Assembly: GCA_043820105.1 (NCBI GenBank)
Contig: JBDREC010000103.1
Coordinates: forward strand, 15,405-79,404
Direction of reading: 5' to 3'
DNA length: 64,000 nt
Source of the DNA: Pseudomonadota bacterium
Lineage (GTDB): Bacteria > Bdellovibrionota_F > JAHFAK01 > JBDREC01
A model generated the notes under the pieces. That model was not told the origin of the DNA. It saw only the letters and a list, made by a program, of their open reading frames with translations, and did not search any database. Both the position numbers and the translations under genes were made by a program. Positions within the stretch are counted from its first letter, which is position 1. Every line of letters starts with the position of its first letter. Positions 1 to 64,000 of this stretch are shown piece after piece.

Positions 1-40
1 TAATTGAATCCAAGGATCAGCATGTTTTTTTTCTTGAGTC
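1..40 (-). CDS. 5' end of an unidentified gene running off the window (MTQEKKHADPWIQL...)
   Basis: ATG at 38-40 on minus strand with GGAGG 5 nt upstream; frame open to window edge; only 13 codons visible. Confidence 0.3.
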
Positions 41-184
41 ATTTGACCTCCAAAATAATCATTATGTTTTAATGAATTATAGTAAACCTTTACATAAAGT
101 TTCAAGTTTAAAAGTGAAAATTTATTTTAGATTTGCTATTTTTTAATTATCATAATATTAGCTCATTTCTTTGTTTTGTAGGAA

Positions 185-859
185 ATGGAGTTTTTCATGG
201 AAGCTGTTATAATTGTAAAACGTATTGTCATGTTTATTGTGCCTTTTATTTTATCTTTATCAGTGCATGAATTTGCTCATGCCTGGATGGCAAATAGATT
301 GGGAGATCCAACAGCCAAAAATCTTAAAAGAATGACCTTAGATCCACGATCTCACATTGATTTATTTGGATCAATAATTTTTCCACTTATAAATATAATT
401 TTTCCATCAGCACTTTTTTTTGGTTGGGGAAAGCCAGTTCCTGTTAATCATTTGAATTTTAAAGATGCAAAAAAAGGCATGTTATGGGTATCTCTTGCTG
501 GCCCTGTGTCTAATGTCATTTTGGCAATTATTTGTGCTGTAATTTATCGTATAATAATTAATACCTATCCTATTATTCTAATGGTAAATAGTGGTTTTAC
601 GATTTTACAACCACTTGTAATATTTCTCAATATAATGATTTCAATAAATGTAGCCCTTGCTTTTTTTAACATGATTCCAGTTCCTCCCCTTGATGGAAGC
701 AAGATTTTAGCGGGTGTTTTGCCTGATAAATATACGGATCTTATTTACAGGTATGAACAATTTGGTTTTTTCTTTTTGATGATTCTATTAATTACTGGCT
801 TATATAGAATATTTGCATTTCCAGCGGTGTTATTTATTAAAATATTGACTGGAGTTTGA
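185..859 (+). CDS. Peptidase M50 family membrane zinc metalloprotease (site-2 protease-like)
   Basis: HExxH (HEFAH) in hydrophobic context plus NMIPVPPLDG (N-x-x-P-x-x-x-LDG) motif; multiple predicted TM segments. Confidence 0.7.
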   Translation: MEFFMEAVIIVKRIVMFIVPFILSLSVHEFAHAWMANRLGDPTAKNLKRMTLDPRSHIDLFGSIIFPLINIIFPSALFFGWGKPVPVNHLNFKDAKKGMLWVSLAGPVSNVILAIICAVIYRIIINTYPIILMVNSGFTILQPLVIFLNIMISINVALAFFNMIPVPPLDGSKILAGVLPDKYTDLIYRYEQFGFFFLMILLITGLYRIFAFPAVLFIKILTGV

Positions 860-905
860 TTAATATATATGTAGCTACCAGCTGTAATCTAATCAAAGAA
901 AAGAT

Positions 906-1622
906 ATGACACAGGAATTTAAAGTAAACATAGATATTTTTGAAGGTCCAATGGATCTTTTGTTATATCTTATTAATAAAAATGAAATTGATATTTTTGA
1001 TATTCCTATTGCAAAGATTACAGAAGAGTTCATTCTTTATCTTGATAAAATGAAAGAAATGAATATTGAGATTGCCTCTGAGTTTATTCTCATGGCAGCG
1101 ACTCTCATGTATATTAAGTCGAAAATGCTTCTGCCTATTGAAGGAGAAGATGAAGCAGGTGAAGAACTTGATCCAAGAGCTGATCTAGTTGCTCAGCTGC
1201 TTGAGTATAAGAAGTTTAAAAATGCAGCTCAAGCATTTGAACAATTTAATAGACTTGATAGAGAAATATTTAAAAGACCTGAAGATGTGATTTTGCCGGA
1301 TGAAGTTACTGTTGTTAGTGATCAAGTAGATATTTCCTTATTTGATTTGGTTGACGCCTTTCAAAAAGTCGTAAATAGGGTGAAATTAAAAGATGGTATT
1401 ACTCTTGACCCTGAACGTTTTACAATTCAAGAAGGGATAGATAAAATTTTAAATAAATTAGAAGAGAAAAACCGCATCTATTTTGAAGATGTATTTGAAA
1501 ATGTTTTTGATAAGATAGATCTGATTGTTTTATTTTTAGCACTTTTAGAGATTATTAAAGCAGGGCTTGTTAAAGTGTTTCAGGTGTCTGTAAATGAGCC
1601 AATAATTATAGAGAAGTCATAG
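906..1622 (+). CDS. scpA: Segregation and condensation protein A (kleisin ScpA)
   Basis: N-terminal FEGPMDLLLYLI...IDIFDIPIA signature typical of ScpA; followed directly by scpB. Confidence 0.8.
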   Translation: MTQEFKVNIDIFEGPMDLLLYLINKNEIDIFDIPIAKITEEFILYLDKMKEMNIEIASEFILMAATLMYIKSKMLLPIEGEDEAGEELDPRADLVAQLLEYKKFKNAAQAFEQFNRLDREIFKRPEDVILPDEVTVVSDQVDISLFDLVDAFQKVVNRVKLKDGITLDPERFTIQEGIDKILNKLEEKNRIYFEDVFENVFDKIDLIVLFLALLEIIKAGLVKVFQVSVNEPIIIEKS

Positions 1623-1658
1623 CTTAGCTTGTGGCTTGTAGCTTGTAGGGAAGAATAA

Positions 1659-2357
1659 ATGGAAAAAGAAAAAATTAAATCAATAATAGAATCAATACTT
1701 TTTGTTTCATCTGAACCTGTTTCTAATTCAAAACTTAGAGAGATTATTGGTAAAGACTATGGTGAAATAATTAAGGAAGCTATTGAAGAATTGGAAGAGG
1801 ATTTTGATAAGGAATATCATGGCATAGCATTGGAGAATGTCGCGAATGGTTGGCAGTTTAGAACAAAAGAAGAAAATGCACAGTTTATAATAAATTTCAA
1901 GAAGATCAAACCACAAAGAATTTCTAAGGCTTCAATGGATACTCTGGCAATTATAGCTTATCAACAACCGATAACAAAAGCAGAGGTTGAAAAATTAAGA
2001 GGAGTTGATTCTTCTGGTGTTATAAAAATGCTGCTTGCCAGGAAATTAATTAGGATTATTGGGAAGAAAGAGGAAGCTGGTCGACCAATGATTTATGGAA
2101 CCTCTAGTTTTTTTCTTGAGTCGCTTGGTTTAAAGAATTTGAAAGATTTGCCTCCACTATCAGAGTTTGAAGAGGCTCAGGCAGTTTTGGATGAGGATGA
2201 AGATTTAGAAGAGGGAGAAGTAGAAGTAGAGGTAGAGGAAGAAATAGAGAACAATGATAATGATGTCGTGCACGAACACGAGCACGTTCACGAGCACGTT
2301 CACGAGCACGAGCACGAGCACGAGAAAGATGAGGGGGAGGAGATTGATGAAGATTAA
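1659..2357 (+). CDS. scpB: Segregation and condensation protein B with unusual acidic His/Glu-repeat C-terminal tail
   Basis: IESILFVSSEPVS...ITKAEVEKLRGV winged-helix ScpB pattern; C-terminus HEHEHVHEHVHEHEHEHE encoded by cacgag repeats. Confidence 0.8.
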   Translation: MEKEKIKSIIESILFVSSEPVSNSKLREIIGKDYGEIIKEAIEELEEDFDKEYHGIALENVANGWQFRTKEENAQFIINFKKIKPQRISKASMDTLAIIAYQQPITKAEVEKLRGVDSSGVIKMLLARKLIRIIGKKEEAGRPMIYGTSSFFLESLGLKNLKDLPPLSEFEEAQAVLDEDEDLEEGEVEVEVEEEIENNDNDVVHEHEHVHEHVHEHEHEHEKDEGEEIDED

Positions 2358-3069
2358 GATAGCGAAATATTTGGCTGATTGTGGGATAGCTTCTAGAAGG
2401 AAATCTGAAGAATATATTTTACAAGGGCTTGTTAAGGTTAATGGCAAGGTTTGTAAAAACGTGGCTGAAAGAGTTGATCCTTCAGAGGATAGTATTAAAT
2501 ATAGAAATAGGATGCTTACTAGTACAGCTCCAAAATTATATTATTTAATAAATAAACCTAGAAATGTTATTTCAACTTGTGCAGATGAACATGGGAGAAA
2601 GACTGTTCTTGAGCTATTGCCAAAGCTAAAATCAACTGTTCGGCTTTTTCCAGTTGGTAGGCTGGATTACGATTCAAATGGTCTTATGCTTTTAACTAAT
2701 GATGGAGAGCTTGCAAATAAATTAATGCACCCAACTTATAAGTTTGATAAGGTCTATGAAGTAAAGTTATTTAAAAAGGATACTCCTGATAAAATTAAAG
2801 AAAAATTAGAAAAAGGAGTGAAGTTAGATGATGGCTTTGCAAAAGCCGAGGCAGTCAAAATAGCTAAAGTTACTCCCCAGTACATTTGGCTTAAGATTAC
2901 TTTAAAAGAAGGCAGAAATCATATTATCAAAAGACTTTGCGATGCCTTTGGATACAAATCCTTACGAATCAAGAGAGTTAGTATGGGGCCTTTGTCTGTT
3001 AAAGGAATTACCTCTGGTGGTTATAGAACTTTGTTTAAGAAAGAGAAAGAAGTTTTGGGGATTCTTTAG
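2347..3069 (+). CDS. RsuA/RluB-family pseudouridine synthase with S4 RNA-binding domain
   Basis: S4-like N-terminus (KIAKYLADCGIASRRKSEEYILQGLVKVNG) and catalytic-core-like FPVGRLDYDSNGLMLLTNDGELANKL; start set at ATG 2347 rather than the ORF-track 2254 which would overlap scpB. Confidence 0.75.
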   Translation: MKIKIAKYLADCGIASRRKSEEYILQGLVKVNGKVCKNVAERVDPSEDSIKYRNRMLTSTAPKLYYLINKPRNVISTCADEHGRKTVLELLPKLKSTVRLFPVGRLDYDSNGLMLLTNDGELANKLMHPTYKFDKVYEVKLFKKDTPDKIKEKLEKGVKLDDGFAKAEAVKIAKVTPQYIWLKITLKEGRNHIIKRLCDAFGYKSLRIKRVSMGPLSVKGITSGGYRTLFKKEKEVLGIL

Positions 3070-3212
3070 TTGCTGGTGATGAAAATGTTATATTGGTAAG
3101 CTCGCAATTTTTTAATATCAATTAATAATCTAATAAAAATTTTTATGTATTCTCTTAACTCTTAATCTTTAATCTTTAATTTTAAATTTTGAATTTTGAA
3201 TTTTGAATTAAT

Positions 3213-4205
3213 TCATATCTTCCTTCCCAATCCTAATTTATTCTCAACCTTTTTTAGCTTCTTATAAGAAATATTATTTGCTTTTTCTGCTCCAGCATCA
3301 AGAATTTCGGCAAGTTTATCTGAGTTTCTTATTTCATTAAATCTGTCCTGGATTGGTTTAATCTTTTCAACTACAATATTTGCTAGATCTTGTTTAAAGG
3401 TTCCATAATTTGAACCTTCATACTTTTTTTCAATTTCTTCAAATTTTAACTCAGTAAAAACTGAATAAATGGACATAAGATTTGCAATGCCTGGTTTTTT
3501 ATCTTTATCAAATTTCACTTCAGTTCCTGAATCAGTTACTGCTGATTTTACCTTTTTCTCAATTCTTTTTAAGTCATCAAGCAAAAGAATATAACCTTTG
3601 TCAGAATCATCAGATTTGCTCATTTTTTTTGTGGGATCTTGCAAGTCAGCAATTCTTGCTCCAACATTAGGAATGAAGGTTTCAGGTAAAGTAAAGATGT
3701 CACCATATTTGTTATTGAAACGTTGTACAAGCTCTCTGGTAAGCTCAACATGTTGTTTTTGATCATCTCCAACAGGAACAAGGTCAGCATCATATAAAAT
3801 AATGTCAGCTGCCATTAGGGAAGGGTAGGTAAATAGGCCAGCTGACAAGGCTTTTTCAGATCCATTTCTTGTTTTATCCTTAAATTGGGTCATTCTATTT
3901 AATTCACCCATATAAGTATGACATTCCATGATCCAGCCAAGTTGGGCGTGTGCTGGAACTTCTGATTGGATAAAGATTGTAGACTTCTCAGGATCAATTC
4001 CGCAGGCAATGTATAAGGCAGCTATATCCAGAATCCTTTTTCTAAGTTCAAGTTTTTCCTGTGGAACTGTGATTGCATGCTGATCAACAATGCAGAAAAA
4101 ACATTCATGCTGGTCTTGAAGTTTTACAAAGTTTCTAATTGCGCCAATATAGTTTCCTAGTGTTAAATCGCCAGAGGGCTTAATGCCAGAAAGAATTCGA
4201 GCCAT
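3213..4205 (-). CDS. trpS: Tryptophanyl-tRNA synthetase
   Basis: Class I aaRS N-terminal motif region (GIKPSGDLTLGNYIGA) and KMSKS motif; length 330 aa. Confidence 0.85.
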   Translation of the reverse strand: MARILSGIKPSGDLTLGNYIGAIRNFVKLQDQHECFFCIVDQHAITVPQEKLELRKRILDIAALYIACGIDPEKSTIFIQSEVPAHAQLGWIMECHTYMGELNRMTQFKDKTRNGSEKALSAGLFTYPSLMAADIILYDADLVPVGDDQKQHVELTRELVQRFNNKYGDIFTLPETFIPNVGARIADLQDPTKKMSKSDDSDKGYILLLDDLKRIEKKVKSAVTDSGTEVKFDKDKKPGIANLMSIYSVFTELKFEEIEKKYEGSNYGTFKQDLANIVVEKIKPIQDRFNEIRNSDKLAEILDAGAEKANNISYKKLKKVENKLGLGRKI

Positions 4206-4272
4206 TTTTACTTACCTATTTCATTTACATCCTTTGATGATTATTCATGATTAGATAGAATGCAAGAGAAAA

Positions 4273-4896
4273 TTAGTTTTTAGTCAATCTTTGCGCTACT
4301 TCAAAAATATTGCTATCTGCAATTGCTTTAAGCTTTTTTTTAATAATTCTTGAGTAGTATTCTGCTTCTGTTTTATTCAAATATTCATTATTTAGTTTTT
4401 TTAGAATGATTTGTTTTTGTTTTTTTGAAAATAAAATTGATAGATTGTGTTGAAAAGCAAGCTCATTTTTAGCAAGCTCTTTTTGTAATATTAGCTCTTG
4501 TTTGTTTCTTTTATATAGCTTGAAAAGGTCATAATATTTATCTTTTTCTTGAGAAGATAATGGTTGATTTGTTTTATCTGGGCCAAGGTGTGACTCAATT
4601 AAATTGCTTAGAGGTGTTTTTATTTGTAATTCTGTCCAAATTGAACATAATTTATTGAGAAAAATATTAGAAAAATTTTTAACATTAAAATATTCTGCAC
4701 TTTTCGGATTTGTATTAAGGTTTAATATATAAAAAGGTAATATATCTTTGAGTCTTTCATTGTCAGAAGCTAATATAAAATGAATAATATCTTGATCGAG
4801 TTTTTCAATGTTTGTTTGTATTAAATCAATTCCTTTTGTTCCCAGGTAAGAGGAAATTAATTTATCTAGTGCCAGGTTTTTATTAATTTTTGACAT
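4273..4896 (-). CDS. Hypothetical protein, downstream partner of nucleotidyltransferase-like gene
   Basis: ORF overlapping the upstream gene by 31 nt, suggesting co-translation; no recognisable motif. Confidence 0.4.
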   Translation of the reverse strand: MSKINKNLALDKLISSYLGTKGIDLIQTNIEKLDQDIIHFILASDNERLKDILPFYILNLNTNPKSAEYFNVKNFSNIFLNKLCSIWTELQIKTPLSNLIESHLGPDKTNQPLSSQEKDKYYDLFKLYKRNKQELILQKELAKNELAFQHNLSILFSKKQKQIILKKLNNEYLNKTEAEYYSRIIKKKLKAIADSNIFEVAQRLTKN

Positions 4897-5474
4897 TGCT
4901 TATTTGTCTCTTTATCAGTTTTTATTAATCTTAAAAAATATTCTATATTACTTTTCGCAAGATCTAATGAGTGCATAGAAATTTTAAAGGTTTCCATGTA
5001 CTGATTTATTAATTCTAAAGCATTAATATGAAAATGCTCAAAACATATAATTGAATCATCAATATCTCTTTTAGCGGAGCGAAACAGCTTTGTAATTATC
5101 AAGTCCAATGGATTAAGACATAATAATGCTAATTTTCTGGTTTTTAAAATTTGTATTGAGTTTTTATTTGAGTCCTGGGTTAATTGGGTTGAGAAAATAT
5201 ATCCAGCTTTAAATAAATAAAATCTATATTGATAAACAGGGGATGTATCCCATGAAAACGATGATGTTTTGCTAAAGCCCAGGTCATTAAAAGTGTTTGT
5301 AATTATTTCATAATCTTTATTAAAAGGAATATCAAAATCAATATCAATTGTTGAATCTTTCAAATCAAGCAGTGTCAAAGCAGTTCCTCCAACTGCTACC
5401 ATGGTGACTTTTTGTTTAAAGTACTTTGAAACTTCCTTTAAAAGGGAAATAAGATCAGATTTGTATATATTCAT
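4866..5474 (-). CDS. Putative nucleotidyltransferase-fold protein (AbiEii/MNT-like)
   Basis: VAVGGTALTLL ... STIDIDFDI resembles the GG-x-A ... D-x-D nucleotidyltransferase motif; assignment by motif only. Confidence 0.35.
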   Translation of the reverse strand: MNIYKSDLISLLKEVSKYFKQKVTMVAVGGTALTLLDLKDSTIDIDFDIPFNKDYEIITNTFNDLGFSKTSSFSWDTSPVYQYRFYLFKAGYIFSTQLTQDSNKNSIQILKTRKLALLCLNPLDLIITKLFRSAKRDIDDSIICFEHFHINALELINQYMETFKISMHSLDLAKSNIEYFLRLIKTDKETNKQCQKLIKTWH

Positions 5475-5647
5475 ACAAATTATTGTATAAAATTAAACAA
5501 ATAATGTCAGGCGAGAATTGTTTCTATGTTTTAGCTTGTAGCTGGTAGCTTGTAGGGGGGAAAAGAATTATCCTAGCCGTGATTATGTGTTTGTTACTAA
5601 ATTTCTAGATCATTGAGAATTGAAAATTGCTTGTTGATTATTGATTA

Positions 5648-7018
5648 TTACTCTTCAGTAGATTCGGCTGTATCTTCTTCAGCGTTATATGTTAAACTTT
5701 CAACAGTGGGTCTTGGTAAGAGATTTTGATATTTTCCATATGTGTGGATTGCACAATCTCTACCATCACCAGTACCAAAAAAGCCTATTCCTACCATAAC
5801 ACATTCATTGTCATCGCAGTTATCAAGGTCTGACAAGGAAAAAGTAACATCTGCAGAACCTGCATCTGTGCCAGCTTCTTTCGTCTTATCAGCTTCTGAT
5901 TTTTCTGTTTCTAACCAACCGTAAGATGTGGAACCAAGTGAATTCCATTCATCTTTAATTTTTCTTGTATAAAAAGTGCCTTCTAAATTGCAATCTTCAC
6001 CTGATAAGCCAAGACCTGTTAATACGGCACTTGGACTATCACTAACGTCGATCATTGTATCCGGTTCATCTCCAATGCAACCTTCCCAGACCTTTCCATC
6101 ACCAGTAAAGCCAACTTCAGCTGTGAGAGTTTCTCCTAATTCTCCACTGGGATATAATATTTTATAAAGTACTTTTACACATTGAACATCATCACAATTA
6201 TCACAACCAGCATCGCTAGTGGCTGCTATTTCTAGGCCTGTTATAAGCTTATCGTCATTTTCTGTTGCATCAATATACATTTCAGATTCCAGAAATGTTC
6301 CTAATCCATCATAAAAAGTATCACCACTAAATTCACCTTGTACTTCAATAATCATATCTTCAAGATCTAAAGTAATATCTTCTGTTAAATTAGTTTCACA
6401 TTCAAAGAACATTGTTTCATAATATTCTTCACCATCTATTGCATTTGCTTCGTATAGCCTGTAAGTTATTGTTCCACAGCATTCGCTTTCAGATAAAGCA
6501 TCTGGGCAATCTTCGCAGGCATCACCAAGGCCATCAATATCAGCGTCTGCCTGGTCTTCATTTGGAATATATCTACAGTTATCAATTGAGTTTTCTATAT
6601 TATCCAAATCATCATCATCTTCTTCACATACATCACCGACTCCGTTTTCATCTTCATCAAGTTGATCTTCATTAGCTGTGTTTGGGCAATTATCATCAAC
6701 ATCATTAATAGTATCACCATCTGTGTCGATGTTATCCATAGCTTCTTCACAAGTAGTAGCACATGCCAGATAGTCTTCTTTGTCTAGAATTGGATCATAT
6801 TCAGTTGAGCATTCAATTACACATTGAGTATAGACTTCATCAGGCGGATCAGTATCACCATCGCCATCACCATCACCATCACCACCATCACCGTCCCCAT
6901 CACCATCGCCGCCTGGCACTTGATCGCGTGCTGTTGATTTTGCACAACTTGTAAAAGATGAAGCCACTAATGAGAAAGCCAAAAGTAGCAAAAATAGAAT
7001 AAATAATTTCTTTAGCAT
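5648..7018 (-). CDS. Secreted lipoprotein with GD-repeat linker and thrombospondin type 3-like calcium-binding repeats
   Basis: Signal peptide with lipobox-like SSFTSC; (GD)n tract; DTDGDTINDVDDNCPNTANEDQLDEDENGVGDVCE and DNCRYIPNEDQADADIDGLGDACEDC match the TSP3 pattern; start at MLKKLF with GGAGG 8 nt upstream. Confidence 0.6.
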   Translation of the reverse strand: MLKKLFILFLLLLAFSLVASSFTSCAKSTARDQVPGGDGDGDGDGGDGDGDGDGDTDPPDEVYTQCVIECSTEYDPILDKEDYLACATTCEEAMDNIDTDGDTINDVDDNCPNTANEDQLDEDENGVGDVCEEDDDDLDNIENSIDNCRYIPNEDQADADIDGLGDACEDCPDALSESECCGTITYRLYEANAIDGEEYYETMFFECETNLTEDITLDLEDMIIEVQGEFSGDTFYDGLGTFLESEMYIDATENDDKLITGLEIAATSDAGCDNCDDVQCVKVLYKILYPSGELGETLTAEVGFTGDGKVWEGCIGDEPDTMIDVSDSPSAVLTGLGLSGEDCNLEGTFYTRKIKDEWNSLGSTSYGWLETEKSEADKTKEAGTDAGSADVTFSLSDLDNCDDNECVMVGIGFFGTGDGRDCAIHTYGKYQNLLPRPTVESLTYNAEEDTAESTEE

Positions 7019-7081
7019 GATCATATCCTCCAATTTCTAAGTAAATGTGCAAAAAACTTAAATTTAGTTTCTTGCGTCTAT

Positions 7082-7115
7082 CTAAGATAATACACTATTT
7101 TTACAATTATCTTAG
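7082..7115. promoter_or_regulatory. Perfect 10-bp inverted repeat (CTAAGATAAT-N14-ATTATCTTAG), candidate operator upstream of the TSP3-lipoprotein gene
   Basis: Read directly from sequence; sits 64-97 nt upstream of the minus-strand start at 7018. Confidence 0.3.
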
Positions 7116-7580
7116 TTTGAGCCTTTGTTTTATAGTGTATAGGTGCAAATATGATGCCGAATATTAGGCTGGGGAAAAATAACAATAAAATCAATGGGAT
7201 GTGTTTTGTTGCCAACTCTTTTTTATGTTAAATGCGGTAGTATATCTAACGTTTTTTTACATTTTAGTATCCACAAATTAAATCCAAATAATAATCCAAA
7301 ATCCAAAATTCAAAATCCAAAATTAATCCTCACTTGTAGATCCTTCTTCATAGTCTGGATTATCTGTAGCTGATTGAACTTCAACATCTTGTATAACTTA
7401 AAAATCATGATATTCATAGAACATGTTAAATAATATAAAGCAAAGGATGTGCCATAAATAAAGTTTTAATATTAGTATTTAATTATCAGATAGTTACAGA
7501 TCCTGGCCTGGAAATTATAATTCCAAAGAAGGGATTGATTCTTTATTAATTTTGAATGGTGACTGATGACAGGTGACCAA

Positions 7581-8774
7581 TTAACCCCTTGTTCCCTTGT
7601 TCCCTTGGGCTCTTGTTCTCTTAACCAAAACCTTAGCCCAAATCTGCCTTCTCCTCCCCCATAAAATCATAGGACAGATCAATAGTATCATCATCATCAG
7701 ATCAATTGTATCAGGATTAGAATTTATATATGCACAACCAGAACCATCACTAACACTCCAGCCTGAACCTGATGAAGATCCATAGTAATTTCCACCACCT
7801 GAATCAAAAACTTTAAAAGCTTTTTCTAATTTATCTTCAATACCTGCAGAGTTTGCAACTATTACATGATATTCTCCTTCTTTTGCACCTCTTAAATCAG
7901 CTTCACCGCTCATTGTCTGGCCATCTGAGTCAATTCTTATATTTCTTACAACTATTGCATCATCTTCTGAACCATCTTTAATAAGTCTAATTGATGATGT
8001 TTCCTTGAATTTAGACCCAGTTATTGAAGAAAGGGAAATTGTACCTGTGTTTGTTCCTGAAGATGGAGATATTCCTTCAAGAATTGGTTCAATTGGATCA
8101 ATTGATGGATAAAGATGCAGAATTCCGTTCATGTCATCATCTTCTAAAGACCTTGCATTTGTTGCACCAGGACTCGCTGCATAATACATTGTAGCAGCCC
8201 TTTCAAGTGAAGAGGCATCAGGAGACTCTGAATTATGATCAAGACCATAAAAATGGCCCGCTTCATGTGTAATAATATTTTGAATATCTATTTTTGAAGT
8301 ATAAGAATCAGAATCTGAATCAACTACTGACCAATCAAAGTATTCACAATTAATGTGGATGTCTGAATCTAATATTTCATCATTTTTAAAACTTGAAACT
8401 GTTACAGCTAATGCGTGTTCACTAGGGTGAAAATCAAGGTTTTGCCAGCCATCGCTAACTGCTTCAATTACATTGTGTCCATCATTATCAGAGTTTGATC
8501 TATCTGTTAATCCAAGGTAATAAGCTTGCACATCAGTGCCTGGAACTTGTGCCCATGTATTCATTGAATTTTTTAAAGCATTTATTGAATCAGTCTTATT
8601 TACATTTGTTCCAGAGCATTTTGAAAAAACATTTTCATTTATTTCGTAAGTTACTTCATTTTCTTGCCATTTTAGTTCTTTTCCATCATTTAAAATTACT
8701 GTGAAAGCTATAGAATGTGTTAGAAGGGCTAGGTTAAGGCCAGCAACGATTATGAAAAAGAAATATTTCTTCAT
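7581..8774 (-). CDS. Secreted metzincin-type zinc metalloprotease with C-terminal sorting-signal-like tail
   Basis: N-terminal signal peptide; HEAGHFYGLDH = HExxHxxGxxH metzincin zinc-binding motif; C-terminus Gly/Ser-rich then GC, hydrophobic stretch, RRR. Confidence 0.7.
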   Translation of the reverse strand: MKKYFFFIIVAGLNLALLTHSIAFTVILNDGKELKWQENEVTYEINENVFSKCSGTNVNKTDSINALKNSMNTWAQVPGTDVQAYYLGLTDRSNSDNDGHNVIEAVSDGWQNLDFHPSEHALAVTVSSFKNDEILDSDIHINCEYFDWSVVDSDSDSYTSKIDIQNIITHEAGHFYGLDHNSESPDASSLERAATMYYAASPGATNARSLEDDDMNGILHLYPSIDPIEPILEGISPSSGTNTGTISLSSITGSKFKETSSIRLIKDGSEDDAIVVRNIRIDSDGQTMSGEADLRGAKEGEYHVIVANSAGIEDKLEKAFKVFDSGGGNYYGSSSGSGWSVSDGSGCAYINSNPDTIDLMMMILLICPMILWGRRRQIWAKVLVKRTRAQGNKGTRG

Positions 8775-8912
8775 AGGAAAAACCTATCCTTTTGTTTCTT
8801 GTTCTTACAAAAATTGAAGAAAAATATAACTTTTTCAAAGCCCAAATTCTTTTTAGTAAATCTCAAAATTTTAAAACTCCTAAACTAATAGAAGTTTTTA
8901 AATTATAAGACT

Positions 8913-9503
8913 TTACATTGTAAGGTCTTTTAAAAATTCATCTAAATAAAATTTATTTTTAATTTCACTAGGATCAACTTTCATAAGCTTTCCAGTAAAG
9001 CGATCTTTTTTTAGTAAACTAACTTCAGTACTTGAATTTACTATTATTTCTCTTCCAGAAATTGCATCTTCAATTACTGTGAATTTTCCAAGTGAATATG
9101 CTAAAACTTCAGAGAAGTTAATATTTCTAAAAGCTTCAATATTTACATCTTTGACTGAATCTCTTAAAAATAATAAAACATTCTCACCATCTTTAAATGC
9201 AGGCGCTCCAAAAACCTTTACACCTTCACCATTTATTTTACCACCTGGATTTAATATTTCTATATATGAATTAGTTGGTTCATTTTTATAACTTTCTGTA
9301 ACTTCAACTGTTACTTTTGTATAAACCATGTTTGAGCCTTCTAATTTCTGAGCTTCCTGGGATATTACAGTGCCTTTTACAAGGTATTTTGAGTTTTCAT
9401 ATAGATCGTATTTATCCATATATAAAAGTGTTGTTGAAATGCATGGAAAAGTTGCCATCAAAAAAGCTATCAGAATTATTATTTTAGAAGTTTTTAAACT
9501 CAT
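8913..9503 (-). CDS. Hypothetical secreted protein (putative lipoprotein) upstream of the metzincin
   Basis: N-terminal hydrophobic signal with Cys (FPCIS); no catalytic motifs recognised. Confidence 0.4.
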   Translation of the reverse strand: MSLKTSKIIILIAFLMATFPCISTTLLYMDKYDLYENSKYLVKGTVISQEAQKLEGSNMVYTKVTVEVTESYKNEPTNSYIEILNPGGKINGEGVKVFGAPAFKDGENVLLFLRDSVKDVNIEAFRNINFSEVLAYSLGKFTVIEDAISGREIIVNSSTEVSLLKKDRFTGKLMKVDPSEIKNKFYLDEFLKDLTM

Positions 9504-9754
9504 ATCTCCAACTCTACATAATTAACCTTAGCGATTGACTCTTTTAAGTCCGTATAATAATATTTTAGCAAATTTAGTGATAATAGGCAATAGGCAGAGA
9601 TCACAAAAATTAAATTTTTTCATATAATTAGAGCACGTTTTTGTTATGGCCCAAATAATGCAGTAATATCGGCCAGATATGCTGCTTGTGAAAAAATGAC
9701 ATAAAGCAAAAAAAAATAATTTTTTTCGTTTTTTTTTAATACGGAGGTTTTTTT

Positions 9755-11158
9755 ATGACAATTAGAACAAGATTTGCACCAAGTCCAACTGGTTTTTTGC
9801 ATATTGGTGGGGCTAGGACTGCACTTTATAGCTATTTATATGCAAAGGCAAATAAAGGTAAATTTGTATTAAGAATTGAGGATACAGATACCGAAAGGTC
9901 CACAAAGGAATATGAAGAAGATATTCTAGCTTCAATGAAATGGTTAGGTCTTGATTGGGATGAGGGACCATTTTATCAATCAAAAAATGTGGATATCTAT
10001 AAGGAAGCTATAGATAAACTTTTTGAAAACGGTATGTTATATAAATGCTATTGCTCAAGAGAAAGACTTGACAAGGTTCGTGAAGAGGCAATGAAAGCAG
10101 GAGGAAAACCCAAGTATGATGGGAAATGCCGTGAATTCAATGAACATAAAGACGAGCCATATGTTATTAGATTTAAAATGCCGCAAGTTGGTCAAGTCCT
10201 GGTAAATGATTTGATTAAAGGTGAAACAACTTTTGATAACAGTGAGTTAGATGATTTAATAATTGTTAGGCAAAATGGAGCTTATACTTATAATTTTGTA
10301 GTTGTTATTGATGATGTTGAAGAAAAGATTACTCACATTGTTCGAGGTGATGATCATTTAAATAATACTCCAAAACAATTACATATTTACAATGCATTAG
10401 GAGCAGAGCCTCCAATTTTTGCACATTTACCTATGATTTTAGGACCAGATAAACAAAGATTATCAAAAAGACATGGAGCAACAGCTGTATCTGCTTATAA
10501 AGATGCAGGTTATTTACCTCATGCAATGCTGAATTATCTGCTTCGTCTTGGATGGTCCCATGGAGATGATGAGATTTTTTCAAAAGATGAAATGGTCCAA
10601 AAATTTCTTAATGGAAATCTAGGTAAGTCATCTTCTATTTTTGATATGGATAAATTTACCTGGCTAAATGGTCATTATATTAGGCATGAAACTGATGAAA
10701 AGTTGGTTGAACTATTAGGTGAAAAGCACCCGCAAGTTATAGAAAATAAAAACGAAAAAGTGTTAGAACTTGTTCGTCTATGCAAGGAAAGAGCAAAGAC
10801 AATAAATGAATTATATGATTGGATTTCTTTTTATTTTAAAGACGAAATTGCATATGATGAAACAGCGAGTCAAAAGTTTTTAAAGGGAAATGTATTAGAA
10901 CCATTTACAGAATTATATGAAAAATTAAATTCTCTTGAAGATTTCAAAGAAGAAGCTGTGCAAAGTCTATTTATGGGTATTTTAGAAAAACACGAAATTA
11001 AACTTGTCAAACTTGCTCAACCAGTACGGGTAGCCCTAACTGGCAAAAGCTTTAGCCCAGGAATTTTTGAAGTCATTTCAATCCTCGGCAAAGACAGAAC
11101 AATTTCCCGCCTTGAAAAGGGACTTGAATTTATTAAAGAGCGAGTTGTTGCTAGCTAG
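9755..11158 (+). CDS. gltX: Glutamyl-tRNA synthetase
   Basis: HIGH-type motif (PSPTGFLHIGGARTA) and KMSKS-type motif (RLSKRHG); 467 aa. Confidence 0.85.
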   Translation: MTIRTRFAPSPTGFLHIGGARTALYSYLYAKANKGKFVLRIEDTDTERSTKEYEEDILASMKWLGLDWDEGPFYQSKNVDIYKEAIDKLFENGMLYKCYCSRERLDKVREEAMKAGGKPKYDGKCREFNEHKDEPYVIRFKMPQVGQVLVNDLIKGETTFDNSELDDLIIVRQNGAYTYNFVVVIDDVEEKITHIVRGDDHLNNTPKQLHIYNALGAEPPIFAHLPMILGPDKQRLSKRHGATAVSAYKDAGYLPHAMLNYLLRLGWSHGDDEIFSKDEMVQKFLNGNLGKSSSIFDMDKFTWLNGHYIRHETDEKLVELLGEKHPQVIENKNEKVLELVRLCKERAKTINELYDWISFYFKDEIAYDETASQKFLKGNVLEPFTELYEKLNSLEDFKEEAVQSLFMGILEKHEIKLVKLAQPVRVALTGKSFSPGIFEVISILGKDRTISRLEKGLEFIKERVVAS

Positions 11159-11166
11159 CACATTTT

Positions 11167-11191
11167 AGCTTGTAGCTACCAGCTACAAGCT
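11167..11191. repeat. Palindromic intergenic element AGCTTGTAGCT-ACC-AGCTACAAGCT between convergent gltX and nlpD
   Basis: Perfect 11-bp inverted repeat with 3-nt loop; related copies at 1623-1650 and 5533-5560. Confidence 0.6.
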
Positions 11192-11200
11192 AGAATATAT

Positions 11201-11926
11201 TCAAAAATTAATATAACTTTCAGGATCAATTGATTCTACTCCTGAGCGTAATTCGAAGTGGAGATGGTTATTTTCTGCGTTTCCTGTGTTGCCAACTTCA
11301 GCGATATAATCTCCTTTTTGGACTTTATCGCCTTCTTTTACTAAGTTTTTGCTATTGTGTGCATAAACTGAGGTGAAATCTTGTTCGTGCTTGATAATTA
11401 CTAAATTTCCGTAGTCTTCTAGTTCTGATCCTGAATATACCACTACACCAGCTGCACAGGCTTTTATTTTGCTTCCTTTTGCTGCTTTTATATCTATACC
11501 ATGGTGTTTTTTGCCAGATCTATATCCATATTTTGATGTAATATTTCCAGATACTGGAGAAATGAATTGTAAAGTGCTTTTAGGTATTGCTTTTTCTTTT
11601 TTGGCAACTGGTGGTTTATAAGTATTTCTTTTTGCTGGTTTTGAAATAGCTTGGTCAATTCTAATAAGTCTGTCTGCACCTGGAATAAAGATTAGATCCC
11701 CTTCTGCAACTGACAAAGAAGTCATTTTATTTGCTTTAATAATATCTTTTTTAGCAATTTTATAAGCTTTAGATATCATGTCAAGGTCAACACCTTCAGT
11801 TACTTTATGATATACGCCGCCTTTTATGTCGATAATGTAGCTGTGGATTGGACCGCAGGAGGAAATTGATAATAATATTATGGCGTACAGCGTACAGAGT
11901 ACGGCGTGTTTAATTTTCAAATCCAT
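11201..11926 (-). CDS. nlpD: M23 family peptidase lipoprotein (NlpD-like)
   Basis: Lipobox (LSISSCG); HHGIDI ... YAHNS ... GNTGNAENNHLHFELR M23 zinc-site pattern; surE-pcm-nlpD order as in E. coli. Confidence 0.75.
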   Translation of the reverse strand: MDLKIKHAVLCTLYAIILLSISSCGPIHSYIIDIKGGVYHKVTEGVDLDMISKAYKIAKKDIIKANKMTSLSVAEGDLIFIPGADRLIRIDQAISKPAKRNTYKPPVAKKEKAIPKSTLQFISPVSGNITSKYGYRSGKKHHGIDIKAAKGSKIKACAAGVVVYSGSELEDYGNLVIIKHEQDFTSVYAHNSKNLVKEGDKVQKGDYIAEVGNTGNAENNHLHFELRSGVESIDPESYINF

Positions 11927-12551
11927 GTCTCCCTATTAGTTTTACAAATCTGCAGGCTCCTTCGCTTAAGATTTCAATATCTTCTTCACCTTTAATAAAT
12001 ACTTTAAGAATTTGTGAATCTTCATCTCCAATTGGGATGACAATTTTACCACCAATTTTTAGCTGTTCAATATATGTTCTTGGTATTTCTGGAGATGCAG
12101 CTGAAACAATTACAGCATCAAAAGGGGCTTCTTCAGCATAACCTAAAGTTCCATCTGATACTAAAAGTCTAGCATTATAATAATTAAGTTCATCAAGTGT
12201 TTTTTGTGCATTTCTTGAAAGTTCTTTAATTCTTTCTATTGAAAAAACTTTTTTTACAATTTCTGCTAAGATGGCTGTCATATATCCTGAGCCAGTGCCG
12301 ATTTCTAAGACTTTTTCATTTCCCTTTAATTCCAATAATTCTACCATTAATGAGACAATGTAGGGTTGGGAAATCGTTTGAGCAAAACCTATTGGAAGAG
12401 GATAGTCACCATATGCTCTAAGATATAAAGCTTCATCAACAAACATATGCCTTGGAACTTTTTTAAAGGCTTCAATAACTTTTATGTCTTTTATGCCTCT
12501 AGGGATTAATTGTGTGTTAACCATCTTGTTGCGTTCATATTGAAATTCCAC
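11910..12551 (-). CDS. pcm: Protein-L-isoaspartate O-methyltransferase
   Basis: SAM-binding motif VLEIGTGSGY; conserved surE-pcm arrangement. Confidence 0.8.
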   Translation of the reverse strand: MEFQYERNKMVNTQLIPRGIKDIKVIEAFKKVPRHMFVDEALYLRAYGDYPLPIGFAQTISQPYIVSLMVELLELKGNEKVLEIGTGSGYMTAILAEIVKKVFSIERIKELSRNAQKTLDELNYYNARLLVSDGTLGYAEEAPFDAVIVSAASPEIPRTYIEQLKIGGKIVIPIGDEDSQILKVFIKGEEDIEILSEGACRFVKLIGRHGFEN

Positions 12552-13301
12552 TTAGAATATTTTCCTTTCCTGTAAATCTTTTATTGCATCTAAGTCGGTA
12601 ACCTCGGTTTTAATCGGTGTTATTGAGATTTTATTTTCTTGTAATGCATAACAATCACTGCCCATACCATGACCCTTGGTATCAGCTACGCCCGTAAACC
12701 AGTAATAATCCCTGCCAATGGGGTCAATTCGTTTTTCTAAATTTTCTTTATATATCTTACTTCCTAATTTAGTTATTTCAACTCCTTTTATTTGATCATA
12801 GGGAAGATTGGGAATGTTTATATTATAAAGTATGTTATTGGGTAATTCATTTGATAATAGTTTTTTTGCAAAAACTTGTGCAAATTTTGCAGCGCTTTCA
12901 TAAATTGGATCTGAAAATGTGGCTAATGAAATTGCAAATGCTGGGACTTCTCTGTAAATAGCTTCCCAGGCTCCAGCAATGGTTCCTGAATAAAAGATAT
13001 CCTGGCCAACATTTTGACCAAGGTTTATGCCTGAAATTGCTAAGTCTGGCTGGCCATTGCAAATGTGTTGTATCCCTGCATTTATGCAATCACTTGGTGT
13101 GCCTTTTACAGCATAGATGTTTTCTTCAAGCTTTTTTATCCTAATTGGCTCTGCAATAGTGATGGATCTTCCACAGCCTGAAACTTCAACATTTGGAGCA
13201 GCAATATAAACTTCACCAATTTCCTTCATGTACTGGGCTAAAATTCTTATGCCTTTAGCGTGTACACCATCATCATTTGTTAACAATATCTTTATTGACA
13301 T
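12552..13301 (-). CDS. surE: 5'/3'-nucleotidase SurE
   Basis: N-terminal ILLTNDDGVHAKGI signature of SurE. Confidence 0.8.
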   Translation of the reverse strand: MSIKILLTNDDGVHAKGIRILAQYMKEIGEVYIAAPNVEVSGCGRSITIAEPIRIKKLEENIYAVKGTPSDCINAGIQHICNGQPDLAISGINLGQNVGQDIFYSGTIAGAWEAIYREVPAFAISLATFSDPIYESAAKFAQVFAKKLLSNELPNNILYNINIPNLPYDQIKGVEITKLGSKIYKENLEKRIDPIGRDYYWFTGVADTKGHGMGSDCYALQENKISITPIKTEVTDLDAIKDLQERKIF

Positions 13302-13302
13302 A

Positions 13303-13950
13303 TTATATTTCCTGTTTTTTTGAATCTTTTAAAAAGTTTTCAATAGCAATAGAAGTTAGTTCATGTTCAGTAATGATGGGAATTAAATCAGGTGTTATGG
13401 TAATTTCATTAATTCCAGCTGCCAAGGTTTTTTCAACATGTGCTCTTGTTTTAAAGCTCGCACAAAGGATTTTTGAGTTAAATTTATTTTCATAAAAAAT
13501 AGTTGAAAGCTCTACTAAAAAAGTAAAGAAATCCAGATTCGCTTTTTCCATTCTGCTCACGTAAGGGATAACATAATCAGCCCCTGCTTTTGCTGCCAAA
13601 ACCCCTTGAGAAATAGAAAAACAAGCAGTTGCAGCTGTTTTTACTCCAATTTCAGAAAGCCTTTCAATTGCTTTTAAGCCCTCAAAGTTAATTGGTATTT
13701 TAACAATAATTCTATTGCAGGATAAATCACTTAATTTATGAGCTTCATTAATGATATTTTCAGCATTAGTTTCTGTAACTTGAGCGAAAATAACGCCATC
13801 GCTTAATTCTGCGATTTTGGGAATTATTGTCTTAGTAGTTTCTCCAACTTTTGCACAAATTGTTGGATTTGTAGTAATTCCATCAAAAAGTTTTGGATTA
13901 TAATACTTTAAAATTTCAGCAGTATCAGCAGTATCTAAAAATATTTTCAT
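13303..13950 (-). CDS. Transaldolase / fructose-6-phosphate aldolase family (short Tal/Fsa type)
   Basis: MKIFLDTADTAEI ... GITTNPT and Schiff-base Lys context IIVKIP; start moved to the internal ATG at 13950. Confidence 0.7.
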   Translation of the reverse strand: MKIFLDTADTAEILKYYNPKLFDGITTNPTICAKVGETTKTIIPKIAELSDGVIFAQVTETNAENIINEAHKLSDLSCNRIIVKIPINFEGLKAIERLSEIGVKTAATACFSISQGVLAAKAGADYVIPYVSRMEKANLDFFTFLVELSTIFYENKFNSKILCASFKTRAHVEKTLAAGINEITITPDLIPIITEHELTSIAIENFLKDSKKQEI

Positions 13951-14157
13951 AAAACCTCTTTTATAAGTGGTAAGTGGTAAGATGTAAGTAGTAAGTATTA
14001 CTTTTAGTAATAATTTGTCAAACAACATTTCATTGAAATAAAATATCTTTAAACTTAATAAATTAACTTGATATTTTTATCATAATGGATGAATTTTAAA
14101 ATGTATTTTTTTTAACTTATTGTTCCAAATTGATTAATTATGTGATAGGGATTTTCA

Positions 14158-14601
14158 ATGGATGTTGGAAATAACGGCTCTAGCCGTAAAGTGCTCTCTG
14201 AAATAAATGTTACTCCCTTTGTTGATGTTATGCTTGTCTTATTGGTTATTTTTATGGTTACTGCTCCTTTGATTCAACATGGAGTAAAAGTAAACCTCCC
14301 AAAAGCAGACACAACAGCTATTGAGCCTTCAGAAAAAGAACAACTCATTGTAACAATAGATAAAAATAAAAACATATTTATATTAGCAGATAAGTATTCT
14401 TATGAGGATTTTGTTGTAAAAATACTAAGTATTGCGAAAAACAAAAAGGATAAAAAGGTTTTTTTAGGGGCTGATGGTAGTCTTAACTATGATGTAATTA
14501 TTAAAATCATGGCTATTATGAAAAACGCAGGTTTTGAGGAGATAGGTTTAATTACAGAGCCGGATATTGAGAAAACAGTGATGAAGAGTAAAGAGCTTTG
14601 A
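14158..14601 (+). CDS. tolR: ExbD/TolR family biopolymer transport protein
   Basis: NVTPFVDVMLVLLVIFMVTAPL single-TM ExbD/TolR signature; context tolA-tolB-pal downstream; no adjacent tolQ/exbB. Confidence 0.7.
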   Translation: MDVGNNGSSRKVLSEINVTPFVDVMLVLLVIFMVTAPLIQHGVKVNLPKADTTAIEPSEKEQLIVTIDKNKNIFILADKYSYEDFVVKILSIAKNKKDKKVFLGADGSLNYDVIIKIMAIMKNAGFEEIGLITEPDIEKTVMKSKEL

Positions 14602-14712
14602 TGCTGGTTGCTGGTGTTGCTTTCTCTGGTGCTCTGGTGATCTGGTGCTCTGGTGACCAAGATTAAGACTTAAGATTAAGATTTAAGATTAAGATTTAAG
14701 ATAAAGCTAAAG
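14602..14712. repeat. Low-complexity tandem-repeat spacer between tolR and tolA (CTGGTG-like block then ATTAAGA-like block)
   Basis: Read directly; contains a 21-codon hydrophobic ORF (14601-14666) overlapping the tolR stop as TGATG. Confidence 0.6.
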
Positions 14713-15603
14713 ATGGAAAAAATTAAGAGGAAAACAAGGTCGCATATTGGGACATTTATTGTAATGTTTGTGTTATCTTTGTCTGCACATCTATTTGCTT
14801 TTTATTTTCTGGCAAAAAGATATCCTGACAGTCTTGATAAGATTGAGATTCCTAAGATTAAATCAGTAAAGGGATATTTAATTTCGCAAGATGAGCTTTT
14901 AATTAAGGAAGTTTTAAAAATTAAGCAGCGAACAAAGCTTGCTGCTCCTAAATATACTCCACCCCCACCAAAACAAGTTGTTCCAAAAAACGTAGTTAAG
15001 CTTCCACCAAAGGAAGTTGAAAAGCCTAAGCCTAAAAAGACGAAGAGGCAAATTGAAAAGGACAAAGCTTTAGAAAATATTAAGAAGAAAATTGAAAAGA
15101 AGATTATTACCGAGAAAAAATTACCTATAAAAACTGATCCAACAGAAACACGTGAGGCTCCAAAGGCTGAGAATTTTCCTGTTCCAGAAGGGTGGAAGGA
15201 GACGGAGACAGCTAAGCTTAAGATTCCACTTGGTAGCCAAACCGGAAATGAAGGTGGCAAAGAATTAAATGAAGATATGATTAATTATGAAATCGCCAAG
15301 TATGGGCTTTTACTTAAAGATAGCATTATAGGCAATTTTATCTTAAGTAATAAACGAGCTCTTAGAGAAAATCCTGATATTGAAATACATGTAAGTGTAA
15401 AGACAGATTCAAATGGAAGATTAATTTTTATGGAACTTGTAAAAAGCTCTGGAGTTGATTCCTTAGATGGACAATGTCTAAGCGCTATAAAAAAGACTGA
15501 ACCATTTCCCAGACCCCCTCTTATTTTAAAAGGAAGATCTAGCTTCACTTTTAAATTTATTTTTCCTGGCAAAGATTTACTAAAACTTATTAATGAGGAA
15601 TAG
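14713..15603 (+). CDS. tolA: TolA/TonB-family protein (N-terminal TM anchor, Pro/Lys-rich spacer, TonB-C-like domain)
   Basis: Membrane anchor, PPPPKQVVPKNVVKLPPKEVEKPKPKK spacer, C-terminal domain; position between tolR and tolB. Confidence 0.6.
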   Translation: MEKIKRKTRSHIGTFIVMFVLSLSAHLFAFYFLAKRYPDSLDKIEIPKIKSVKGYLISQDELLIKEVLKIKQRTKLAAPKYTPPPPKQVVPKNVVKLPPKEVEKPKPKKTKRQIEKDKALENIKKKIEKKIITEKKLPIKTDPTETREAPKAENFPVPEGWKETETAKLKIPLGSQTGNEGGKELNEDMINYEIAKYGLLLKDSIIGNFILSNKRALRENPDIEIHVSVKTDSNGRLIFMELVKSSGVDSLDGQCLSAIKKTEPFPRPPLILKGRSSFTFKFIFPGKDLLKLINEE

Positions 15604-15605
15604 CT

Positions 15606-16952
15606 ATGAAGAAAACAATTTTTACAACTTTGTTAATGTTTATTTTAACTTGCACTTCATCCGTCAATGCTGAAGAAAAGGAGATTGTTATCACAATTGA
15701 CGATTTTCAGAAAAAGGCAACTCCAATTGCTATTGTTCCTTTTGTGGATCTTGGAGATGTAAAATATAATCATAAGGATTGGGCTTATCTTCATCAAACT
15801 ATACTTGATGACTTAGGTTTAACAGGGTGGTTTCGCCTCATTAAAGAAGACGCATTTTTAGCTTCAGCTCCAAAAGAAATTAGCGATTTTTCTGTATCAA
15901 AAATTCCCTTTCAAAAATGGGCTGTTTTAGATGCAGTATATTTATTAATGGGATTTTATAAAAAAGATGGAACTAAAGTTACTGTTAACTACTATCTTTA
16001 TAATGTAATTCAAAGAAAGCTTATTGTTAGCCAATCGCTACACAGCTCTAATCATATGGGAAGAAAAACAGCTCATAGAGTTGCTGACAGGGTTGTTGAA
16101 TATATTACTGGTGAAATGGGAATCTTTGAAACAAAGATTGTAGGAACCTATGTCACCTATGAGGGCGGAAATAAGATTGAACAAATTTTTATATCTGAAT
16201 TTGATGGTAAAAATATTGAAATGAAAACAAGTGGGAAAAATAAAAATCTTTCTCCTGCCTGGTCAAGTGATGGAAAGAAGATTGTATTTGTATCTGATAG
16301 AAGAGGTTCCTGGGAACTTAATATAATAGATTGGATCCAGAAAAAAATATATCCAATTACAAAACTTGAAACCACTATCATTAGTCCTACATTTAATCCT
16401 ACTAACGATGAAATCGTTGCCGCAATGTCTGTGAAGGGCGATACTAAGCTTTTTAGGTTCTCTCAAACGGGTAAGATGCTGCAACAATTGACAAAAGGTT
16501 GGAATAGCATGGATATTCAGCCAAGCTTTAGTCCTGATGGCACAAAAATTGCATTCTCTAGTAGTAGAAGTGGAAGACCTCAGATCTATGTAATGGATGC
16601 AAATGGCAATAATGTCAAGAGGTTAACCTTCGGTGAAATGAAAGATCAATGTCCAGCCTGGTCCCCAAAAGGGGACAAGATTGTCTATGCATCGCAGGAT
16701 GCGGACAAACATATGGACATATTTGTTATAAATGCTGATGGATCCGGGCAGCCTCAGAGGCTAACGTATGATAGTCGAAATAATGAAGATCCTACCTGGT
16801 CTCCGGATGGTCGTTTCATAGCATTTTCAACAGATAGGGAAAGGGGTAAGTATCACGTTTGGATTATGAATAAGGATGGTAAGAATGCAAGACCTTTGAC
16901 TAAGGGTAAAGGTGAATACATTATTCCATCGTGGTCCCCAAGAATTAAATAG
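15606..16952 (+). CDS. tolB: Tol-Pal system beta-propeller protein TolB
   Basis: Signal peptide; repeated SPxWSxDGxKIxF beta-propeller blades. Confidence 0.8.
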   Translation: MKKTIFTTLLMFILTCTSSVNAEEKEIVITIDDFQKKATPIAIVPFVDLGDVKYNHKDWAYLHQTILDDLGLTGWFRLIKEDAFLASAPKEISDFSVSKIPFQKWAVLDAVYLLMGFYKKDGTKVTVNYYLYNVIQRKLIVSQSLHSSNHMGRKTAHRVADRVVEYITGEMGIFETKIVGTYVTYEGGNKIEQIFISEFDGKNIEMKTSGKNKNLSPAWSSDGKKIVFVSDRRGSWELNIIDWIQKKIYPITKLETTIISPTFNPTNDEIVAAMSVKGDTKLFRFSQTGKMLQQLTKGWNSMDIQPSFSPDGTKIAFSSSRSGRPQIYVMDANGNNVKRLTFGEMKDQCPAWSPKGDKIVYASQDADKHMDIFVINADGSGQPQRLTYDSRNNEDPTWSPDGRFIAFSTDRERGKYHVWIMNKDGKNARPLTKGKGEYIIPSWSPRIK

Positions 16953-17030
16953 TTTTTCATCTTAAATGGGGGCTTGTAAAATCCAAAAGGATGATTAAAT
17001 AACTATTAAACGGTCAAATAGGAGTTTGAA

Positions 17031-17801
17031 ATGTACAAAATGTTGGGAGTTTTAATCTTAGCCTCTATTATTTTAGCAAGTTGCTTAACAAAAGCACCTT
17101 ACAAAGAAATAAATGAAGCTCAAGATGCCATGAGAAATGCTGTAAAGGCAAATGCACCTCAATATGCACCTAAAGAATTTGAATCAGCGCAAGAAGCAAT
17201 GGATAGAGCTACAAATGATCTTGTTGGCCAGGATTTTAATGGCGCAAGACATAATGCGAAAGTAGCCTCAGAACTTGCATATTTTGCAAAGATCGCTGCA
17301 ATTAGAAATAAAGATTGTATGGATGATACCTTGCTTGGTGAAGAAAGCATTACTGAATCCAACCTTGACGCTGGTTTAAAGGCACTTTCACTTGCAGATG
17401 AGCAAGAAGCAGCTGATTCATTTAAAGATTCATCAGTTTCAGAAGGCTTACTTGCTGAATTTGATGAAGCTGGATTAAAAGTGATTTATTTTGATTTTGA
17501 TCAGTATCAAATTAAAAAAGACCAGGAACAAAATGTATCAAAGAATATTAATTTCTTAAAGAAATATGATAATGTGAATTTGCTTGTTGAAGGTCATTGT
17601 GATGTTAGAGGAAGTAATGAATACAATTTAGCCCTTGGACAAAAAAGAGCTTATGCTATTCAAGACTTTTTTGATAAAAATGGCATCAGCCAAAAAAGAG
17701 TTAAGCTTGTTAGCTTTGGCGAGGAAAGACCTGCATTAATAGGTTCTGGCGAAGATATCCACTCAAAAAACAGAAGAGTTGAGTTTCAAATCACAGATTA
17801 G
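17031..17801 (+). CDS. pal: Peptidoglycan-associated lipoprotein (OmpA-like domain)
   Basis: Lipobox (LASC); OmpA-like C-terminal domain (VEGHCDVRGSNEYNLALGQKRAYAI ... RVEF). Confidence 0.75.
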   Translation: MYKMLGVLILASIILASCLTKAPYKEINEAQDAMRNAVKANAPQYAPKEFESAQEAMDRATNDLVGQDFNGARHNAKVASELAYFAKIAAIRNKDCMDDTLLGEESITESNLDAGLKALSLADEQEAADSFKDSSVSEGLLAEFDEAGLKVIYFDFDQYQIKKDQEQNVSKNINFLKKYDNVNLLVEGHCDVRGSNEYNLALGQKRAYAIQDFFDKNGISQKRVKLVSFGEERPALIGSGEDIHSKNRRVEFQITD

Positions 17802-17888
17802 TTTCAAAAGATCTTTTTTATTTTTCTTGAAACATCTAATTTTAATTTATATCCTTTAAAATACAAAAATAACTAAAGGTATAGTTCC

Positions 17889-19088
17889 ATGAAAAAATAT
17901 TTTCTTTTACTTTTCGTTCCCTTGATAATGTTTTCATGTTATGAAAAAAATAGTAAAAAAAGTACTCAGCCTAATGAGACTAAGAAAGTTAAAAAACAAG
18001 AACCCTCAGGAAGATTTGTTATAACATACACAACAAATAATTTTGGCGAAATATCAGACTGTGGTTGTGCAACTTTACAGTTAGGTGGACTTGCTAAAAG
18101 AATCACAATGCAAAATGAAATAAGGGGTGAGGGACTTGATCTTCTTTATTTGGATTCAGGTGATTATTTTTCAAAATCTCATATTTATCCAGAATTTTTA
18201 TTGGAAGATTTTAAAAAACGAGCGAACTTGTTGGCCCTCGGTGCGGAAAAACTTGAAATCTCTGCTTTAGCTCCAGGTGAAACAGATTTTGTTTTAGGCA
18301 AAGAATATTTGACAAGCACTGCTTTACCCTATGTATCTGCAAATATCGTCAACTCTGATAACTCTAAACCATATTTTGACCAATATGTTGTTAAAAATGT
18401 TGGCGGATATAAAGTTGCAATTACAGGTGTCATTGAAGAACGTTTTTCAAAATTATTTGATCAAAAGAATATGGGTATTAAATTTCTCAATATTAAAGAT
18501 TCCTTAAAGAGCTTGATTCCAAAGTTAAAGATAGTTGCAGATCTTGTAATAGTATTGGCTCATGTTGATGAAGAGACTATGGCTCAGTTAGTTACAGAAG
18601 TTGCTGGAATTGACTTTGTTATTTCCGGTCATAATGGAGTTTTAATGCATGAGGCAAGAAAATATGGCAACACCTTTTTCTTTGAAGCTGAAAAAAGAGG
18701 AAAGTATGTTGGACGAATTGATTTTGATGTGAAGTCAGCTCAAGGCTTTAAAAATGATATTTCCGGTGTTAAAAAATTAGAAAAACAACTTTGGTGGGTG
18801 AAAGAAGAGATATCAACTTTCAAAAAAGAAGCAAATTTGCCTGAAAATGCAAGCAAAGAAGACTTATTAAAAGCTTTCAAAGATGATGCTTTTTCCTTGA
18901 AAGAAATAGATGCACAATTTACTAAACTTAGCGAATTAGAAACAAAGCTTGCATCTATTCAATTACCAGTTAGTGGTGGTTTCTGGCATACTATCTTGCC
19001 TGTAGAAGAAGATATTGTTGATGATCCCGAATTTTTAAAGAAGTATGAAGAATTAGAAGAACAAAGAAAAGAAAAACAAGAAAAATAA
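17889..19088 (+). CDS. Lipoprotein with degenerate calcineurin-like metallophosphoesterase/5'-nucleotidase-like domain and C-terminal coiled coil
   Basis: Lipobox (MFSCY); ITYTTNNFGEI in place of the usual metal-binding D-x-H-G; occupies the position where cpoB/ybgF follows pal in E. coli. Confidence 0.4.
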   Translation: MKKYFLLLFVPLIMFSCYEKNSKKSTQPNETKKVKKQEPSGRFVITYTTNNFGEISDCGCATLQLGGLAKRITMQNEIRGEGLDLLYLDSGDYFSKSHIYPEFLLEDFKKRANLLALGAEKLEISALAPGETDFVLGKEYLTSTALPYVSANIVNSDNSKPYFDQYVVKNVGGYKVAITGVIEERFSKLFDQKNMGIKFLNIKDSLKSLIPKLKIVADLVIVLAHVDEETMAQLVTEVAGIDFVISGHNGVLMHEARKYGNTFFFEAEKRGKYVGRIDFDVKSAQGFKNDISGVKKLEKQLWWVKEEISTFKKEANLPENASKEDLLKAFKDDAFSLKEIDAQFTKLSELETKLASIQLPVSGGFWHTILPVEEDIVDDPEFLKKYEELEEQRKEKQEK

Positions 19089-19129
19089 ATTATTTTTAAG
19101 CAATGTAAATAAATAAATTTGAAAAAATT

Positions 19130-19570
19130 ATGAGTGAAATAATAATTACTATTGCCTTTATTATTGTTATTTATGTTTTCTTTTTCCAGGGGAAAAATAA
19201 GAAACCAGTTAATAAAATCATATTAAAGGAAAATGATCAAATAATTGCAGATAATGTTCGATGTGCTTATCTTACATTTCAAAGAATGGTTGGCTTGTTA
19301 AATACTCCATCAATTAATAAAGGTGAAGCATTAATAATTGATCCTTGCAAAGCTATTCATATGAAGTTTATGGGTTTTTCTATTGATGCTGTTTTTATAG
19401 ATAAAAAAGGTGAAATTGTTGCAATTTATGAAGACCTGGAACCTCAAAAAAAATATAGGGTATTTAGGCCAGGTAATAAAGCTAAAGCAGTTATTGAGCT
19501 TCCATTGTCTACAGTAAAAAAACATGAATTAAAGTTAGGTCAAATTCTTGAATTTATTTATGATGAATAG
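19130..19570 (+). CDS. DUF192-family protein
   Basis: N-terminal TM plus IDPCKAIHMKFMGFSIDAVFIDKKGEIV ... ELPLSTV pattern recalled for DUF192. Confidence 0.5.
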   Translation: MSEIIITIAFIIVIYVFFFQGKNKKPVNKIILKENDQIIADNVRCAYLTFQRMVGLLNTPSINKGEALIIDPCKAIHMKFMGFSIDAVFIDKKGEIVAIYEDLEPQKKYRVFRPGNKAKAVIELPLSTVKKHELKLGQILEFIYDE

Positions 19571-19584
19571 TTCTTTTGATAAGT

Positions 19585-20463
19585 CTAATTTTTTAAAATA
19601 ACTGATCCTGATTCAATATCAATTATGTATGTATAAATTTTATCGTGATTTTTTAAATATTTAAAGTCAATAGCATTCCCTACATCAAGCAAACAACGAT
19701 TAGTATTGCTTTCAATAGGTGTGTTGTCACTATTGATAAAAGAAAAAGCAGGGTTTAGTTTCTTTTTAACTGCTATTGTAAAATTAAATGCTTGATTTGG
19801 TTTTTCTTTAAAACAGGACTCGAATTTTTCAATATAAAGTTTTATTGAATTTGGGTTTTCAAAATGAGAGTTTAAGGAATAAAATTTTTCTTTAGCAAGC
19901 ACATTTTCACGATCTAATTCAAAAACAATTTGATAATTTTCTAAAGCACATCTTAAGTTAGAAGTATTTTCACACGCTTTAGCCAGATTTAGTCTATAAA
20001 TTGCGATATCTGGTTTGTTCTCAATAAGCCACCTATATCCTATCATTGCTTCTTCAAATCTTCCTAAATCAAAATAAGTATTATAAATATTAAATCTATA
20101 TCCCTCATTATCAGGTTGAATATCAATTGCTTTTTGAAAGTTAATTAAAGCGTCTTCTGTGTCTCCTGACATTTTCAATACAATTGCATAAAGATTAATT
20201 GCATCTGAGTCATGGGTTAGTTGCTTTAAGTATAGCTCTAAAAGCTTTTTTGCTTCTGATAGGCTAGGTTTGCCAAGACTGTTTTTTAATGGAGGTGATA
20301 TTTCATTAACATATAATATTTTTTTTGCTCTTGCTAAATATTCACTGGCTGGCATAGAAGGGTAACCCCAAAAACCACCACCTGATCTAGTTGAGCAACT
20401 AGTAAAAACCATAATAAAACAAGTAAAAATTATTAAATAAATGCTTAAAATTCGCTTATTCAT
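19585..20463 (-). CDS. TPR-repeat lipoprotein
   Basis: Lipobox (FTSCST) after MNKRIL start with AAGGA RBS; repeated 34-residue TPR-like helical motifs. Confidence 0.55.
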   Translation of the reverse strand: MNKRILSIYLIIFTCFIMVFTSCSTRSGGGFWGYPSMPASEYLARAKKILYVNEISPPLKNSLGKPSLSEAKKLLELYLKQLTHDSDAINLYAIVLKMSGDTEDALINFQKAIDIQPDNEGYRFNIYNTYFDLGRFEEAMIGYRWLIENKPDIAIYRLNLAKACENTSNLRCALENYQIVFELDRENVLAKEKFYSLNSHFENPNSIKLYIEKFESCFKEKPNQAFNFTIAVKKKLNPAFSFINSDNTPIESNTNRCLLDVGNAIDFKYLKNHDKIYTYIIDIESGSVILKN

Positions 20464-20719
20464 TTTATAACAATCCTTTTTTGCTAATATTAATACTGTC
20501 AGAATCATGCCTATAAAAAATAATTTAATCAATGATATATTATTTTGATATCCCACGTCAAAGAAAAATTTCAGCATTGGCTGTATCAAACTTGAGAAGC
20601 AAAGTATCAAATTTGCAAATATTCATTATGAGACAAAGAGTTTAGCTCTTGTAATAAAAGGAAACAATCATGGCCCTGTTTTTGCAATATGTGTATTAAA
20701 AGCGGATTGGGAGAATATT

Positions 20720-21712
20720 ATGTTAAATGAAAATACTCAAATAAAAGACTTAAAGATTGATAGAAAAATTGCTGATGGCGGTATGGGTGAAATATTTTTA
20801 GGCAAATGTGATTTTCTGGTTAATGATGAAGCACATTCAAGGCAAGTTGTTTTTAAACGAATGAAAAAAAGGAATAATCAAGCTAAGTATTTCCAAAAAA
20901 ATCATTTAGTACAAGAGGCTCAAAAGTATATGTTTTTAAGGCATGAAAATTTTCCGAAGTGCTATGGAATTTATTCTAAGTTTCCATACGAATATTTGAT
21001 TTTAGAACATGTTAACGGTTATAGCTTAAGGGAAATTTTGAACTATGTTTGGTCAAAGCAGGATAAGTTGGAAGAAACATTTATAATATATGTTTGGATT
21101 GAAGTTATAAAAAGTTTAATTGCTTTGAATAATATAAGCTATAAGGGCTTGGGCATTATTCATAGAGATATTACACCTCATAATATTATGGTTTCTATGG
21201 ATGGAAAAATTAAGTTAATAGATTTTGGGATATCGGTTTTTTATGAAAAAAAATATGTGCATGAGAATAGGTTTATTGCTGGTAAACCTTTATATATGTC
21301 ACCTGAACAATCTTCATACAGCGATATTGACTTAAGAAGTGATATCTACTCCCTATCAATCACAATGTATGAAGCTTTATCCAGGATACCTTTAATTAAA
21401 AAATACTGTGATTTAAGTTTTCAAAAAGATGAAATTATTTTAGGTTTAAAAAAAGACAGTGATATTAGTTTAAAATGTAAAAGGATATTAAAAAAAGGAC
21501 TTTCAATTGAAAAAAACAAACGGTTTTCCTCGCCAAAAGAAATGCATAAAAGAATTATACATGATTTTGGTTTTGTAAATCGCAGGGCAATATTTCCTTA
21601 TTTGAATCTGCTATTAAAAGAAATGGAAAGTAAAAATGGGATTTTAAAAGAATTAGATGACGAGAAAACAACTTTAAATTTTTATTTTACGGAAGGCCAA
21701 GAAAAACGATAA
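20720..21712 (+). CDS. Hanks-type serine/threonine protein kinase
   Basis: Catalytic loop HRDITPHN, DFG motif (LIDFGIS) and SPEQ activation-segment motif. Confidence 0.7.
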   Translation: MLNENTQIKDLKIDRKIADGGMGEIFLGKCDFLVNDEAHSRQVVFKRMKKRNNQAKYFQKNHLVQEAQKYMFLRHENFPKCYGIYSKFPYEYLILEHVNGYSLREILNYVWSKQDKLEETFIIYVWIEVIKSLIALNNISYKGLGIIHRDITPHNIMVSMDGKIKLIDFGISVFYEKKYVHENRFIAGKPLYMSPEQSSYSDIDLRSDIYSLSITMYEALSRIPLIKKYCDLSFQKDEIILGLKKDSDISLKCKRILKKGLSIEKNKRFSSPKEMHKRIIHDFGFVNRRAIFPYLNLLLKEMESKNGILKELDDEKTTLNFYFTEGQEKR

Positions 21713-21840
21713 TAATTAATTATATTTATAAAGGGTTATTTCTACAATCTCTGAGCGTTGGAAAAGCCTCATGTATGGTCCCCAGGTAGCAGTGCCAGCA
21801 TAAGGAAACAAGCAAAACTCCTGCGAAAATGACTAGAATT

Positions 21841-22545
21841 TTATTCATTTAAATAAGTCTTAAAAATTATTTTTAGATCATCAAGCAAGTTTTCACTTAA
21901 TAAAAAACTCACAATTCCACCTTGAGTATTTAGCTTAACAACAGCATTTAAATTGGCATCTTCAATTTTAACTTCTTTTAATCTTTCACAAAAGGCTCTA
22001 TTCATAATATCAATCTCAGAGTATATTTTTTGAAGTCCTTTTAGCTCAATATCAGGAAATTTGTCTTCTTTTAATAAAAAGTATTGGGCTACAAGATACA
22101 TAGATACAACTCTGTACATTGTTTCAACGTCTGTTGAAAATGGAAGGTGATATCTAACCATTGGTTTTAGTTTGGATACAACAGGGCAATCAGAAGCTGC
22201 CATTAAAAAGCCCATTAAGGAGCTAATTCCTTGTTGAAGGCTTGTTTTTTTGGAATAGGTTCTCATATTTGTTTCGCAAGTAATTAGCACTTCTTCATAT
22301 GAAAGCGATTTTGAATATGTTTCAATAACATCAATTACATTTATTGCAATAGGGCAATTGGAGTGTTTTTGAGGATCAAGTTTGCAATTTGGGCATTGAT
22401 TGTGGGAAAGTTGTACCCAGTCTGGAAAGCATGTCCTTTCTTTTGGTACAAGAGATAAAGTGTTTTCATTTAGATCTAATGTGAAAACATTTTCTTTTCC
22501 GTCAGCATGCTTAAATATATATTTAAAAGTAAGAATGTTATTCAT
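21841..22545 (-). CDS. Hypothetical Cys-containing protein
   Basis: Cys cluster CFPDW ... NQCPNCK ... SNCPIA suggests a metal-binding module; no family assigned. Confidence 0.4.
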   Translation of the reverse strand: MNNILTFKYIFKHADGKENVFTLDLNENTLSLVPKERTCFPDWVQLSHNQCPNCKLDPQKHSNCPIAINVIDVIETYSKSLSYEEVLITCETNMRTYSKKTSLQQGISSLMGFLMAASDCPVVSKLKPMVRYHLPFSTDVETMYRVVSMYLVAQYFLLKEDKFPDIELKGLQKIYSEIDIMNRAFCERLKEVKIEDANLNAVVKLNTQGGIVSFLLSENLLDDLKIIFKTYLNE

Positions 22546-22721
22546 TTTATTTCCATTTCTCTATGATAATATGCAAATACAGAGACAAATAGTGATGAAA
22601 AAGATGAAATTAATCAAGTTTTAATAGCACGGAATATATTTATAAAAAAAAGAATTCTTGCTTGTGTATAAAATTTAATATATGGATTTTTACTTTCATT
22701 ATTAATGAATAGGGCATAAAA

Positions 22722-23153
22722 ATGTCTAGAGAGCAAGCTTTTGTCCATAAAACAAAAGAAGATGTAGCCATTGTATATGTAAAAAGAAGCACAGCCTGTG
22801 AGCACTGTAATTCAAAGTCAGTTTGTCAAACTATTGATTCAGGAATGAATGAAATCAAAGTAAAAAATTCAATCTCAGCTAAAGAAGGAGACACTGTCAT
22901 TATAGAACTTGGATCCACAAAAGTAGTTAAAGCTTCTTTATTGGTTTATGGTTTGCCTATATTTTCATTTCTTATAGGAGCTATTTTCGGATTTTCTTTT
23001 AGTAATATTCTATCAATTAGCAAGGACAGTGCGGCTTTAATTTTTGGTTTTAGTGCTGTTTGCATTTCAATTGTAATAATTAAGCTTGTTTCTAATAAGC
23101 TAGAAAAATCTGGAACTTTCACTCCTGATATTATCAAGATACTCAAACAATAA
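22722..23153 (+). CDS. RseC/MucC-family membrane protein
   Basis: N-terminal AIVYVKRSTACEHCNSKSVC followed by two TM helices, typical RseC/MucC layout. Confidence 0.55.
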   Translation: MSREQAFVHKTKEDVAIVYVKRSTACEHCNSKSVCQTIDSGMNEIKVKNSISAKEGDTVIIELGSTKVVKASLLVYGLPIFSFLIGAIFGFSFSNILSISKDSAALIFGFSAVCISIVIIKLVSNKLEKSGTFTPDIIKILKQ

Positions 23154-23307
23154 TAATAAATTGACATATTATCAAAAATGGGAATTCATGGATTATTAAA
23201 AATGAGAATTTAATGATTTGACATATTGCATTAAATTTGTTAGTGCTTTCACATCTTTAGGTTACGGAGGTCAACTTAGATCAGGATATCCATGATAATC
23301 AAATCTT

Positions 23308-24435
23308 TTGGCAAAGAAATTAATATTAGGAAGATACTATAAAATGGTATGTAATAAAAGTAATGTTTTTTGTTTAATAAATTATAAATTAATCTTTTTT
23401 GTAATTGTAGCTTTTGTTTTGTTGATTAATTCAAGTTTACCGAAAAATTTTCAAGAAGCTGAAAATGAGCAGAAAAGAATATTTATCATTTTTAGCTATC
23501 CAATTGGTCCTTGGACAAAGGGTATTTTAAGAGGTTTTGAGCAGAAATTAAAAAATGGAAATGTAAAATATGAGTTAAAAACTTATGTTTATCATAGTTT
23601 ATATTTTATAAACAAGTCAGACACCGTAATAAGAGAAGAAATTGAAACTATTAAGCAGAAAATTAAAGACTTTAAAGCTGATTATATAATAGTTTTTGAT
23701 GATGAGGCGGCTGATGAAATTGTTTCAAAAATGTACTCCCTGGAGATTCCAATATTATTTGGAGGAATAAATAAGAAAAAAGAAGATGTCAAATGGCTTA
23801 AAAAAAACAGAAATATTACTGGTTATTTTGAATGGTTTCCATATGGGAAATCATTAAATTTGCTTTTAAACTTAACAAATAATAAAGTAAAAAAGATTTC
23901 AATTATTTCTTCTCAAAATCCTACATCAAAAATTATTATTGATCAAATGAAGACATTTTTTGAAGAGGAAAACAAAACTCAAGTTAAACTTTCTAAGATT
24001 TATAAATATGAAAAATGGACTGAATGGAAAAATGCTGTTTTAGAAATGAACAAGTCAGTTGACGCTTGTTATTTGGTTCTGCCTTATAATGTAGTCGATA
24101 AACAAGGCATTCGAATGGACTTAAAGGTCATGGCTAACTGGTTGCAAGCCAATGTCAAGATACCTGGTTTGGCGATTTCAGCAGTTGGTTTATCCATGGG
24201 AATGATTGCTACAATCGCAATTACACCTGAAATCGTTGGAGAAGATCTTGGAAATCTTATTTATAAAAATGTTAAGAAGAATATAAGTATAAATAAAATG
24301 ACATATCAAAGTCAGAGCAAAGGAGAGATAATGATTAATAAGAGTAAAATGGATCTTCTTGGCTTAAAAATACCTATTGATTTGTTAAATTACGCGATAA
24401 TTTATAATAACCCTAAATTAAATATGGAAGAATAA
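23308..24435 (+). CDS. Periplasmic substrate-binding-like protein partnered with the downstream histidine kinase
   Basis: N-terminal TM/signal, approx 340-aa soluble domain; stop 1 nt before the kinase start; family assignment tentative. Confidence 0.4.
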   Translation: MAKKLILGRYYKMVCNKSNVFCLINYKLIFFVIVAFVLLINSSLPKNFQEAENEQKRIFIIFSYPIGPWTKGILRGFEQKLKNGNVKYELKTYVYHSLYFINKSDTVIREEIETIKQKIKDFKADYIIVFDDEAADEIVSKMYSLEIPILFGGINKKKEDVKWLKKNRNITGYFEWFPYGKSLNLLLNLTNNKVKKISIISSQNPTSKIIIDQMKTFFEEENKTQVKLSKIYKYEKWTEWKNAVLEMNKSVDACYLVLPYNVVDKQGIRMDLKVMANWLQANVKIPGLAISAVGLSMGMIATIAITPEIVGEDLGNLIYKNVKKNISINKMTYQSQSKGEIMINKSKMDLLGLKIPIDLLNYAIIYNNPKLNMEE

Positions 24436-24436
24436 A

Positions 24437-27400
24437 ATGAGAAAACAAGATTATGTTTTGTTTATATTAATAGCCATTGTGCCAGTGGTATTCTTGAGCT
24501 ATCTTTTTTATAATTCTGTTATTGGCAATTCGAGACAAAATATGATGAACCATATAAATTATGAAATAAACAGTAATCTAAAGGAAGTTGCTAATTATAT
24601 AGATTTTAGGAAAAAAAACCTGGTTCACCTAAGTACCTTAAAAGATTTTTCAATTGCTACATATTATGAAAGATATGAAGGTATTGAAAGACTTTTTAAT
24701 TCTTATATTAATAATGATAGAGAAATTTATGGACTCTTGTTTTTTAATCTAGAAGATAAGTTGTTGGCTTTTAACACTTTTGATAATGCGGGTAAGTATA
24801 TAAATGATCCCAAAAACTATTGGCAGGTAATTTATAATAAAATTAATTTTTACAATGACTTTCTTGGCTCACTTCCTGATTCTGATAACACAAGAAAAAT
24901 TGTGGTTTATTCAAAAGTATATAATGAATTTGAAGATGTTCTTGGTAAAGTAGTCGTAATTTATCACAACAATTATTTGGGTACCTTTTTTAGGAATACT
25001 TATAAAAAATTAAAAAACATACATAAACTGGACAGTGATTATTATTTGACCTTAAAGTCAAGGCACAGAGAGGATTTGATTTTAGTTTCTGGGAATTTAA
25101 AAGATGATATTAAAGAAAAGAAATTTATTAAAAATAAAAAATTATACAACTATTTTCAAAAAGATGCCAGTATAGAGGATGGGCTTTCCCTATTAACATC
25201 ATTCAGAATATTAAACAAACAATTGTTTTATAAAAACTTTCAATTAGAAGTAATTTTTATTTTAGTTTTTGCCTTATCAATTGGAATAATAATTATACTT
25301 TCAATGGTTTTAATTAAAAAAAGCTTCCGTCCAACAAAACTAGTTTTATCTAAGCTCGAAGAACTTTCTCATGGAGATTATAGTAAGCTGTCTTCTGAAA
25401 AGGATCCCTATACTAAATATTACGTTGATATAGCGAACTCTTTAATTGATAGAATTGAATCTTTAAGAAAAATTCAAGATAAGAATTCAAAGCTGGCTGC
25501 CATCGGTCAAACCGCTGCCTTGCTAGCTCATGATATTAGAAAACCATTTTCGAATTTGAAGTCATTTTTGGATATGTTTGAAACTTATAAACACAATAAA
25601 AATGCTTTAGAAGCAGCAAAAAAATCTGTTCAAACATCCATTGCTCATGTTGAAAGAATGGTTGGTGATATTATTGATTTTTCAAAGTCAACTCATCTTG
25701 ATCAAAGTGATGAACAGCTAAGTTCGATTATAGATTTGGCTTTAAAGGAAATCGCCAGTGGATTTTCCGATCTAGATATTTCCTTTTGTTATGATATTAA
25801 TCATACCTTAAAACCTTTTGTTGATAAAGATAGAATGATACGTGTGTTTTCTAACATTTTATCTAATGCAATTGAAGCAATTACCATAATTGGGAAAAGA
25901 AGCTATGGAACAGTATGGATTAAGAGTACTGATCTTTTAATAGATGATAAAAAATATATAGAAATCATAATTGGAAATGATGGACCAAATATTTTAGATG
26001 ATGATTTGGAAAAATTATTTGATTCATTTTATACAAAAGGAAAAAAACGTGGAACTGGCTTGGGCCTAGCTTCTGCTTATAGCATTATTAAAAAGCATGG
26101 CGGTTCATTGATGGCTCGAAATACGGAAGATGGATTTGGTGTAGAATTCGTGATAATAGTTTCAGGTTCACAATATTTAGATAAAGGCAAAATTGATATT
26201 TTACCAGGAAAATTGAAAGAAATTGTCTTTGTTGAAGAACAGGCAGAAGATAGATTTAATAAGCCAAACCTTGCCTTATTAAACACAACAAGTAATTTCC
26301 ATAAGTTAATATTGATAGAAGACGAAGCTTTATACAGGGCATCTGTGAGAAATCTTATTAGCAGTGATGAAATATTAAATAAATCAATTGTCCTTTATGA
26401 GGCTAATAATGTTGAAGACTCTATAACTTTAATTAAAAAAGAAAATATAAAGATAGCTATTGTTGATATTGATTTAAAACAAAATATGAATGGCTATGAT
26501 TTTTTAAGAGAAGTAAAACAGCAAAATTTAAAGGTGCTTTCACTAGTTCATTCAAATAGGTATTTAAAAGATGATATGAAAAAAGCATATGAGTTGGGAG
26601 CCTGTGCCTATATGAACAAACCATTGACTCTCAATGGTCTTTTGAATTTTATGGAAATAGCTTTAAAGAAGCAGAAACAATCCTATGGTGAACTTGAGAA
26701 AAATAGATTCAAAGCAAATAATGCAAAATCCTTGGTCTGTTTTATTGTTGATGATTCAGTAATATCCAGAAAGTATTTTAAAAGCATGATTCAAAATATT
26801 TTAATGGACCATGAATTTATGGTTTTTGAATTTTCTGATCCTCAAGAGGCTTTGGATGCTTTTGGTAAGCTGAAACCACAATTGGTTTTTACAGATCAAT
26901 ATTTTGAAAATAATTTAAATTTTCTGGGCACTGATTTTATAAAAAGTATAAGAATGCAGAGTAAAGAAACCAAGATTTACTTATACTCAAATACTTCTGA
27001 TGATATTCTTAAGGACATGTCAAAAGACTATGATGTTAATGCAACAATAATACCTGATATTTCATTTGAAGATTTGAAAACTATTGTTTTTAGAGATTTG
27101 CATGTTGATAAAATGGAAAATAAATTAAGTGGGATTGATATTGATGAGTATATTCCAAAGTTATTTCATGATATTAATAAACCAATATCAAATACTTTTA
27201 TGATATTTAATTCCTGCAAAAGTGTTTTAAATAATGAGTCACAAGAGAAAATCATAGAAATGCTCACTCGACATAAAGAAGAAATAAAAAAAGTTATACA
27301 TGAAAATAAAAAAAAGATATATCAAGGAAAAGAGTTGTTGAGCAGGTATCCTGGATTAGATGTTGATGCGATTATAATGCACTATAACTCTCAGTTTGAT

Positions 27401-27544
27401 TTTATCCAAAACTATATTGAAAAAGATCTTTCTGAAACATTTTTTAATGTCCAAGAAAGAGATAAAATTCTATTATCACTTCAAGAAATTAATAAAAACA
27501 ATAATAGGCTTGCTAAGGATGTTATATCTGTGGTTTTAAACTAG
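24437..27544 (+). CDS. Hybrid sensor histidine kinase with C-terminal receiver domains
   Basis: TM sensor region; H-box LLAHDIRKPFSNL; HATPase G-box GTGLGLASAYSIIKKHGG; receiver-like segments with IAIVDIDL. Confidence 0.75.
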   Translation: MRKQDYVLFILIAIVPVVFLSYLFYNSVIGNSRQNMMNHINYEINSNLKEVANYIDFRKKNLVHLSTLKDFSIATYYERYEGIERLFNSYINNDREIYGLLFFNLEDKLLAFNTFDNAGKYINDPKNYWQVIYNKINFYNDFLGSLPDSDNTRKIVVYSKVYNEFEDVLGKVVVIYHNNYLGTFFRNTYKKLKNIHKLDSDYYLTLKSRHREDLILVSGNLKDDIKEKKFIKNKKLYNYFQKDASIEDGLSLLTSFRILNKQLFYKNFQLEVIFILVFALSIGIIIILSMVLIKKSFRPTKLVLSKLEELSHGDYSKLSSEKDPYTKYYVDIANSLIDRIESLRKIQDKNSKLAAIGQTAALLAHDIRKPFSNLKSFLDMFETYKHNKNALEAAKKSVQTSIAHVERMVGDIIDFSKSTHLDQSDEQLSSIIDLALKEIASGFSDLDISFCYDINHTLKPFVDKDRMIRVFSNILSNAIEAITIIGKRSYGTVWIKSTDLLIDDKKYIEIIIGNDGPNILDDDLEKLFDSFYTKGKKRGTGLGLASAYSIIKKHGGSLMARNTEDGFGVEFVIIVSGSQYLDKGKIDILPGKLKEIVFVEEQAEDRFNKPNLALLNTTSNFHKLILIEDEALYRASVRNLISSDEILNKSIVLYEANNVEDSITLIKKENIKIAIVDIDLKQNMNGYDFLREVKQQNLKVLSLVHSNRYLKDDMKKAYELGACAYMNKPLTLNGLLNFMEIALKKQKQSYGELEKNRFKANNAKSLVCFIVDDSVISRKYFKSMIQNILMDHEFMVFEFSDPQEALDAFGKLKPQLVFTDQYFENNLNFLGTDFIKSIRMQSKETKIYLYSNTSDDILKDMSKDYDVNATIIPDISFEDLKTIVFRDLHVDKMENKLSGIDIDEYIPKLFHDINKPISNTFMIFNSCKSVLNNESQEKIIEMLTRHKEEIKKVIHENKKKIYQGKELLSRYPGLDVDAIIMHYNSQFDFIQNYIEKDLSETFFNVQERDKILLSLQEINKNNNRLAKDVISVVLN

Positions 27545-27573
27545 TACCGCTAAAAGAAAAAGGGGTTTTGTTA

Positions 27574-28962
27574 ATGGTAATGCAAAAAAAATTATTAATT
27601 GCTGATGATGAATATTCTGTTAGGGCATCATTATCTTTAATACTTGGCAAGAAATATTCCATTGTTGAAGCAGATAGTTTTACTTCATGCATTGATGCTT
27701 ATAAAAATAATGATATTTCTCTGACCATTCTAGATATTGACTTTAAAGAAGATAAAGATGGACTTAATCTTTTAAAGCAAATTAGGCAGATTGATAAATC
27801 AGCACCTGTTATTATGCTATCAGATATTATTTCAATAAATAAAATAGTGGAATCCATGAAACTTGGGGCTTACGATTATATTGCAAAATCTTCAGATAAC
27901 CTCAAAGAAGATCTCTTAATTAGAATTGAAAACTGTTTGCGTAGAAGCGTAAGAGAAAAATGCTATGAACTTTTAAAGACTAAAGTAAAAAAAGAACATC
28001 ATATTGTAACACAAGATAAAAGTATTTTGGCAGCCCTGAATGAAATTAATTCAATAGGTGAAATGAATATTTTAATAGAAGGTGAGACAGGTGTTGGAAA
28101 AACTCCTGTTGCTCTTTATGCAAACACTGTTTTGTCAAGCAGCAGTAAAGCTAGACCCTTTGTTCGCATAAATTGTGCAGGTTTGAATAGGGCCAGACTC
28201 CAGGATGAACTTTTTGGCCATAAAAAAGGTGCATATACTGGAGCTGAAAATGATAAGCAGGGGCTTGTAGAGCTAGCTAATAATGGAGATCTGTTTTTTG
28301 ATGAAATAGGGGACCTTGACCTTGAGTGCCAAGCTGAGCTACTAATGTTTTTAGATAGCGGTGAGTTTAGAAGACTTGGAGATCCAATTTTAAGGAGTAC
28401 AAATTGCAGGATTGTCTGTGCCACAAATAGTAATTTAAAACAAAAAGTTAATGATGGAAGTTTTAGACACGATCTTTATTCAAGAATTTCTCAGTGTCCG
28501 TTTGTAATCCCTCCTTTGAGAGATAGAAAACAGGATATTAAAATAATTATGGAATATTATATTAATGAGTTCGCAGGTTTTGATAAACCTTACGAAAAAA
28601 AAATATTAGAAACATTTAACGATTATCATTGGTATGAAGGAAATGTGCGTGAATTAAAAAATGCAGTTCTTTACATGTGTCAAAAATCAAAGAAAGAAGA
28701 GATGATTAAGTTTTCTCATATTAATTATGAGTATCTTAAGGAAAATAGTTCCTTTAATAATAATGGTCAGCAAAAGCTCATTGATAAGGAAAAAATATTT
28801 GATTTAGGCCTTGAAAATTATCTGAAATATATTGAAAAGGATATTTATAAAGAAATAATCGATGGAGAAAAGGATTTAAGAATTCTTGCTAAAAAGTTAA
28901 AAGTTCCTGAATCCACATTTTATAGAAAACTTAAAAGCTATAAGATCAGCAAAGATTACTGA
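27574..28962 (+). CDS. Sigma-54-dependent response regulator (NtrC family)
   Basis: Receiver domain (LLIADDE ... LDIDF), AAA+ Walker A GETGVGKT, sigma-54 interaction-like GAYTGA, C-terminal HTH. Confidence 0.8.
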   Translation: MVMQKKLLIADDEYSVRASLSLILGKKYSIVEADSFTSCIDAYKNNDISLTILDIDFKEDKDGLNLLKQIRQIDKSAPVIMLSDIISINKIVESMKLGAYDYIAKSSDNLKEDLLIRIENCLRRSVREKCYELLKTKVKKEHHIVTQDKSILAALNEINSIGEMNILIEGETGVGKTPVALYANTVLSSSSKARPFVRINCAGLNRARLQDELFGHKKGAYTGAENDKQGLVELANNGDLFFDEIGDLDLECQAELLMFLDSGEFRRLGDPILRSTNCRIVCATNSNLKQKVNDGSFRHDLYSRISQCPFVIPPLRDRKQDIKIIMEYYINEFAGFDKPYEKKILETFNDYHWYEGNVRELKNAVLYMCQKSKKEEMIKFSHINYEYLKENSSFNNNGQQKLIDKEKIFDLGLENYLKYIEKDIYKEIIDGEKDLRILAKKLKVPESTFYRKLKSYKISKDY

Positions 28963-29031
28963 TTTATTTTTGATAGAACAATTTCTTTACAAGTAATTGA
29001 TAAAAGTATAAATTCTTTCATAATTTATTTA

Positions 29032-29089
29032 AACCTAAACAAGGCGATTTATTTTTTGTAAACAAAAAATAAATCGCTTTGTTTAGGTT
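29032..29089. terminator. Long imperfect inverted repeat (26-bp arms, 6-nt loop) between the NtrC-like gene and the downstream kinase
   Basis: AACCTAAACAAGGCGATTTATTTTTT-GTAAAC-AAAAAATAAATCGCTTTGTTTAGGTT, one mismatch; could be a terminator, binding site or small repeat element. Confidence 0.4.
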
Positions 29090-29112
29090 AAAATTTAATA
29101 AGGACAATATAA

Positions 29113-30573
29113 ATGGATTATATGATCTCCATCTATTTTTTTTATGGCTTGTCATTTATTATTCTTGGAGTTTCTGTTTTTATTTATCCAAAGGATAACA
29201 GTTATTTTAAAATTTCAAAACACTTTTGGCTAATTGGCTTATTTGGTATCCTTCAAGGTTTTAATGAATGGATAGATCTTCTAATATATCTTGATTTTGA
29301 ACCACATATCTTAGATTTGAATTATTTAGGTTTGTTTATTGGCTTAATATCTTTTGTTCCTTTACTACAATTTGGCATTAGTCTTATTGTTGAGTGGTAT
29401 GAAGTTAATGGCTTTATTGTTAAATTTATGCCCATGCTCATTTTTCTTGTTTGTCTGCTGGTAATCGGTGTAATTGGATTTGATTACAATGGTGGCCAGA
29501 TTTTAGGACGTTATAGTATTGGCCTTCCTGGTTCAATCTTTACTTCAATTGCTCTTTTAATGTTTGCCAGACAATATGATAAAAAAACTTTGTTTAATAT
29601 AAAAAATGACTTTCATGTTGCCTCATTTTTATTTGCTCTTTATGCAATTTTTGCAGGACTCATTACACCTGTTGGTAATTTTTTTCCAAGTAATATTTTT
29701 AACAATGAAATCTTTTTTGATATTTTCGGTTTTGATGTACATGTTTTTAGAGCTTTAATTGCCTTTGGTTTATCTATTTGTATAGTTAGAAGTCTCAGAA
29801 TATTTGATTTAGAAAACAAAGAAAAATTAAAAAATTTAAATAAAATGATTCTTGAAAAGAATGAAAAATTATCCCAATTTGATAAATTAAAATCTGCCTT
29901 TGTTGCAAATGTTTCTCATGAGTTTAAAAATCCTTTAGCAATTATTAAAAGTAATGTGGAATTTTTAGAAGAACTTCTCGCACCTAAAATGGACAATGAT
30001 CAAAAGGAATTGTTTGCTTCATCAATTAAAGTCACTAATCGTCTCACACGCCTTGTTAACGATCTCTTAGATCTGTCGAAAATTGAATCCGGAAAAATGG
30101 AAATTAAAAAAGAAATTATTGATTTAAAGGAAATGTTAAATGAAGTTATTGCATCTTTTAAGCTTATTTCTGCTAAAAAGAATATTGAGATTGCAACTAA
30201 TATTGATAATAATATTGGGGTTATCATTGGAGATAGAGATAGGTTAATAGAAGTTTTATCCAATATATTGAATAATTCTGTGAAATATAGCCCTGAAAAT
30301 ACACGTGTTGAAATAAGTGTTGAAGGCTGTGAAAAACTCTGTAAGTTTAGCATAAAAGACCAGGGCCCTGGGATTCCTGTAGAATACAGAGCTAAAATAT
30401 TTGATAAATTTGAGAGAATTAAGTCAGAGAAACAAGAAGGAACTGGTTTGGGTTTGCCAATTGCTAAAGATATTGTTGAACTTCACAAGGGGCGAATTTG
30501 GATAGAAGATACAAATGATCAAAGTGGAAGCAAGTTTGTCTTTGAAATTCCAAGGACAATACTAAATAGATAA
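29113..30573 (+). CDS. Sensor histidine kinase with polytopic membrane N-terminus
   Basis: Multiple TM helices; H-box VSHEFKNPLAII; HATPase motifs (NSVKYSP, DQGPGIP, GTGLGLPIAKDIVELHKG). Confidence 0.75.
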   Translation: MDYMISIYFFYGLSFIILGVSVFIYPKDNSYFKISKHFWLIGLFGILQGFNEWIDLLIYLDFEPHILDLNYLGLFIGLISFVPLLQFGISLIVEWYEVNGFIVKFMPMLIFLVCLLVIGVIGFDYNGGQILGRYSIGLPGSIFTSIALLMFARQYDKKTLFNIKNDFHVASFLFALYAIFAGLITPVGNFFPSNIFNNEIFFDIFGFDVHVFRALIAFGLSICIVRSLRIFDLENKEKLKNLNKMILEKNEKLSQFDKLKSAFVANVSHEFKNPLAIIKSNVEFLEELLAPKMDNDQKELFASSIKVTNRLTRLVNDLLDLSKIESGKMEIKKEIIDLKEMLNEVIASFKLISAKKNIEIATNIDNNIGVIIGDRDRLIEVLSNILNNSVKYSPENTRVEISVEGCEKLCKFSIKDQGPGIPVEYRAKIFDKFERIKSEKQEGTGLGLPIAKDIVELHKGRIWIEDTNDQSGSKFVFEIPRTILNR

Positions 30574-30643
30574 TTAAAACAATGGCATAGCTATTCAATG
30601 GCCGAAATAAATTTATTGTCAATAGCATATCTCTAGATCAATT

Positions 30644-30672
30644 TTGCATTTATCATATAATTTTGCTATAAT
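30644..30672 (+). promoter_or_regulatory. Near-consensus sigma-70-type promoter (TTGCAT-N17-TATAAT with TGc extension) upstream of the LamG-like lipoprotein gene
   Basis: Read directly: -35 at 30644-30649, -10 at 30667-30672, start codon at 30741. Confidence 0.45.
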
Positions 30673-30740
30673 CGTATGTATAGTTAATAATTTAAGCAAA
30701 TCTGCTTAATTGTTAAGAGTTTTGTTGGGGAGACTACATT

Positions 30741-32369
30741 ATGAAGATTATACCTCGGAAAAAACTGTTTGCATCTCTTTTACTTTTATTTCTTTTTTCA
30801 TGTCAGCCAACAGAGGATTTGAAGATTGAAGACGGAAGCAATAATGAAAATCAGTCAAATATTTCTGAAGAAGATCTAGAGCTGATAGCTGATCTTAGAA
30901 TTAATTTAAGCGCTCAAATAGATTATGAATCAGTTTTAAATGATATAGGTGATCGCAGTTATATTATTACAAGAACTGATATTATTACCAGGACAGATAT
31001 CATAACAAGAACTGACATGAATTTTGAGCAAGATTTCAACGTATCAATTATTCCTAAAAGTGTTATTTCAAAGAAAAGTTCACTTTCCGAGATTACAGAT
31101 CCTTCTGAGCTATATATGCTTATTACATTAGAGCAGGCGTCTTCTACAGAAACATTAAAATCAATAAAGAATTTAAATGAAACAAAAATGGTTTATGGAT
31201 ATGCTTTCACCGATGAAGATGGAAGTTTTTTATTAAATGCCCCTTTAATTGACCTGGACCTTGAACTAAGATCCTATTTTTTAACAGAAACTAATGAGCT
31301 GATCTTTTATAGTGTTATAAAGTCCTTGGATGATGAGGGTACGATTAACTTTGCATCTTTAATACTTGATGAAGTTAATGAAAGTGAGATTGCTGATGAA
31401 AAAGAAGGATTTTTCTTAGCCAATGCAAGTATTGACATTAATTTGGGTCGATTTAATGCTGTTGCTGGAGAATTAACTGGAGAATTTCAAACTTTTTCTG
31501 AACTTATTGCTGAAGCTATTTTAGAAGAAATTGAAACCTATACAGCTGGTGGTGGCGATTTAGGTGATGGAGATGGTGACGGTGACGGCGACGGCGATGG
31601 AGATGGCGACGGCGATGGTGACGGCGATGGTGACGGCGACGAGGAAGAAAATCCATTTTCAGAAATGGGCCTTTATTTTGCCTTTAATGAGGGAAGTGGA
31701 GATTCCTTCTCATCTGATGCTTCAGTCACTCTAGCAATGGAAGAGGATATGTGGGAAACAAATCCTGCGAATGTCAAAGCTGGGAATTCCTCTCTCTATC
31801 TCCCAAATCAACCAAATAGGGAATGTGTAATTGCTGAACAGCTACCAGAAATTACAAATCAGTTAACTATTATGGCGTGGGTAAAGGCAGAGGCAGGGTT
31901 TTTGAATGAAAACCTAGGAAAACCTCTCGTTATAGTAAGTAAATATGATGATGATTACTATGAAAACAGTTCATTAAATCTATACCTAAGTGGTACAAAT
32001 ACAAGGTGGGAGCTTGTTTTTGAACTTTTCAGAGATGATTCTTCAATGGAAATTGGACAGAACTCTGTGAGTGCTAATTTGCAACCTGATATCTGGTACC
32101 ATATTGCTGCAGTATATGATAAGGGGTATATTTATCTTTATTTGGATGGTATTTTGTTAACAGATATCGATCCAGAAGAACGCGGTGATGGTAGTTTGTC
32201 AAATATCCTTGATAGCACAGATGTAAATCTTGTAATTGGGGCAGAGCAAAATGGTGAAAATGAATTAGGTAAAATATATCGTTCGAATTTTGAAGGACTA
32301 ATGGATGAAGTATTTATATTAAATCAGGCTTTATCAGAAAGCCAGATTTATGATTATCTTAATCCTTAA
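30741..32369 (+). CDS. Secreted lipoprotein with IITRTD x3 repeat, long (GD)n tract and C-terminal LamG/ConA-like lectin domain
   Basis: Lipobox (LFSCQ); GDGDGD...GD tract encoded at 31563-31640; C-terminal LTIMAWVKAE ... IWYHIAAVYD ... LYLDG ... EGLMDEVFILNQAL resembles laminin-G/pentraxin-like fold. Confidence 0.55.
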   Translation: MKIIPRKKLFASLLLLFLFSCQPTEDLKIEDGSNNENQSNISEEDLELIADLRINLSAQIDYESVLNDIGDRSYIITRTDIITRTDIITRTDMNFEQDFNVSIIPKSVISKKSSLSEITDPSELYMLITLEQASSTETLKSIKNLNETKMVYGYAFTDEDGSFLLNAPLIDLDLELRSYFLTETNELIFYSVIKSLDDEGTINFASLILDEVNESEIADEKEGFFLANASIDINLGRFNAVAGELTGEFQTFSELIAEAILEEIETYTAGGGDLGDGDGDGDGDGDGDGDGDGDGDGDGDEEENPFSEMGLYFAFNEGSGDSFSSDASVTLAMEEDMWETNPANVKAGNSSLYLPNQPNRECVIAEQLPEITNQLTIMAWVKAEAGFLNENLGKPLVIVSKYDDDYYENSSLNLYLSGTNTRWELVFELFRDDSSMEIGQNSVSANLQPDIWYHIAAVYDKGYIYLYLDGILLTDIDPEERGDGSLSNILDSTDVNLVIGAEQNGENELGKIYRSNFEGLMDEVFILNQALSESQIYDYLNP

Positions 32370-32420
32370 AATCTATTTTCTTAATATTATTTTTCAAATA
32401 TATTTTTGATCGTTCAAATT

Positions 32421-33863
32421 TTAATTAGTTCCCTTCCTGAAATTCACTTTTTACGATCAATTTAAAGAGCAATTTCACAACTTTTGTATCTAATGAAATT
32501 TTCATACATGAATCGATCAACAAATGACTCTAAGAAGTGTTTTAATCAAAAAGCAGACGAACCCCGCCTTTATTTTAAAGCGTTTTCGATAAATCAGACT
32601 ATATATAATTGCTGTGCTAATTTAACAGATGTCTCGCTATCATCAGCAAATTAGCCGAGATAACCGATGACCATGCAAAACTTTTGAACGATTCAAAACC
32701 TGACAAGTTACACCTATCCAAACTAAAGCATCTCTTCAAAAAGGAGATCATTCCTTCTATGCCTGCACGAAAATCGCGCAGTCTTTTGTAGACCCAGGTG
32801 CTTTTTACCATATCGATTATTTTGATCCCTCTCTTACGGCTGAACATTACATCTTTTACTCCAAGCTCTTTGATTTCTTTTACATTATCCTTTGAAGCAA
32901 AGCCTCCATCCATCGCGACTTGCCTTGGCAATCGATTAAAAACATCTTCTTGCCTTTCAACCATTTTTACTGCTAATGAGGTATCAGAAGGATTGCCTTT
33001 TTCTATTTTTAAATCTGTAATTAATCCTGAAACTCCACTTGTAAGTGCTATTTTATGACCAAATTCAGTTTCTCGTTTTTTCTCTGATCTAGTGTTTAGG
33101 ATGCCCATTCTGCGCCTTTTTGCTCGTTTTGTATGGTCTATGAAATTAAATCCATTTACATCTAGCTTATCTTTTGCCTTCATCATAATTCTTGATAAAA
33201 CTCTAACACAATCATATAGCAATGATGAATCATAAGGTTTATGAATGTTTGTTTCCGTTTCAGTACAGTCAATTCTTACCTTCCTGCCTTTCTCAATTCC
33301 TTTTTCTACTGCAATTTTGATTAAGATTATATTTATTGACTCTAATGTAGTTGGTTTTAATTTTTTTATAGCTCGTTGAAGTGCAGACTTTTTCGGAGGA
33401 CAATCAGCAAAACCAATTCTACAAAAGTTGCGATAAGTTCTTGAATCAGCTAAATGAAAGGCCAATTGTTCATAGCTAAAGTTATTCATTTGCTTTATAA
33501 TGAGCAAACGAATTGCAAGCTCAGCACTAACCCCATTACGACCTATCTTGGGTTTCTTCCTTCCCGCAATAAGATCAGCATGAACAAGCTCCATGATCTT
33601 TTTTGATTCGTCTAATAGTTCTGATATTTTTTCCAATTCTTTTGCATGTTGATGTTCAAAATTTGTCTCGACAAGTGCTTGTTGATGTTTTATGATTTCT
33701 CTCATCAGGGCTTTTCCTCCTTCAATATTGCGGTGTTCCGCAATATTGTTTGAATTTTAGATTATATTTGGAGGATACAAAAGCCCTGATTATTTTTCAA
33801 GAATATTGTCTCTTTTGCCTGATTTTTCTGCTATTTAGAATTTCGGGATGGGAACTATTTAGA
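32421..33863. mobile_element. IS element of the IS4/IS5 superfamily, approx 1.44 kb, with imperfect 25-bp terminal inverted repeats
   Basis: Left end TTAATTAGTTCCCTTCCTGAAATTC (32421-32445) matches the reverse complement of the right end 33838-33863 at about 21/25 positions; single DDE-type transposase ORF inside. Confidence 0.6.
32617..33705 (-). CDS. DDE transposase (IS4/IS5 superfamily)
   Basis: C-terminal RAGIEGMISFLKR ... signature and DCTETETNIHKPYDSSLL region typical of IS4/IS5-type transposases; lies between terminal inverted repeats. Confidence 0.7.
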   Translation of the reverse strand: MREIIKHQQALVETNFEHQHAKELEKISELLDESKKIMELVHADLIAGRKKPKIGRNGVSAELAIRLLIIKQMNNFSYEQLAFHLADSRTYRNFCRIGFADCPPKKSALQRAIKKLKPTTLESINIILIKIAVEKGIEKGRKVRIDCTETETNIHKPYDSSLLYDCVRVLSRIMMKAKDKLDVNGFNFIDHTKRAKRRRMGILNTRSEKKRETEFGHKIALTSGVSGLITDLKIEKGNPSDTSLAVKMVERQEDVFNRLPRQVAMDGGFASKDNVKEIKELGVKDVMFSRKRGIKIIDMVKSTWVYKRLRDFRAGIEGMISFLKRCFSLDRCNLSGFESFKSFAWSSVISANLLMIARHLLN

Positions 33864-34084
33864 GCATTAACACCTTCCGAAATGGCGTCATTAGAAAATT
33901 ATTAAAAAATGTTTTTTATTGCCTTCCTTTTTTAAATGACATAATATATCTAAATTAATTAAAACATTGTTTTTTGGTGTTGGAACTTGCGAATTAAAAG
34001 ACATATTTTTATTGTTAGTATATTTTTACTTTACTCCATAAATTCTTATGCATCTTCTTTTTTATTTTTTTCTTTGTTCAGTGC

Positions 34085-34276
34085 TTGTGCATCGCCAGGG
34101 AAGATATTATTGTTGAGGTTGATTCATCAGAGCCCCTTATGAACAGTGAAGAATTTACTACAAAATTTATAACCGGATTAGACAACTTATGTGACTATTT
34201 TGATGAACTGATAATATTTGGAGAAGCTCTTAAATCAGACGATATTTCAAAAATCTATGATTTCTATACAAAATAA
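34085..34276 (+). CDS. Small acidic ORF of uncertain reality, possibly remnant of a gene disrupted by the IS
   Basis: ORF-track start is TTG; internal ATG lacks an RBS; 20 nt upstream of the next gene. Confidence 0.2.
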   Translation: MCIAREDIIVEVDSSEPLMNSEEFTTKFITGLDNLCDYFDELIIFGEALKSDDISKIYDFYTK

Positions 34277-34296
34277 AATTTGCCAGAGAGGAAAAT

Positions 34297-35403
34297 ATGG
34301 ACGGGAAGGTTTTCTATCTTAGACTCTATGATGTTGGAGGCACTATTGATATAAGAAAACTAAAAGAAAGAGTTAAGGACTCAACAAAGAAATTAAAGCT
34401 TTCTATTCAATCTTTTTCTTCAAATTATTTTGATTTGCCTTCATATTTTGTTATGGAAACTTCGTGTGTAAATTTGGAAACTTCATTTGGGTGTTTTGAA
34501 ATTGAACCGGAAATTAAAATATTTCCAATAGGGGTTGTTTCCTTAAGTATCTGCGTTGAATTTAATGGGATATCATTTGAGAAGTTGAATGAATACCATG
34601 AATTAAAAATAATTGATAATGGCGAGGAAAAAGAGCTTCAAACTTTTTTTCGAAAACATTTTGATGATGTCATGCAAAAGATAAAGTTTGCCTTGACCGA
34701 GATATATGAAATTGATGTAGCACCTGAAATTTACACCGTTTTTTGCGTACATAATACTGACGGAATATCTGTTGATGATTTATTAAGCACTCATAGAAAA
34801 AAACTAGCTGGTTTGATTACAAATGATAAAACTTATAAAAATTTGGGTGAAAAACAGGTCGATGATATCCTGAACTGGTGGTTTTCTTATGATAAAAACG
34901 ACTTAACAGTACTTGATTGGGATGCAGCTTTTATTGTTGATTCAAAAAAAGATTTTGATGCCATGCTTTTTGTTTTTGAAATCAGCAATATTATGCTTCT
35001 TGAGCTTAAAACTTATGATATATACTTAAATAAAATTTTAGAAAAAGCATATAGAGATATAGACAAATTTTATGGTAAAAAATTGAAATTTTCTATTCCC
35101 AGTATAACTTTAAAAGAAATTATAAAAACAAGGATGGATTTTTTAAAAATGACAGATCAGCTGACAAATACTACGAAATTTTTAGGAGAATGGTTTTTTG
35201 CCAAAGTTTATAATGCATGTACTGATAAATTTCATTTAAATGACTGGGAAAAAAGTATAAATAAAAAGCTTGCAACATTGAATGAACTCTATACTGTTCT
35301 TTCAGATTCGATGAGAAACAGGGCAGCCTTAGTACTTGAATCAAGTATAGTTCTATTGTTCATTGTTGATGTAATAATTCTTGTTATTCCATTAATTTTC
35401 TAA
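34297..35403 (+). CDS. Hypothetical protein with C-terminal membrane anchor, first gene of the radical-SAM cluster
   Basis: GAGG RBS 7 nt upstream; C-terminal hydrophobic helix LVLESSIVLLFIVDVIILVIPLIF; no family recognised. Confidence 0.5.
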   Translation: MDGKVFYLRLYDVGGTIDIRKLKERVKDSTKKLKLSIQSFSSNYFDLPSYFVMETSCVNLETSFGCFEIEPEIKIFPIGVVSLSICVEFNGISFEKLNEYHELKIIDNGEEKELQTFFRKHFDDVMQKIKFALTEIYEIDVAPEIYTVFCVHNTDGISVDDLLSTHRKKLAGLITNDKTYKNLGEKQVDDILNWWFSYDKNDLTVLDWDAAFIVDSKKDFDAMLFVFEISNIMLLELKTYDIYLNKILEKAYRDIDKFYGKKLKFSIPSITLKEIIKTRMDFLKMTDQLTNTTKFLGEWFFAKVYNACTDKFHLNDWEKSINKKLATLNELYTVLSDSMRNRAALVLESSIVLLFIVDVIILVIPLIF

Positions 35404-35592
35404 AATAATTCTTATAATGTGCACTACTTTCCTGCTTCCACTGATAAGCTTCAAATATCACAAAGTAATTTTATGCACCGCTTTTGACGGGGTACTTTTA
35501 GATCGAAATCTTTAACTTGACTAGTATTTAAATTAAATCAATAGAATGGATTATTGCAAAAAACTAAAAGTTATTAAACCTAGGTTATTAAA

Positions 35593-37218
35593 ATGAATAA
35601 AAAAAAATTAATATACAGTTCGATAAAAGCCATTAAAATTAGTGAACCTAGGATTGAACATTTACAAAAAACAATTGAAAACTTGCTTGGCATAGTTGAA
35701 TTTGAATATAAAGGAAAACCCGTCAAAATAGATGCTTTTAGATTAAAAAAGCTTAAAACATGGGCTAATAATCATTGTCATTATTCTTCTTTTATTAATT
35801 TTGACCTTGCTCGTGAATGTAATATTAACTGTGTTTTTTGTGTTCATCACGGTGACCCGAAAGATCTAATCTTTGAAAATGGCAAGTGTCATATTTCAGA
35901 AGAAGAGTTTTATACTAGATTAAAATATTACAATCCAACCTTACAAACTGGTTTGTTTATACCTTTATATAGGTGGAGAGAAGCTCTTCTTAGTGAAAAA
36001 TCGATAAAATATTTTAAAAAAATTAGAGAAAAAACTAATGGATTATTGACATTCTGGTCAAATGGATCCGTTTTAACGGAAAAAGTTATTAAAAAATTAA
36101 GTAAACTTAAACCAATTTTTTTAATGCTATCGTTAAACAATGCAAGAGAAGAATATCGCTTCAAATTTATGAATGATAAAAATCCTAAAATAGCCATAGA
36201 TTCTCTTAAACTTCTAGATAAACATCAGATAGCCTATGCTGTTAGTATTTTAAAATGGCCAGGTGTTGATATTGAAAGTCTTGAAGAAACTGTTTTTTAC
36301 GTATCAAAACACAATCCAATTTTCATTAGATTTATACTGCCGGGTTTTACAAAATATTCTAACCTTCCTAAAAAACACCAATTTGAAAACATTGAAGATG
36401 AATGGAAATGTATTATTAAATTGGCCAATAAACTGAGAAATAAAATATCCTGTCCTTTGCTTACTGTGCCGATGGTGTATGAAGATGATTTCTATCATAA
36501 GAAGATAGATAAATTAATAGTAGGGGGGGTAGTGAAAAACGCCCCTGCTTACAATTTAATAAAAAACAAAGACATTATCCTTGGAATTAACAATATTACA
36601 GTTGGAGGAAGACAAGAGGGAGTTGATTATTTAACAAGTCTTTATGAATATAAAAAACTCAAAAAAATTAAGCTGAAAGTCTTAAGACAAAAACAAATAA
36701 TTTATGTTACATTAACAAAGCATCCATATAGTTTTCCTTATACTAGAGAATATGAAGAAATTTATTCATTTCCCTTTGGTATGATTTTTGCCAATGGGTT
36801 TGATGATATGACAATCCAGGGAATAGCCAAAATTATTGAAGAAAACAAAGCAAAAAATGTAGTTATATTTGTAAGTGATTTAATAAAACCATCCTTCTTA
36901 AAAACAATTAAAAGGTTAAAATTAAAACAATATTTAAGGGATAATTTTAAAGCAAAGTTTAGAGTAGAAACAGCTGAGAATGATTTTTTTGGCAAAGCAA
37001 TCTTACCAGGAAGTCTACTTGTTTGCGATGATTACATAAAAAGAATTAAAACTTTATTAAAGGAAAATATAAAGATAGATCTTATTATAATTCCCTCCTC
37101 CATATTTTTTTCTTCAATGGGCTGGAAGAGAGATTTAAAGGGAGATATATTTAAAAAAATAGAAAAAGAATGCAAAATAAAAGTAGAAATAATTGATTGC
37201 GAGATAATGAATAATTAA
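35593..37218 (+). CDS. Radical SAM enzyme with internal PDZ-like domain
   Basis: CxxxCxxC (CNINCVFC) near residue 77; PDZ-like segment LIVGGVVKNAPAYNLIKNKDIILGINNITVGG; 541 aa. Confidence 0.6.
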   Translation: MNKKKLIYSSIKAIKISEPRIEHLQKTIENLLGIVEFEYKGKPVKIDAFRLKKLKTWANNHCHYSSFINFDLARECNINCVFCVHHGDPKDLIFENGKCHISEEEFYTRLKYYNPTLQTGLFIPLYRWREALLSEKSIKYFKKIREKTNGLLTFWSNGSVLTEKVIKKLSKLKPIFLMLSLNNAREEYRFKFMNDKNPKIAIDSLKLLDKHQIAYAVSILKWPGVDIESLEETVFYVSKHNPIFIRFILPGFTKYSNLPKKHQFENIEDEWKCIIKLANKLRNKISCPLLTVPMVYEDDFYHKKIDKLIVGGVVKNAPAYNLIKNKDIILGINNITVGGRQEGVDYLTSLYEYKKLKKIKLKVLRQKQIIYVTLTKHPYSFPYTREYEEIYSFPFGMIFANGFDDMTIQGIAKIIEENKAKNVVIFVSDLIKPSFLKTIKRLKLKQYLRDNFKAKFRVETAENDFFGKAILPGSLLVCDDYIKRIKTLLKENIKIDLIIIPSSIFFSSMGWKRDLKGDIFKKIEKECKIKVEIIDCEIMNN

Positions 37219-37235
37219 AAGAATTAAGGATATAT

Positions 37236-37439
37236 ATGTCAAATCCAAATCTTTCAAATACTAAAGACTTCATTTATAGATACAAAATAAATACCAATAA
37301 ACCAGAAATGGATCTTGTTTCATTTTATAAACAGCAAATTAAAGACTTATTAGAGATTGTTGATCTATATTCTAGCAATAAGAAAATTAACTTAAATGGA
37401 TTTTCTTTTATAAATAAAAATAAAATTCACAAACTCTAA
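37236..37439 (+). CDS. Small protein (67 aa) between the two radical SAM genes; candidate precursor peptide or accessory factor
   Basis: AAGGA RBS 8 nt upstream; no Cys; C-terminus NLNGFSFINKNKIHKL rich in aromatic/Asn/Lys residues. Confidence 0.4.
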   Translation: MSNPNLSNTKDFIYRYKINTNKPEMDLVSFYKQQIKDLLEIVDLYSSNKKINLNGFSFINKNKIHKL

Positions 37440-37464
37440 TTAATATTATTTTAAAGAAAAAAAT

Positions 37465-38265
37465 ATGAATTTAAGTTTCAAGTTAACAAATAAATGCAAT
37501 TATAAGTGTAAGTACTGCTATTTAGCTCCTACTAAAAAAACAACTAATTTAAAATTAGAACATTTTGATAAGTTTCTTCAGTTCGCTGATCCAAAAAAAG
37601 ATTTAATAACCCTGTCAGGGGGTGAACCAACTTTGCACCCTGAAATAGATAAGATCTTAAGGCGCCTTGAGCATCACCAGATACGAATCTGTACAAATGG
37701 CACTTATCTTCAAAATATAATCCAAATGTTGGTACCTGAACATACAACTATTGATCTAAGTTTCCATTATTTTAACCGCCAAATTAAAAATGCTATTTCT
37801 CTTCTCATAAAATATAAGATAGAATATTTTATTAATATTGTCATACATGATGCAACTAAAAATAGGTTAAAAGAAATTATTGAACATACAAAACCTACAA
37901 AAAATTATCATCTTCTACACCCAACTGCAACAGATTCAAACACTATAGATGAAATCCAAGAAAATCAGTGGCGAACTTTAGTAAAAACAGCTAAAATTAT
38001 TTTTGATAAATATAATAAAAAAGTTTTTTATGAAAAATCATATAAAGATAAAACAGATAACTATTTTAGAAAAAAAATATGCTCTGGAACATATTCCAAT
38101 TTTATTGATGAGTATGGAAGAATATATCCATGTTCCTTCGGACCTGAATATGGTTTACCCTCTCTTAAGAAAACAGGTTCAATAAATTTTCATTCGAATT
38201 GTCCTTATTTGAAAAGTTCTATAGATAAAACTAAGACTTGCCCTTTTTTTATGGTGTTGCTGTAA
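37465..38265 (+). CDS. Radical SAM enzyme with C-terminal Cys-rich auxiliary-cluster (SPASM/twitch-like) region
   Basis: CxxxCxxC (CNYKCKYC) at residues 11-18; C-terminal Cys at CSGT, YPCSF, SNCPY, KTCPF. Confidence 0.65.
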   Translation: MNLSFKLTNKCNYKCKYCYLAPTKKTTNLKLEHFDKFLQFADPKKDLITLSGGEPTLHPEIDKILRRLEHHQIRICTNGTYLQNIIQMLVPEHTTIDLSFHYFNRQIKNAISLLIKYKIEYFINIVIHDATKNRLKEIIEHTKPTKNYHLLHPTATDSNTIDEIQENQWRTLVKTAKIIFDKYNKKVFYEKSYKDKTDNYFRKKICSGTYSNFIDEYGRIYPCSFGPEYGLPSLKKTGSINFHSNCPYLKSSIDKTKTCPFFMVLL

Positions 38266-38269
38266 AATT

Positions 38270-38395
38270 TTAGATTATTTTCAAATTCACAGTTTTATCC
38301 TTAACTGATCTTATAGGTTTCTCAATAGTTTTTCTCATAATAGATTCAGAAATTTCTTTGGTATTTTTTTTTATTCTAGTTTTTTTTGCTGGCAT
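38270..38395 (-). CDS. Unannotated 41-codon Lys-rich small ORF (MPAKKTRIKKNTKEISESIMRKTIEKPIRSVKDKTVNLKII)
   Basis: ATG at 38393-38395 on minus strand with GGAGA RBS approx 9 nt upstream; below the ORF-track length cut-off. Confidence 0.3.
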   Translation of the reverse strand: MPAKKTRIKKNTKEISESIMRKTIEKPIRSVKDKTVNLKII

Positions 38396-38631
38396 CTTAG
38401 TTTTCTCCTGTTTTAAACAAAATACATAATAATAATTTTATCGCAAGTTGTCATGATTGTCAAATTGTTTGTAATTTATTACATAGTGTTTCAAAATAAT
38501 CTGAAAAATTGCTGTGGGTTTAAAAGAATATTTTAAATTGACTTTGATGCAATAATACTCAAATGTTTAGCACAAAAATTGGTTAAAATATTATTTTATA
38601 TGCCAATTTTAATCATTAATTACACATTAAA

Positions 38632-39612
38632 TTGAAATTTATCAATATGGAAAATATAAGCAAACTATTTATAGAAGCCTTAAAGTTAAATAGTCTTGAA
38701 TTGCTTCGCCAAATACCTAAATCAGATTTACACAACCATGGCTTGCTTGGAGGAAGGCTAGATGAATATAAGAAATGGCAAAGATGTAATATTCCAAAAC
38801 CTCCTAATCGATTTTATAGTTTTAAAGCTTTTACAGACTATGTTGATAATGAAATTGCAATTAATTTCAAAGGGTGTAATTTACAGGACCTAAAACAGAA
38901 AATTACTTTTCTTATTGAATCAGCCTTTAGAGAAGCAAGAAAAGATAGCATTAAAATATTTGATATGAGTGTTGATGTATCTCTGCAAAATCTCTTTCAT
39001 GGAAATATAAAAGAGTTAATAAAATTTTTAAGTAATATTCATAAAAAAATAGCACCTCAAATTATTTATCGCCCATGTCTTGGAATAATTCGAACTACTA
39101 AACTTGAAGAATTTGAAAAACTTGTGTTTTCTTGTATTGAATCAGGTTTTTTTAAGTCAATAGATCTTTATGGAGATGAATATTATGGAAATATTAAGTC
39201 ATTTAGAAAAATATTTCAACGAGCAAAACAAGCAGGATTGAAATTAAAAATGCATGCAGGGGAATTTCGAGATGCAAGTTATGTAATAAAATGTATTGAA
39301 ACACTCGAAATTGATGAGATTCAACATGGCATATCAACTGCAAAATCCTTAGAAGCAATGAAATATCTCTATAGAAACAAAATTCGGTTAAATATCTGTC
39401 CTACAAGTAACATTAAGTTAAATAGAATTAAAAATTATGCTATTCATCCAATTCGTATTTTATATGATAATGGTGTGAATGTGACAATTAATTCAGATGA
39501 TATTATGATCTTCAATCAATGTGTTTCTGAAGAATACTTGAATCTTTTTAATGCTGATTTATTTAGCGCAAATGAACTGGATAATATTCGTATAACTGGA
39601 TTAGATCATTGA
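38632..39612 (+). CDS. Adenosine/AMP deaminase-like amidohydrolase
   Basis: PKSDLHNHGLLGG (metal-binding HxH near N-terminus) and VTINSDD near C-terminus resemble the adenosine deaminase family. Confidence 0.5.
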   Translation: MKFINMENISKLFIEALKLNSLELLRQIPKSDLHNHGLLGGRLDEYKKWQRCNIPKPPNRFYSFKAFTDYVDNEIAINFKGCNLQDLKQKITFLIESAFREARKDSIKIFDMSVDVSLQNLFHGNIKELIKFLSNIHKKIAPQIIYRPCLGIIRTTKLEEFEKLVFSCIESGFFKSIDLYGDEYYGNIKSFRKIFQRAKQAGLKLKMHAGEFRDASYVIKCIETLEIDEIQHGISTAKSLEAMKYLYRNKIRLNICPTSNIKLNRIKNYAIHPIRILYDNGVNVTINSDDIMIFNQCVSEEYLNLFNADLFSANELDNIRITGLDH

Positions 39613-39667
39613 ATTAAAATCAACCTTACATTAGAATGGTTATACAAAATAATTCCAGAGGAAGTTT

Positions 39668-40192
39668 TCAGCTAAGACACGTAATGTGCTCTGGCGCTAC
39701 TTTCCCAAGTGTCTTAACAAAAGTAACTTTTGAGTCATTTAAGTCATAAAAATCTTTTAATATACTTTCTTGGATATAGCCATTTTTTAAGTAAAATTGC
39801 CTGGTAGACTCATATTGAGGCTTAGAAGAAGTTTCAGCATATATATTTTTTCCGCCAAAACTGGCTATTTTTTGTTCTGTTTCTTTTAATAAATTTGACC
39901 CTATTTTTTGTCCTCTACAATCATTAGAAATTGCAATCCAATATAAATCATAACTACTTTTTGTACAAGCAATGTGCCCGAAAGAAGTGAAACCAACTGT
40001 TTTATTGTTATATTCTGAAAAGATAAAATTATATCCGCTTTTAATTCCTTTATCTAATCTTTCTTTAACAATCTCAACTGCTGTATCAATTTCATAATCA
40101 TGAAAAAAGCCAGTTGACGCAGTGATGAGTTTTACATTTTCGAGATCTTTTACTGATACTTCTTCTCGAAAATTTAATGATTTGTTTTCCAT
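39668..40192 (-). CDS. GNAT family N-acetyltransferase
   Basis: Acetyl-CoA-binding motif region CRGQKIGSNLL; last gene of the KamA/ATP-grasp operon. Confidence 0.65.
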   Translation of the reverse strand: MENKSLNFREEVSVKDLENVKLITASTGFFHDYEIDTAVEIVKERLDKGIKSGYNFIFSEYNNKTVGFTSFGHIACTKSSYDLYWIAISNDCRGQKIGSNLLKETEQKIASFGGKNIYAETSSKPQYESTRQFYLKNGYIQESILKDFYDLNDSKVTFVKTLGKVAPEHITCLS

Positions 40193-40222
40193 ATAATCCT
40201 TAAATAAATTAGTTAATAATAT

Positions 40223-41212
40223 TTAAATAGAATCCGAGATGATACTTTTTACAATTTCAAAAATGTCAATTCCACTTTCTGCGGCGGCTGCTACAAATCC
40301 AGCATCTGGAGAAAGACATGGATTAATATTGATTTCAAGTACAAATGGATTATTGTTTTTATCAATTCTAAAATCAACCCTTGCATAACCCATAACATCA
40401 AAAACATTCCAACACTTTACAGATATATTTCTAAGTTTTTTTAATAAGGTATAATCTTTTTTCTCAAATTTAAAATTCCGCTTTGTATTGATATATTCAA
40501 AGGACTGTTCATCCCATTTTGCTTTATAAGCAATAATTTTAGGTTTATTTTCAGGAAAATTAATAAATTGAATTTCAGCACACGGCAAAACTGTTGGTGT
40601 TTTCTTTTGATTTCCAAGCAAAGCGATGTTAAATTCTCTGCCATCAATATATGATTCAATAAAATATTCATTTAGAATTATTTTATTTTTGTTCTTGTAC
40701 TTTATTAAGTCATTTTTTGTATAAAAAACAGACTTATCATTTAAGCCTTTTGATGCATGATCATAAATAGATTTTAATATATATGGGGGTTCAAATGAAA
40801 TATTATCATTTGATAAATCACTTAACAAAACCGAATTAGGAGTAGAAACATTATTTAGGCGTAATAATTTTTTTAATAATAATTTGTTTGTTGTTAAATT
40901 AAAGGTAAAAGCTTTTGAGCCTGTATATTTTATTCCCATTGAATCAAGCAATGCAGGAATGATAGCAGCAAGATTATCTTTATTTGCAATTGACTCAACC
41001 AAATTAAAAACAAATGATATTTTATTTTCTTTTAATTTTATTAATAGCTTTTCTAGGTTAAGGTTTACAGGAATTTCAATTGGATGATAAGCAAGCTTGC
41101 TTAAAGCATTTTTAATATATTTAACTTGAGTATATGTATCAAGATCATCTAAGGATGATTGAGAAGATAATTTGCCATATAATATTCCAATATTTTTCAT
41201 GTCTTGTTTCAT
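40223..41212 (-). CDS. ATP-grasp ligase, D-Ala-D-Ala ligase-like
   Basis: ATP-grasp C-terminal motifs (YIDGREFNIALLG; YARVDFRIDKNNNPFVLEININPCLS); 4-nt overlap with upstream ATP-grasp gene. Confidence 0.65.
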   Translation of the reverse strand: MKQDMKNIGILYGKLSSQSSLDDLDTYTQVKYIKNALSKLAYHPIEIPVNLNLEKLLIKLKENKISFVFNLVESIANKDNLAAIIPALLDSMGIKYTGSKAFTFNLTTNKLLLKKLLRLNNVSTPNSVLLSDLSNDNISFEPPYILKSIYDHASKGLNDKSVFYTKNDLIKYKNKNKIILNEYFIESYIDGREFNIALLGNQKKTPTVLPCAEIQFINFPENKPKIIAYKAKWDEQSFEYINTKRNFKFEKKDYTLLKKLRNISVKCWNVFDVMGYARVDFRIDKNNNPFVLEININPCLSPDAGFVAAAAESGIDIFEIVKSIISDSI

Positions 41213-42183
41213 TTAATTCTTTTTTTTGCAAAATAAATTATTTTACTGATTAATTCTTCATAAGAAATATTTACTTTTTTACAAAGTATTATAAGATCTC
41301 CGACAACAGGATGTATGCCAGCCAAGGGATTTACTTCTAAAAAATTTGGTCTGCCATATTTATCACTTTTAATGTCTATTCTTCCAGCATCCCTACAACC
41401 TAAAACTTTCCAGGCATTTAAAGCAAGATTCATTGCCAGCCTTGCTTCTTCATCATTAACAAGATTATATTCGACTCTATCTAAATAGTTTTCTTTATTT
41501 GAATAAGTATAAAGCTCTTTTTCCGCGTTTTGATTTAGCAATATTTCTAATGTACCAATTGCTTCTGCCTCATCGCCTGTTCCTATGATTCCAACTGTAA
41601 ATTCTCTGCCTGGTAAAAAATCTTCAGCTAAAACAGGTTGCGAGAAATTTTTTAGTAAATTTTCTGCCATTGATTTTAGCTGATCAATATTTTCAACTTT
41701 TGAAAGATGAGATATCCCTTTTCCAGTGCCTTCTGCAAGAGGTTTAACAATAATAGGGAAGTTTAAATTAAAATTATCTATATCCTTAATATCTTCAATA
41801 ATAAAAAAATCAGGTGTTAATAATTTTGCATCTCTTACAATTCTTTTAGTCATTGCCTTATGAAGGGTTAATGATAAAACCAAAGGATCAGAAAATGTAT
41901 AGGGGATATTATAAGCATCAAGGATTGCAGGAACTTGAGCTTCCCTTCCAAAACCCTTAACACCTTCTGCAATATTAAAGACCAGATCCCATTTTTCTTC
42001 CTTGCATAGTCTTGAAACAAGGTTTTTTATGTGTCCAATTCTTGTAGTTTGATGCCCTAAACTTTTTAGTGTAGTGTCTATTGCATCAATAGTTGCTAGT
42101 TGATCAAATTCCGCAACTTCTTCTTTTCCATAACCCATTTCTAGATAATCATCTTTTAGATCATATGTAATTCCAATATGCAT
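41209..42183 (-). CDS. ATP-grasp ligase, D-Ala-D-Ala ligase-like
   Basis: GREFTVGIIGTGDEAEAIGTLEIL and GRIDIKSDKYGRPNFLEVNPLAG match Ddl-family ATP-grasp patterns. Confidence 0.65.
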   Translation of the reverse strand: MHIGITYDLKDDYLEMGYGKEEVAEFDQLATIDAIDTTLKSLGHQTTRIGHIKNLVSRLCKEEKWDLVFNIAEGVKGFGREAQVPAILDAYNIPYTFSDPLVLSLTLHKAMTKRIVRDAKLLTPDFFIIEDIKDIDNFNLNFPIIVKPLAEGTGKGISHLSKVENIDQLKSMAENLLKNFSQPVLAEDFLPGREFTVGIIGTGDEAEAIGTLEILLNQNAEKELYTYSNKENYLDRVEYNLVNDEEARLAMNLALNAWKVLGCRDAGRIDIKSDKYGRPNFLEVNPLAGIHPVVGDLIILCKKVNISYEELISKIIYFAKKRIK

Positions 42184-42219
42184 TGGAAACTCCTTTTTAA
42201 AATATTTATTTTAATAAAA

Positions 42220-43527
42220 TTATTTTGATTTAGCTTTTTTGTTTAAGGGATATTTATAAAGTAATCCTTTATAATTTTTAAGGATGATATCATTTTCATT
42301 GATACTATCAACATAATTGGGAAGAAGTGGTATTTTACCACCACCATCAGGCGCATCAATAACAAATGTTGGAATAGCATACCCACTTGTATGCCCTCGT
42401 AAGCCATTTATAATTTCAAGACCTTTTTCTATGGGGGTTCTGAAATGAGCTGAACCCACAATTGGATCACATTGATATAGATAATAGGGTCTAACACGAA
42501 TTTTTAGTAAATTATGAAAAAGTGTTTTCATTGTTTTAATATTATCATTAATCCCTGCAAGCAAAACTGTTTGACTTCCAAGAGGGATACCATAATCAGC
42601 TAATCTGTTGCATGCTTGACTAACTTCAGGTGTTATTTCATTCGGGTGAGTGAAATGAATACTTAAATATAAAGGTTGATATTTTTTAAGTATCCTTAAT
42701 AAATTTATTGTAATACGCTGAGGTAATACTACAGGTGCCTTGGTTCCTATGCGAATTATCTCAACATGAGGAATTTGTCTGAGTCTACTGAGTAAATATT
42801 CAATTTTATTATCTACAACAATGAGCGGATCTCCTCCTGACAACAATACATCTCTGATATTTTTATTTTGTTCTATATAGTTTAAAGCTTTTTCCCAATA
42901 ATTAACTTTAAAACGATATTTATCATTTGGTCTCATGATTCGAGATCGAGTACAATATCTGCAATTTGAGGTGCAAAATTTTGTTACTAAAAGTAAAACC
43001 CTATCAGGATATCTATGAACAATTCCAGGAACTGGACTGTCTTTATCTTCGCCAAGGGGATCAAAGTTTTCTTCTGGAGAATGTATGAGTTCTTTAGTTA
43101 TAGGAATTACAGTTTTTTTGATGTAACTATTTTTTGCCAGGCTTGCATAATAGGGGGTCATTGTAACTAAAAACTTATTTTCAAACAATGATATAGCTTT
43201 TTTTTCATCTTCACTTAATTTTATTATTTTTTCTATTTTTGAAAGACCGTGCACTCTGTTTTTCAATTGCCATTGCCATGAATTCCAATCATTATTACTG
43301 GCTTCAGGATAATATTTATTTCTAAATTCATCTGATGTTGAACTTATTGTAAAAAATTCATTTGCTTTTGAATCCCTCTTGTCTAAATAATTTATAGATA
43401 GGATACCATTCTGTAATGAATTTGTTTCTAAAGAATTGGAATTTATTAGATTACTAGCAAGTAAATTATTCTCAATAGAAAGTGGCGGAGGCTCTCCATC
43501 TTCTAAACCGATTATTTTATTTATCAT
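42220..43527 (-). CDS. Lysine 2,3-aminomutase-family radical SAM enzyme (KamA/AblA/EpmB-like) with approx 80-aa N-terminal extension
   Basis: WQWQLKNRV ... TPYYASL N-terminal signature; CxxxCxxC as CTSNCRYCTRS; extension rich in Asn/Ser/Leu. Confidence 0.75.
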   Translation of the reverse strand: MINKIIGLEDGEPPPLSIENNLLASNLINSNSLETNSLQNGILSINYLDKRDSKANEFFTISSTSDEFRNKYYPEASNNDWNSWQWQLKNRVHGLSKIEKIIKLSEDEKKAISLFENKFLVTMTPYYASLAKNSYIKKTVIPITKELIHSPEENFDPLGEDKDSPVPGIVHRYPDRVLLLVTKFCTSNCRYCTRSRIMRPNDKYRFKVNYWEKALNYIEQNKNIRDVLLSGGDPLIVVDNKIEYLLSRLRQIPHVEIIRIGTKAPVVLPQRITINLLRILKKYQPLYLSIHFTHPNEITPEVSQACNRLADYGIPLGSQTVLLAGINDNIKTMKTLFHNLLKIRVRPYYLYQCDPIVGSAHFRTPIEKGLEIINGLRGHTSGYAIPTFVIDAPDGGGKIPLLPNYVDSINENDIILKNYKGLLYKYPLNKKAKSK

Positions 43528-43751
43528 ATAAAACTATCTTAAAAATTAATAAAAGTTTATTTATTTATGTGACTATTACTATAAAATATCTTTAAGGAAG
43601 TAAATAGAATAATTATATAAACATAAAATATTATTAAAATAAGGCCTGCGGCTACAATTTTTATCAATATAATCAATTCCAATAGAATTTAAAATTTAGA
43701 ATTAATTGCCGGATAAAATAAATCATACGCTTGTTTTGTGTCTAGTTCTAG

Positions 43752-44557
43752 TTAGATTCTGCCTAAAAAGTGGGCAAAATAAATTGTAAAAAACTTCAGG
43801 ATTTTAAATGTCTTTATTTAAAAAACAATTTCATTATAAGTTAGATTATATTTTCCGCAATAATATTTATAGCAAAAAAGGCTGGAATATTACCTGTTTC
43901 AGCCCTCAATATCCACAAGCTAAACCAAGACGCTTTATATTAAAAGAAATCGCAGTAAAATAAAGCTGCAATCGAAAATTTAATTTCCCACGATATCTAC
44001 ATCTGCAAAAACCGTATCCTCTTTTCAATGCTGATATCGTTCCCTCAATCGCATTTCTATTTTTCATCTCTTCTTTATACTCATCTGTCTTCATCAACTT
44101 TCTTGCTTCATCATGATCGACTACTCTCTGTCGCCAGACTGATAACAATTGATAACTAAAACCTGCATATTCCAGGTCAAGCTCTAATGCAATTTTCCAG
44201 TCTAATCTAAATATCAGATTTTGAATCGTTTGCCTGTCAGGAAGCTTTTCCAGAAACTGTAATATTGTTACACACATTAATAACCTCGGTGACACTGGTG
44301 GTCTTCCACCTTCTTTATACATCTGTTCGAAATCAGTATCTAATATTTTGGGAAATATAAATTCATGACATACCTTCACATGATCTCTGATTTCTGGAAA
44401 CACATTTAACATGATACCCGCCTTGAATAATGATTGTTGATTGTACTTTGATAAGTCCTTTGGCATCTATATTATATAAGCATTATCTGCACTTTGTAAA
44501 GATCTTGAGCTTAATTATTTGCTTAATATTTTAGCCCACTTTTTAGGCAGAATCTAA
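43752..44557. mobile_element. Internally deleted IS5/IS1182-like element (approx 806 bp) with perfect 24-bp terminal inverted repeats
   Basis: TTAGATTCTGCCTAAAAAGTGGGC at 43752-43775 is the exact reverse complement of 44534-44557; encloses a transposase ORF lacking the catalytic core. Confidence 0.75.
43906..44466 (-). pseudogene. Truncated transposase: IS5/IS1182-like N-terminal domain fused to C-terminal tail, DDE core missing
   Basis: N-terminal GRPPVSPRLLMCVTILQFL ... (DUF772-like) joined to C-terminal AIEGTISALKRGYGFCRCRYRG ... NIKRL; only 186 aa. Confidence 0.6.
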
Positions 44558-44712
44558 TTAAATTTTAAACCTATATCTTTGTAAATTGTTATTAAATTTT
44601 TAGTTTTGCTCTGACCCTAAAATTCCCAAAATTCCAACCATAAAATTCTGACCAAAATTTAAAAATTATTCTAAAATTATTGGCAATTGTAGAATGTCAA
44701 ATCCTAATCATA

Positions 44713-45000
44713 TTAAACTTTAGCTGCGCCAATGACACAGCTCAAAAGATATTGAACGCCATTGTTAAGGTTACCTGAAATGCAATAACTCATTTCGTCT
44801 GTTTCATTACCGCTAGTGCAACTGGGAACGACCATCCAGTATGAAGGTCCGGAACCCACACCGCAATCAGCACCTGAGGCGCTTTCTCCTGATTGGCATG
44901 ATTTGCCCCGCGTACTTGGCGTGGTAGCACCTGAGCCAGTCGAACAGTACAGTCTTTTTAAGTTGAGTAGAGTGTGTAATATTGGAGGAGAATACTTCAT
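44713..45000 (-). CDS. Small Cys/Gly/Ser-rich protein with conserved MKY...P.L...L..L.YC.TGSGA N-terminus (paralogue 1)
   Basis: ATG at 44998-45000; paralogue of 63233-63577 with the same N-terminal pattern and Cys roughly every 12-15 residues. Confidence 0.5.
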   Translation of the reverse strand: MKYSPPILHTLLNLKRLYCSTGSGATTPSTRGKSCQSGESASGADCGVGSGPSYWMVVPSCTSGNETDEMSYCISGNLNNGVQYLLSCVIGAAKV

Positions 45001-45301
45001 AATTACCACCTTTATAACTGAATAACGCTGAGAAGATACGCAACAGTTAGTAGCTTTTCATACTTACTTCTATTAATCTTTAACCTGATAGGTTACCTAT
45101 TTTAGTTATCACCTCGTGTGTGGGTTCTAATGCATGTGACCGAACAAACACTTAGGAAATAGAATTAAACTATGCAAAACCAAAAATATTGTCAATGTGG
45201 AATATTGTCAATTATATTTTCTTCACTAACTGAGCAGGTAGTAGTTATGGGACTGACATGCGTATTAATAATCAAGATTATGCATTAGAAAAAAATTCAA
45301 A

Positions 45302-45320
45302 GGGGTCAGGCCTTGACAAT
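45302..45320 (+). repeat. REP-like element copy (GGGGTCAGGCCTTGACA core) upstream of RAYT gene
   Basis: Same core at 45397-45420 (direct) and 46567-46588 (inverted). Confidence 0.5.
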
Positions 45321-45396
45321 AGACAACAAATCAATAATTTTACTGAAAAATATAGCTAACTTTTGAAAATACATGAAATTATCAATATTAGAAATA

Positions 45397-45420
45397 GGGG
45401 GGGGGCAGGCCTTGACATTC
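45397..45420 (+). repeat. REP-like element copy (GGGGGCAGGCCTTGACATTC) upstream of RAYT gene
   Basis: Core CAGGCCTTGACA shared with 45302-45320 and the inverted copy at 46567-46588. Confidence 0.5.
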
Positions 45421-45589
45421 GGCAGCAGGTTCCCTTTTATACAAAGTGTTTTTTTCCTTTAATTCTTTTTCTTTCTCCATTTTTAAGACAAATCTATAAA
45501 GACTTTGAGCTACTGAAGCATTATTAATTGAACTCTGTTTGAATATTAAGCTCCATATATTTAGGAACTAATCAATTTAGGGGTAATTT

Positions 45590-46582
45590 ATGCCTAGACC
45601 TAAAAGAATTGAATATGAAGGTGCTTGGTATCACGTCATGAATAGAGGTGCTAGCAAGAAAAACATTTTTCATTCACATGATGACAGGAACTTTTTTTTA
45701 AAAATGCTAGCGCATGTCAGTGATCAATGGAATTTTCAGACACATGCCTATTGTTTAATGACAAATCATTATCATTTGCTTGTGCATACACCAAATCTTG
45801 GCTTGTCAGAAAGTATGCGACATCTTTCTTCAATTTATACAATGAGATATAATAAGAAATATAAAAGGGATGGAGCATTGTTTAGAGGTAGATTCAAATC
45901 AATATTGTTAGATAGGGATGATTGTGCATCAGCAATATTAAGATACATTCACCAAAATCCCGTAAAGGCAGGTTTATGTAAAAATGTAGAATCATACAAG
46001 TGGTCTAGTCACAGAGCATATTTAAATGAAAAAAATAAACCGTCATTTCTATATACAGATGAGATATTGAAAGATTTTGCAAAGATTAGTTCTAAGGCAA
46101 GGCGAAAATTGCATGAGTTTGTGACTGGAAGAGAATCTAAAGATTTTATTAACTCTATAGAAGGGCCAAGACCTGTATCTGTAATGGGATCAGAGGGTTT
46201 TAGAGATTGGATAAAAGATAATTATTTATATAAAGTAAACAAAGATAAGTTAATTTCAACAGCAAGAAGTAATAAGCGCCCTGAAATTATACCAAAGCAA
46301 ATGTTATCATATGTTAGCTCTGAATTCAGTGTCAGTAAAAAAAGCATTATGGAAAATAAGTCTGGATCCATTGCAAATATACCAAGACTGACATATTTAT
46401 ATTTATTGCATAAAATTGCAGGTTTTACACATAATGAAATCGCTGAGATAAGCAAATCAGGAAACAAAGCTTCAGTAGCTCAAAACATTTATCGTTTTTC
46501 AAGGAGATTGGAAGAGGATGAATGTTTGGGCGAAAGGATTAAAGGTATGAAGGGGAATTTGTTGTCGAATGTCAAGGCCTGA
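45590..46582 (+). CDS. REP-associated tyrosine transposase (IS200-like HuH Y1 transposase) with C-terminal HTH-like extension
   Basis: YHVMNRG N-terminus, HuH motif HYHLLVH, catalytic Tyr context RYIHQNPVKAGL; flanked by inverted REP-like repeats. Confidence 0.7.
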   Translation: MPRPKRIEYEGAWYHVMNRGASKKNIFHSHDDRNFFLKMLAHVSDQWNFQTHAYCLMTNHYHLLVHTPNLGLSESMRHLSSIYTMRYNKKYKRDGALFRGRFKSILLDRDDCASAILRYIHQNPVKAGLCKNVESYKWSSHRAYLNEKNKPSFLYTDEILKDFAKISSKARRKLHEFVTGRESKDFINSIEGPRPVSVMGSEGFRDWIKDNYLYKVNKDKLISTARSNKRPEIIPKQMLSYVSSEFSVSKKSIMENKSGSIANIPRLTYLYLLHKIAGFTHNEIAEISKSGNKASVAQNIYRFSRRLEEDECLGERIKGMKGNLLSNVKA

Positions 46583-46588
46583 CCCCTC
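46567..46588 (-). repeat. REP-like element copy in inverted orientation immediately downstream of RAYT gene
   Basis: GAATGTCAAGGCCTGACCCCTC is the reverse complement of the upstream REP core; overlaps the RAYT stop region. Confidence 0.5.
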
Positions 46589-46591
46589 GTC

Positions 46592-46933
46592 TTAGTTCTT
46601 TCTCCATTTTTGATACTTTTCTTTCATGATTTTGCTTAAACCTGCTTTTTTTTCATTTACCCAGCTTGCTTCACCAATAAAATATTTGCATTCTTCATGC
46701 AATCGTTCCTTGACCGCCTCCCAGGCATCCATGAATGATTCAATCAGCTCCTGGTATTTTTTCTGTCTTTCTTTTGGAGTGCAGCCCAGACCCTCATAAA
46801 TCGGAGATGGGGTAATTAAAGGATCTTCTTTCCCTTCAGCATAATAAGCATAGGATGAAAACTTGTTCCAAAACTGGTTCCAGGGCCCAGTCATAGTTAT
46901 GGAATCTAAGAGTAACATGAAAATAGCAATCAT
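46592..46933 (-). CDS. Hypothetical protein
   Basis: ORF only; no recognised motif. Confidence 0.3.
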   Translation of the reverse strand: MIAIFMLLLDSITMTGPWNQFWNKFSSYAYYAEGKEDPLITPSPIYEGLGCTPKERQKKYQELIESFMDAWEAVKERLHEECKYFIGEASWVNEKKAGLSKIMKEKYQKWRKN

Positions 46934-47268
46934 CCTGCAAAACAGCAGATCTTGGAACAGAAGGTATAAATTGGCTTTATAAAAGTTAAGATGAAATTTT
47001 TATATACAAAAATTATGCAAAAAAAGTAGGGTTGAATGAAATTAAGTGCTTGGAATGAAAATATAGATCAAATATCGAAAAACTTTCCAAAATCAAAGCT
47101 TGGATTTCGGAATCTGAAAAGATTTGCACCTCCGTATTTATGGTTTTTTGTAATTTAAGAACATAAAATTAGGAAAAATAAGGCCTCCAGTCAATATATT
47201 AAGAGATCTTGTGATTTGGGAGTGGTATGTAAAGGACGTTTAAAAATATACTTTATTTATGACTTATT

Positions 47269-48522
47269 TTAATTATTTCCAATTCCATATAGTAGAAAAG
47301 ATTGGAAATGATATGCATCTATTTTTTCTTTATTATTATTAAAAAAACGTAATCCTATATCTGCAATAGGTCCTGTTTTATCATTATTAAATTCATAAAT
47401 GACCTCACCTAAGTTTGTATCAAATTCTTTTACTTCCAGTTCTATTGGCACTTCTTCATCATCGTACGGGTACAATACAACTTGAACATATTTCACATCT
47501 GGAATTCCAACTAAAGCTTGATATTCTGACATAAATTTTCTTGCTTTGCTATTGTCCTCTGATGCTAGGTACTCTTTGCTCAGTAATGCAGATATTATTA
47601 ACTGATAATTATCATCATTTTTGGTACCAGTAATTATTGGTTCATAAAAGAAAACATCATCCTTACTGATTGCATTTAAATTATTTGTACGAGAATGATA
47701 TGCCTTTATTGGTACAGGTGGATCTTGGTAAAGCTCATATGAAGCAATACCTTTACTTAAAGTCATATCAGGAGAATCTATAAAAAAATATGGGTCAAAA
47801 TATCTTTTGAAAGTATATACTGGCAAATTATTATAATCAAATATAAGAGTTTCTTCAAAAAGTTTATCTATTGGAAAATAGTACTCAATGAGAAAAATAT
47901 TATCATAATCTTTCTTAAAATATTTATAAAAAATGGGGTGTTCAAATTGAATTATTTCTCCAATTTTAAATAAGAATCCCTTTGTAATTTCTATTCTTGC
48001 AGAACCCCCTGTTTTAGGTATTTCATTATTTTCAAAAATCTCATCATATCTTACTTTGATTTTCCCATTTTCAATTGTAAAGTTCCCTGTAACTTCATAT
48101 CTATATTCAAAGAAATAGTAATGTCTTACATATACATTAACCTCTGATTCCATTTTTTCGAAATCAAATTTTATATAAACTTGCATATCATATTCTGGAC
48201 GATCTTTATATTGATCGTGAAAATCATAAATGGTCTCACCTTTATGCTTAATGTTTGCTAATTGATAGAGAACACTATTGCGCTTATAAAGTTTCTTTAG
48301 ATCTTCAATCTTTTCAATATCAGTTTTTACTATTGGCTTTGGAGGATCAGGAATCGGTGGTTTTGGTAGATCTAGAACTGGAGGAGTCGGAGGGATAGGT
48401 GCTGGTTCGTGAAGAATAACAGTAGGTTTAGGTTTAGATGTGGGCTTAGAAGTGTTTCCGTTACATCCGATTAATAAAGAAATTGTAATAAATATAGGGA
48501 TAAAAAGTTTGATGACTTTCAA
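47269..48522 (-). CDS. Hypothetical lipoprotein with Pro-rich linker
   Basis: Lipobox (LLIGCNG); PTPPVLDLPKPPIPDPPKP linker. Confidence 0.5.
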   Translation of the reverse strand: MKVIKLFIPIFITISLLIGCNGNTSKPTSKPKPTVILHEPAPIPPTPPVLDLPKPPIPDPPKPIVKTDIEKIEDLKKLYKRNSVLYQLANIKHKGETIYDFHDQYKDRPEYDMQVYIKFDFEKMESEVNVYVRHYYFFEYRYEVTGNFTIENGKIKVRYDEIFENNEIPKTGGSARIEITKGFLFKIGEIIQFEHPIFYKYFKKDYDNIFLIEYYFPIDKLFEETLIFDYNNLPVYTFKRYFDPYFFIDSPDMTLSKGIASYELYQDPPVPIKAYHSRTNNLNAISKDDVFFYEPIITGTKNDDNYQLIISALLSKEYLASEDNSKARKFMSEYQALVGIPDVKYVQVVLYPYDDEEVPIELEVKEFDTNLGEVIYEFNNDKTGPIADIGLRFFNNNKEKIDAYHFQSFLLYGIGNN

Positions 48523-48590
48523 TAGAGATCTCCCAATATATTGAAAGGCGATTTATGTAACGCTAAGCAGTAAAGGTCAAGGGAATAATC

Positions 48591-48794
48591 TCACCCAATC
48601 CCAAACCTCTTAATCTTATTAAACAAAGTCTTTCGACTTATCCCCAAATCATCAGCGGTCTTTGTCCTATTATCAAAATTATCTTTAAGCCTTTCAACAA
48701 TTATTTTCTTTTCATTGAATTCAGCAAAATCGTTGCAAGTGATAGCTGTAAAACTTGATGCATCATTGTTTTTTATTCTTAGGGGTAGGTGCAT
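48591..48794 (-). pseudogene. Fragment encoding only a Fis-type HTH (C-terminal end of an NtrC-family activator)
   Basis: TADDLGISRKTLFNKIKRFGI matches the C-terminal HTH of sigma-54 activators; no AAA+ domain upstream. Confidence 0.45.
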
Positions 48795-48878
48795 TAGATC
48801 TAACTTGCAGCATTGGAATGTCGTTTCGTTTTTATTTTAGAAAGTAATACATGGGTTTTAAGGGGTGTTTTAAGGATA

Positions 48879-48933
48879 TGCGAGAGGGGGGACTCGAACC
48901 CCCACACCTCACGGCACCAGATCCTAAGTCTGG
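48879..48933 (-). tRNA. Partial tRNA-Leu(TAG): anticodon arm, long variable arm, T arm and 3' acceptor strand only
   Basis: Minus-strand read gives CCAGA-CTTAGGA-TCTGG, TGCCGTGAGGTGT, GGGGG-TTCGAGT-CCCCC, CTCTCGC-A; no D arm or complementary 5' acceptor strand upstream. Confidence 0.6.
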
Positions 48934-49050
48934 CGCGTTGATTTTAAGAGTTGCCATGAAATCAATATGTTAAGGTTTTTGGTGATAAGGGAATTCTAAA
49001 TATCTTCTAAATTATACATGTAGTAACCGAATTTATGTAATGAGGTTGCT

Positions 49051-49260
49051 ATGACATTTCAGAAAAGATTGCTTTATTTGAGAAAAAGAAACTGCTTAAC
49101 GATTAGGCAGGTGAGTGAAAAATTGGGGGTTTCACAATCAACTTATTTTCAGTGGGAAGTTGAATCGTTTCCTACGAAGCCGGTTTATTATAAGATGTTG
49201 GCTATGCTTTATGAGTTGGATCTTGAGATGTTGATGTTTGGGGATAAAAAAGACTGTTAA
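49051..49260 (+). CDS. XRE-family helix-turn-helix transcriptional regulator (69 aa)
   Basis: LTIRQVSEKLGVSQSTYFQWE HTH pattern; GAGG RBS; its 3' portion is duplicated at 50752-50890. Confidence 0.6.
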   Translation: MTFQKRLLYLRKRNCLTIRQVSEKLGVSQSTYFQWEVESFPTKPVYYKMLAMLYELDLEMLMFGDKKDC

Positions 49261-49338
49261 TTTGAATTGTTTTATATTATTATTTATTCCAATTAATTAT
49301 AACAATTTAAACTTAAGTTTATGCATATGGAGCTAATA

Positions 49339-50748
49339 ATGACCAAAAAAGAACTGGATTTAATTTTACATGAAGGGGAAAACTATAAAATCGAGTTCAA
49401 AGAAAATGTTAACTCTGATTTGTCAAAAGAAATGGTTGCTATGGCAAATTCATCTGGAGGTAGGATATTTATTGGGATTAATGATAAAAACGAAGTAATA
49501 GGTGTGAAAGCAACAAATGCTTTGTTATCTAAAATTCAGAATATGGCCCAGGATTGTGATCCCTCAATTATTATCAACATTAATACTTATAAAAATATTT
49601 TAATTATTAATGTTAAAGAAGGTTTAAATAAACCATATCGCTGTAGTAAAGGTTTTTATACTAGGAATGGTTCAAATTCACAGAAAATGACAACCAGAGA
49701 GATAACTGAATTTGTGCAAGCAGAAGGTAATGTTAGGTTTGATGAAAAGCTTCGGGAAGATATAAATATAAGTAAAAAAATTAAAAAAGAACTGCTTAAT
49801 CATTATTTGCAATTAGCAAACATTAATAAGACAATGGATGATGAATTTATACTAGAAAATTTAGGAGTACTGGAGCAAAAGAATAAGAAATCATATCTTA
49901 ATAATGCTGGGCTATTGTTTTTTTGCGATTCTACTAACCCACATCTTCATTATGCAAATATTACTTGTGCTTTATACAAGGGCAGTGAAAAGCTAAATGT
50001 TTTGGACAGAAAAGATTTTTCATCTGATATAATTTCTAATATCGAAGATACCATGTTGTTTTTGAAAAAGCATTTAAATCTTAGATATGAAATAACATCA
50101 TTAAGAAGAAAGGAAATTCTTGAGCTGCCTGAAGTTGCTTTGCGTGAAGCAGTAGTCAACGCTGCTTGCCACAGAGACTATTTTGAAAAAGGTGCCAATA
50201 TTATGGTTGAGATATTTGATGATAGGGTCCAAATAACTAACCCTGGTGGATTGCCTAAAGGCTTGTTACCAGAAAAATTTGGAACCAGAAGCGTATCAAG
50301 AAATCCTTTAATCACTTCATTGTTCCATCGTGTTGGCTACATTGAAAAAATGGGAACAGGTATAGGTAGAATAAGAAAGTCCCTCAAGGAATCAGGTAAT
50401 TCAGAAGCTGTATTTGAATATGACAGTTTTTTTTCAGTGATATTTAAAAGATCTATCTTAGAAAATGGAGCTAGTTCAGACATACAAGTTACCGGACAAG
50501 TCACCGGACAAGTTCCCGAACATGTCACCAAACTACTTAGTATATGCAAAGGAGAGTTGTCTCGTAGTGAATTGCAGGATATATTAAAATTAAAGCACAG
50601 AGAGAACTTTGTGAATTTATATCTAAACCCAGCATTGGAATCTGCTTTTATCGAAATGACAATTCCAGGCAAACCAAGATCAAGCAAACAAAAATACCGC
50701 TTAACAAAAAAAGGGAAAGATTATTTAAAGAAACTGCCTGAAAATTAA
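49339..50748 (+). CDS. Schlafen/AlbA_2-like domain protein with HATPase_c_4-like domain and C-terminal wHTH (COG2865-type regulator)
   Basis: N-terminal KELDLILHEGENYKIEFKE ... ANSSGGRIFIGIND; central REAVVNAACHRDYF ... NPGGLP ... SRNPLI ... MGTGIGRI; VTGQVTGQV linker repeat; start at ATG 49339 with GGAG RBS. Confidence 0.6.
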   Translation: MTKKELDLILHEGENYKIEFKENVNSDLSKEMVAMANSSGGRIFIGINDKNEVIGVKATNALLSKIQNMAQDCDPSIIININTYKNILIINVKEGLNKPYRCSKGFYTRNGSNSQKMTTREITEFVQAEGNVRFDEKLREDINISKKIKKELLNHYLQLANINKTMDDEFILENLGVLEQKNKKSYLNNAGLLFFCDSTNPHLHYANITCALYKGSEKLNVLDRKDFSSDIISNIEDTMLFLKKHLNLRYEITSLRRKEILELPEVALREAVVNAACHRDYFEKGANIMVEIFDDRVQITNPGGLPKGLLPEKFGTRSVSRNPLITSLFHRVGYIEKMGTGIGRIRKSLKESGNSEAVFEYDSFFSVIFKRSILENGASSDIQVTGQVTGQVPEHVTKLLSICKGELSRSELQDILKLKHRENFVNLYLNPALESAFIEMTIPGKPRSSKQKYRLTKKGKDYLKKLPEN

Positions 50749-50752
50749 GCAC

Positions 50753-50890
50753 GTGAGTGAACGAATAGGTGTTTCGCAGTCAACTTATTTCCAGTGGGAG
50801 GTTGAATCGTTTCCAACGAAGCCGGTTTATTATAAGATGCTGGCTAAGCTTTATGGGTTTGATGTTGATAGGTTGATGTTTGGGGGGTGA
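50753..50890 (+). pseudogene. Duplicated 3' fragment of the xre-like gene (approx 85% identical to 49100-49260)
   Basis: Direct nucleotide comparison; begins right after the Schlafen-like gene stop; lacks the 5' part of the HTH. Confidence 0.55.
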
Positions 50891-51172
50891 TTAAAGGGAT
50901 AAATAGCGTCCTTATGACCTGCCACAGAATAAGATTATTAATTAGTTGGTAGGGACGAGGGGGCAAAGGTGTTGTTGCTTAATTCAGCTTGATAGCTATC
51001 ATATTTATCGCAAAAGAGATTATGTTTTATCAATATTCATTGTTGCTATTTCTCGTAATTCTTATCACATTTGGAGGTGTTGAAAATTATAGTAAAAAAT
51101 ATTATGCAATACGAAAAAAAATGATGAAAAAGAACGAGCAGATGGCTTGTGTAATCAATTGGGGGATATCAG

Positions 51173-51418
51173 ATGAAAAATGATGATACAATAAGAGTTT
51201 CAGAATTAATAGAAATTCTAAATAAATACCCAAAAGATATGGTAGTTGTAACAGATGGATATGAAAGCGGTTATGAAAATATACTTTACCCTGGAATAAT
51301 TGATGTTATCCTGGAACCTGAAAACATGTATTTTGACGGTGAATATCAAAATGCTAACGATAAGGATAAAAACAAACTTGAAGTATTAGCTATTAGGCGA
51401 AATAAAAGATGGGATTAA
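51173..51418 (+). CDS. Hypothetical small protein (81 aa)
   Basis: GGGGGA RBS approx 7 nt upstream of ATG. Confidence 0.35.
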   Translation: MKNDDTIRVSELIEILNKYPKDMVVVTDGYESGYENILYPGIIDVILEPENMYFDGEYQNANDKDKNKLEVLAIRRNKRWD

Positions 51419-51729
51419 GGGGAGGATCACCATGAAGCTTAAAATGAAAAATTAGAGAAGGTTTCTATAAATTGTGCAGGATCTTCAACGCTTGGTGATT
51501 CTGAAGAAGATAATGCCAATTGCTATTCAGTTTATAAATTTACCTACAACAGGATTGAGGAAGAGCAAATAAAGATGATTGAATAATTGTAAATAAAAAA
51601 TATTTAATTTATCTGAAAATTTAGGATGGTTTTGTTTAAGGATGATTTGAATTTAATGTATCTTATTGCTATTTATTTTCTTGTATTTAAACATATATTG
51701 AAAAGTATCAAAGGGGAAAATGAAAAAAA

Positions 51730-52413
51730 ATGTGTTTTAAATCTTATTTATCTTTCCATGTCATAACATCAACATATTTAGTTCTTTTAATGTGTATAGC
51801 AATCCTTACGTGTTTTTATGGTACGGTAATAATAATACTTTTAAAAAACACGGATAAGAAAAATAGGGGAAAATTCATTAAAAGCTACTTTACCAAAGAC
51901 AAACTATATAAGGAAAGTGCAAGTTTAGGGGCATTTATTGCCCTGATTTTATCCTATTTTTACCTTTATTACAAAAGCAATGGAATAGGAGATATACGAT
52001 TCATAGTTGCACTTGAAGAGAGTCCTCTTATAAGCCTTATATGGAGTGCATTTGCAATTGGTTTTATAATAAGAGCTTTTTATCATGGATTTTGTGAAAT
52101 AAGAGATGCAAGAGTTATTGTTAAGGGATATAAAAAATGGATTAAATGGAAGAGATTTCACTTCGTTTGGTCTATAGCAGAAATATTATCCATGTTTATT
52201 CCGTCTACTTTAATTGTAAAAGGATGGATAAAAGGCTTGTCTTTGGGAGTAAGAATATTAAGCCCTGTGCTTCGGAAGGCACTGTCTAAAAAGGTTGATA
52301 AAATAATTCATTCAGAAATATCAAAATCCATTGGGGCAGCAATTATTAATGGCGTCCTGGAATATTTTGCAAGAATAGTATTTATTCTTTTAGCGATTAA
52401 CATTGTGACTTAA
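51730..52413 (+). CDS. Hypothetical polytopic membrane protein
   Basis: Several predicted TM helices; no motif recognised. Confidence 0.4.
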   Translation: MCFKSYLSFHVITSTYLVLLMCIAILTCFYGTVIIILLKNTDKKNRGKFIKSYFTKDKLYKESASLGAFIALILSYFYLYYKSNGIGDIRFIVALEESPLISLIWSAFAIGFIIRAFYHGFCEIRDARVIVKGYKKWIKWKRFHFVWSIAEILSMFIPSTLIVKGWIKGLSLGVRILSPVLRKALSKKVDKIIHSEISKSIGAAIINGVLEYFARIVFILLAINIVT

Positions 52414-52980
52414 TTCATTGAGATTTAATAAAATATATAAAAATCCAAATTGTTTAAAAACATCGGTTTGCTAGCCGCTTACATTGGAAATAAAATAAAT
52501 ATATACAATGGAAAATTAAATTTTTTTTTTAACACCTGAGCTTATATGGTGGTTGTGATGGTATTGGCCCATATAGGATAACTGAAGACGATGGGAAATG
52601 TGCCTAATAAGCCAAGGGATTTTATAAAGGTTCTTCTGGAAAAGGAATCTGCCATAAGATTTTCCTATTTATGATTATTTGCATATTCAGGAAAATGCAC
52701 TATAACAGATGGTTGTGACAGGTTAGGGCATTTGCATGAAGAAAATTTTAGAACACCTGATATCGAAGATTATACTTTAATATCAAAATTAGCAAGTTAT
52801 GGGTGCAATGAAAACATGATTTCATGATTTGAAATAACAATTATGTGTAAGGTTTGCAAAAAGATGACTACAAATAAGAAAATTTGGTATTTCAAATCAT
52901 ATCAATTCAAATAGATAAAATATTACTTCATTTTCTTATTCAAAATTAATAAATCACAGATATTTATATAATTGATAAAC

Positions 52981-54804
52981 TTAATTAATTCTTTTTAAAT
53001 ATACATGTACTTGTTCATAAATTTCCTTATAAGTTCCATCTTTCTTCAACCAGTTATTTGTATCAGTAGATATCCAATCTTCTTTTTTATATTCTTTTTT
53101 TCCTTCCTTTTTTACATCTAATCTATTTTGTAATGAATTGATAATTTTTAAAATATAGTTATCAAAATCTTCTCCAATCTCCAAGCAATACTGTGAATTT
53201 TTTGAAATATATTTTTGACCGTGTAATGTTTTAAGTTTATCTTTTAAATTATCAATAGTTGAAATACTATTAATATCATTTTTGAAAAAATAGATTGCAC
53301 TCAAAGCAAGTATTACATCATTTATATAATTATTTTGAAGAATTTCATACTTCATAATATTATTGTTTTTTATCTGATTAATCTTTTCTGATATTCTATA
53401 AGATAGCATTAATTTATGAAATTGGTCTTCTTCATTTATTGTCATGCTAAAAATATTATCATAACAATGATCTGAAAAAACAAGTTTATATCTTCCTTTT
53501 GTAGATATTGGTATTTGGAGAAAAAAAGACATAAAAGATATTCCAATATCTATGTTCTTAATCTTTAAATGCAAAGGACTTTTACCAAAAGGATTACGGT
53601 ACTTGCTTTTTTCAACAGTTGCCCATTCACCGTCCTTTTTGTCATAAAAGATTCCAACATCATCAAGGAATTTAAAAATTTTAACTTGTATTCTATCACC
53701 TGAATGTAGATCTCTTGTGCTAATAGCATTTTGACTATTACTGGCAACAGCAATATCCTTTGAAATTTTTGAAATTTTTGATTTTTTATTTATTTTTGTA
53801 AGTCGCATTAGAATCTGTACATTGTCAGGCAATTCGTTTACAATTCTTGTTAATGTCTTTGTAGTCTGTCCACCATTAACAATTTGAAAATTAGTAATCT
53901 GTAGTTTATTTTCATTTAATATCTTAAAGTCTTCACATATTGAATTGATACCATTGTTTAATATCCAAAAATTGGAACGACTACCTTTTGAGTATTCGTG
54001 TTTAATTTTTGAATTGATTTCATTTTCTCCTTTATAATAACGGACATTTAAAGCTAAAATCATCTCTTTATGTTTTTCTATTATAGGCCTCAAGGAGTTC
54101 GCTTTTATACTCGTAACAATAGTTTCAATTTCGGTTTTATCGTTATCATCATAAAAGTTTGAACATTTTTTAAAATATTCTTTTTCTACAATATCTATGA
54201 TTATTTCATTTTTAGGCATTTCAGTATCATCATAAAGCATTTCAAGACGGTTATAGTCAAAAAAATCAGGATAAAAATTAATTCCTTTATCTTCATAATT
54301 AGTGAATAATGCCATTATGTCAGTTTTGATATTGGTAGAATCAAAGGTGTTGTCTATATAATAAAAGTAAATATTATAATTATTATTTTCAATATTTTGA
54401 GGTGTTAATAAAGTATTAATTTCGTTATCAATTATTTTTTGTAACTTTTTGTTCGGTTTTTGCTCATCATAATTTATTTTTAAAAGCCGATCTATAAATT
54501 TTTTATTTTTTCTAATCTCATCTGTATTTAATAGATTATTATTTGAATATTTGAATTGAAATACATATATATCATGGTTATTTTGATTAGTAAAAATAGC
54601 ATCATTCCCTAAATCATTTGACATATCAACAATGTGCTCTTTAATGAACTCATTAATGTCTATGCCATCGTAGTCAAATTCAATTATTTTCCTGCTAAAA
54701 CACTCTTTAATAATAAAATGACCAAATGCTGTACCATCATTAGGATAATTAAAGGTTTCTCTTAAATCTGAAACCTGATCTTTTATTCTTTCATAAAAAC
54801 TCAT
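52981..54804 (-). CDS. AIPR-like abortive-infection family protein (putative)
   Basis: N-terminal restriction-endonuclease-like region (YDGIDI ... GNDAIF ... IYVFQFKYS) and central FQIVNGGQTTKTL motif as recalled for AIPR; start set at ATG 54804 with AGGAGA RBS. Confidence 0.45.
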   Translation of the reverse strand: MSFYERIKDQVSDLRETFNYPNDGTAFGHFIIKECFSRKIIEFDYDGIDINEFIKEHIVDMSNDLGNDAIFTNQNNHDIYVFQFKYSNNNLLNTDEIRKNKKFIDRLLKINYDEQKPNKKLQKIIDNEINTLLTPQNIENNNYNIYFYYIDNTFDSTNIKTDIMALFTNYEDKGINFYPDFFDYNRLEMLYDDTEMPKNEIIIDIVEKEYFKKCSNFYDDNDKTEIETIVTSIKANSLRPIIEKHKEMILALNVRYYKGENEINSKIKHEYSKGSRSNFWILNNGINSICEDFKILNENKLQITNFQIVNGGQTTKTLTRIVNELPDNVQILMRLTKINKKSKISKISKDIAVASNSQNAISTRDLHSGDRIQVKIFKFLDDVGIFYDKKDGEWATVEKSKYRNPFGKSPLHLKIKNIDIGISFMSFFLQIPISTKGRYKLVFSDHCYDNIFSMTINEEDQFHKLMLSYRISEKINQIKNNNIMKYEILQNNYINDVILALSAIYFFKNDINSISTIDNLKDKLKTLHGQKYISKNSQYCLEIGEDFDNYILKIINSLQNRLDVKKEGKKEYKKEDWISTDTNNWLKKDGTYKEIYEQVHVYLKRIN

Positions 54805-54903
54805 AATAAATCTCCTATTTAAAAATTCAATTGTATCTATCATGTCATGAATTAATAGTCAAAATTCACTCAAGCTAATTAAAAAATTTGGTTCTCGTCC
54901 GTC

Positions 54904-55506
54904 TTACGATAACAACTTCGCGATAGATGGAACTATAAGATCGTGACTTAAACCTTGAGTATGCCGGGCGGAATGATCCAGATCAGGCATCTGGTTTTTT
55001 ATACATTTTGATTCCGTGTGATAATAAATATTATTCAATGCACCTTCGTGTATAAAACGCTTTTTAAGATTTGCTATATTTTTTTTATTTGAACCTCCCC
55101 AGACATACCATCTCCATGGAAAGACTCTATTTTCAGAATCACATTTGGGAGGTTTATCATAATTCGACAGTTCGATAATTGCTTCATCTAGTGAGGGATT
55201 ACATAAGTAAAACAAATTCTGAACCTGAATATATGAATTTCTGGAATATGTTTTGTTAGAATATTCATAGGCTTTTTCAACGATTGAACGAACATTCGGT
55301 AATAGTTTGTCATTTGACAGTTTAATTTTTTGAATTCCCGATATTGACAGATCAGTGGGTTTTGCAGAACCCGGGTTCTTTCCTGCAATTGCTCCAATGC
55401 ATGTATCGTTTGCTTCAGGTTTTGCAATAGATTCAAGATATATTCTTGTATCAAACCTGAAAATATTGGAGCCATCCTTTTTAAATATTGCCCAATAGAA
55501 AGCCAT
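54904..55506 (-). CDS. DUF1643-like protein
   Basis: CIGAIAGKNPGSAKPTD, IQVQNLFYL and WYVWGG resemble the DUF1643 pattern recalled from memory; GAGGTG RBS. Confidence 0.4.
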   Translation of the reverse strand: MAFYWAIFKKDGSNIFRFDTRIYLESIAKPEANDTCIGAIAGKNPGSAKPTDLSISGIQKIKLSNDKLLPNVRSIVEKAYEYSNKTYSRNSYIQVQNLFYLCNPSLDEAIIELSNYDKPPKCDSENRVFPWRWYVWGGSNKKNIANLKKRFIHEGALNNIYYHTESKCIKNQMPDLDHSARHTQGLSHDLIVPSIAKLLS

Positions 55507-55872
55507 AAATCACCTCTTATTAAAATATATTCTTATTGATACCTTAATCAACCTTCACAATAATTACATTAGTCCACCTTGCAAGACTCATTTTAATGAA
55601 TATATTACCTGGAAATCAATATGCCAAAAAATAATTAGAGCAAAGCTCAAATCTTTGTGTTTTCATTTAATTTATGGATACAGTAAACAAATCTATAGGG
55701 AAGCGTGAATATATCTATAATATCGAAGCGCAGTTCATCTATTTTCTTTTTTGTTTTACCATGACAAATATCAAGAATATATTTTTTAAGATTAAAGATT
55801 ATTCTCTATTTATTATTATGTATTATTCTTATTGGAATATAAATAAGGTTGTTTTTTAGGTTGAATTTTAAT

Positions 55873-56142
55873 TTAGCTATTTGCAAATCTTAATCCCATA
55901 AAAGGTATTTCTTCAATTTCAAGATCCTTCCATCCAGTATATCCAAAAACCATATCTGATAATTTTCCCTTTATACGGTATTCATCATAGACTTTTTTTC
56001 CTTCTGTGCTGGCGAAGATAACCTTACCTTTTATCACTATATTTTTGTTGGAATCTTTCTTTTTTTCCTTAAAATTATCCAGCAAAACAAAAGTATTAGG
56101 ATACATTTTTTTAATTTCATCCCATGTCATTAGTTCTTCCAT
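55873..56142 (-). CDS. Hypothetical small protein (89 aa)
   Basis: ORF only. Confidence 0.3.
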   Translation of the reverse strand: MEELMTWDEIKKMYPNTFVLLDNFKEKKKDSNKNIVIKGKVIFASTEGKKVYDEYRIKGKLSDMVFGYTGWKDLEIEEIPFMGLRFANS

Positions 56143-56306
56143 TTTGATTATCCATTTAATGTTTTATTTAATATTTAATAATTTATAATTTTACATATCT
56201 TACGAATAAAGGCAATACGAATTAAATAGGTTTTTAAAAAAAATAATCCAAAGATTGACCCAATCTGACAAACATTCATGATAAATAAGTCTGTTTAAAA
56301 TTAAAT

Positions 56307-58727
56307 ATGATTAACAAAGGAAAACTGGTGAATATGATGGATACTAAATATGGTTTTTCACATTTGCATTTGCATACCCAATATAGTCTGCTGGATTCAA
56401 CAATAAAAATAAGTGATCTTATAGAAACAGTTAAAAAACTAGACATGGACTCTGTAGCAATTACAGACCATGGAAATCTTATGGGAGCGATTGAATTCTA
56501 CAAGGAAGCAAAAAAACAGGATATAAAAGCAATTATAGGCTCTGAGGTTTATATTGCACAAACTGGGCGTTTTGATAAAAGTACAAAACTGCATCATCAT
56601 CTTGTTCTGCTCGCGGAAAACAATACTGGGTACATTAATCTCATAAAACTTGTCAGCATAGGATATACAGAAGGATATTATAATGTCCCAAGAATAGACA
56701 ACGAAGTTTTAAGGCAACATTCTGAAGGACTAATAGGACTATCTGGTTGTATGGGTGGAGAAATTCCGCATTACATTTTAAGAGATGAACTTTCCACAGC
56801 AATTAAAGCTGCAATGGAATATAAAACAATTTTTGGAGCTGAAGCATTTTATCTTGAACTTCTGGAAACAGGATTGTCAGGTCAGAAAAAAGTAAATGAC
56901 GGACTTATTCATATATCAAAAGAATGTAACATTCCCCTTGTTGCTACTAACAATTGTCATTATTTAAAAAAAGAAGAGCATCAGGTTCATGCAGTTTTAT
57001 CGTGTATTCAAGCAGGGAAAACATTAGATGAAATCGAAATTGAAACTGATCAGCTATATCTGAAATCAGCACATGAAATGCTGGACCTTTTCAAGGATCA
57101 TCCTGAAGCAATCCAAAACACAAAGAAAATTGCAGACAGATGCAACGTAGAAATTGAACTTGGCAGGAAACAGCTGCCTCATTTTCAGACACCGGAAAAA
57201 ATTTCTCATGCAGCTTTTCTTGAAAAACTTGCCTTTGAAGGATTGGATATGAGATTTGACACAATTATAAGCGATAGGAACATATCAAAATACACTAAGA
57301 GATTGAAACATGAACTTGAAGTTATAAATAACAAAGGATTTGCTGCATATTTCCTTGTGGTCTGGGATTATGTAAAATATGCCATGGAAGCAGGGATTCC
57401 AGTGGGACCTGGAAGAGGTTCCTCTCCAGGTTGTCTTGTTGCTTATTTGCTAGGAATAACAGACATTGATCCGGTAAGATACAGCCTGCATTTTGAAAGG
57501 TTTCTGAATCCTGACAGGGATATATTGCCTGATTTTGATATAGACTTCGGCTACGATCAAAGGGATGAAGTTATAGAATACATTACAAAAAAGTGTGGGA
57601 AAAACAAGGTATCCAAAATAATAACATATGTAACTTTCAGAGCAAGAAGTGTCATCAGGGATGTAGGAAGAGCTCTTAATATTCCATATGACGAGGTTGA
57701 TAAGGTAGTAAAGCTTTTATCTGAATTTTTTGATATGAGTCTTGAAAGAGCATTAGAGCTTAAACCAGAACTTAATAAAATACATGAAAAAAACAAAATA
57801 TACCAGGATCTAATTAGGTTTTCATTCACATTAGAGGGACTTAAGCGTCACACAGGTGTTCATACATGTGGCATTGTAATATCTCCAAAAGCACTTACCC
57901 AATATATTCCATTATATTGCAACACATCTGGTGATCAGATAAGTCAGTTTACAAAAGATGAACTGGAAGATATAGGACTTGTAAAATTTGATATTCTTGG
58001 TCTTAAAGCATTAACCGTTTTGGATAATGCCTGTAAACTGATAAATAAAAATGGTGATGAAATATTTGATATAAAACAAATACTACATGATGATCCAAAA
58101 GTATTTGAACTGCTTACATCAGGAAACACATCAGGTGTTTTCCAGTTTGAAAGTTGTGGAATTAAGGATATCATAAAAAAGATAAAACCAGACTGTTTTG
58201 AAGATATAATTGCAGCTTACGCATTATACAGACCAGGTCCATTAGCCAGCGGCATGACAGAAGATTTTTGGAAAAGAAAACATGGACTCATTGCAAGCAA
58301 TTATCCACATCCAAAGCTTGAAGATATTTTAAAAGTAACATATGGAATTATTGTCTACCAGGAACAGATAATGGAAGCAGCTTCAAGAATTGCAGGATTG
58401 CCTTTTCAACAGGCGGATATTTTACGCAGAATAATGGGCAAGAAGAAAGCCAATCAAATAGAAAAGCAAAAGGAAATCTTCGTAGAAGGTGCCAGGAAAA
58501 ATGATATATCATATGAAAAAGCAAATGAGATATTTGATCTTTTAGAATATTATTCAGGATACGGTTTCAACAAGGCACATGCTGCAGCTTATGCATTGAT
58601 CTCATACAGATGCGCATATCTTAAATGTCATTATCCTATGGAATATTCTGCAGCCTTAATATCTTCAGAAAAAGATAACCCTGAAAAGGCATTGAGATAT
58701 CTTAAGGAATGGAAAAGCATGAATTAA
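56307..58727 (+). CDS. dnaE: DNA polymerase III alpha subunit (DnaE), C-terminally truncated: PHP domain and polymerase core only (806 aa)
   Basis: PHP motif FSHLHLHTQYSLLD; polymerase-core GYGFNKAHAAAYALISYRCAYLKCHYP; ends about 45 residues after this motif, where a full-length DnaE would continue for several hundred residues. Confidence 0.7.
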   Translation: MINKGKLVNMMDTKYGFSHLHLHTQYSLLDSTIKISDLIETVKKLDMDSVAITDHGNLMGAIEFYKEAKKQDIKAIIGSEVYIAQTGRFDKSTKLHHHLVLLAENNTGYINLIKLVSIGYTEGYYNVPRIDNEVLRQHSEGLIGLSGCMGGEIPHYILRDELSTAIKAAMEYKTIFGAEAFYLELLETGLSGQKKVNDGLIHISKECNIPLVATNNCHYLKKEEHQVHAVLSCIQAGKTLDEIEIETDQLYLKSAHEMLDLFKDHPEAIQNTKKIADRCNVEIELGRKQLPHFQTPEKISHAAFLEKLAFEGLDMRFDTIISDRNISKYTKRLKHELEVINNKGFAAYFLVVWDYVKYAMEAGIPVGPGRGSSPGCLVAYLLGITDIDPVRYSLHFERFLNPDRDILPDFDIDFGYDQRDEVIEYITKKCGKNKVSKIITYVTFRARSVIRDVGRALNIPYDEVDKVVKLLSEFFDMSLERALELKPELNKIHEKNKIYQDLIRFSFTLEGLKRHTGVHTCGIVISPKALTQYIPLYCNTSGDQISQFTKDELEDIGLVKFDILGLKALTVLDNACKLINKNGDEIFDIKQILHDDPKVFELLTSGNTSGVFQFESCGIKDIIKKIKPDCFEDIIAAYALYRPGPLASGMTEDFWKRKHGLIASNYPHPKLEDILKVTYGIIVYQEQIMEAASRIAGLPFQQADILRRIMGKKKANQIEKQKEIFVEGARKNDISYEKANEIFDLLEYYSGYGFNKAHAAAYALISYRCAYLKCHYPMEYSAALISSEKDNPEKALRYLKEWKSMN

Positions 58728-58778
58728 AAGATCAACTATGACAAATTGCACACATAAATCTCATCAGGACAGAGATAT

Positions 58779-60287
58779 TCAAGGAAGGGCACAGATGTTC
58801 TCCAGCTCCTCCAAAAGTTTCACCATCGCCAATGTATCCTGACCACAATAAACTTTAAGAGCCTTGTAGATCTTTTCCTTTATTTCTAATTCAGTTGAAT
58901 CTGAGATCATCTCTAAATATTTAAGTGAGGCTATTCCTCCTTCTCCGATTTCAAGATCGTGGTAATTCATGTTGGGAATAAAAGCAGGGAGCACTTTTTT
59001 AATGGATGCTGAACCCTCCTGATTTGGATGATATAAGAAGCGTTGTTTAAATGGGATCAATAGGTCTTTCATTTTTTGGTTAATTTCTAAAAGCTCCTTT
59101 TTATATTCAGGAAAAGCAGCGGCAAGCGATTTGTTGATAGTAGCTTCAAAAGGTTTATTGTAAACTATGACGGTTCCAGCACATTTGCCATTTTTACAAC
59201 AGGATGAAACAAGCATTTTGACCAAACCTGCTCTTGGATCAGAAAATTCATTGTGCAAATATTCAAGGTGTTCAAGTGTGCCACCCTTTTTTTTCTGGAT
59301 ATGCAGAGAAAACTGAAAGGGAACCTGTCCATAGGGTTTTGTTCCATCAAAAAGCGGAATAGCAGGAAAAATAGTTTCATAATCAAGAAAATATAGGGGA
59401 TATTTTAGCAGTTTTAAAAAATCGTCTATTTTTGCTTTATCCTTATAAATTTCACCATTTTGATAACTTTCAATATCAATTCTTTGTTTGCTGCTAAGAT
59501 CAAGGTCTAAAGGGATATCTCCGACCTTAATAATATTTTGATCTAAAAGTTTTTTAAGCTTATTTTTATTTCTTTTAAATATATTATAGACTGAATATTT
59601 TGGGATGCTACTCCAGCAGTAGTCAATAAAATCACAGTCAAAAGGATTGTTACAATGAGAACCCACAGGAATTTCAAACTCTTCAGACTGGGATAATATT
59701 TTCAAAAACTTCTGCACATTTCTTTTTACTTTAGCTTGTCCTTTAATTGCAGCTTCTGTTACATCTTCAAGAACAAAAAATTCAGAAAGATCAATTTCTC
59801 CATTCTTAATAAATTTATTATTTATATGCATTAATATTGATTTATTGATTTTATAGCCCGCGTTTTCAAAAACATACCGTTGAAAAGCAACATCATCAAG
59901 GTGATATTTTGCAACATGAGTGGATTGCTTAACTTCAATCATGTCCCAGCCCTGACCATCAGCTGCCTTTCTAAGAATATCAATCCTGCAAAACAAGCCC
60001 TCTGTGGTTGAAGCAGTTGCCTCAAAAATAATAGCCGAGCCGCCTGCTATATTTTTTTTCGTGGAATCAATAGCACCAGGAATATTTTTGTAATCTTCAG
60101 TAATCTCAATTCCAGCTTTAAAATATTTCTGTGCGAGTTTCCCAACTTCATGTCCCTGATCAAAAGTATGCTGTAAGGATAAAGGTATTTCTTCAGGTAA
60201 AAGATCTTTTCTGTGTTTATGAAGCCAAAGTCTGAGAGGACATTGGCAGCCTAAAAGATAGTTCGATTTTGAAAGTAAAAGTTGCAT
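58779..60287 (-). CDS. Predicted nuclease: Cas4-like PD-(D/E)xK domain with Fe-S Cys ligands fused to DUF2779-like (DnaQ-like) exonuclease domain
   Basis: N-terminal GCQCPLRLWL, RIDIL ... DMIEVKQS, C-terminal CNNPFDCDFIDYC Cys cluster; second half YFLDYETI ... VPFQFSLH. Confidence 0.5.
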   Translation of the reverse strand: MQLLLSKSNYLLGCQCPLRLWLHKHRKDLLPEEIPLSLQHTFDQGHEVGKLAQKYFKAGIEITEDYKNIPGAIDSTKKNIAGGSAIIFEATASTTEGLFCRIDILRKAADGQGWDMIEVKQSTHVAKYHLDDVAFQRYVFENAGYKINKSILMHINNKFIKNGEIDLSEFFVLEDVTEAAIKGQAKVKRNVQKFLKILSQSEEFEIPVGSHCNNPFDCDFIDYCWSSIPKYSVYNIFKRNKNKLKKLLDQNIIKVGDIPLDLDLSSKQRIDIESYQNGEIYKDKAKIDDFLKLLKYPLYFLDYETIFPAIPLFDGTKPYGQVPFQFSLHIQKKKGGTLEHLEYLHNEFSDPRAGLVKMLVSSCCKNGKCAGTVIVYNKPFEATINKSLAAAFPEYKKELLEINQKMKDLLIPFKQRFLYHPNQEGSASIKKVLPAFIPNMNYHDLEIGEGGIASLKYLEMISDSTELEIKEKIYKALKVYCGQDTLAMVKLLEELENICALP

Positions 60288-60727
60288 ATTTTAATCCTTA
60301 TTGATTTAACTCATTTTATTATAATGTATCAGCATGTCAATTAATGACTTCTTTTGTTGTATTTATATTTTTAAAGGATGTTGTTCATAATATGACTTCC
60401 TTTACCAAAAATATCTAAATTTTATTGCTTATTCAGGCTGTATAAATATCCTGATTTTAGTAAAATTGAAACAAATATCTTTATTAATGGATATCCAAAT
60501 AAAATAATCCATGGAACAGAATCGAAAATCCAAAGTAATACCTATTGGAGAAACCATAATAATAGCCAGTTTTCCAGTTTCAGATAGTAAATTTCTCATT
60601 TTAGTGATAAAAGTCTTTTGATCAACTTTTTCACATGACTTTTTTCATGGCAATAACTAAGATATATCACTTATTTAAAAAGCATTCTTTCAAGAGGAGT
60701 TATGGAAGCTAAAAGGAATCAACTACA

Positions 60728-62083
60728 ATGAACAAAAAAGAACTAGACTTCATTATTAAACAAGGTGAAGGTCAGCATATAGAGTTTAAAGAATCTTTTG
60801 ATAAATCTCTTGTTAAAGAAATAATTGCTTTTGCAAATGCTCAAGGGGGCAGGATTTATTTAGGGATAAATGACAAAGGACTAATAAAAGAAATTAATAT
60901 TACAAATTCCTTGAAATCTCAAATTCAGGATATTGCTAAAAATTGTGATCCTTCAATTCTTGTCAATTTAAGTGCATATAAGAATATATTAATTGTTAAT
61001 GTTCATGAAGGAAATGACAAACCTTATTCTTGTTCAAGTGGATTCTATTTAAGGATGGGAGCAAATACACAAAAGTTAACGCGAGATGAAATCATGCAAT
61101 TTGCCATTTCCGAAGGAAAAAAACTGTTTGATGAGCAAATTTGTGATGATTTTGTTTTTTTAGATGATTTTGATGAAGATAAACTGAAAAGTTACTTAAA
61201 AGAAGCAAAAATTGAAAGCGAGCTTGATAATAAATCAATCCTTTTAAACCTTGGTGTTGCAAAACTTATAAATAAGCAATTCAAATTTACGAATGCTGGG
61301 ATACTATTTTTTGCAAAAAAACCTTCAAAATATTTTATGACAACAAAGGTAGTTTGTGCTGAATATGCAACAAACGAAAAAGTTAAAATATTAGATCGTA
61401 AGATTTATGATGAGGGTATTTTAAAAAACCTAAAAAATGCAATTAACTTTATAAGTAAAAGAATTAAAATAGAATTTGAAATTAAATCTGCTAAAAGAAA
61501 GGAAATCCCACAATTTCCAGAGGAAGCTTTTAGAGAAGCAGTTGTTAATGCCATAATGCATAGAGATTATTTTGATAAAACCTCTGAAATTATGATTGAA
61601 TGTTACAGGAATAAAATTGTTGTTTATAATCCCGGAGGACTTGTCAAATGGTTAAGACCCGAAGAATTTGGAAAAATTAGTAAACTTAGAAACCCTTTAA
61701 TTGCTTCACTTTTATCAAGAACAATATATGCTGAAAAAATGGGAACTGGCATAAAAAGAATGAATAAGGCTATGATCAAAGCCGGATTGAAAGAGCCTGC
61801 TTATGAATATTATGACACTTCTTTTTATACACAATTTGATGATAAAAATATCGAAAAAAGAAAAGGGAAAAGTTCGGTGAAAAGTTCGGTAAAAAGTACG
61901 GTGAAAAGTTCGGTGAAAATTCTTAATCTTATTAAAAAAGATGCATATATTACAATTCCAGAAATCGCTAAAACCCTAAATTTAACAACAAGAGCAATTG
62001 AAAAGCAAATAGCAAACTTAAAAAAAACAGGCAAAATAAAAAGAATTGGCCCTGACAAAGGCGGATATTGGGAGGAATTATGA
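60728..62083 (+). CDS. Schlafen/AlbA_2-like domain protein with HATPase_c_4-like domain and wHTH (paralogue 2)
   Basis: KELDFIIKQGEGQHIEFKE ... ANAQGGRIYLGIND; REAVVNAIMHRDYF ... NPGGL ... RNPLIA ... MGTGIKRM; KSSVKSSVKSTVKSSVK linker from a 15-bp tandem repeat. Confidence 0.6.
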   Translation: MNKKELDFIIKQGEGQHIEFKESFDKSLVKEIIAFANAQGGRIYLGINDKGLIKEINITNSLKSQIQDIAKNCDPSILVNLSAYKNILIVNVHEGNDKPYSCSSGFYLRMGANTQKLTRDEIMQFAISEGKKLFDEQICDDFVFLDDFDEDKLKSYLKEAKIESELDNKSILLNLGVAKLINKQFKFTNAGILFFAKKPSKYFMTTKVVCAEYATNEKVKILDRKIYDEGILKNLKNAINFISKRIKIEFEIKSAKRKEIPQFPEEAFREAVVNAIMHRDYFDKTSEIMIECYRNKIVVYNPGGLVKWLRPEEFGKISKLRNPLIASLLSRTIYAEKMGTGIKRMNKAMIKAGLKEPAYEYYDTSFYTQFDDKNIEKRKGKSSVKSSVKSTVKSSVKILNLIKKDAYITIPEIAKTLNLTTRAIEKQIANLKKTGKIKRIGPDKGGYWEEL

Positions 62084-63138
62084 AGGCCACCAAAGAATCC
62101 AATCCTACCTATCAGAATGCAATTACCATAGTTGAGATATTTCTTTATTTAAAGCAGTTTCCAAGAGGTGTTTTATCATCTCAAATACAAGAGGAATATT
62201 ATCAGGATAAGGATGACAGGACCTTTCATAGAGTTAAAAAAGCCCTGGAAGATTTTCTTTTTGATCCTCAAGGTGATAAGGTATTCTTTTTTGAAGGCGA
62301 GGGTAAAAATCAGACTATACGCTTGCATCCAAAGCATTTTAATACCTCTGATGTAATGGAATGGCATCTCTTTGGTTTAATGATGTCCAATGTAATGATG
62401 ACCAACATCAAGGGTGATGTGGATTCCTCGCCTGATATTAAAAGCGGGGTGCTGCAATTGCGTGATCTTATTGTTAGTAATCTTGAAGCTGATTTTTATA
62501 AGAGTAATGCAGATGGTGAAATAAGCGAAGTTAGAGAAAATCTATTAAATAAAATTAAGAAGAAATATTACTGCAAGAAAGTTGGGCAGAAGATTTATGG
62601 CAAAGATGACAAATCAACTGAGATCCTTGATAAAATTACACAGGCTTTATATAAAGAAAACAAGCTAAAGATTCATAAGTATAAAAATGAAAAAAAGAAA
62701 GACTGGGTATTTTCACCTTATACACTTTTATCATATAATGATGCCTTTTATGTAATGGGAAAGCTTGCAAAGGGCTATATGCTTACCCTTGCTATTGACC
62801 GGATTGATGAGCTTGAAGTTTTGAAGAAAACCTTTAATTATCCCAAAGACTATCATCCCTCAGAGATTCTCAATAAAGGCTTTGGAGTAGGGGACGTGAA
62901 TCAGGAGGCTGTTAAAGTTGAGCTCTTGTTTGACCAGGCTGTTTCCTATCTAATCACAGAACGTTTTTGGCATCATTCACAAATGATTACAGAAAAAGAA
63001 GATGGTTCTGTTTTACTGGAAATGGAAGTGCCTGACAGCTTTGAGTTAAGAAAGTTTGTTTTGAGTTTTGGGTCAAATGTGAAAGCATTAGCGCCAGATT
63101 CGCTTGGACAATTTATTAAAGAAGATAAGAGCAAATAG
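62080..63138 (+). CDS. WYL-domain transcriptional regulator (wHTH-WYL-WCX; BrxR/CapW/PafBC-like)
   Basis: N-terminal wHTH, central WVFSPYTLLSYNDAFYVMGK WYL-like segment, C-terminal WCX-like region; start ATG 62080 overlaps upstream stop as ATGA. Confidence 0.5.
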   Translation: MKATKESNPTYQNAITIVEIFLYLKQFPRGVLSSQIQEEYYQDKDDRTFHRVKKALEDFLFDPQGDKVFFFEGEGKNQTIRLHPKHFNTSDVMEWHLFGLMMSNVMMTNIKGDVDSSPDIKSGVLQLRDLIVSNLEADFYKSNADGEISEVRENLLNKIKKKYYCKKVGQKIYGKDDKSTEILDKITQALYKENKLKIHKYKNEKKKDWVFSPYTLLSYNDAFYVMGKLAKGYMLTLAIDRIDELEVLKKTFNYPKDYHPSEILNKGFGVGDVNQEAVKVELLFDQAVSYLITERFWHHSQMITEKEDGSVLLEMEVPDSFELRKFVLSFGSNVKALAPDSLGQFIKEDKSK

Positions 63139-63232
63139 ATAGTATTCCTCTGTTCTAGATTAAGGTAAAACGAACATAGAAGGTTTATTAAGCTGAAACA
63201 TAATAAAGTAATGCGACAATTTGCCCTTTAAT

Positions 63233-63577
63233 TTAAAAACCTACTTCAGTATTTGAGCGGCCTTGAGAACATGTAGTTCCAACATTTGCACTGCCTTCAT
63301 AGCAGCCACCATTTACAACGGTATTATTGTTATTAGTTCCAGCATTGCAAACACCATAATAAAAACTTCCAGATGTATTTGATGGTCCAGTGTAACATCC
63401 GCGGTTAACGCCTACATTGGCTCCAGTTCCGGTTGAACAATAAGAATCTCCGCTTATTCCACTTCCGGATCCGCAAAGGGTGTTGGATGCTATGCTTCCA
63501 CTTGCACCTGAACCTGTATAGCAATAGTTTAAGCCAGGCAATGAAATGTTTATAAGCTTAGGCGTTAGGTATTTCAT
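63233..63577 (-). CDS. Small Cys/Gly/Ser/Asn-rich protein with conserved MKY... N-terminus (paralogue 2)
   Basis: ATG at 63575-63577 with GGAGA RBS 8 nt upstream; Cys at regular approx 13-residue intervals; paralogue of 44713-45000. Confidence 0.55.
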   Translation of the reverse strand: MKYLTPKLINISLPGLNYCYTGSGASGSIASNTLCGSGSGISGDSYCSTGTGANVGVNRGCYTGPSNTSGSFYYGVCNAGTNNNNTVVNGGCYEGSANVGTTCSQGRSNTEVGF

Positions 63578-63758
63578 TATTTTTTTCTCCAGAATATTAG
63601 AATAAAAACCCAATAATAATGCTCATGTATTTGAGTTCTTTTATTTATTATTTTATACCTATTTGCAAACAAAAAACTATATAAAATTAAAAATATGCAC
63701 TTTTCCATTCTGTGGTATTTTCCTGATAGTTTTGAATATAGTTAAATATTATGTTTAC

Positions 63759-63986
63759 TTACATCTTTCCATTACAATACCACCTGGTTTTGCCATCAAC
63801 TTTTTCAGAATAAATTGGAACACCTGCTTTTTCAATAGCTTCAATGTCCCTGCGTAAAGTTCTTAAAGATACCTTGAAATCTAAAATAATTTTTTGATGA
63901 ATATCTTCAAGGCTTACTCCAAACCTTGCTTTTTCTATAATTTTACAGATTCTTAAAATCCTTGCTACCTGATCTCCTCTGGCCAT
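63759..63986 (-). CDS. Small HTH DNA-binding protein (DeoR/HTH_11-like, resembling the N-terminal domain of WYL regulators)
   Basis: ATG at 63986 with GGAGG RBS 5 nt upstream; ARFGVSLEDIHQKIILDFKVSLRTLRRDIEAIEKAGVPI HTH pattern; 75 aa only. Confidence 0.5.
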   Translation of the reverse strand: MARGDQVARILRICKIIEKARFGVSLEDIHQKIILDFKVSLRTLRRDIEAIEKAGVPIYSEKVDGKTRWYCNGKM

Positions 63987-64000
63987 AGATGCCTCCCGAC

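Follow-up and report, generated by a model that had tools for sequence, protein, structure and literature searches.

The locus considered here, a HuH Y1 transposase gene with copies of one short sequence on both sides, raises the question of whether such a gene belongs to a REP system, to an ordinary IS200/IS605 insertion sequence or to another kind of element. The window, that is, the whole stretch of DNA that was analysed, is 64 kb long. We put the probability at roughly 80% that positions 45301-46587 of the window are a TIRtron, in which one TIRYT gene lies between terminal inverted repeats (TIRs) to form a transposon-like unit of ~1.0-1.3 kb; the span from the outer left TIR (L1) to the right TIR (R) is 1,287 bp. 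The locus fits a known class, the TIRYTs (Di Nocera 2013), which are the TnpAY1 subclass 2.1.2 (Quentin 2018), and is not a REP system.

The TIRYT gene and its product

The gene occupies positions 45590-46582 (plus strand) and is intact, encoding a protein of 330 aa that is identical to P0122 (MFH1729767.1). This protein has an HUH-Y1 nuclease domain (approximately residues 1-145), a helical linker and a DnaA-domain-IV-like HTH domain (approximately residues 226-325). Its catalytic motifs, H60-Y-H62 and Y119-IHQ-N123-P124, are those of a class 2 Y1 core, HuH plus Y-x3-NP, the latter being the class 2 signature as defined in PMC6006769. A 37-sequence family alignment shows no variation at H62, Y119 or N123 and conservation of 90% or more at H60 and P124; of the 25 invariant family columns, the protein keeps all 25.

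Pfam searches matched the protein to Y1_Tnp (E 3.7e-13) and, as a single sequence, to Bac_DnaA_C (E 1.2e-3). The NCBIfam model REP_Tyr_transpos (NF047646) scored 79.5 bits (E 2e-22), narrowly missing its cut-off of 80, whereas transpos_IS200 (NF033573), which has a cut-off of 55, scored 17.2 bits. The top fold match of the AF2 model (pLDDT 85.5) was TnpAREP (4er8), the next best being the IS200, ISDra2 and IS608 transposases. The first-pass annotation had assigned this HuH Y1 gene to the RAYT/TnpAREP proteins and not to the ordinary IS200/IS605 transposases, and both the scores (79.5 versus 17 bits) and the best structure support that placement. No tnpB gene accompanies the TIRYT gene.

The C-terminal domain has the fold of DnaA domain IV (1J1V, 3PVP; TM 0.80-0.88, rmsd 1.7-2.7 Å), with values of TM 0.87 and rmsd 1.7 Å against 3pvp, and the TIRYT family profile matched DnaA domain IV structures with an E-value of 2.8e-12. 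Unlike in DnaA, the domain is fused to a nuclease and the TIR lacks the DnaA-box consensus TTATCCACA; the DnaA recognition motif DHTTV aligns with NKASV in the TIRYT protein.

Terminal inverted repeats at the locus

The core GGGGTCAGGCCTTGACA occurs at 45302-45318 (plus strand, exact), at 45401-45417 (plus strand, one mismatch, with a run of G ahead of it from 45397) and at 46570-46586 (minus strand, exact). Two direct copies upstream and an inverted copy at the stop had been proposed from the first reading of the DNA, and we found all three, the positions given there being exact or off by a few bases. The statement that the core is absent elsewhere in the window was also correct, as there was no match beyond these three gene-side copies in the 64 kb at ≤3 mismatches. 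The chance expectation for the core is 0.03 (100 shuffles), and three matches were reached in 0 of the 100.

The copies are longer than had been claimed. L1 (45301-45331, plus strand, AGGGGTCAGGCCTTGACAATAGACAACAAAT) is a solo TIR that pairs best with the right end: together with 46557-46587 it forms a 31-nt inverted repeat, complementary at 29 of 31 positions (94%). As first noted, the two sides of the gene carry inverted copies of one sequence. Two further inverted repeats pair 45401-45442 with 46545-46586 (42 nt, 83%) and 45490-45525 with 46463-46498 (36 nt, 81%). The length of L1 agrees with that of canonical TIRs in related elements (25-31 nt), and no coding similarity was found past the TIR. 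We considered whether the 69 nt between L1 and the second upstream copy (L2) might be a decayed 5' gene stub and rejected this, the local alignment score of 19 being equalled by 710 of 1000 shuffles.

The right TIR (46557-46587, minus strand) carries the last eight codons of the gene (..NLLSNVKA) and the TGA stop, which is the invariant TCA of the TIR read on the coding strand; the TIR runs 5 nt beyond the stop. Part of the constraint on the outer core at the right end comes from coding (the last codons and the stop), which weighs against the TIRtron reading, although conservation is just as high at the left end, where nothing is encoded.

The TIRs of the element start 5'-GGGGTCAGG; GGGGTCAG within the TIR fits the TIRYT/TIRtron motif GGGGWSAS. 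Single TIR copies have minimum free energies of -1.7 to -2.2 kcal/mol (z -0.8 to +0.6), and 35-50 of 200 shuffles were equally stable. A palindrome, GTCAGG/CCTTGAC, was considered as a general recognition feature and set aside, being confined to this subgroup and not conserved across the family.

A rearranged left side among decayed transposons

In most relatives the left TIR lies 44-58 nt before the ATG. Here that proximal TIR is absent, and L1 and L2 lie 289 and 189 nt upstream, respectively. This copy has undergone a rearrangement on its left side, where an inverted paralogue tail (L2) and a solo TIR (L1) stand in place of the canonical TIR. L2 (45401-45425, GGGGGCAGGCCTTGACATTCGGCAG), described at first as one of two direct REP-like copies, is not an independent repeat unit; it is the TIR of a P0002-type TIRYT 3' remnant at 45401-45531 (minus strand), ~131 nt long, inverted and frameshifted, with its stop lost. 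A tblastn search with P0002 matched aa 249-273 to 45525-45451 (21/25 identical, E 7e-8), and after the frameshift the remnant reads LCIKGNLLPNVKA at 45446-45408. Inverted repeats I1 and I3 span the same stretch as this remnant.

On the right, outside the element, lies a Y1 pseudogene of a second, shorter RAYT-like family (P0123-type; 46598-46967, minus strand). It keeps approximately aa 1-32 and aa 139-228, its catalytic core being deleted, and it breaks off without its last 10 codons at a distance of 8-10 nt from the right end of the TIRYT element. In a tblastn search with P0123, an intact protein of 238 aa (Y1_Tnp E 3e-4; REP_Tyr_transpos 54.6 bits), 84 of 90 residues were identical over aa 139-228 (E 1e-55), and the N-terminus matched from 46967 downward. 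Both remnants gave non-significant E-values with the family HMM on the six-frame translation and stood out clearly only when the search was made with the paralogue proteins. All neighbours of the element are transposon wrecks, and the locus is a landing pad into which several Y1 elements and one IS1182-family element were inserted and then decayed. Rfam and tRNA scans of the neighbourhood returned no matches.

These observations bear on a reading that we consider unlikely, namely that the locus is immobile and decaying, the upstream copies being leftover 3' tails, the true left end of the gene lost and no functional transposon end left. In keeping with it, L2 is demonstrably a pseudogene tail, no canonical TIR lies ~50 nt before the ATG (289 nt as opposed to mostly 44-58), the neighbours are all wrecks, and a scan of the left region for sigma-70-type promoters found 9 sites versus 7.6 expected from shuffles, which is no excess. 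The ORF, however, is intact with all invariant family residues kept, and L1, which pairs with R at 29 of 31 positions, is much better preserved than L2, is exactly as long as a canonical TIR and lacks a coding remnant; a 92%-identical paralogue elsewhere in the MAG also argues against this reading. L1 could be debris of another copy rather than a functional left end, and since the proximal left TIR is missing, this particular copy may be immobile.

The 16-mer direct repeat

A direct motif of ~20 nt had also been reported on both sides of the gene, and we confirmed it as an exact 16-mer, TTCTTTCTCCATTTTT, at 45469-45484 and 46596-46611 (both plus strand), with 19 of 21 positions shared over the original 21-nt motif. 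There are two exact copies, and five at ≤2 mismatches versus 0.61 expected. The left copy sits 168 nt inside the left end of the element, and its minus strand encodes K-M-E-K-E of the P0002-type remnant, at the point where P0002 contains VLKMEKEKELKE. The minus strand of the right copy encodes (Q)K-W-R-K of the Y1 pseudogene, where P0123 contains KYQKWRKRFKE. Because the copies lie in two unrelated remnants and encode different peptides in different reading frames, the 16-mer is not a target duplication, and we rejected it as an element boundary as well. A recombination-junction model failed on a mismatch with the sequence after the right copy. The 16-mer is a coincidence or micro-homology between unrelated coding remnants and has no role in the mechanism.

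Related loci and paralogs

A TIR survey found flanking TIRs of this type at ~65 of 81 gene-bearing related loci. A stricter filter left 55 loci from many phyla, with the consensus G-GGGTCA-R-G-T-C-T; the ends in these 55 read GGGGTCARGTCT, and the stop codon lies within the right TIR. This outer core of 12 nt is near-universal across phyla, whereas the inner part of the TIR is lineage-specific. In the close relatives L040-L042 (44-48% identity) the left TIR starts 47-53 nt upstream of the ATG, and there is again an overlap between the right TIR and the stop. The exact 19-mer of the window was found in 39 loci (extended match TTGACATTTGACA), in hosts that include Verrucomicrobiota, Desulfobacterota, Aminicenantes, Actinomycetota, Clostridia, Nitrospirota and CPR, and it is present in 1-2 copies each in the complete MAG chromosomes CP070660, CP070769 and CP070758.

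Three contigs (L064, L123 and L124) start and end exactly at TIRs, as would be expected for a unit present in multiple copies, and additional TIR copies were found at the ends of 19 of 59 related loci. The flanks of 56 elements, when searched for target-site duplications, showed no direct repeat beyond re-paired controls. The source MAG contains at least three paralogs, of which P0001 (on an 11.9-kb contig) and P0002 are 92% and 67% identical, respectively, in addition to the P0002-type remnant at the locus. The presence of the 92%-identical paralog elsewhere in the MAG implies that the gene was duplicated or transposed recently. The host, a 'Pseudomonadota' MAG of low GC content (31%), has the locus tags ABIA04_; further proteins from it are MFH1728435.1, MFH1727136.1 and MFH1728684.1.

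Comparison with TIRYT, REP and IS200/IS605 systems

TIRYTs and their TIRtrons are characterized by the TIR motif GGGGWSAS and by TIRs that may overlap the 3' end of the gene (PMC3733652; BMC Genomics 14:522), and subclass 2.1.2 by a Bac_DnaA_C-like C-terminus and no REPs nearby (PMC6006769; BMC Genomics 19:475). Subclass 2.1 occurs in ~15% of surveyed strains (PMC6006769), TIRYTs being among the largest Y1 groups. A point against the TIRtron reading is that class 2 Y1 genes are reported to occur mostly in low copy number and may be domesticated (PMC6006769). The element described here agrees with this class in its RAYT-like HUH/Y1 protein of ~325 aa with a C-terminal Bac_DnaA_C-like HTH, its GGGGWSAS TIRs, the right TIR over the 3' end of the gene, the extra TIR dimers and clusters, and the lack of REPs. 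It differs from a typical TIRYT in its left side, where a second-lineage inverted tail and a distal solo TIR stand instead of the proximal TIR, and from the low copy number and low inter-copy identity usual for class 2 genes in that the host MAG has several paralogs.

The repeat copies had been described as REP-like, which brings in the RAYT/TnpAREP proteins and their REP/REPIN systems, reportedly the subject of work by Nunvar (2010), Bertels and Rainey (2011), Ton-Hoang (2012) and Messing (2012; PDB 4ER8). A genuine RAYT/REP system (REPtron), in which a domesticated single-copy RAYT flanked by REPs disperses and maintains high-copy REPs genome-wide, is in our judgment quite improbable here. 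The resemblances are real: the N-terminal domain is RAYT-like by NCBIfam score and by its top fold match, the catalytic fold and the HuH and Y-x3-NP motifs are shared, and the gene is bracketed by inverted copies of its cognate repeat, as at RAYT genes. Moreover, in some Desulfobacterales MAGs the same TIR occurs as gene-less inverted doublets of ~90-100 nt that form REPIN-like hairpins of -30 to -40 kcal/mol. The individual copies, however, are not palindromic (-2.1 kcal/mol, z approximately -0.7, no better than shuffles), and they begin with GGGG and have no GTAG/CGTC head, in contrast to the GTAG-tagged hairpins of REPs. The window has 0 extra copies and each of the three complete MAG chromosomes bearing the 19-mer has 1-2; the terminal sequence is common to many phyla and does not co-evolve species by species. 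The gene itself is not single-copy, several copies and remnants being present in one genome. The gene-plus-TIR unit as a whole acts as the repeat, as seen in the contigs that equal the element, and the gene product has an extra predicted dsDNA-binding HTH and falls just below the REP_Tyr_transpos cut-off. No REPs are found around subclass 2.1 genes (Quentin 2018), and the copies fit the TIRYT TIR motif GGGGWSAS (PMC3733652, PMC6006769). The REP-like description needs correcting.

An ordinary IS200/IS605 insertion sequence, with a TnpA acting on subterminal hairpins of one strand, is contradicted by the tests and hardly credible: it agrees with the Pfam Y1_Tnp match, the next-best folds, the predicted HUH/Y1 chemistry shared with the TnpA of IS608 and ISDra2, and the absence of target-site duplication, but such elements have no inverted termini, a TnpA of ~130-150 aa without an HTH and often tnpB, whereas here the ends are inverted repeats without hairpins, the protein has 330 aa with an extra HTH domain and Y-x3-NP (class 2) rather than the class 1 signature, transpos_IS200 scores 17 bits (cut-off 55) and there is no tnpB.

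Possible mechanism and significance

No TIRYT is known to bind, cleave or mobilize DNA. Judging from DnaA domain IV, the C-terminal HTH may bind the TIR as duplex DNA in its inner, lineage-specific segment, which contains two NNGACA heptads in this subgroup. Such binding would bring the HUH domain to the outer core, which is invariant, and there Y119 would nick and form a 5'-phosphotyrosine link. Excision and reinsertion could then proceed by strand transfer, similar to Y1 'peel and paste', and would leave no duplication. We infer each of these steps from the TnpAREP and IS200 enzymes and from DnaA domain IV.

A broader proposal, which we offer tentatively, is that TIRtrons may constitute a widespread IS family, active at present and spreading horizontally, with a transposition chemistry of its own. 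In this family a DnaA-type HTH would guide an HUH/Y1 nuclease to double-stranded inverted termini with the near-universal 12-nt core GGGGTCARGTCT, no target duplication would be made, and TIRs would be preferred landing sites. Such a preference would explain the TIR dimers, the clusters and the nested remnant at this locus.

The locus and the comparison with its relatives supply concrete substrates for a biochemical test of TIRYTs, in the form of the universal outer core GGGGTCARGTCT, the complement of which provides the stop codon, and a lineage-specific inner TIR segment that probably matches the HTH. The lack of target duplication, the contigs equal to the element, and a genome with 92%- and 67%-identical paralogs and a nested remnant are further assets for such a test. 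For annotation, the label "REP-associated tyrosine transposase" on proteins of ~325 aa with a DnaA_C-like tail is not evidence for REPs. If the proposal above is true, TIRtrons would be a mechanistic intermediate between the hairpin-guided IS200/REP systems and classical TIR transposons.

Terminal Inverted Repeats Flank the RAYT-Like Gene

The unit at 45301-46587, which carries a RAYT-like gene, is a new member of the TIRYT/TIRtron class; its left end is rearranged, and transposon debris surrounds it. RAYT-like genes located between terminal inverted repeats (TIRs) were named TIRYTs, and the units TIRtrons, by Di Nocera et al. (2013; PMC3733652), who found that many of the TIRs have GGGGWSAS in common, that some extend over the gene's 3' end, and that TIRs at times occur as dimers or clusters. 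TIRYTs are subclass 2.1 of the TnpAY1 proteins (Quentin et al., 2018; PMC6006769), around whose genes no REPs could be found and whose subgroup 2.1.2 has a Bac_DnaA_C-like C-terminus. The arrangement in the window is exactly as published for this class: a TIR-flanked RAYT-like gene, GGGGWSAS, 3' overlap and a Bac_DnaA_C-like tail.

The 17-mer GGGGTCAGGCCTTGACA is present at 45302-45318 (+), 45401-45417 (+, one mismatch) and 46570-46586 (-), with no further match in the 64-kb window even when three mismatches are allowed (0.03 expected by chance). This confirms the first-pass annotation, which had noted two upstream copies and an inverted one at the stop codon, and had seen none elsewhere in the 64 kb. 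The copies extend further than it described: 29 of 31 bases are complementary between 45301-45331 and 46557-46587, giving an inverted repeat of 31 nt. A second, more diverged inverted pair consists of 45401-45442 with 46545-46586, plus 45490-45525 with 46463-46498. The right copy covers the final codons and stop codon of the 330-aa ORF (45590-46582), and GGGGTCAG is compatible with the TIR motif GGGGWSAS. The copies had been interpreted as REPs, but single copies have minimum free energies of -1.7 to -2.2 kcal/mol, which 35-148 of 200 shuffles equal or better, and they lack the GTAG head. Based on the absence of both meaningful hairpins and this head, the copies are not REPs, and the annotation was a correctly observed, partly misinterpreted case of a known kind.

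A Y1 Transposase With a DnaA-Like C-Terminal Domain

Pfam searches of the 330-aa protein (MFH1729767.1) identified Y1_Tnp (E 3.7e-13) and, as a weak match, Bac_DnaA_C, and the protein collection contains 2,420 homologs, most of them 320-330 aa long and with these two domains. Its N-terminal half scored 79.5 bits with the NCBIfam model for REP-associated tyrosine transposases (cut-off 80) versus 17 bits with that for IS200 TnpA (cut-off 55), and its AlphaFold model (pLDDT 85.5) best matched TnpAREP 4er8 (E 1.1e-6), followed by the IS200, ISDra2 and IS608 transposases. These results support its grouping on the RAYT side rather than with ordinary IS200/IS605 transposases. In an alignment of 37 sequences the HuH residues H60 and H62 and the motif Y119-x3-N123-P124 were invariant or nearly so, and the window protein has all of the invariant residues. 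The profile of this alignment matched DnaA domain IV structures at positions 226-321 (E 2.8e-12), and TnpAREP weakly; similarly, the C-terminal domain of the model has the double-stranded DNA-binding fold of DnaA (3pvp, TM 0.87, rmsd 1.7 A; 1j1v, TM 0.80).

Related Elements Across Phyla

The exact 19-mer GGGGKCAGGCCTTGACAWT, scanned in one genome per species, was found at 39 loci (roughly estimated chance expectation, ~17) in Verrucomicrobiota, Desulfobacterota, Aminicenantes, Actinomycetota, Clostridia, Nitrospirota, Elusimicrobiota, Gemmatimonadota and CPR. We consider these loci to be homologous, not chance matches, because almost all share one extension, TTGACATTTGACA or TTGACATTGGACA; seven of the 39 are directly at a TIRYT gene. 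The canonical layout is clear in L040-L042, the relatives with available DNA (44-48% identity), where the left TIR GGGGTCAGGACTGGACATAGGACAA begins 47-53 nt upstream of the ATG and the right TIR overlaps the stop (...LLSYVQS*).

A wider survey added 80 metagenome loci, and in the 81 gene-bearing loci the sequence upstream of the gene was compared with that downstream, without bias, to identify the best inverted repeat. A pair beginning (A)GGGGTCA was recovered in roughly 65 of the 81, with elements of 0.9-1.1 kb whose left arm is usually 44-58 nt before the ATG and whose right arm ends 2-10 nt past the stop. Position frequencies in 55 elements indicated a conserved outer TIR core, with GGGTCA invariant and R-G-T-C-T following at 64-96%, and a variable, lineage-specific inner TIR. 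Read as its complement, the invariant TCA supplies the TGA stop, and this accounts for the C-terminal tails of the family (VKA, VKT, QT). Element flanks contained no target-site duplication beyond re-paired controls, as is expected of HUH/Y1 chemistry and not of DDE transposases. Three independent assembly contigs (L064, L123 and L124) start and end precisely at TIRs, the signature of a multi-copy unit bounded by TIR tips. Additional TIR copies in the same orientation are present at an end in 19 of 59 loci and, therefore, the two left copies in the window represent a recurrent family trait.

Gene-less doublets of ~90-100 nt in Desulfobacterales MAGs (L007 3415-3506, L020 4632-4728 and L021 7861-7949; also L002, L004 and L026) consist of two inverted TIRs identical to that of the window. 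Their folding energies are -30 to -40 kcal/mol, and they resemble derivatives of the MITE or REPIN type. In L041, a 46%-identical relative, the right TIR is followed (3073-3190) by another complete TIR and by about six tandem units of the TIR tip (GGGGTCAGAAAA / GGGGTCAGCAGAAAA), as if the extreme element end had been copied repeatedly. The metagenome locus L109 has five left TIR cores in the same orientation within 1.4 kb 5' of its TIRYT gene (664-2009). Each end of L064 (1-49 and 1079-1125) is a perfect 45-nt palindrome, GGGGTCAAGTATACCGTTGACCCGGTCAACGGTATACTTGACCCC, so that both termini consist of two TIRs joined head to head.

The Left End and Surrounding Transposon Debris

The source, an NCBI MAG labelled Pseudomonadota bacterium, encodes two paralogs of the window protein, P0001 (92% identical) and P0002 (67%, partial), as well as P0123, a RAYT-like protein of 238 aa. 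With P0002 as query, its C-terminal region was matched by 45525-45451 (-) (21 of 25 residues, E 7e-8), with LCIKGNLLPNVKA next, past a frameshift. Based on this match, the second upstream "REP" (45401-45425) is instead the TIR of a 131-nt tail, left by a decayed element that belongs to a second TIRYT lineage and lies in inverted orientation. The outer left TIR (45301-45331) has the canonical length and pairs better with the right end; no coding remnant is attached to it, and the next 69 nt are not related to the 5' end of the gene. The window copy lacks the canonical proximal left TIR.

On the other side, a Y1 pseudogene (46598-46967, -) belongs to a second, shorter RAYT-like family whose intact form, P0123, is on another contig of the MAG: 46598-46867 (-) corresponds to aa 139-228 (93%), and sequence from 46967 downward to approximately aa 1-32. 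Its HUH/Y catalytic core is deleted, its last ten codons are removed, and 8-10 nt separate its end from the right end of the TIRYT. The pseudogene is bracketed by a weak inverted repeat of 28 nt (46629-46656 with 47015-47042, 75%), which may be a TIR of its own. On the upstream side of the TIRYT gene, 43749-44560 is an IS1182-family element of ~812 bp with an internal deletion. Its terminal inverted repeats are 31 nt long (94% complementary, core AGATTCTGCCTAAAAAGTGGGC) and enclose a fusion ORF of 186 aa, in which only the two terminal parts of the transposase, N and C, are retained (NCBIfam transpos_IS1182, 101 bits; cut-off 270). Since the TIRYT, the decayed TIRYT tail, the Y1 pseudogene and the IS1182-family element all lie there, the intergenic region that separates a KamA-family aminomutase gene from the ORF at 47269-48522 is a transposon landing pad. 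It also contains a ~300-nt patch (44700-45000) of 45-50% GC, compared to 31% for the genome, with a 98-aa Cys/Gly/Ser-rich ORF (44713-45009, -) that has no Pfam match. Two possible degenerate right-end-like TIR fragments, TTGTAGAATGTCAAATCCTAATC (44683-44710; 16/19 positions shared with the right TIR) and TGCTCTGACCCTAAAA (44600-44620), are not statistically distinct from chance.

A direct repeat on both sides of the gene had also been reported, and the 16-mer TTCTTTCTCCATTTTT does occur in exact copies at 45469 and 46596. The left copy encodes KMEKE in the P0002-type remnant (P0002 has VLKMEKEKELKE) and the right copy, in a different reading frame, KWRK in the P0123-type pseudogene (KYQKWRKRFKE in P0123). 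Because its copies do not both adjoin TIR tips, the 16-mer cannot be a target duplication. Either it arose by coincidence, from coding rich in lysine and glutamate within AT-rich DNA, or it is a micro-homology that served in a rearrangement; no specific recombination model could be fitted.

Implications for the TIRYT Family

In the mechanism we propose, the lineage-specific inner TIR would be read on duplex DNA by the HTH domain, Y119 of the HUH domain would nick at the invariant outer core, and the unit would be moved by Y1-type strand transfer. Alternatively, TIRs in single-stranded form may base-pair to make a panhandle or a doublet hairpin, as REPINs do. TIRYTs are a large family, and the by-products of our comparison, namely the universal GGGGTCARGTCT core, in which the stop codon is embedded, the absent target duplication, the contigs equal to the element and the nested paralog tail, are useful in designing its first biochemical test.

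Follow-up and report, generated by a model that had tools for sequence, protein, structure and literature searches.

In P4-like elements and pathogenicity islands, the integrase usually adjoins the regenerated tRNA gene. An island integrated into a tRNA gene lies between this regenerated gene and a displaced 3′ fragment, which has the same orientation and is on the downstream side (PMC4383910). Among 3919 Islander islands, 2083 have anticodon-centred att sites and 3760 leave 3′ fragments (PMC4383910). Prokaryotic Schlafen (pSlfn) antiphage tRNases provide a second point of reference, and the Slfn-HisKinase(-HTH) architectures are the commonest described (34% and 19%; Nat Microbiol 2026, PMC13056530). 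Here we describe a truncated tRNA-Leu(UAG) gene beside genes of putative defence type in a window of 64 kb, the whole stretch of DNA that was analysed.

A 3′ fragment of a tRNA-Leu(UAG) gene

The 3′-terminal 60 nt of a tRNA-Leu(UAG) gene, tRNA positions 22–73, occupy 48879–48938 on the minus strand, and the tRNA origin of this segment is beyond chance. The fragment comprises the anticodon arm (CCAGA-CTTAGGA-TCTGG, anticodon TAG), a long variable arm of 13 nt, the T arm (GGGGG-TTCGAGT-CCCCC), the 3′ acceptor strand CTCTCGC, and the discriminator A at 48879, with no CCA encoded; 5′ of the anticodon arm lie G26 and the 3′ side of the D stem, CGC. The long variable arm, the TAG anticodon and A73 agree with one another in fitting leucine. 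At 56 of 59 positions the fragment is identical to the intact tRNA-Leu(TAG) gene of a Planctomycetaceae MAG (L088), which has the same acceptor stem, and it matches the other tRNA-Leu 3′ halves compared at 49 to 56 of 59 positions. It thus shows no mutational decay relative to a tRNA from another phylum, and a search of both strands found it to be the sole canonical T-arm hairpin in the window. The fragment reported in the earlier note is therefore real, although the extent given there (48879–48933) falls about 5 nt short of the end of homology at 48938.

The 5′ acceptor strand and the D arm, apart from the 3′ strand of its stem, are missing, as had been claimed: the upstream 45 nt do not resemble the tRNA 5′ part (best local score 5, shuffle p = 0.18), and the 5′ half GCGAGAGTGGCGGAATTGGCAGA occurs nowhere in the 64-kb window. 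ARAGORN calls no tRNA in the whole window. The covariance-model search suggested for a full-length tRNA gave the same answer, with no Rfam tRNA match in the window at the gathering score and, on the fragment itself, a local match of 20.3 bits over model positions 8–63 against a cut-off of 29. On these two results the fragment is a non-working tRNA. The window contains neither an intact tRNA-Leu nor a second copy of the 60 nt with up to 3 mismatches. The fragment as such is an ordinary feature.

Genes on the two sides of the fragment

The features below (low side) and above (high side) the fragment are as follows.

43749–44560, no strand: decayed IS, 31-nt terminal inverted repeats around a 186-aa DDE transposase remnant
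45301–46587, +: RAYT (45590–46582) between REP-like inverted repeats (NF047646, 2e-22)
47269–48522, −: orphan lipoprotein-like gene (MFH1729769.1, ABIA04_15260), GC3 0.179, core-like
48591–48794, −: HTH_8 ORF, 67 aa, Fis-type (Pfam HTH_8, E = 8e-7), 84 nt downstream of the tRNA 3′ end
49051–49260, +: XRE-family HTH regulator, 69 aa (HTH_19/HTH_3; PHROG transcriptional regulators), first gene on the putative island side
49321–50748, +: Schlafen-type protein 1 (Slfn/AlbA_2, GHKL-like HATPase_c_4, Fic-like_C winged helix)
50727–50890, +: XRE′, 5′-truncated second XRE copy, 159 nt, 86% identical to 49085–49243
52981–54843, −: AIPR-family protein (Pfam AIPR, 2.8e-32; PADLOC AbiU, 1.3e-33; PHROG Abi alpha-like, 4e-42)
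54904–55506, −: 200-aa ORF without family assignment in Pfam, NCBIfam or PHROG
55873–56142, −: 89-aa ORF matching PDC-M08A, a PADLOC candidate defence protein (E = 2.6e-12, profile positions 1–83 of 86)
56307–58727, +: 3′-truncated dnaE, DnaE1 housekeeping type, aligned to model positions 5–801 of 1146
58779–60287, −: DUF2779 protein, weak Cas4-like nuclease similarity in the N-terminal half
60728–62083, +: Schlafen-type protein 2 (Slfn/AlbA_2 with E14-x4-E19-x-K21, HATPase_c_4, winged HTH)
62068–63138, +: WYL + WCX regulator, its first 16 nt shared with the end of Schlafen gene 2
63233–63613, −: Cys-rich ORF, 126 aa, paralogue of 44713–45009 (33% identity, pairwise E = 3e-10)
63759–63986, −: HTH_11 ORF, 75 aa

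The lipoprotein-like gene is probably the native flank downstream of the tRNA gene; its sole match among 5.8 billion proteins is its own entry. For the adjacent HTH_8 ORF there are two candidate readings, a small regulator that stands alone and the tail of a sigma-54 activator, and comparison with the NtrC-like protein of the window gave no informative similarity. Further out on this side, the DDE transposase of the decayed IS has a full copy of 362 aa at 32617–33705, and the Cys-rich paralogue at 44713–45009 places one member of that pair on each side of the fragment.

On the high side, the 1.8-kb block that adjoins the break in the tRNA is bounded at its far side by another truncated gene. 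Within it Schlafen-type protein 1 carries the nuclease motif E20-x4-E25-x-K27, and its gene is flanked by the direct repeat formed by the full XRE copy and XRE′. Its homologues, 69–74% identical, lie within a type I R-M operon and next to PglZ-domain and SMEK/CTD10 genes; the nearest DnaE homologue is 54% identical. Both Schlafen-type proteins combine SLFN_AlbA_2 with HATPase_c_4, in keeping with the two Schlafen-like ATPases of the earlier note, and both are putative tRNases. Domain and ORF evidence likewise agrees with the AIPR-like protein, the WYL regulator and the Cys-rich ORF named there, and with its truncated dnaE. This gene keeps the PHP, polymerase and finger domains and has lost the C-terminal ~350 aa; homology ends at the stop codon (~58724), the missing part is found nowhere in the window, and GC3 is near that of core genes. 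Because this piece is of the housekeeping type, the statement that everything on the high side is accessory does not hold. The protein described as a Cas4-like nuclease is a DUF2779 protein for which that label is weak (Pfam E = 0.005, below the cut-off; PADLOC 4e-4). The DUF2779 family is widespread and its best representative is 46–49% identical, so that not all of the cargo looks recently imported. The name DUF1643-like for 54904–55506 lacks support, as this ORF has no Pfam match even at E ≤ 5 and none in NCBIfam or PHROG. The length of the HTH_11 ORF suggests a stub, the remaining N-terminal part of another WYL-type regulator.

In sum, the domain content of the high side suggests putative defence-type cargo, and PADLOC profiles recognise no complete multi-gene system there. 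It is a mosaic in which three more genes are truncated (XRE′ at 50727, dnaE′ at ~58724 and the HTH_11 stub), and a twin-arginine-signal fragment lies at 52545–52664. The earlier note described an island bounded by the fragment and proposed a check of its composition. The defence-type cargo does lie on the high side and GC3 is raised, but the word bounded goes too far: GC3 has already risen, and IS and RAYT remnants are present, from 43.6 kb onward on the low side, the Cys-rich paralogues straddle the fragment, and overall GC and tetranucleotide content show no shift there.

Origin of the fragment

The best explanation, to which we give an even chance, is that the fragment is the displaced 3′ piece left when a tyrosine-integrase element integrated into a tRNA-Leu(UAG) gene. 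Such an element would bring in a second copy of the tRNA 3′ part and cross over in or near the anticodon loop. An intact tRNA gene would be regenerated beside the integrase at one end of the island, and the 3′ part that the gene had before would remain at the opposite end as a direct repeat. The native chromosome would then run through the lipoprotein gene to 48878, and the island would extend from 48939 to a point above 64000, with an intact tRNA-Leu and an integrase expected beyond the window. Later insertions and deletions may have turned it into the present mosaic of defence-type and broken genes, with two Schlafen-type putative tRNases, AbiU/AIPR, the PDC-M08A-like ORF, DUF2779 and WYL regulators alongside the second XRE copy, the dnaE stump and the HTH_11 stub.

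Several lines of evidence are consistent with integration. The fragment spans the whole anticodon stem-loop to the 3′ end, which fits anticodon-centred att sites. Since fragments lie downstream of their islands and this one is on the minus strand, the island is expected above 48938. That polarity would fit the contrast between an orphan low-side neighbour of core-like GC3 and a first high-side cargo gene with homologues at 69–74% identity, and the defence-type character of the cargo also counts in its favour (AbiU, about 1e-33; PDC-M08A, about 3e-12; WYL; Slfn with the invariant Ex4ExK). With 45 CUN codons per 1000 in core genes, 9.7 of them CUA, the cell must have a working tRNA-Leu(UAG) at another locus, and the fragment is thus an extra partial copy, matching the outcome of integration. 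A degenerate tRNA-Leu(TAG) pattern gave 122 matches in other genomes, 115 in intact genes and 4 as internal 3′ fragments; two of these four follow an intact, like-oriented tRNA-Leu(TAG) at a distance of ~0.1–1.3 kb, indicating that such relics also occur in other genomes. No integrase was found by Pfam scans among window ORFs of at least 120 aa, as previously stated, and because integrases sit beside the regenerated gene none is expected at the fragment end.

Other observations argue against integration. Homology begins 4–5 nt upstream of the anticodon stem, not in the loop; among the comparison fragments it begins in the loop in three of four, less clearly in L053. The scar proposed in the earlier note fits the geometry and cargo, but its intact tRNA-Leu, second repeat and integrase are missing from the 64 kb. 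The flat composition at the fragment, the GC3 rise and mobile remnants on the low side, and the presence on the high side of a housekeeping-type dnaE piece and a paralogue of the low-side Cys-rich ORF also weigh against it. The other end of the island would fall outside the window, so that integration is unprovable here, and the source is a lone deep-branching MAG for which close relatives were not found, so that an empty site cannot be displayed.

A possible though less probable origin is that illegitimate recombination inserted or deleted a neighbouring segment, for instance when the XRE-Schlafen block (48939–50726) arrived, and thereby removed the 5′ third of a resident tRNA-Leu(UAG). This would involve no site-specific integration or duplicated att site, and a tRNA-Leu(UAG) copy elsewhere would sustain the cell. 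Abrupt truncations of the same kind are close by (XRE′, dnaE′, the HTH_11 stub, the DDE remnant and the twin-arginine-signal fragment), the block beside the break itself ends at one of them, the break at tRNA position 22 is no canonical crossover sublocation, and integrase and repeat partner are absent from the window. Yet loss of the tRNA would require a second copy, which integration itself produces; the part kept is exactly what integrases duplicate, from the complete anticodon stem-loop to the 3′ end and undecayed; and lone 3′ fragments of tRNA-Leu(TAG) are known in other genomes. It is improbable that the contig is chimeric, with one or more of the junctions at 48938/9, 50727 and 58724 being mis-joins of strains or loci sharing short repeats. 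In favour of this, the sequence comes from a metagenome-assembled genome for which one 123-kb contig is on record, several genes stop abruptly at junctions, including the essential-type dnaE, and two junctions fall at repeated sequence (the tRNA gene and the XRE paralogue). Against this, composition is uniform across the junctions, assemblers usually end contigs at repeats and do not join them across a partial tRNA of 60 nt, and three independent mis-joins in 10 kb would be unusual.

We consider it very improbable that the fragment is an expressed tRNA half acting with the adjacent Schlafen-type putative tRNase as decoy, inhibitor or guide. It is undecayed and separated by 383 nt from a gene encoding the Ex4ExK motif of Schlafen tRNases; tRNA-Leu belongs to the type II tRNAs, which mammalian SLFN11 reportedly cleaves (Li et al. 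2018). On the other hand, promoter-like sites in 48400–49400 occur at chance frequency (4 found, 4.2 expected) with no terminator, the fragment and Schlafen gene 1 are on opposite strands with the XRE gene between them, and three loci with close Schlafen gene 1 homologues, in two distinct gene contexts, have no adjoining tRNA piece. In addition, the main targets of the characterised bacterial Schlafen, which cuts in the anticodon arm, are tRNA-Lys, tRNA-Ala and tRNA-Met, not tRNA-Leu (PMC13056530).

Comparison with known systems

As in Islander-type islands, P4-like elements and pathogenicity islands, the locus has a 3′ tRNA fragment that retains everything from the anticodon arm to the discriminator. 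On its 5′ side is accessory cargo of defence type, on its 3′ side a native-looking gene, and the integrase is absent from the fragment end, as expected of tDNA-integrated islands. It differs from these in that no partner tRNA, integrase or second repeat copy is seen in the window, truncated genes, among them the housekeeping-type dnaE stump, make the cargo region a mosaic, and mobile DNA also occupies the supposed native side. Like defence islands and tRNA-adjacent integration hotspots, it brings together unrelated genes of putative defence type (Schlafen-HisKinase-HTH twice, AbiU/AIPR and the PDC-M08A-like ORF), WYL and XRE regulators, and mobile-element debris; unlike them it has no complete multi-gene system that PADLOC profiles recognise. 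The Schlafen-type proteins share with the pSlfn antiphage tRNases (PMC13056530) an N-terminal Slfn/AlbA_2 domain with Ex4(E/D)xK, a GHKL/HisKinase-like domain and a winged HTH, whereas the system characterised there has an Ig-like sensor and Schlafen-type protein 1 ends in Fic-like_C, not HTH_24. Deletion-made tRNA pseudogenes resemble the fragment as truncated tRNA genes missed by tRNA finders; they differ in that what is retained here is the part that integrases duplicate, and it is preserved without decay.

A truncated tRNA-Leu(UAG) gene

The minus strand from 48938 to 48879 reads A-CGC-G-CCAGA-CTTAGGA-TCTGG-TGCCGTGAGGTGT-GGGGG-TTCGAGT-CCCCC-CTCTCGC-A, which corresponds, from the 5′ side, to the 3′ strand of the D stem, position 26, the anticodon arm with anticodon TAG, a 13-nt variable arm, the T arm, the 3′ acceptor strand and discriminator A73. 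In other genomes a degenerate tRNA-Leu(TAG) pattern had 122 matches, 115 of them within intact tRNA-Leu(TAG) genes. The closest to the fragment is the intact gene of a Planctomycetaceae MAG (locus L088), which agrees with it at 56 of 59 positions and is built on the same acceptor stem, GCGAGAG/CTCTCGC, of which the fragment retains the 3′ strand. The exact 55-nt fragment had no match in genome, viral and metagenome contig collections.

ARAGORN called no tRNA gene in the window, the Rfam tRNA model gave only a local match of 20.3 bits (gathering cut-off 29) over model positions 8-63, the tRNA 5′ half was not found across the window, and the T-arm hairpin of the fragment is the sole canonical one in these 64 kb. 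Together these observations identify a real, 5′-truncated, non-functional remnant of a tRNA-Leu(UAG) gene, with neither the complete cloverleaf nor the gathering score of a functional gene. The 45 nt upstream resemble the tRNA 5′ part at chance level (p = 0.18), and the window search found no other tRNA remnant. A D arm hinted at by the Rfam alignment (TGGC, 48953-48956) was rejected on that chance-level similarity and because it would comprise a 4-nt stem and a 15-nt loop lacking the conserved GG, with no acceptor strand. The earlier note had placed a 5′-truncated tRNA-Leu(TAG) at 48879-48933; the 56/59 identity and the absent 5′ part bear this out, and the location stands, but the homology runs about 5 nt further. 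A full-length covariance-model call at the site, which that note had named as contrary evidence, was not obtained. CUN codons make up 45 per 1000 in core genes, which requires an intact tRNA-Leu(UAG) at another place in the genome and makes the fragment an extra partial copy.

Chromosomal setting and the low-coordinate flank

The source is a metagenome-assembled genome with the NCBI label 'Pseudomonadota bacterium'. The first 20 kb of the window are plainly chromosomal, with genes for ScpA/B, TrpRS, GltX, SurE, Pcm and the ExbD/TonB/TolB/OmpA families, and the presence of ScpAB, TrpRS, GltX, SurE, Pcm and Tol-Pal on the same contig rules out a free attP-carrying element. The lineage is isolated and without close relatives: a search of 5.8 billion proteins gave a nearest DnaE homologue of 54% identity, encoded on a contig that has no gene order in common with the window. 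The features on the low side that bear on the boundary are as follows.

Features at coordinates below the fragment
32617-33705, full-length 362-aa transposase, related to that of the decayed IS 11 kb away
43749-44560, decayed IS, 186-aa DDE transposase remnant between 31-nt inverted repeats (94% complementary)
44713-45009 (-), Cys- and Gly-rich ORF
45301-46587, REP-associated tyrosine transposase (RAYT) with a DnaA-like HTH tail, REP-like inverted repeats (GGGGTCAGGCCTTGACA...) on both flanks
46592-46933, 113-aa ORF adjoining the RAYT gene, no family match
47269-48522 (-), orphan lipoprotein (MFH1729769.1, ABIA04_15260), encoded on the 123,279-bp contig

Besides the IS and the RAYT gene, the low side contains one further gene remnant. 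Mean GC3 is 0.31 at 43.6-48.9 kb (p = 0.006) and 0.26 at 48.9-64 kb (p = 0.012) against 0.216 at 1-43.6 kb, with the shift setting in at 43.6 kb and not at the fragment. The lipoprotein gene, the low-side neighbour of the fragment, has a core-like GC3 of 0.18, and its product has no homologue except itself. For the codon-usage check proposed in the earlier note, GC3 is higher on the high side than at 1-43.6 kb, but the shift precedes the fragment, and neither overall GC nor tetranucleotide profiles show a step there. The claim that the fragment bounds the island is overstated, since atypical DNA marked by the IS, the RAYT gene and raised GC3 is already present from 43.6 kb.

The Cys-rich peptide ORF that had been reported on the high side was confirmed (63233-63613, minus strand), and its paralogue at 44713-45009 places one copy on each side of the fragment (33% identity, E = 3e-10). 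The pair has in common an N-terminal 'IMKY..P.L' stretch and a 'YC.TGSGA' motif, belongs to no known family, and is locally GC-rich (0.40-0.46 in a 0.30 genome); the products may be secreted or modified peptides. Elsewhere on the low side, radical SAM genes lie at 35593-38265, and a GGTGAC/GGCGAT repeat run at 31551-31658 encodes (Gly-Asp)n within a 542-aa Laminin_G_3 protein.

Gene content and junctions of the high-coordinate side

Features at coordinates above the fragment
49051-49260, XRE-family HTH regulator
49321-50748, Schlafen-type protein 1, SLFN_AlbA_2 + HATPase_c_4 + winged helix
52981-54843, AIPR/AbiU protein, PADLOC AbiU 1.3e-33 (residues 61-555), Pfam AIPR 2.8e-32, PHROG 1841 4e-42
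55873-56142, PDC-M08A-like ORF, PADLOC candidate, 2.6e-12
56307-58727 (+), truncated dnaE, housekeeping-type DnaE1 equivalog, aligned to model positions 5-801 of 1146
58779-60287, DUF2779 protein, weak Cas4-like similarity
60728-62083, Schlafen-type protein 2, same three domains as protein 1
62068-63138, WYL + WCX regulator
63233-63613 (-), Cys- and Gly-rich ORF
63759-63986, HTH_11 stub, 75 aa

The two Schlafen-type proteins match PF04326 (E = 3e-21 and 3e-20) and carry the motif Ex4ExK as E20-x4-E25-x-K27 and E14-x4-E19-x-K21, invariant in a 12-sequence alignment. As judged from sequence, both combine the Slfn/AlbA_2 domain with Ex4(E/D)xK and would count as pSlfn proteins. Prokaryotic Schlafen nucleases with this motif are shown in a 2026 study to be antiphage tRNases, with Slfn-HisKinase and Slfn-HisKinase-HTH as the commonest architectures (PMC13056530). 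Protein 1 has homologues that are 69-74% identical across its N-terminal ~375 residues (~79%), and these near homologues are encoded within a type I R-M operon or adjoin PglZ-domain and SMEK/CTD10 genes. The homologues (P0123-P0135) finish in HTH_24 and protein 1 finishes in Fic-like_C, a tail common to a more distant subgroup (~50% identical), which looks like a C-terminal domain swap. The identity of 69-74%, set against 54% for DnaE, suggests that Schlafen gene 1 has spread horizontally.

The AIPR/AbiU protein matches its profile over the full length. Taken with the Ex4ExK Schlafen-type proteins, the PDC-M08A-like ORF and the contexts of the homologues, it makes 'defence-like' a fair label for the high side. 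Several assignments of the earlier note were upheld by profile matches, including the two Schlafen-like proteins, AIPR and the WYL regulator, the last with its WCX domain, and the dnaE copy is truncated as described, stopping at model position 801. To call the whole high side accessory goes too far, given the housekeeping-type dnaE. The reported Cas4-like nuclease is the DUF2779 protein, whose similarity to Cas4 is weak; its best relatives are just 46-49% identical, and the library search returned no near-identical foreign copies. The 'DUF1643-like' assignment of 54904-55506 is unsupported: NCBIfam and PHROG gave no match, and Pfam none at E <= 5.

PHROG searches of ten island ORFs returned regulators, one Abi protein and families of unknown function, with no phage structural, packaging or lysis genes, and megablast found no phage or plasmid similarity apart from the tRNA piece. 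A prophage or plasmid origin is unsupported, the sole phage or plasmid DNA matches being intact Bacteroides-type tRNA-Leu genes.

The high side is a mosaic with further abrupt truncations. A 159-nt direct repeat, 86% identical (49085-49243 and 50727-50885), represents a complete XRE HTH gene and a 5′-truncated second copy, which flank Schlafen gene 1 on both sides; the truncated copy starts within the last ~7 codons of the Schlafen gene. This arrangement resembles what would be left by a target-restoring insertion into a protein gene, or by recombination of two XRE-led modules. It is very unlikely, though hinted at by the repeat, that the XRE-Schlafen block is a mini-cassette targeting XRE genes and restoring them on insertion, in the manner of tRNA-targeting islands. 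The dnaE homology ends exactly at a stop codon near 58724, after residue 806, and the C-terminal 350 residues (beta-binding, HhH and OB-fold part) are absent from the window; possible explanations are a pseudogene copy, splitting of the gene or a mis-join. The NCBI entry is an ordinary 796-aa CDS (MFH1729778.1). A short open frame at 52545-52664 (-), in a 570-nt gap, contains a twin-arginine-signal-like stretch (SRRTFIKSLGLLG) and is probably a further gene remnant.

Origin of the fragment

An integrase normally adjoins the intact tRNA gene, so its absence at the fragment end is expected; the place predicted for it here would fall outside the window. The earlier note had seen no integrase, and every window ORF of at least 120 aa indeed lacked a phage integrase or recombinase match; the leftover small ORFs, inspected by eye, were unlike integrase. 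No intact tRNA-Leu was found within 15 kb upstream of the fragment or elsewhere in the window, and a search of the window that allowed up to 3 mismatches gave no second copy of the fragment repeat. In islands of the Islander type, the regenerated tRNA gene stands at one end and a displaced fragment, pointing the same way, at the other; of 3919 islands, 3760 carry 3′ fragments, which lie on the downstream side of the tRNA gene, and 2083 have anticodon-centred sites (PMC4383910). The tRNA-gene fragment, usually the 3′ part, that marks one end of such islands is present at 48879-48938(-), and with this geometry a minus-strand 3′ fragment requires the island to be at higher coordinates.

The fragment covers the whole anticodon stem-loop through the 3′ end, its homology starting at tRNA position 22, 4-5 nt 5′ of the anticodon stem, which is compatible with an anticodon-centred attP but not diagnostic. 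Four of the 122 pattern matches are internal 3′ fragments of tRNA-Leu(TAG), in Acidobacteriota/Terriglobia MAGs (loci L053, 6030-6071 and 7343-7429; L121, 4631-4715 and 4788-4829; L090; L122), and for two of them an intact gene of matching orientation lies ~0.1-1.3 kb upstream. They probably represent relic att sites. At 120 tRNA-Leu loci of other genomes, a regex screen gave no usable integrase candidates.

The island interpretation is plausible, and we give roughly even credence to the fragment being a displaced att relic, left by integrase-mediated insertion at tRNA-Leu(UAG) and today adjoining a much-rearranged defence patch. The main rival, a resident tRNA gene truncated in situ by an illegitimate event, is a possibility we regard as rather doubtful; it is favored by the breakage of other genes in the region, among them the XRE copy and dnaE, and by the start at position 22, given that three of the four comparison fragments have homology starting within the anticodon loop (L053 is less clear and may reach further upstream in degenerate form). 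MAG mis-assembly is improbable. It is extremely unlikely that the undecayed tRNA-Leu 3′ piece is transcribed and kept as a decoy or regulator interacting with the neighbouring Schlafen-type putative tRNase, an arrangement that would, just as improbably, couple a bacterial Schlafen with part of a type II tRNA, by analogy with human SLFN11 and type II tRNAs. The fragment and the Schlafen gene are on opposite strands with one gene between, promoter-like sites occur at chance level, three loci with homologous genes (two distinct gene contexts) have no tRNA piece, and the characterised bacterial Schlafen mainly cuts tRNA-Lys, tRNA-Ala and tRNA-Met (PMC13056530).

These results are useful mainly for annotation: in an uncultured, deep-branching lineage they mark what is probably a relic integration site, together with a small patch of defence-type genes. 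Should the contig prove to contain the far end, the island could be mapped with single-nucleotide precision; otherwise the locus is a tRNA pseudogene made by rearrangement. Either outcome leaves current understanding unchanged, and the feature is an ordinary one of known type. Two genes of the patch encode Schlafen-HisKinase-type proteins, whose family has recently been shown to defend bacteria by tRNA cutting (PMC13056530); both have the Ex4ExK motif and Slfn domain of the pSlfn antiphage tRNases described there, with a putative role in defence here.

Follow-up and report, generated by a model that had tools for sequence, protein, structure and literature searches.

In the window analysed here (the whole stretch of DNA, 64,000 nucleotides of a MAG contig), a complete accessory ATPase gene lies between two diverged copies of the greater part of a small xre regulator gene. 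The best reading of the xre repeat is that of a recombination scar, which has no demonstrated function of its own and belongs to no dedicated cassette system. As to its origin, we lean toward an additive insertion-duplication, in which one-sided homologous recombination would have been combined with a join at microhomology. The features of the locus are as follows.

48594..48815, minus strand: 3′ fragment of a sigma-54-dependent regulator gene (74 codons; 88% amino acid identity to the full-length P0127 on another contig)
48879..48938, minus strand: 3′ fragment of tRNA-Leu(UAG) (60 nt, 113 nt upstream of xre)
49051..49260, plus strand: intact xre gene (69 aa, HTH_3/HTH_19; GenBank MFH1729771.1; sequence identical to P0002)
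49085..49243, plus strand: left repeat copy (xre codons 12-65, inside the intact xre gene)
49261..49338, plus strand: xre-ATPase spacer (78 nt, with an imperfect inverted repeat at 49261-49281 / 49291-49311)
49339..50748, plus strand: accessory ATPase gene (469 aa as annotated, P0003 identical; longest ORF from 49321)
50727..50737, plus strand: junction, the 11-nt AAAGAAACTGC identical in both copies
50727..50885, plus strand: right repeat copy (repeat search, MAFFT and self-blastn)
50729..50890, plus strand: 5′-truncated xre allele (codons 13-65 and a TGA stop, in an open frame)

Extent and boundaries of the repeat

The two copies form a direct, ungapped repeat of 159 nt with 136 identical positions (85.5%) and a start-to-start distance of 1642 nt, and a repeat finder, MAFFT and self-blastn found the pair alike. 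This repeat is the top self-match of the whole 64-kb window by self-blastn, and the pattern of its 38-nt core occurred at two sites only, namely the two copies, and at none in 100 shuffles. No further xre copy was found within the 64-kb window. A preliminary description of this DNA had reported part of xre directly repeated on both sides of a Schlafen-like gene, at an identity estimated by eye as about 85%; the three methods agree with both statements. The length that it gave, about 140 bp, was too short, and the right copy, which it placed immediately after the ATPase stop codon, actually starts at 50727, 22 nt before the stop. It spoke of the 3′ part of xre, but the repeat runs from codon 12 and takes in about three quarters of the 210-nt gene. 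Both boundaries of the repeat are abrupt, and no significant homology was found upstream of 49085 and 50727 when gaps were allowed, since 389 of 2000 shuffles reached an equal score.

The left xre is an Xre-type HTH protein with the full five-helix domain, by its Pfam HTH_3 score (25.8 bits, cut-off 23). Weak NCBIfam matches to RstR and to the VC1465 Xer activation factor were both far under the cut-offs and were taken as generic HTH similarity. The right copy scored 18.8 bits with HTH_3, below the same cut-off, and covered profile positions 15-53 of 55 only. It is preceded directly by an in-frame TAA (50726-50728), has neither an ATG nor helix 1, and is without GenBank annotation. The right copy is an HTH fragment and no Xre family member in its own right.

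The ATPase gene and its junction with xre

The ATPase is the sole ORF with family matches between the repeats. It carries all three domains of the AlbA_2/HATPase_c_4 "Schlafen-like" proteins (SLFN_AlbA_2 PF04326, 76.6 bits; HATPase_c_4 PF13749, 80.3 bits; Fic-like_C winged helix PF21247, 86.4 bits), all above the cut-offs, and is full length in comparison with 11 homologues. Its stop codon TAA occupies 50746-50748, and the right repeat copy takes in its last six codons (K K L P E N). Both lysine codons fall in a 7-nt stretch common to the ATPase's own end, and LPEN with the stop codon is xre-derived sequence read in another frame. The 11 homologues end in KGRxxLxK and the window ATPase has KGKDYLKK followed by the xre-derived LPEN, indicating that the join sits on the native terminal codons of the ATPase. 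The 7 nt in question, AAAGAAA, are the first of AAAGAAACTGC; they also code the native terminal L-K-K of the ATPase and are common to xre codons 12-14, and the join is therefore one at microhomology. Seven A-rich nucleotides in a genome of 31% G+C are weak evidence on their own, and an 11-nt identical run at the edge of an 86%-identical repeat is neither unusual by chance nor rare. On the other side of the ATPase gene, the inverted repeat in the spacer could be an operator or promoter region; a promoter/terminator scan gave fewer promoter-like matches than shuffled sequence and is uninformative for promoters here.

Because the window comes from a MAG contig, the junction might have been made by a metagenome assembler that fused two strain variants of the locus. 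We regard this as hardly credible: the join shares 11 identical bases only, which was judged too short for a k-mer-based mis-join, the reading frames are coherent in both copies, and other samples, assembled independently, show a like layout (L080/L081 and L056/L057/L058, each from separate samples).

Divergence of the two xre copies

Between the copies dS was 0.50 and dN 0.11 (dN/dS 0.23). The central 26 codons (26-51) have seven synonymous changes and no non-synonymous one, and neither stops nor indels occur over 53 codons in spite of a dS of 0.5. As most of the differences between the copies are synonymous, the sequences that were joined were diverged and functional alleles of xre, two in number, and the right copy is no decayed in-place duplication. 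The latter would have arisen at insertion, for example by replication template switching, with neutral decay of the right copy afterwards, and two related loci have near-identical flanking repeats (L010, 98-99%; L002, 97% over 180 nt) that might be recent duplications of this kind. A decaying pseudogene is, however, expected to gather mostly non-synonymous changes, whereas all seven central changes are synonymous (chance about 2e-5 from site counts) and 53 codons are free of stops and indels, which makes this origin highly improbable for the window. The repeat is likewise no target-site duplication made at insertion, because of the dS of 0.50 and the purifying selection on both copies. A transposon or IS insertion with target-site duplication was rejected on the length of 159 nt, the 14% divergence and the purifying selection, and neither terminal inverted repeats nor a transposase was found for the 1642-bp unit.

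The right copy might be functional and translated by termination-reinitiation from a candidate GTG at 50753, 5 nt past the ATPase stop. It would then give either a 45-aa truncated Xre with a modulating effect on the full-length repressor or a bridge ORF by which translation is kept going into the downstream DNA. The frame is still open, the GTG comes after the three less conservative 5′ changes, conservation is complete (100%) over residues 26-51, and at L025 and L010 the downstream repeat copies also lie in ORFs that start 0-30 nt from the ATPase stop. Yet no Shine-Dalgarno-like sequence precedes the GTG, the product would be without helix 1 and half of helix 2 and falls below the Pfam cut-off, no gene starts at the stop codon of the fragment, GenBank annotates nothing there, and the equivalent copy at L077 has a stop codon. 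We therefore consider a function of the right copy very unlikely.

The preliminary description had called the arrangement a cassette or recombination junction, and the abrupt boundaries, the 7-nt microhomology on native C-terminal codons of the ATPase and the diverged functional alleles bear this out. Of the two origins that it offered, insertion of the ATPase gene into xre applies in a modified sense only, as xre is not interrupted and the left copy is complete. Recombination of cassettes sharing xre-derived ends comes closer, as exchange among two or three xre alleles is clear. No set of cargo genes with xre ends was found, however, in the window, in the protein searches or at six homologue loci, and the searches for further xre copies gave none in the window and one paralogue in the same MAG.

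A third xre allele in the same MAG

That paralogue, P0001, is a 65-aa xre on another contig. Its residues 1-54 are those of the left copy, and its C-terminus resembles the right copy; its informative-site pattern is LLLLLLRRRLRR (permutation p = 0.015). A crossover between the repeats at 49205-49213 is predicted to give a protein identical to P0001 at 64 of 65 residues. Judged by its sequence, P0001 is a mosaic of the left and right xre copies. Its contig does not look like a strain variant of the locus, as no twin of at least 90% identity was found there for the flanking proteins of the window.

P0001 was the only other member of the xre family in about 15 billion proteins (word-indexed protein search), and a HMMER search of 1.84 billion representatives gave only its cluster at high identity. 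Among the GTDB representative genomes the sole relative was a 37%-identical Dyadobacter gene beside IS elements, and none was found in JGI metagenomes and viral contigs. For the neighbouring 81-aa ORF, no homologue at all was found.

The presence of at least one more xre paralogue in the MAG is also compatible with another history, in which complete tandem paralogues, xre(A) with the ATPase gene and xre(B) with the downstream genes, were fused by a microhomology-mediated deletion from the ATPase stop to codon 12 of xre(B). Such a deletion accounts equally well for the purifying selection and the 7-nt microhomology, and for homology that begins abruptly on the left and stops where the genes end. 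It would, however, need a separate recombination event for the P0001 mosaic, would have to begin exactly at the ATPase stop codon, and gives no natural account of the layout that recurs beside hsdM, DegT and other genes for which no tandem paralogues are expected. We rate it as rather unlikely.

Surroundings of the locus and search for mobility machinery

The tRNA-Leu fragment was recognized from blastn matches on tRNA-Leu(tag) genes, which were confirmed by ARAGORN and alignment. Rfam and ARAGORN applied to the window did not call it and found no complete tRNA in the window, and a plasmid search with the 2.9-kb region matched tRNA-Leu genes only. The fragment likely puts the locus beside an integrated-element junction. 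The region is full of truncated genes (the tRNA-Leu, sigma-54 regulator and dnaE fragments), which would suit a deletion between tandem paralogues; in a variant of that history, the two modules could be related islands integrated in tandem at tRNA-Leu.

No recombinase domain was found by Pfam in the ATPase or in nine neighbouring ORFs scanned. A Xer-dependent (dif/pdif) module was rejected, as the whole window has no dif-like site with up to 3 mismatches to the E. coli-type consensus, the only one used. An integron gene cassette was rejected as well: no inverted repeat or palindrome, and hence no attC-like one, follows the ATPase stop, where in-frame xre sequence occupies the position, and no integrase is encoded in the nine neighbouring ORFs scanned.

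The layout resembles that of e14 and phage 21 in the icd gene of E. coli, where an intact gene and a displaced 3′ pseudogene fragment (icdC) form direct repeats. The e14 icd/icdC alignment also has an abrupt 5′ boundary, an 11-nt identical stretch and homology up to the ORF end, and recombination between the icd copies regenerates a chimeric, intact gene (PMC13626634). The 1642-bp unit could accordingly be a miniature, non-autonomous cassette of this type, with an attP that carries a replacement 3′ end, AAAGAAACTGC as core and an integrase acting in trans, and the tRNA-Leu 3′ fragment 113 nt away places it near a likely integrated-element junction. Whereas e14 has 15.2 kb with its own integrase and excisionase and targets a housekeeping gene, the xre unit measures 1.64 kb start to start, holds one ATPase gene and no recombinase, and lies at a small island-borne regulator; the e14 icd copies are about 92% identical (counted from the alignment) and the xre copies 86%. 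The Pfam scan gave no recombinase in the nine neighbouring ORFs scanned either, and at 86% identity a run of 11 matching bases should be fairly common. Other flanked ATPase genes lie at the 3′ ends of unrelated genes with no fixed target evident, and no short conserved core surrounds the ATPase genes without long repeats. Such a cassette is improbable on these grounds.

Direct repeats at related ATPase genes

Direct repeats of 60 nt or more flanked 6 of 55 or 6 of 34 non-redundant ATPase genes, compared with 0 of 140 or 0 of 106 neighbouring ORFs (Fisher p = 4e-4 and 1.4e-4). Where coding, these repeats are the 3′ ends of unrelated neighbouring genes, namely hsdM (L025), a DegT aminotransferase gene (L077), an AlbA_2 paralogue (L010) and a 283-aa gene (L002). 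The hsdM repeats of L025, which are the other pair with strong divergence, differ mostly by synonymous changes (pS 0.52, pN 0.15), as in xre. No xre gene is on record next to the ATPase in the six homologue loci inspected, several of which adjoin type I R-M genes (hsdR, hsdM-like ORFs). Since the repeats of other loci come from unrelated genes such as hsdM and DegT, the handle is the sequence that happens to stand upstream of the ATPase and not xre as such. For ATPase genes without long repeats, short exact direct repeats were not enriched. In a literature search on COG2865, no report of flanking direct repeats was found for the AlbA_2/HATPase_c_4 family.

Ordinary two-sided recombination between syntenic relatives would leave no scar, so that a scar frequency of 11-18% of loci is above expectation, and a process to which duplication is intrinsic may be at work. 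The AlbA_2/HATPase_c_4 ATPases might be mobile single-gene cassettes, with an unrecognised process, driven by the protein itself or by a recombinase in trans, that targets the 3′ ends of unrelated genes and duplicates or replaces 80-340 nt; we see little likelihood in this at present.

Discussion

We return to the insertion-duplication that we favor, for which we infer the order and direction of events, the circular or HFIR intermediate and the resident allele from the present arrangement. A segment of about 1.64 kb, comprising the 3′ three quarters of an xre allele, the 78-nt spacer and the complete ATPase gene, would have been added to a locus that already had a related xre, with both xre copies retained. 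One side would have been joined through xre-xre homology and the other by connecting the end of the ATPase ORF to xre codon 12 via the 7-nt AAAGAAA. The donor fragment may have circularised at the microhomology and entered by a single Campbell-type crossover, as a natural counterpart of laboratory insertion-duplication; in a second route, homology-facilitated illegitimate recombination (HFIR), the illegitimate join would have been made upstream of the homologous anchor. The product is non-disruptive: the left xre is full length with a new C-terminal tail, ELDLEMLMFGDKKDC, and the ATPase is complete. The old xre 3′ part would be left before the old downstream DNA, promoter-less and without helix 1. 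The repeats should still be substrates for RecA-mediated deletion, in which any crossover would take out the ATPase in a unit of 1642 bp and leave an intact xre of 65 aa. The join coincides exactly with the end of the ATPase ORF, and for this coincidence the insertion-duplication model has no explanation other than selection that kept the gene intact.

In naturally transformable bacteria, heterologous DNA that enters by one-sided homology through insertion-duplication or HFIR ends up between direct repeats of the anchor. If the anchor has the 3′ end of a gene, one copy is intact and the other 5′-truncated, and the non-homologous join uses a microhomology of a few bases. Campbell-type insertion-duplication and HFIR were both defined experimentally with known donors. 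The xre-ATPase locus has the same constitution, with an insert between anchor repeats of which one is intact and one 5′-truncated, and with microhomology at the non-homologous join. It differs in the 14% divergence between the xre repeats, a high value for RecA-dependent exchange. The dS of 0.50, the dN/dS of 0.23 and the P0001 mosaic give indirect support to a donor and a recipient allele as the sources of the two repeats. The term HFIR occurs in PMC6382021.

A further likeness is found in the orphan rhs-CT and cdiA-CT modules that lie downstream of full-length polymorphic toxin genes. These, too, are displaced gene 3′ ends, which retain some of the conserved upstream sequence and are without translation initiation signals. 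In Salmonella, recombination between main and orphan rhs over a shared block (522 bp, 95% identity) switches the expressed 3′ end (PMC3967940). At the related locus L010, too, the Fic-like_C end of the ATPase itself is present in an orphan copy. The xre gene differs, however, as a 69-aa regulator with no variable C-terminal toxin domain or immunity partner and with one displaced fragment only. An Rhs/CDI-type orphan array was rejected for the window: the displaced fragment is an HTH remnant, and the downstream ORFs of 81 and 227 aa had no family matches in Pfam, PADLOC, NCBIfam and PHROGs.

By its family, AlbA_2/HATPase_c_4, the window ATPase belongs with the accessory defence genes (COG2865 type) found in defence islands and in or beside type I R-M operons. 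Its homologues adjoin hsdR, hsdM, hsdS and PglZ genes; the window ATPase, with a putative role in defence, adjoins an AbiU/AIPR gene, and a second AlbA_2 ATPase and a WYL regulator lie about 10 kb away.

The scar itself is ordinary but very legible, a base-by-base record of a gene of the defence-island type added beside a regulator with nothing broken. A simple reversal is predicted as well, in which the repeats would recombine, the ATPase would be lost and a 65-aa xre would result, a form of the gene that exists in the same MAG. If the ATPase cassettes were truly mobile, the xre repeat would be one att-like pair and not an accidental scar. The generalisation is more useful: 11-18% of non-redundant homologous ATPase loci are bracketed by repeats derived from upstream, and neighbouring ORFs never are. 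If this pattern holds in complete genomes, the repeats would be a practical marker by which genes recently gained by addition could be recognised in defence islands and R-M operons, and would let donor and recipient alleles be told apart.

Direct repeats of xre on both sides of the ATPase gene

Pairwise alignment bore out the existence of a direct repeat on either side of the Schlafen-like ATPase gene, which the preliminary description had put at about 140 bp and about 85% identity: positions 49085-49243 and 50727-50885 align without gaps over 159 nt (136/159 identical), and the two copies are 1642 nt apart from start to start. The right copy had been placed immediately after the ATPase stop, whereas it begins at 50727, about 21-22 nt before the TAA at 50746-50748. 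When the entire 64-kb window was compared with itself, no match was stronger than this repeat, and its 38-nt core pattern occurred only in the two copies (0 in 100 shuffles); an assembly error is an unlikely source of the pair. Further xre-like copies were sought in the window by relaxed tblastn and none was found, and the only close relative among approximately 15 billion proteins was P0001 (MFH1729947.1), a 65-aa paralogue in the MAG that contains the window, on a contig of 39,545 bp. The parts of the locus are as follows.

49051-49260, forward strand: intact xre ORF, 69 aa, complete and above the Pfam HTH_3 threshold, enclosing the left copy
49339-50748, forward strand: ATPase gene, 469 aa as annotated, with SLFN_AlbA_2, HATPase_c_4 and Fic-like_C domains
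50729-50890, forward strand: right copy, an open frame of xre codons 13-65 ending in ...MFGG-TGA (TGA 50888-50890)

The xre protein is identical to GenBank MFH1729771.1, from a 123,279-bp contig of a Pseudomonadota bacterium MAG. The right copy is directly preceded by an in-frame TAA (50726-50728), lacks an ATG and helix 1, scores under the Pfam cut-off, and is unlikely to be expressed from the GTG at 50753. It has no GenBank locus tag: ABIA04_15270 is xre, ABIA04_15280 is a downstream 81-aa ORF, and the single tag between them, 15275, is taken to be the ATPase.

The final six ATPase codons (KKLPEN) overlap the repeat. In 11 homologues the end reads ...KGRxxLxK, and KGKDYLKK occupies this position in the window protein; the ATPase is therefore essentially complete, with the join on its native last codons. 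The motif AAAGAAA is common to the last ATPase codons and xre codons 12-14, identity of the two copies at the join runs on for 11 nt (AAAGAAACTGC), and similarity upstream of the join was not significant (389/2000 shuffles).

Divergence of the two copies and the third allele

Between the copies, Nei-Gojobori counts over 53 codons gave dS 0.50 and dN 0.11, and in codons 26-51 all seven differences (7/7) were synonymous, with a probability of approximately 2e-5 from site counts of 16.7 synonymous sites of 78. A neutrally drifting 5′-truncated copy would have added mostly non-synonymous changes, and the substitutions observed contradict a model of duplication in place with later decay. The mostly synonymous divergence therefore indicates that each copy functioned as a gene during most of the time the two were separate, and that they came together afterwards. 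Their GC3 (49051-49260 and 50729-50890) is 0.43-0.48, versus 0.18-0.25 in most neighboring genes of a window with 31% G+C, which suggests that the xre alleles were drawn from a shared mobile pool. By composition the xre alleles look foreign, and the ATPase gene does so to a lesser degree.

Residues 1-54 of P0001 are identical to the left copy, and its C-terminal tail resembles the right copy (GFDVERLMFGG versus GFDVDRLMFGG); at the 12 positions that differ between left and right, its pattern is LLLLLLRRRLRR (permutation p = 0.015). Any crossover between the repeats would yield an intact 65-aa xre, and a crossover at 49205-49213 would give a protein 64/65 identical to P0001. P0001 is probably not a plain empty-site variant of the window locus, because the flanking window proteins have no twin at ≥90% identity on its contig and the neighboring 81-aa ORF has no homologue found anywhere. 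Beyond this MAG, the 69-aa xre is matched best in HMMER by P0137-P0140, proteins of 650-1000 aa with 8-11 tandem Xre-type HTH units (28-40% identity).

Genomic surroundings

Inspection of the neighborhood revealed the following features.

48594-48815, reverse strand: 3′ fragment of a sigma-54-dependent regulator gene, 74 codons, 88% aa identity to the C-terminus of P0127
48879-48938, reverse strand: 3′ fragment of tRNA-Leu(UAG), 60 nt, without the 5′ 22-25 nt (by comparison with ARAGORN-called tRNA-Leu(tag) genes)
56307-58733, forward strand: truncated dnaE, equivalent to E. coli DnaE residues 6-811 of 1160
60728-63138, forward strand: second AlbA_2/HATPase_c_4 paralogue with an HTH_24 C-terminus, overlapping the start of a WYL/WCX regulator gene

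The tRNA-Leu fragment, 113 nt from the xre start, was not called by ARAGORN or Rfam, and the window contains no full tRNA; one end of an integrated island probably lies at this fragment. The sigma-54 regulator piece appears in the annotation as a 67-aa HTH protein and lies about 240 nt from xre, giving the locus a second displaced 3′ gene fragment; P0127 is the full-length 448-aa regulator on a different contig of the MAG. Downstream of the repeat follow two ORFs without family matches, an AbiU/AIPR gene, the truncated dnaE, a DUF2779 gene, the second AlbA_2 ATPase and the WYL regulator. The dnaE ORF stops at a TAA where homologues go on (break at about residue 806-811), similarity is lost within a few bases, the DUF2779 gene follows in convergent orientation, and the window lacks the C-terminal third of dnaE. 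With these fragments and accessory genes around it, the locus lies in a patchwork accessory region, near a probable integrated-element junction.

Domain scans of the ATPase and nine neighboring ORFs detected no recombinase, searches for a dif-like site and for a palindrome after the ATPase were negative, and no flanking direct repeats were found around the second AlbA_2 paralogue. Elsewhere in the window are two pairs of short inverted repeats: one at 43749-44560 (33-34 nt, 94%) brackets a DDE transposase fragment (43906-44466), and one at 45301-46587 (31 nt, 94%) brackets an IS200-like Y1 transposase gene (45590-46582), whose transposase has a twin of at least 90% identity on another contig.

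Related ATPases and their flanking repeats

In six inspected loci encoding homologues of the ATPase, none has an xre on record next to it. In 3/6 the ATPase lies directly after hsdR or a few genes beyond it, and a short HsdM_N-only ORF follows it in two (these neighbors come from L003, L008 and L011); in L002 it lies near PglZ and NACHT genes. Judging from these neighborhoods, pairing with xre is not the norm for this ATPase. The window protein is a chimera at the domain level, with residues 1-370 74% identical to a subgroup carrying an HTH_24 C-terminus and the last 95 residues 58% identical to a Fic-like_C subgroup. In L010 a second copy of the ATPase 3′ end (Fic-like_C) forms an orphan ORF of 110 aa further downstream (2676-3008, 79% nucleotide identity), and P0009 (L003/L004/L022) has two tandem Fic-like_C domains; both hint that C-terminal domains of the family are exchanged or duplicated.

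A repeat check of the inspected loci showed that the L002 and L010 ATPases are likewise enclosed by direct repeats. We surveyed 80 further metagenome loci and compared 72 non-redundant loci for repeats of ≥60 nt on both sides, using neighboring ORFs of ≥200 aa as controls. With flanks of ≥300 nt per side, repeats enclosed 6/55 ATPases and 0/140 neighboring ORFs (Fisher p = 4e-4), and with flanks of ≥1000 nt, 6/34 and 0/106 (p = 1.4e-4). In every flanked locus the repeat comprises 80-340 nt upstream of the ATPase unit, ending 0 to approximately 500 nt before the start codon; the second copy lies 90-290 nt past the stop in the other loci (978 nt in L080), and both boundaries are abrupt. Coding repeats are the 3′ end of a neighboring gene.

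Repeats at other ATPase loci
L025: hsdM 3′ end, in the order hsdM, ATPase, hsdM 3′ fragment, hsdS, hsdR
L077: 3′ end of a DegT aminotransferase gene
L010: 3′ end of an AlbA_2 paralogue
L002: 3′ end of a convergent 283-aa gene
L032: tail of a GNAT gene

The copies of a pair are 77-99% identical. A bias towards synonymous change is seen also in L025, the other strongly diverged pair (pS 0.52, pN 0.15); near-identical pairs differ at too few sites for a judgement. Since ATPases without long repeats have no excess of short exact repeats around them, there is no sign in these sequences of a universal att core.

The downstream copy lies in an ORF starting 0-30 nt from the ATPase stop in L025 (2842-3096), L010 (2291-2632) and the window (50753-50890), and that of L025 ends exactly at the hsdS start; such an ORF could be a bridge keeping translational coupling to the next gene. 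In L078 the non-coding flanking repeat (20-262 and 1942-2179) has one 23-nt motif (AAAGTGCTGACGGAGTGAAGGAA) at both of its ends, which suggests that a longer repeated unit is arrayed on either side of the gene.

Origin of the repeats

Additive integration by one-sided homology is the simplest account that fits the window as well as the other loci. In this account, a donor fragment consisting of the end of the upstream gene and the ATPase would recombine with a related resident allele via the shared gene sequence, and its other end would be joined upstream of this anchor by microhomology; equivalently, the fragment could be circularized at the microhomology and enter by a single Campbell-type crossover. 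The predicted product has the upstream gene intact with a tail of donor type, then the insert, then a 5′-truncated resident copy before resident downstream DNA, and this is the layout observed. Such products break nothing, which would explain their survival and why only gene 3′ ends are seen duplicated. The synonymous-biased divergence and the mosaic P0001 fit diverged donor and recipient alleles. The main rival for the window, tandem xre modules, perhaps of two related islands, trimmed by microhomology-mediated deletion, explains the local features equally well but leaves the recurrence elsewhere unexplained.

The preliminary reading of a cassette or insertion junction is supported in part; the scar failed the defining tests of an integron cassette, and also those of an integrase-borne element, a transposon with target-site duplication and a Xer module. 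It resembles the products of laboratory insertion-duplication and homology-facilitated illegitimate recombination. It also resembles icd/icdC at prophage e14, where the alignment shows an 11-nt identical boundary stretch and homology to the ORF end (PMC13626634); an e14-like site-specific mini-element would have the right geometry, but the window locus has no recombinase and no fixed target. A further likeness is to orphan rhs-CT fragments, displaced 3′ pieces without translation initiation signals that are able to recombine with the main gene (PMC3967940).

The xre/ATPase scar thus belongs to a known kind of recombination scar and is in itself ordinary. What may be novel is that such scars are statistically associated with this family of ATPases, for which a single literature search on COG2865 gave no precedent. 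The points of interest are this recurrence around the family and the clean prediction of how the insertion would be reversed.

Follow-up and report, generated by a model that had tools for sequence, protein, structure and literature searches.

The window, by which we mean the entire 64,000-nucleotide stretch of DNA analyzed here, contained two adjacent minus-strand genes. The ORF listing gave the larger as a 620-aa ORF (52981..54843, minus strand). Every alignment with its close homologs began at residue 14 of this ORF and the NCBI annotation of the protein (P0121) was 607 aa long, so the true start is the ATG at 54804 and we describe the gene as a 607-aa AIPR/AbiU-type gene at 52981..54804 (minus strand). 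The smaller gene (54904..55506, minus strand) encoded a 200-aa protein whose family is unannotated and has a distant relationship to DUF1643. With the AIPR start at 54804 the intergenic gap was exactly 99 nt (54805..54903, read on the minus strand), and Shine-Dalgarno-like sequences preceded both starts, AAGAGGTGA ahead of 55506 and AGGAG, within the spacer, ahead of 54804. The arrangement given in the earlier note, two co-oriented minus-strand genes 99 nt apart and each with a strong ribosome-binding site, was therefore correct. Scanning the spacer returned neither a terminator-like site nor a convincing promoter. Its single promoter-like site overlapped the AIPR start codon, and the number of promoter-like sites in the scan (38 found vs 32 expected) was at the background level for AT-rich DNA. 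Read-through transcription is thus possible and the two genes may be co-transcribed here. Both are genuine coding genes, each belonging to a conserved family with full-length homologs.

Downstream of the AIPR gene was an AT-rich gap (52414..52980) with the 567 bp previously noted. Its description as repeat-containing did not hold up, as the repeat search found only short AT-rich matches at chance level and one 17-nt inverted repeat (52824-52840/52884-52900). The gap matched no Rfam family, and searches for repeats, Rfam families, and tRNAs in and around the gaps gave nothing significant. The 567-bp gap also contained an ORF of 37 aa (52542-52655, minus strand) carrying a Tat-signal-like SRRTFIKSLGLLG. 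On the other side of the pair was an 89-aa PDC-M08A-like gene (55873-56142, minus strand; PADLOC PDC-M08A, 2.6e-12). We rejected a PDC-M08 system at this site since no neighbor, the 200-aa gene included, matched a B model. The window also contained a dnaE fragment, and its missing C-terminus was not found in any of the six frames.

The larger protein matched the AIPR family (Pfam PF10592) with E = 2.8e-32 and 113.1 bits vs a gathering score of 25, across profile positions 2-292 of 308. The domain covers residues 264-540 of the 620-aa ORF (53224..54054, minus strand). The PADLOC AbiU model (E = 1.3e-33, model positions 57-509 of 537) and PHROG 1841 (4e-42) also matched, and the AIPR-like assignment of the earlier note is fully supported by the Pfam and PADLOC results. 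So is the NGGQTT motif on which it drew, which was found within the AIPR domain at 53860..53877 (minus strand); N310, G311, G312, Q313, and T314 were invariant in 22 homologs. The protein had >160 homologs, with 56-69% identity among the 120 matches listed, and members of the subfamily spanned Anaerolineales, Bacteroidales, Marinimicrobia, and archaeal MAGs. In the N-terminal region, D60, D68, Q83, and K85 (607-aa numbering) were invariant in the 22-homolog alignment (A3). In the AF2 model (pLDDT 78.9), strand 68-73 begins with D68, strand 78-84 carries Q83-x-K85, and helices flank the two. This placement of D68 and Q83-x-K85 on successive strands would match that in PD-(D/E)xK nucleases, and together the invariant columns and the model suggest a restriction-endonuclease-like core at approximately residues 50-150 (54355..54657, minus strand). 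A model of the lactococcal protein AbiUi has been described as resembling the FokI nuclease (FEMS review, PMC13064643). A profile search of PDB sequences with alignment A3 gave only noise and so no solved relative by sequence.

Several features were common to this protein and Lactococcus lactis AbiU (AbiUi): matches to the AIPR, AbiU, and PHROG 1841 models over most of the length, a size of ~600 aa, a putatively nuclease-like N-terminus, and single-gene encoding. However, its sequence was far removed from that of the lactococcal prototype, the likeness being one at the HMM level, and it belonged to a tight environmental subfamily. The AIPR domain is also found in MzaE of the MZA system (NCBIfam NF041935), which matched residues 186-392 with 37.8 bits. 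This was far under the equivalog cut-off of 1050 and no MzaA-D-like genes were nearby, so we rejected identity with MzaE. In 12 loci representing seven distinct contexts, homologs with 65-68% identity to the AIPR protein were solitary and had no conserved neighbor. The upstream gene in these loci was Uma2, BrnT/BrnA, BrxC/BrxD, a glyoxalase, DUF6508, or an unknown 501-aa protein, and a member of the 200-aa family was found in none of the 12. From this organization, the AIPR gene appears to function as a single gene, and AbiU has been treated as a single-component system (2026 review, PMC13064643).

The 200-aa protein had no Pfam match even at E ≤ 10, and across the Pfam, NCBIfam, PHROGs, and PADLOC models the only match was to REase_II at noise level. 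Three of 41 members of its family matched PF07799 (DUF1643), the best with E = 0.0042, and the other 38 did not. The family profile aligned over 136 columns with that of the P0384 clade (hhalign 99.7%, E = 9.3e-26), in which 9/10 members matched PF07799 (best E = 1.9e-8; 27.3 bits vs 22.5 for P0384 itself). The DUF1643-like label in the earlier note thus stood as remote homology and not as a direct match to the Pfam model, and the protein probably belongs to an unannotated clade that is sister to DUF1643. The two groups have N-P-G/S, N-L-F, and W-G motifs and a C-terminal H(P) in common, as well as a sporadic occurrence, often as mobile-element cargo; DUF1643 has been reported in SCC elements, an ISL3 element, and phages. 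Unlike DUF1643, the 200-aa family has a length of ~200 aa, an extra N-terminal beta-hairpin (FRFDTRIY), and HTQG replacing HP. It comprised 309 cluster representatives over many phyla and has no Pfam model. The nearest relative of the window protein was only 50-54% identical, meaning there was no truly orthologous locus among those compared.

Family alignment and structure modeling suggested a possible relationship to the uracil-DNA glycosylase (UDG) superfamily, which includes families 2 and 4, UdgX, and SMUG2 as well as the defense members Brig1 and Brig2. The motif GKNPGSA (residues 42-48; 55363..55383, minus strand) followed strand 35-42, with K43, N44, G46, and A48 invariant in the family and P45 nearly so. 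The position of GKNPG (residues 42-46) directly after that strand is the position of motif A in the UDG superfamily (G-x-[DEN]-P-G), for which the counterparts are G-x-N-P-G in MUG/TDG and GLNPG in Brig1. N97, which closes the following core strand, was also invariant, as was H182 ahead of the last helix, where the wider family has H-P. The protein therefore appears to have both UDG motif A and the C-terminal His motif B, and these residues may be the catalytic equivalents. Foldseek of the model against PDB and BFVD had no match at E ≤ 0.001, and profile searches of PDB sequences with two family alignments (A1 and A4) gave only noise.

The earlier note had proposed the two genes as a two-gene module, and comparison of loci did not bear this out. 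No AIPR gene was found near homologs of the 200-aa gene in any of 146 other loci (L001-L064 and 80 metagenome loci included) using an AIPR HMM and tblastn, although the HMM was built from one subfamily, such that a very divergent AIPR beside some homolog could be missed. With the small gene likewise missing from all 12 AIPR loci, homologs of the two never occurred together. The neighbors of the 200-aa gene were highly heterogeneous across 62 genome loci. In a Pfam census of 90 co-oriented close neighbors, no family among the best 25 was found in more than four members and none was AIPR; a PADLOC census of the same neighbors had no AbiU among its best 25 families. The largest clusters from BLASTP clustering of neighbors reflected synteny within Congregibacter/Halieaceae only. 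Other candidate partners from the window, namely the 89-aa PDC-M08A-like gene, a 227-aa membrane protein, an 81-aa protein, and a Schlafen-like gene, were rejected because they had no tblastn match in the homolog loci. The two genes also differed in composition. GC was 24.4% (GC3 18.4%) for the AIPR gene and 34.5% (GC3 27.4%) for the 200-aa gene, and the latter matched dnaE and the DUF2779 gene.

DUF2779 was the only recurrent neighbor family of the 200-aa gene homologs, at 8/146 other loci as a raw count (including L013, L051, L062, L081, L114, L131, and L136). It was always on the strand of the small gene. Gene order varied, as did the distance, which was 4 nt in L136 and 77 nt in L013; in L081 and L051 one gene intervened. 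The small-gene copies linked to DUF2779 were spread over the family, mostly with 33-53% mutual identity, and came from at least five lineages. The window has its own DUF2779 gene (58779..60287, minus strand; Pfam PF11074, 6.5e-41), 3.27 kb upstream of the 200-aa gene and on the same strand, for which published domain predictions are Cas4-like nuclease and RNase-H-like exonuclease (PMC3985635, PMC13621843).

We consider it likely that the AIPR and 200-aa genes are independent single genes that are neighbors only in this genome, their adjacency being fortuitous, and that the AIPR gene encodes a complete single-gene AIPR/AbiU-type abortive-infection protein. It is very unlikely that they form a true two-gene system specific to this lineage, in which the DUF1643-like protein would cooperate with the AIPR protein or control it. 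It might mark or introduce lesions in phage DNA for the AIPR protein to cleave, or it might modulate that protein in the manner of AbiUii with AbiUi. The shared strand, the 99-nt gap, and the lack of a predicted terminator between the genes are consistent with such a system. So is the original lactococcal AbiU locus, where a second gene altered activity, but the product of that gene, AbiUii, belongs to the HEPN proteins and has no relation to DUF1643 (PMC13064643). One homolog of the small gene (P0286) was fused to a nuclease-like NOV_C domain, so a link of the 200-aa family to nucleases is not absurd. Nevertheless, the lack of co-occurrence in the 146 and 12 loci, the solitary state of the close AIPR homologs, and the 10 GC points separating the two genes all argue against a joint system. 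A stand-alone antiviral role for the 200-aa gene, as a DNA glycosylase of the Brig1/Brig2 type that removes modified bases from phage DNA and is found beside AIPR since defense genes cluster, also seems unlikely. It has precedents within the UDG superfamily, with Brig1 acting against phages with modified cytosines (PMC11078745) and Brig2 against phages with modified thymidines (bioRxiv 10.1101/2025.10.29.685425). The window further contained several defense-type genes (AIPR, the PDC-M08A-like gene, two Schlafen AlbA_2 genes, and WYL), and homologs of the small gene were found in a prophage accessory region (L063), adjoining a type I R-M system on an Arcobacter plasmid, and beside IS91, integrase, Fic, and HepT-MNT genes. 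However, we rejected a relationship to Brig1 itself, using the sequence from the supplement of its paper, because only the eight columns containing the GxNPG motif aligned (hhalign probability 0.35%). Few of the 90 close neighbors matched defense models and many were housekeeping genes. Homologs were found in 0/50,697 phage genomes and one IMG/VR contig, the family was rare on plasmids, and the GC of the 200-aa gene was host-like.

A further reading is that any functional partner the 200-aa gene may have is DUF2779. Here base excision by the UDG-like protein would be followed by processing of the resulting site or end by the DUF2779 nuclease (Cas4-like with a predicted 3'-5' exonuclease), leaving AIPR as an unrelated later arrival. 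This is compatible with two independent genes on the question of the module, and we regard it as rather doubtful overall. The same-strand association in 8/146 loci and the window, across at least five lineages, speaks for it, as does the identical GC of the DUF2779 and 200-aa genes in the window. Yet the association held for only ~5% of loci, though many contigs were too short to judge, DUF2779 was absent within 8 kb of most small-gene homologs, and in the window a dnaE fragment of opposite orientation and one small gene lie between the two genes. We give low odds to the broader proposal that the 200-aa family represents new UDG-fold glycosylases that pair recurrently with the Cas4-like plus DnaQ-like DUF2779 nuclease for base excision and resection, targeting foreign or modified DNA or a specific lesion, with AIPR as a bystander.

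Under the favored reading of two independent genes, the pair lies head-to-tail in a probably variable region of a low-GC MAG where mobile-element and defense-type genes abound. The family assignments, the single-gene arrangement at other loci, and the compositional contrast come from the data, and we infer all biochemical activities of both proteins. The AIPR protein, with its putative N-terminal PD-(D/E)xK-like core, central AIPR domain with NGGQTT, and predicted helical C-terminus, may detect infection and act against phage nucleic acid or transcription with no partner protein, by analogy with lactococcal AbiUi. The 200-aa protein would have a UDG-like alpha/beta fold that keeps the motif-A Asn (GKNPG), N97, and H182, and it could act as a base-flipping enzyme of the DNA glycosylase type. 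Most likely, the AT-rich AIPR gene was inserted separately and at a later time beside a gene whose composition is host-like.

Rejecting the AIPR and DUF1643-like pair keeps a false module out of defense-system catalogs. The AIPR subfamily is well conserved and widely transferred, with members that appear to behave as lone genes inserted into small variable slots. With no solved relative available, a first mechanistic or structural analysis of AIPR could conveniently start from this subfamily. The 200-aa family would link DUF1643 to the UDG superfamily and has a recurrent co-oriented association with DUF2779. Pairing of a glycosylase with a nuclease may therefore serve as a testable hypothesis for DUF1643 and DUF2779, both of which are without known function.

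The gene pair consisted of a 200-aa ORF (54904..55506) and a larger ORF of 620 aa (52981..54843), both on the minus strand. NCBI labels this MAG 'Pseudomonadota bacterium' and annotates the small product as 'hypothetical protein ABIA04_15295' and the larger as an 'AIPR family protein' of 607 aa. Every close homologue of the latter aligned from residue 14 of the ORF, so the true start is the ATG at 54804 and the intergenic gap is 99 nt. The ORF listing and this homologue-based start thus confirmed the arrangement and spacing proposed in the earlier note. Its other readings from the sequence also held: Shine-Dalgarno-like sequences preceded both starts, and the NGGQTT motif was present at 53860-53877. 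The exception was the 567-bp gap downstream, described as repeat-containing non-coding DNA, which yielded only short AT-rich matches and no Rfam family. The sole non-trivial repeat in this gap was a 17-nt inverted repeat downstream of the AIPR stop (52824-52840 / 52884-52900, 94% complementary, 43-nt loop) that lacked a T-run terminator signature. The gap also contained a 37-aa minus-strand ORF (52542-52655) that opens with MADSFSRRTFIKSLGLLG, resembling a twin-arginine signal, and may be the leftover of a gene for a Tat-exported protein.

The proposed AIPR identity of the larger gene was upheld by matches to Pfam AIPR PF10592 (E 2.8e-32, 113 bits vs a cut-off of 25), PADLOC AbiU (1.3e-33, covering nearly the whole model), and PHROG 1841 'Abi alpha-like' (4e-42). 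The protein is not MzaE, since its match to that NCBIfam model scored 37.8 bits vs a cut-off of 1050. More than 160 homologues were found, and the 120 listed were 56-69% identical, most being full-length proteins of about 600 aa. They came from taxa as different as Anaerolineales, Bacteroidales, Marinimicrobia, and an archaeon. This subfamily is horizontally spread and strongly constrained. Close homologues occupied one common slot on two different contigs (L065:2692-8089 and L074:1854-7068), flanked by Fer4_20/Pyr_redox_2 and DHO_dh genes. What differed between the two was the small cargo directly upstream of AIPR (Uma2 vs BrnT/BrnA), which suggests that the slot is a small integration hotspot.

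D60, D68, Q83, K85, and NGGQT (607-aa numbering) were invariant in 22 aligned AIPR homologues. In the AF2 model (pLDDT 78.9), D68 opens strand 68-73 and Q83-x-K85 lies within strand 78-84, with flanking helices. This predicted layout matches that of a PD-(D/E)xK core, in agreement with the restriction-endonuclease-like N-terminus suggested previously, and also with the AbiUi model, which resembles the FokI nuclease (2026 review, PMC13064643). A sequence search for a solved structure of an AIPR relative returned none. AbiU is regarded as a single-component system, in which AbiUi is enough for resistance, with phage transcription delayed, and the second gene, AbiUii, encodes a HEPN protein that reduces activity (PMC13064643). 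The window's AIPR gene, already annotated as such, is an ordinary representative of a known family of single-gene defences.

Pfam (even at E≤10), NCBIfam, and PHROGs gave no match to the small protein, and PADLOC returned only noise. At E≤1e-3 its family comprised 139 clusters, all lacking a Pfam annotation; nearly all had a length of about 200 aa and 40-53% identity, and an exhaustive profile search gave 309 representatives. Nineteen positions were invariant, within FRFDTRIY, GKNPGSA, GDKLLP, QVxNLFYLC, WGG, and ARHTQG. DUF1643 was the sole Pfam family matched by more than one of 41 aligned members (three of them, best E 0.0042). The distant member P0384, reached with the family profile (E 2.3e-17), scored 27.3 bits to DUF1643 vs a gathering score of 22.5, and PF07799 was matched by 9/10 members of its clade. 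Profile-profile comparison of the window family with this clade gave 99.7% probability (E 9.3e-26, 136 columns), which makes the small protein a remote DUF1643 relative. The DUF1643 call therefore stands as remote homology, but not as membership by the Pfam definition. In the literature, DUF1643 is mentioned solely as cargo, carried by SCC elements (where it lies next to the UDG inhibitor SAUGI), an ISL3 element, and phages.

Three features of the small protein resemble the active-site layout of the UDG superfamily: GKNPG directly follows core strand 35-42, strand 91-97 terminates at N97, and H182 precedes the last helix ('HP' in the wider family). GKNPG, N97, and H182 would be the catalytic equivalents. 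Comparison with the antiviral glycosylase Brig1 gave an hhalign probability of 0.35%, with nothing in common beyond GxNPG, and we rejected that kinship. The small gene falls in an unannotated DUF1643 sister clade with a predicted UDG-like fold. Natural fusions occurred to a C-terminal nuclease-like NOV_C (DUF3883) domain (P0286, 624 aa) and to a further region that bears 'IGLNPAL' and may be another UDG-like domain (P0266, 456 aa).

The earlier note proposed that the two genes form a module, and the spacer is compatible with shared expression: it had no terminator-like site, its sole promoter-like site overlaps the AIPR start codon, and the genes may be transcribed together in this genome. Co-transcription by itself is insufficient to call them a system, and the two families never occurred together in the other loci searched. 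The small-gene set comprised 62 genome loci and 80 metagenome loci, together with contigs of individual homologues. Searching with the window protein by tblastn revealed no AIPR in the 62 genome loci, and neither the first 64 loci nor the 80 metagenome loci gave a match at E≤1 to an HMM made from 60 AIPR homologues. Among 90 co-oriented, closely spaced neighbours, no Pfam family occurred in more than four proteins (MFS 4; DUF2779, IS200, and GNAT 2 each) and AIPR was absent among the matches listed; PADLOC gave a few scattered defence matches, with AbiU absent among those listed. Individual neighbours included a Schlafen helicase, subtilase, EF-G, an AAA-ankyrin protein, aldehyde dehydrogenase, amidase, and PucC. 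Some homologues lay in mobile or variable settings: in one prophage accessory region the gene had ImmA/HTH on one side and a serine recombinase on the other, and further copies adjoined IS91/integrase/Fic/HepT-MNT (Desulfitobacterium), SSB/primase/DnaN genes (Clostridium ljungdahlii), and type I R-M (an Arcobacter plasmid). Conversely, tblastn and HMM searches of 12 loci from 7 distinct contexts, whose AIPR homologues are 65-68% identical, found no small-family member; the gene upstream of AIPR there was Uma2, BrnT/BrnA, BrxC/BrxD, glyoxalase, DUF6508, or an unknown 501-aa protein. Composition differed as well (AIPR, GC 24.4% and GC3 18.4%; small gene, GC 34.5% and GC3 27.4%), and that of the small gene resembled the adjacent dnaE and DUF2779 genes. 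The adjacency is most likely fortuitous, inside a variable region.

Also in this region are IS remnants, a pair of Schlafen AlbA_2 genes, a WYL regulator, an orphan PDC-M08A-like gene, and an apparently truncated dnaE. A 186-aa DDE transposase fragment (DDE_Tnp_1_6/DUF772; 43906-44466, minus strand) and a 330-aa protein with an IS200-like Y1 transposase domain (45590-46582, plus strand), both a few kb from the pair, mark it as mobile and variable. The paralogous Schlafen AlbA_2/HATPase_c_4 proteins (49321-50748 and 60728-62083, both plus strand) bracket the region; one carries a Fic-like C-terminal domain, the other a wHTH. The product of 49321-50748 matched PADLOC pAgo-associated and Aga SIR2 models over part of its length, and the gene at 60728-62083 overlaps the WYL/WCX regulator gene (62068-63138, plus strand). 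The 89-aa gene (55873-56142, minus strand) matched the PADLOC candidate-system component PDC-M08A (E 2.6e-12) and, weakly, PHROG 21859; it appears to be an orphan, since no PDC-M08 B component was found nearby. The 806-aa DnaE-like ORF (56307-58727, plus strand) has PHP, pol III alpha, and finger domains, and breaks off inside a conserved segment, with the HhH/OB C-terminus missing. None of the frames of the window contained the rest, and a convergent DUF2779 gene follows directly. Truncation or interruption of a dnaE copy, or a join made in assembly, could account for this ORF.

DUF2779 was the only family repeatedly near the small gene. It occurred in the window (58779-60287, minus strand, 3.27 kb upstream of the small gene, with equal GC) and in seven collected loci: L013 (8687-10156), L051 (6817-8319), L062 (5182-6645), L081 (3361-4857), L114 (1864-2499), L131 (2055-2384), and L136 (1349-2866). 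Its strand was that of the small gene in every case, while order and spacing varied between 4 nt upstream and a downstream position one gene away. The linked small-gene copies were scattered over the family, with most pairs 33-53% identical and at least five lineages represented. DUF2779 is an uncharacterised, predicted fusion of a Cas4-like PD-(D/E)xK nuclease and an RNase-H-like 3'-5' exonuclease (PMC3985635, PMC13621843). By our own crude estimate, eight occurrences of this normally single-copy gene in roughly 1.25 Mb of flanks would be far above an expectation of well under one, and the association covers only about 5% of small-gene loci. A functional glycosylase-nuclease link between the small family and DUF2779 is a lead rather than a result, and it is the sole part of the finding worth pursuing.
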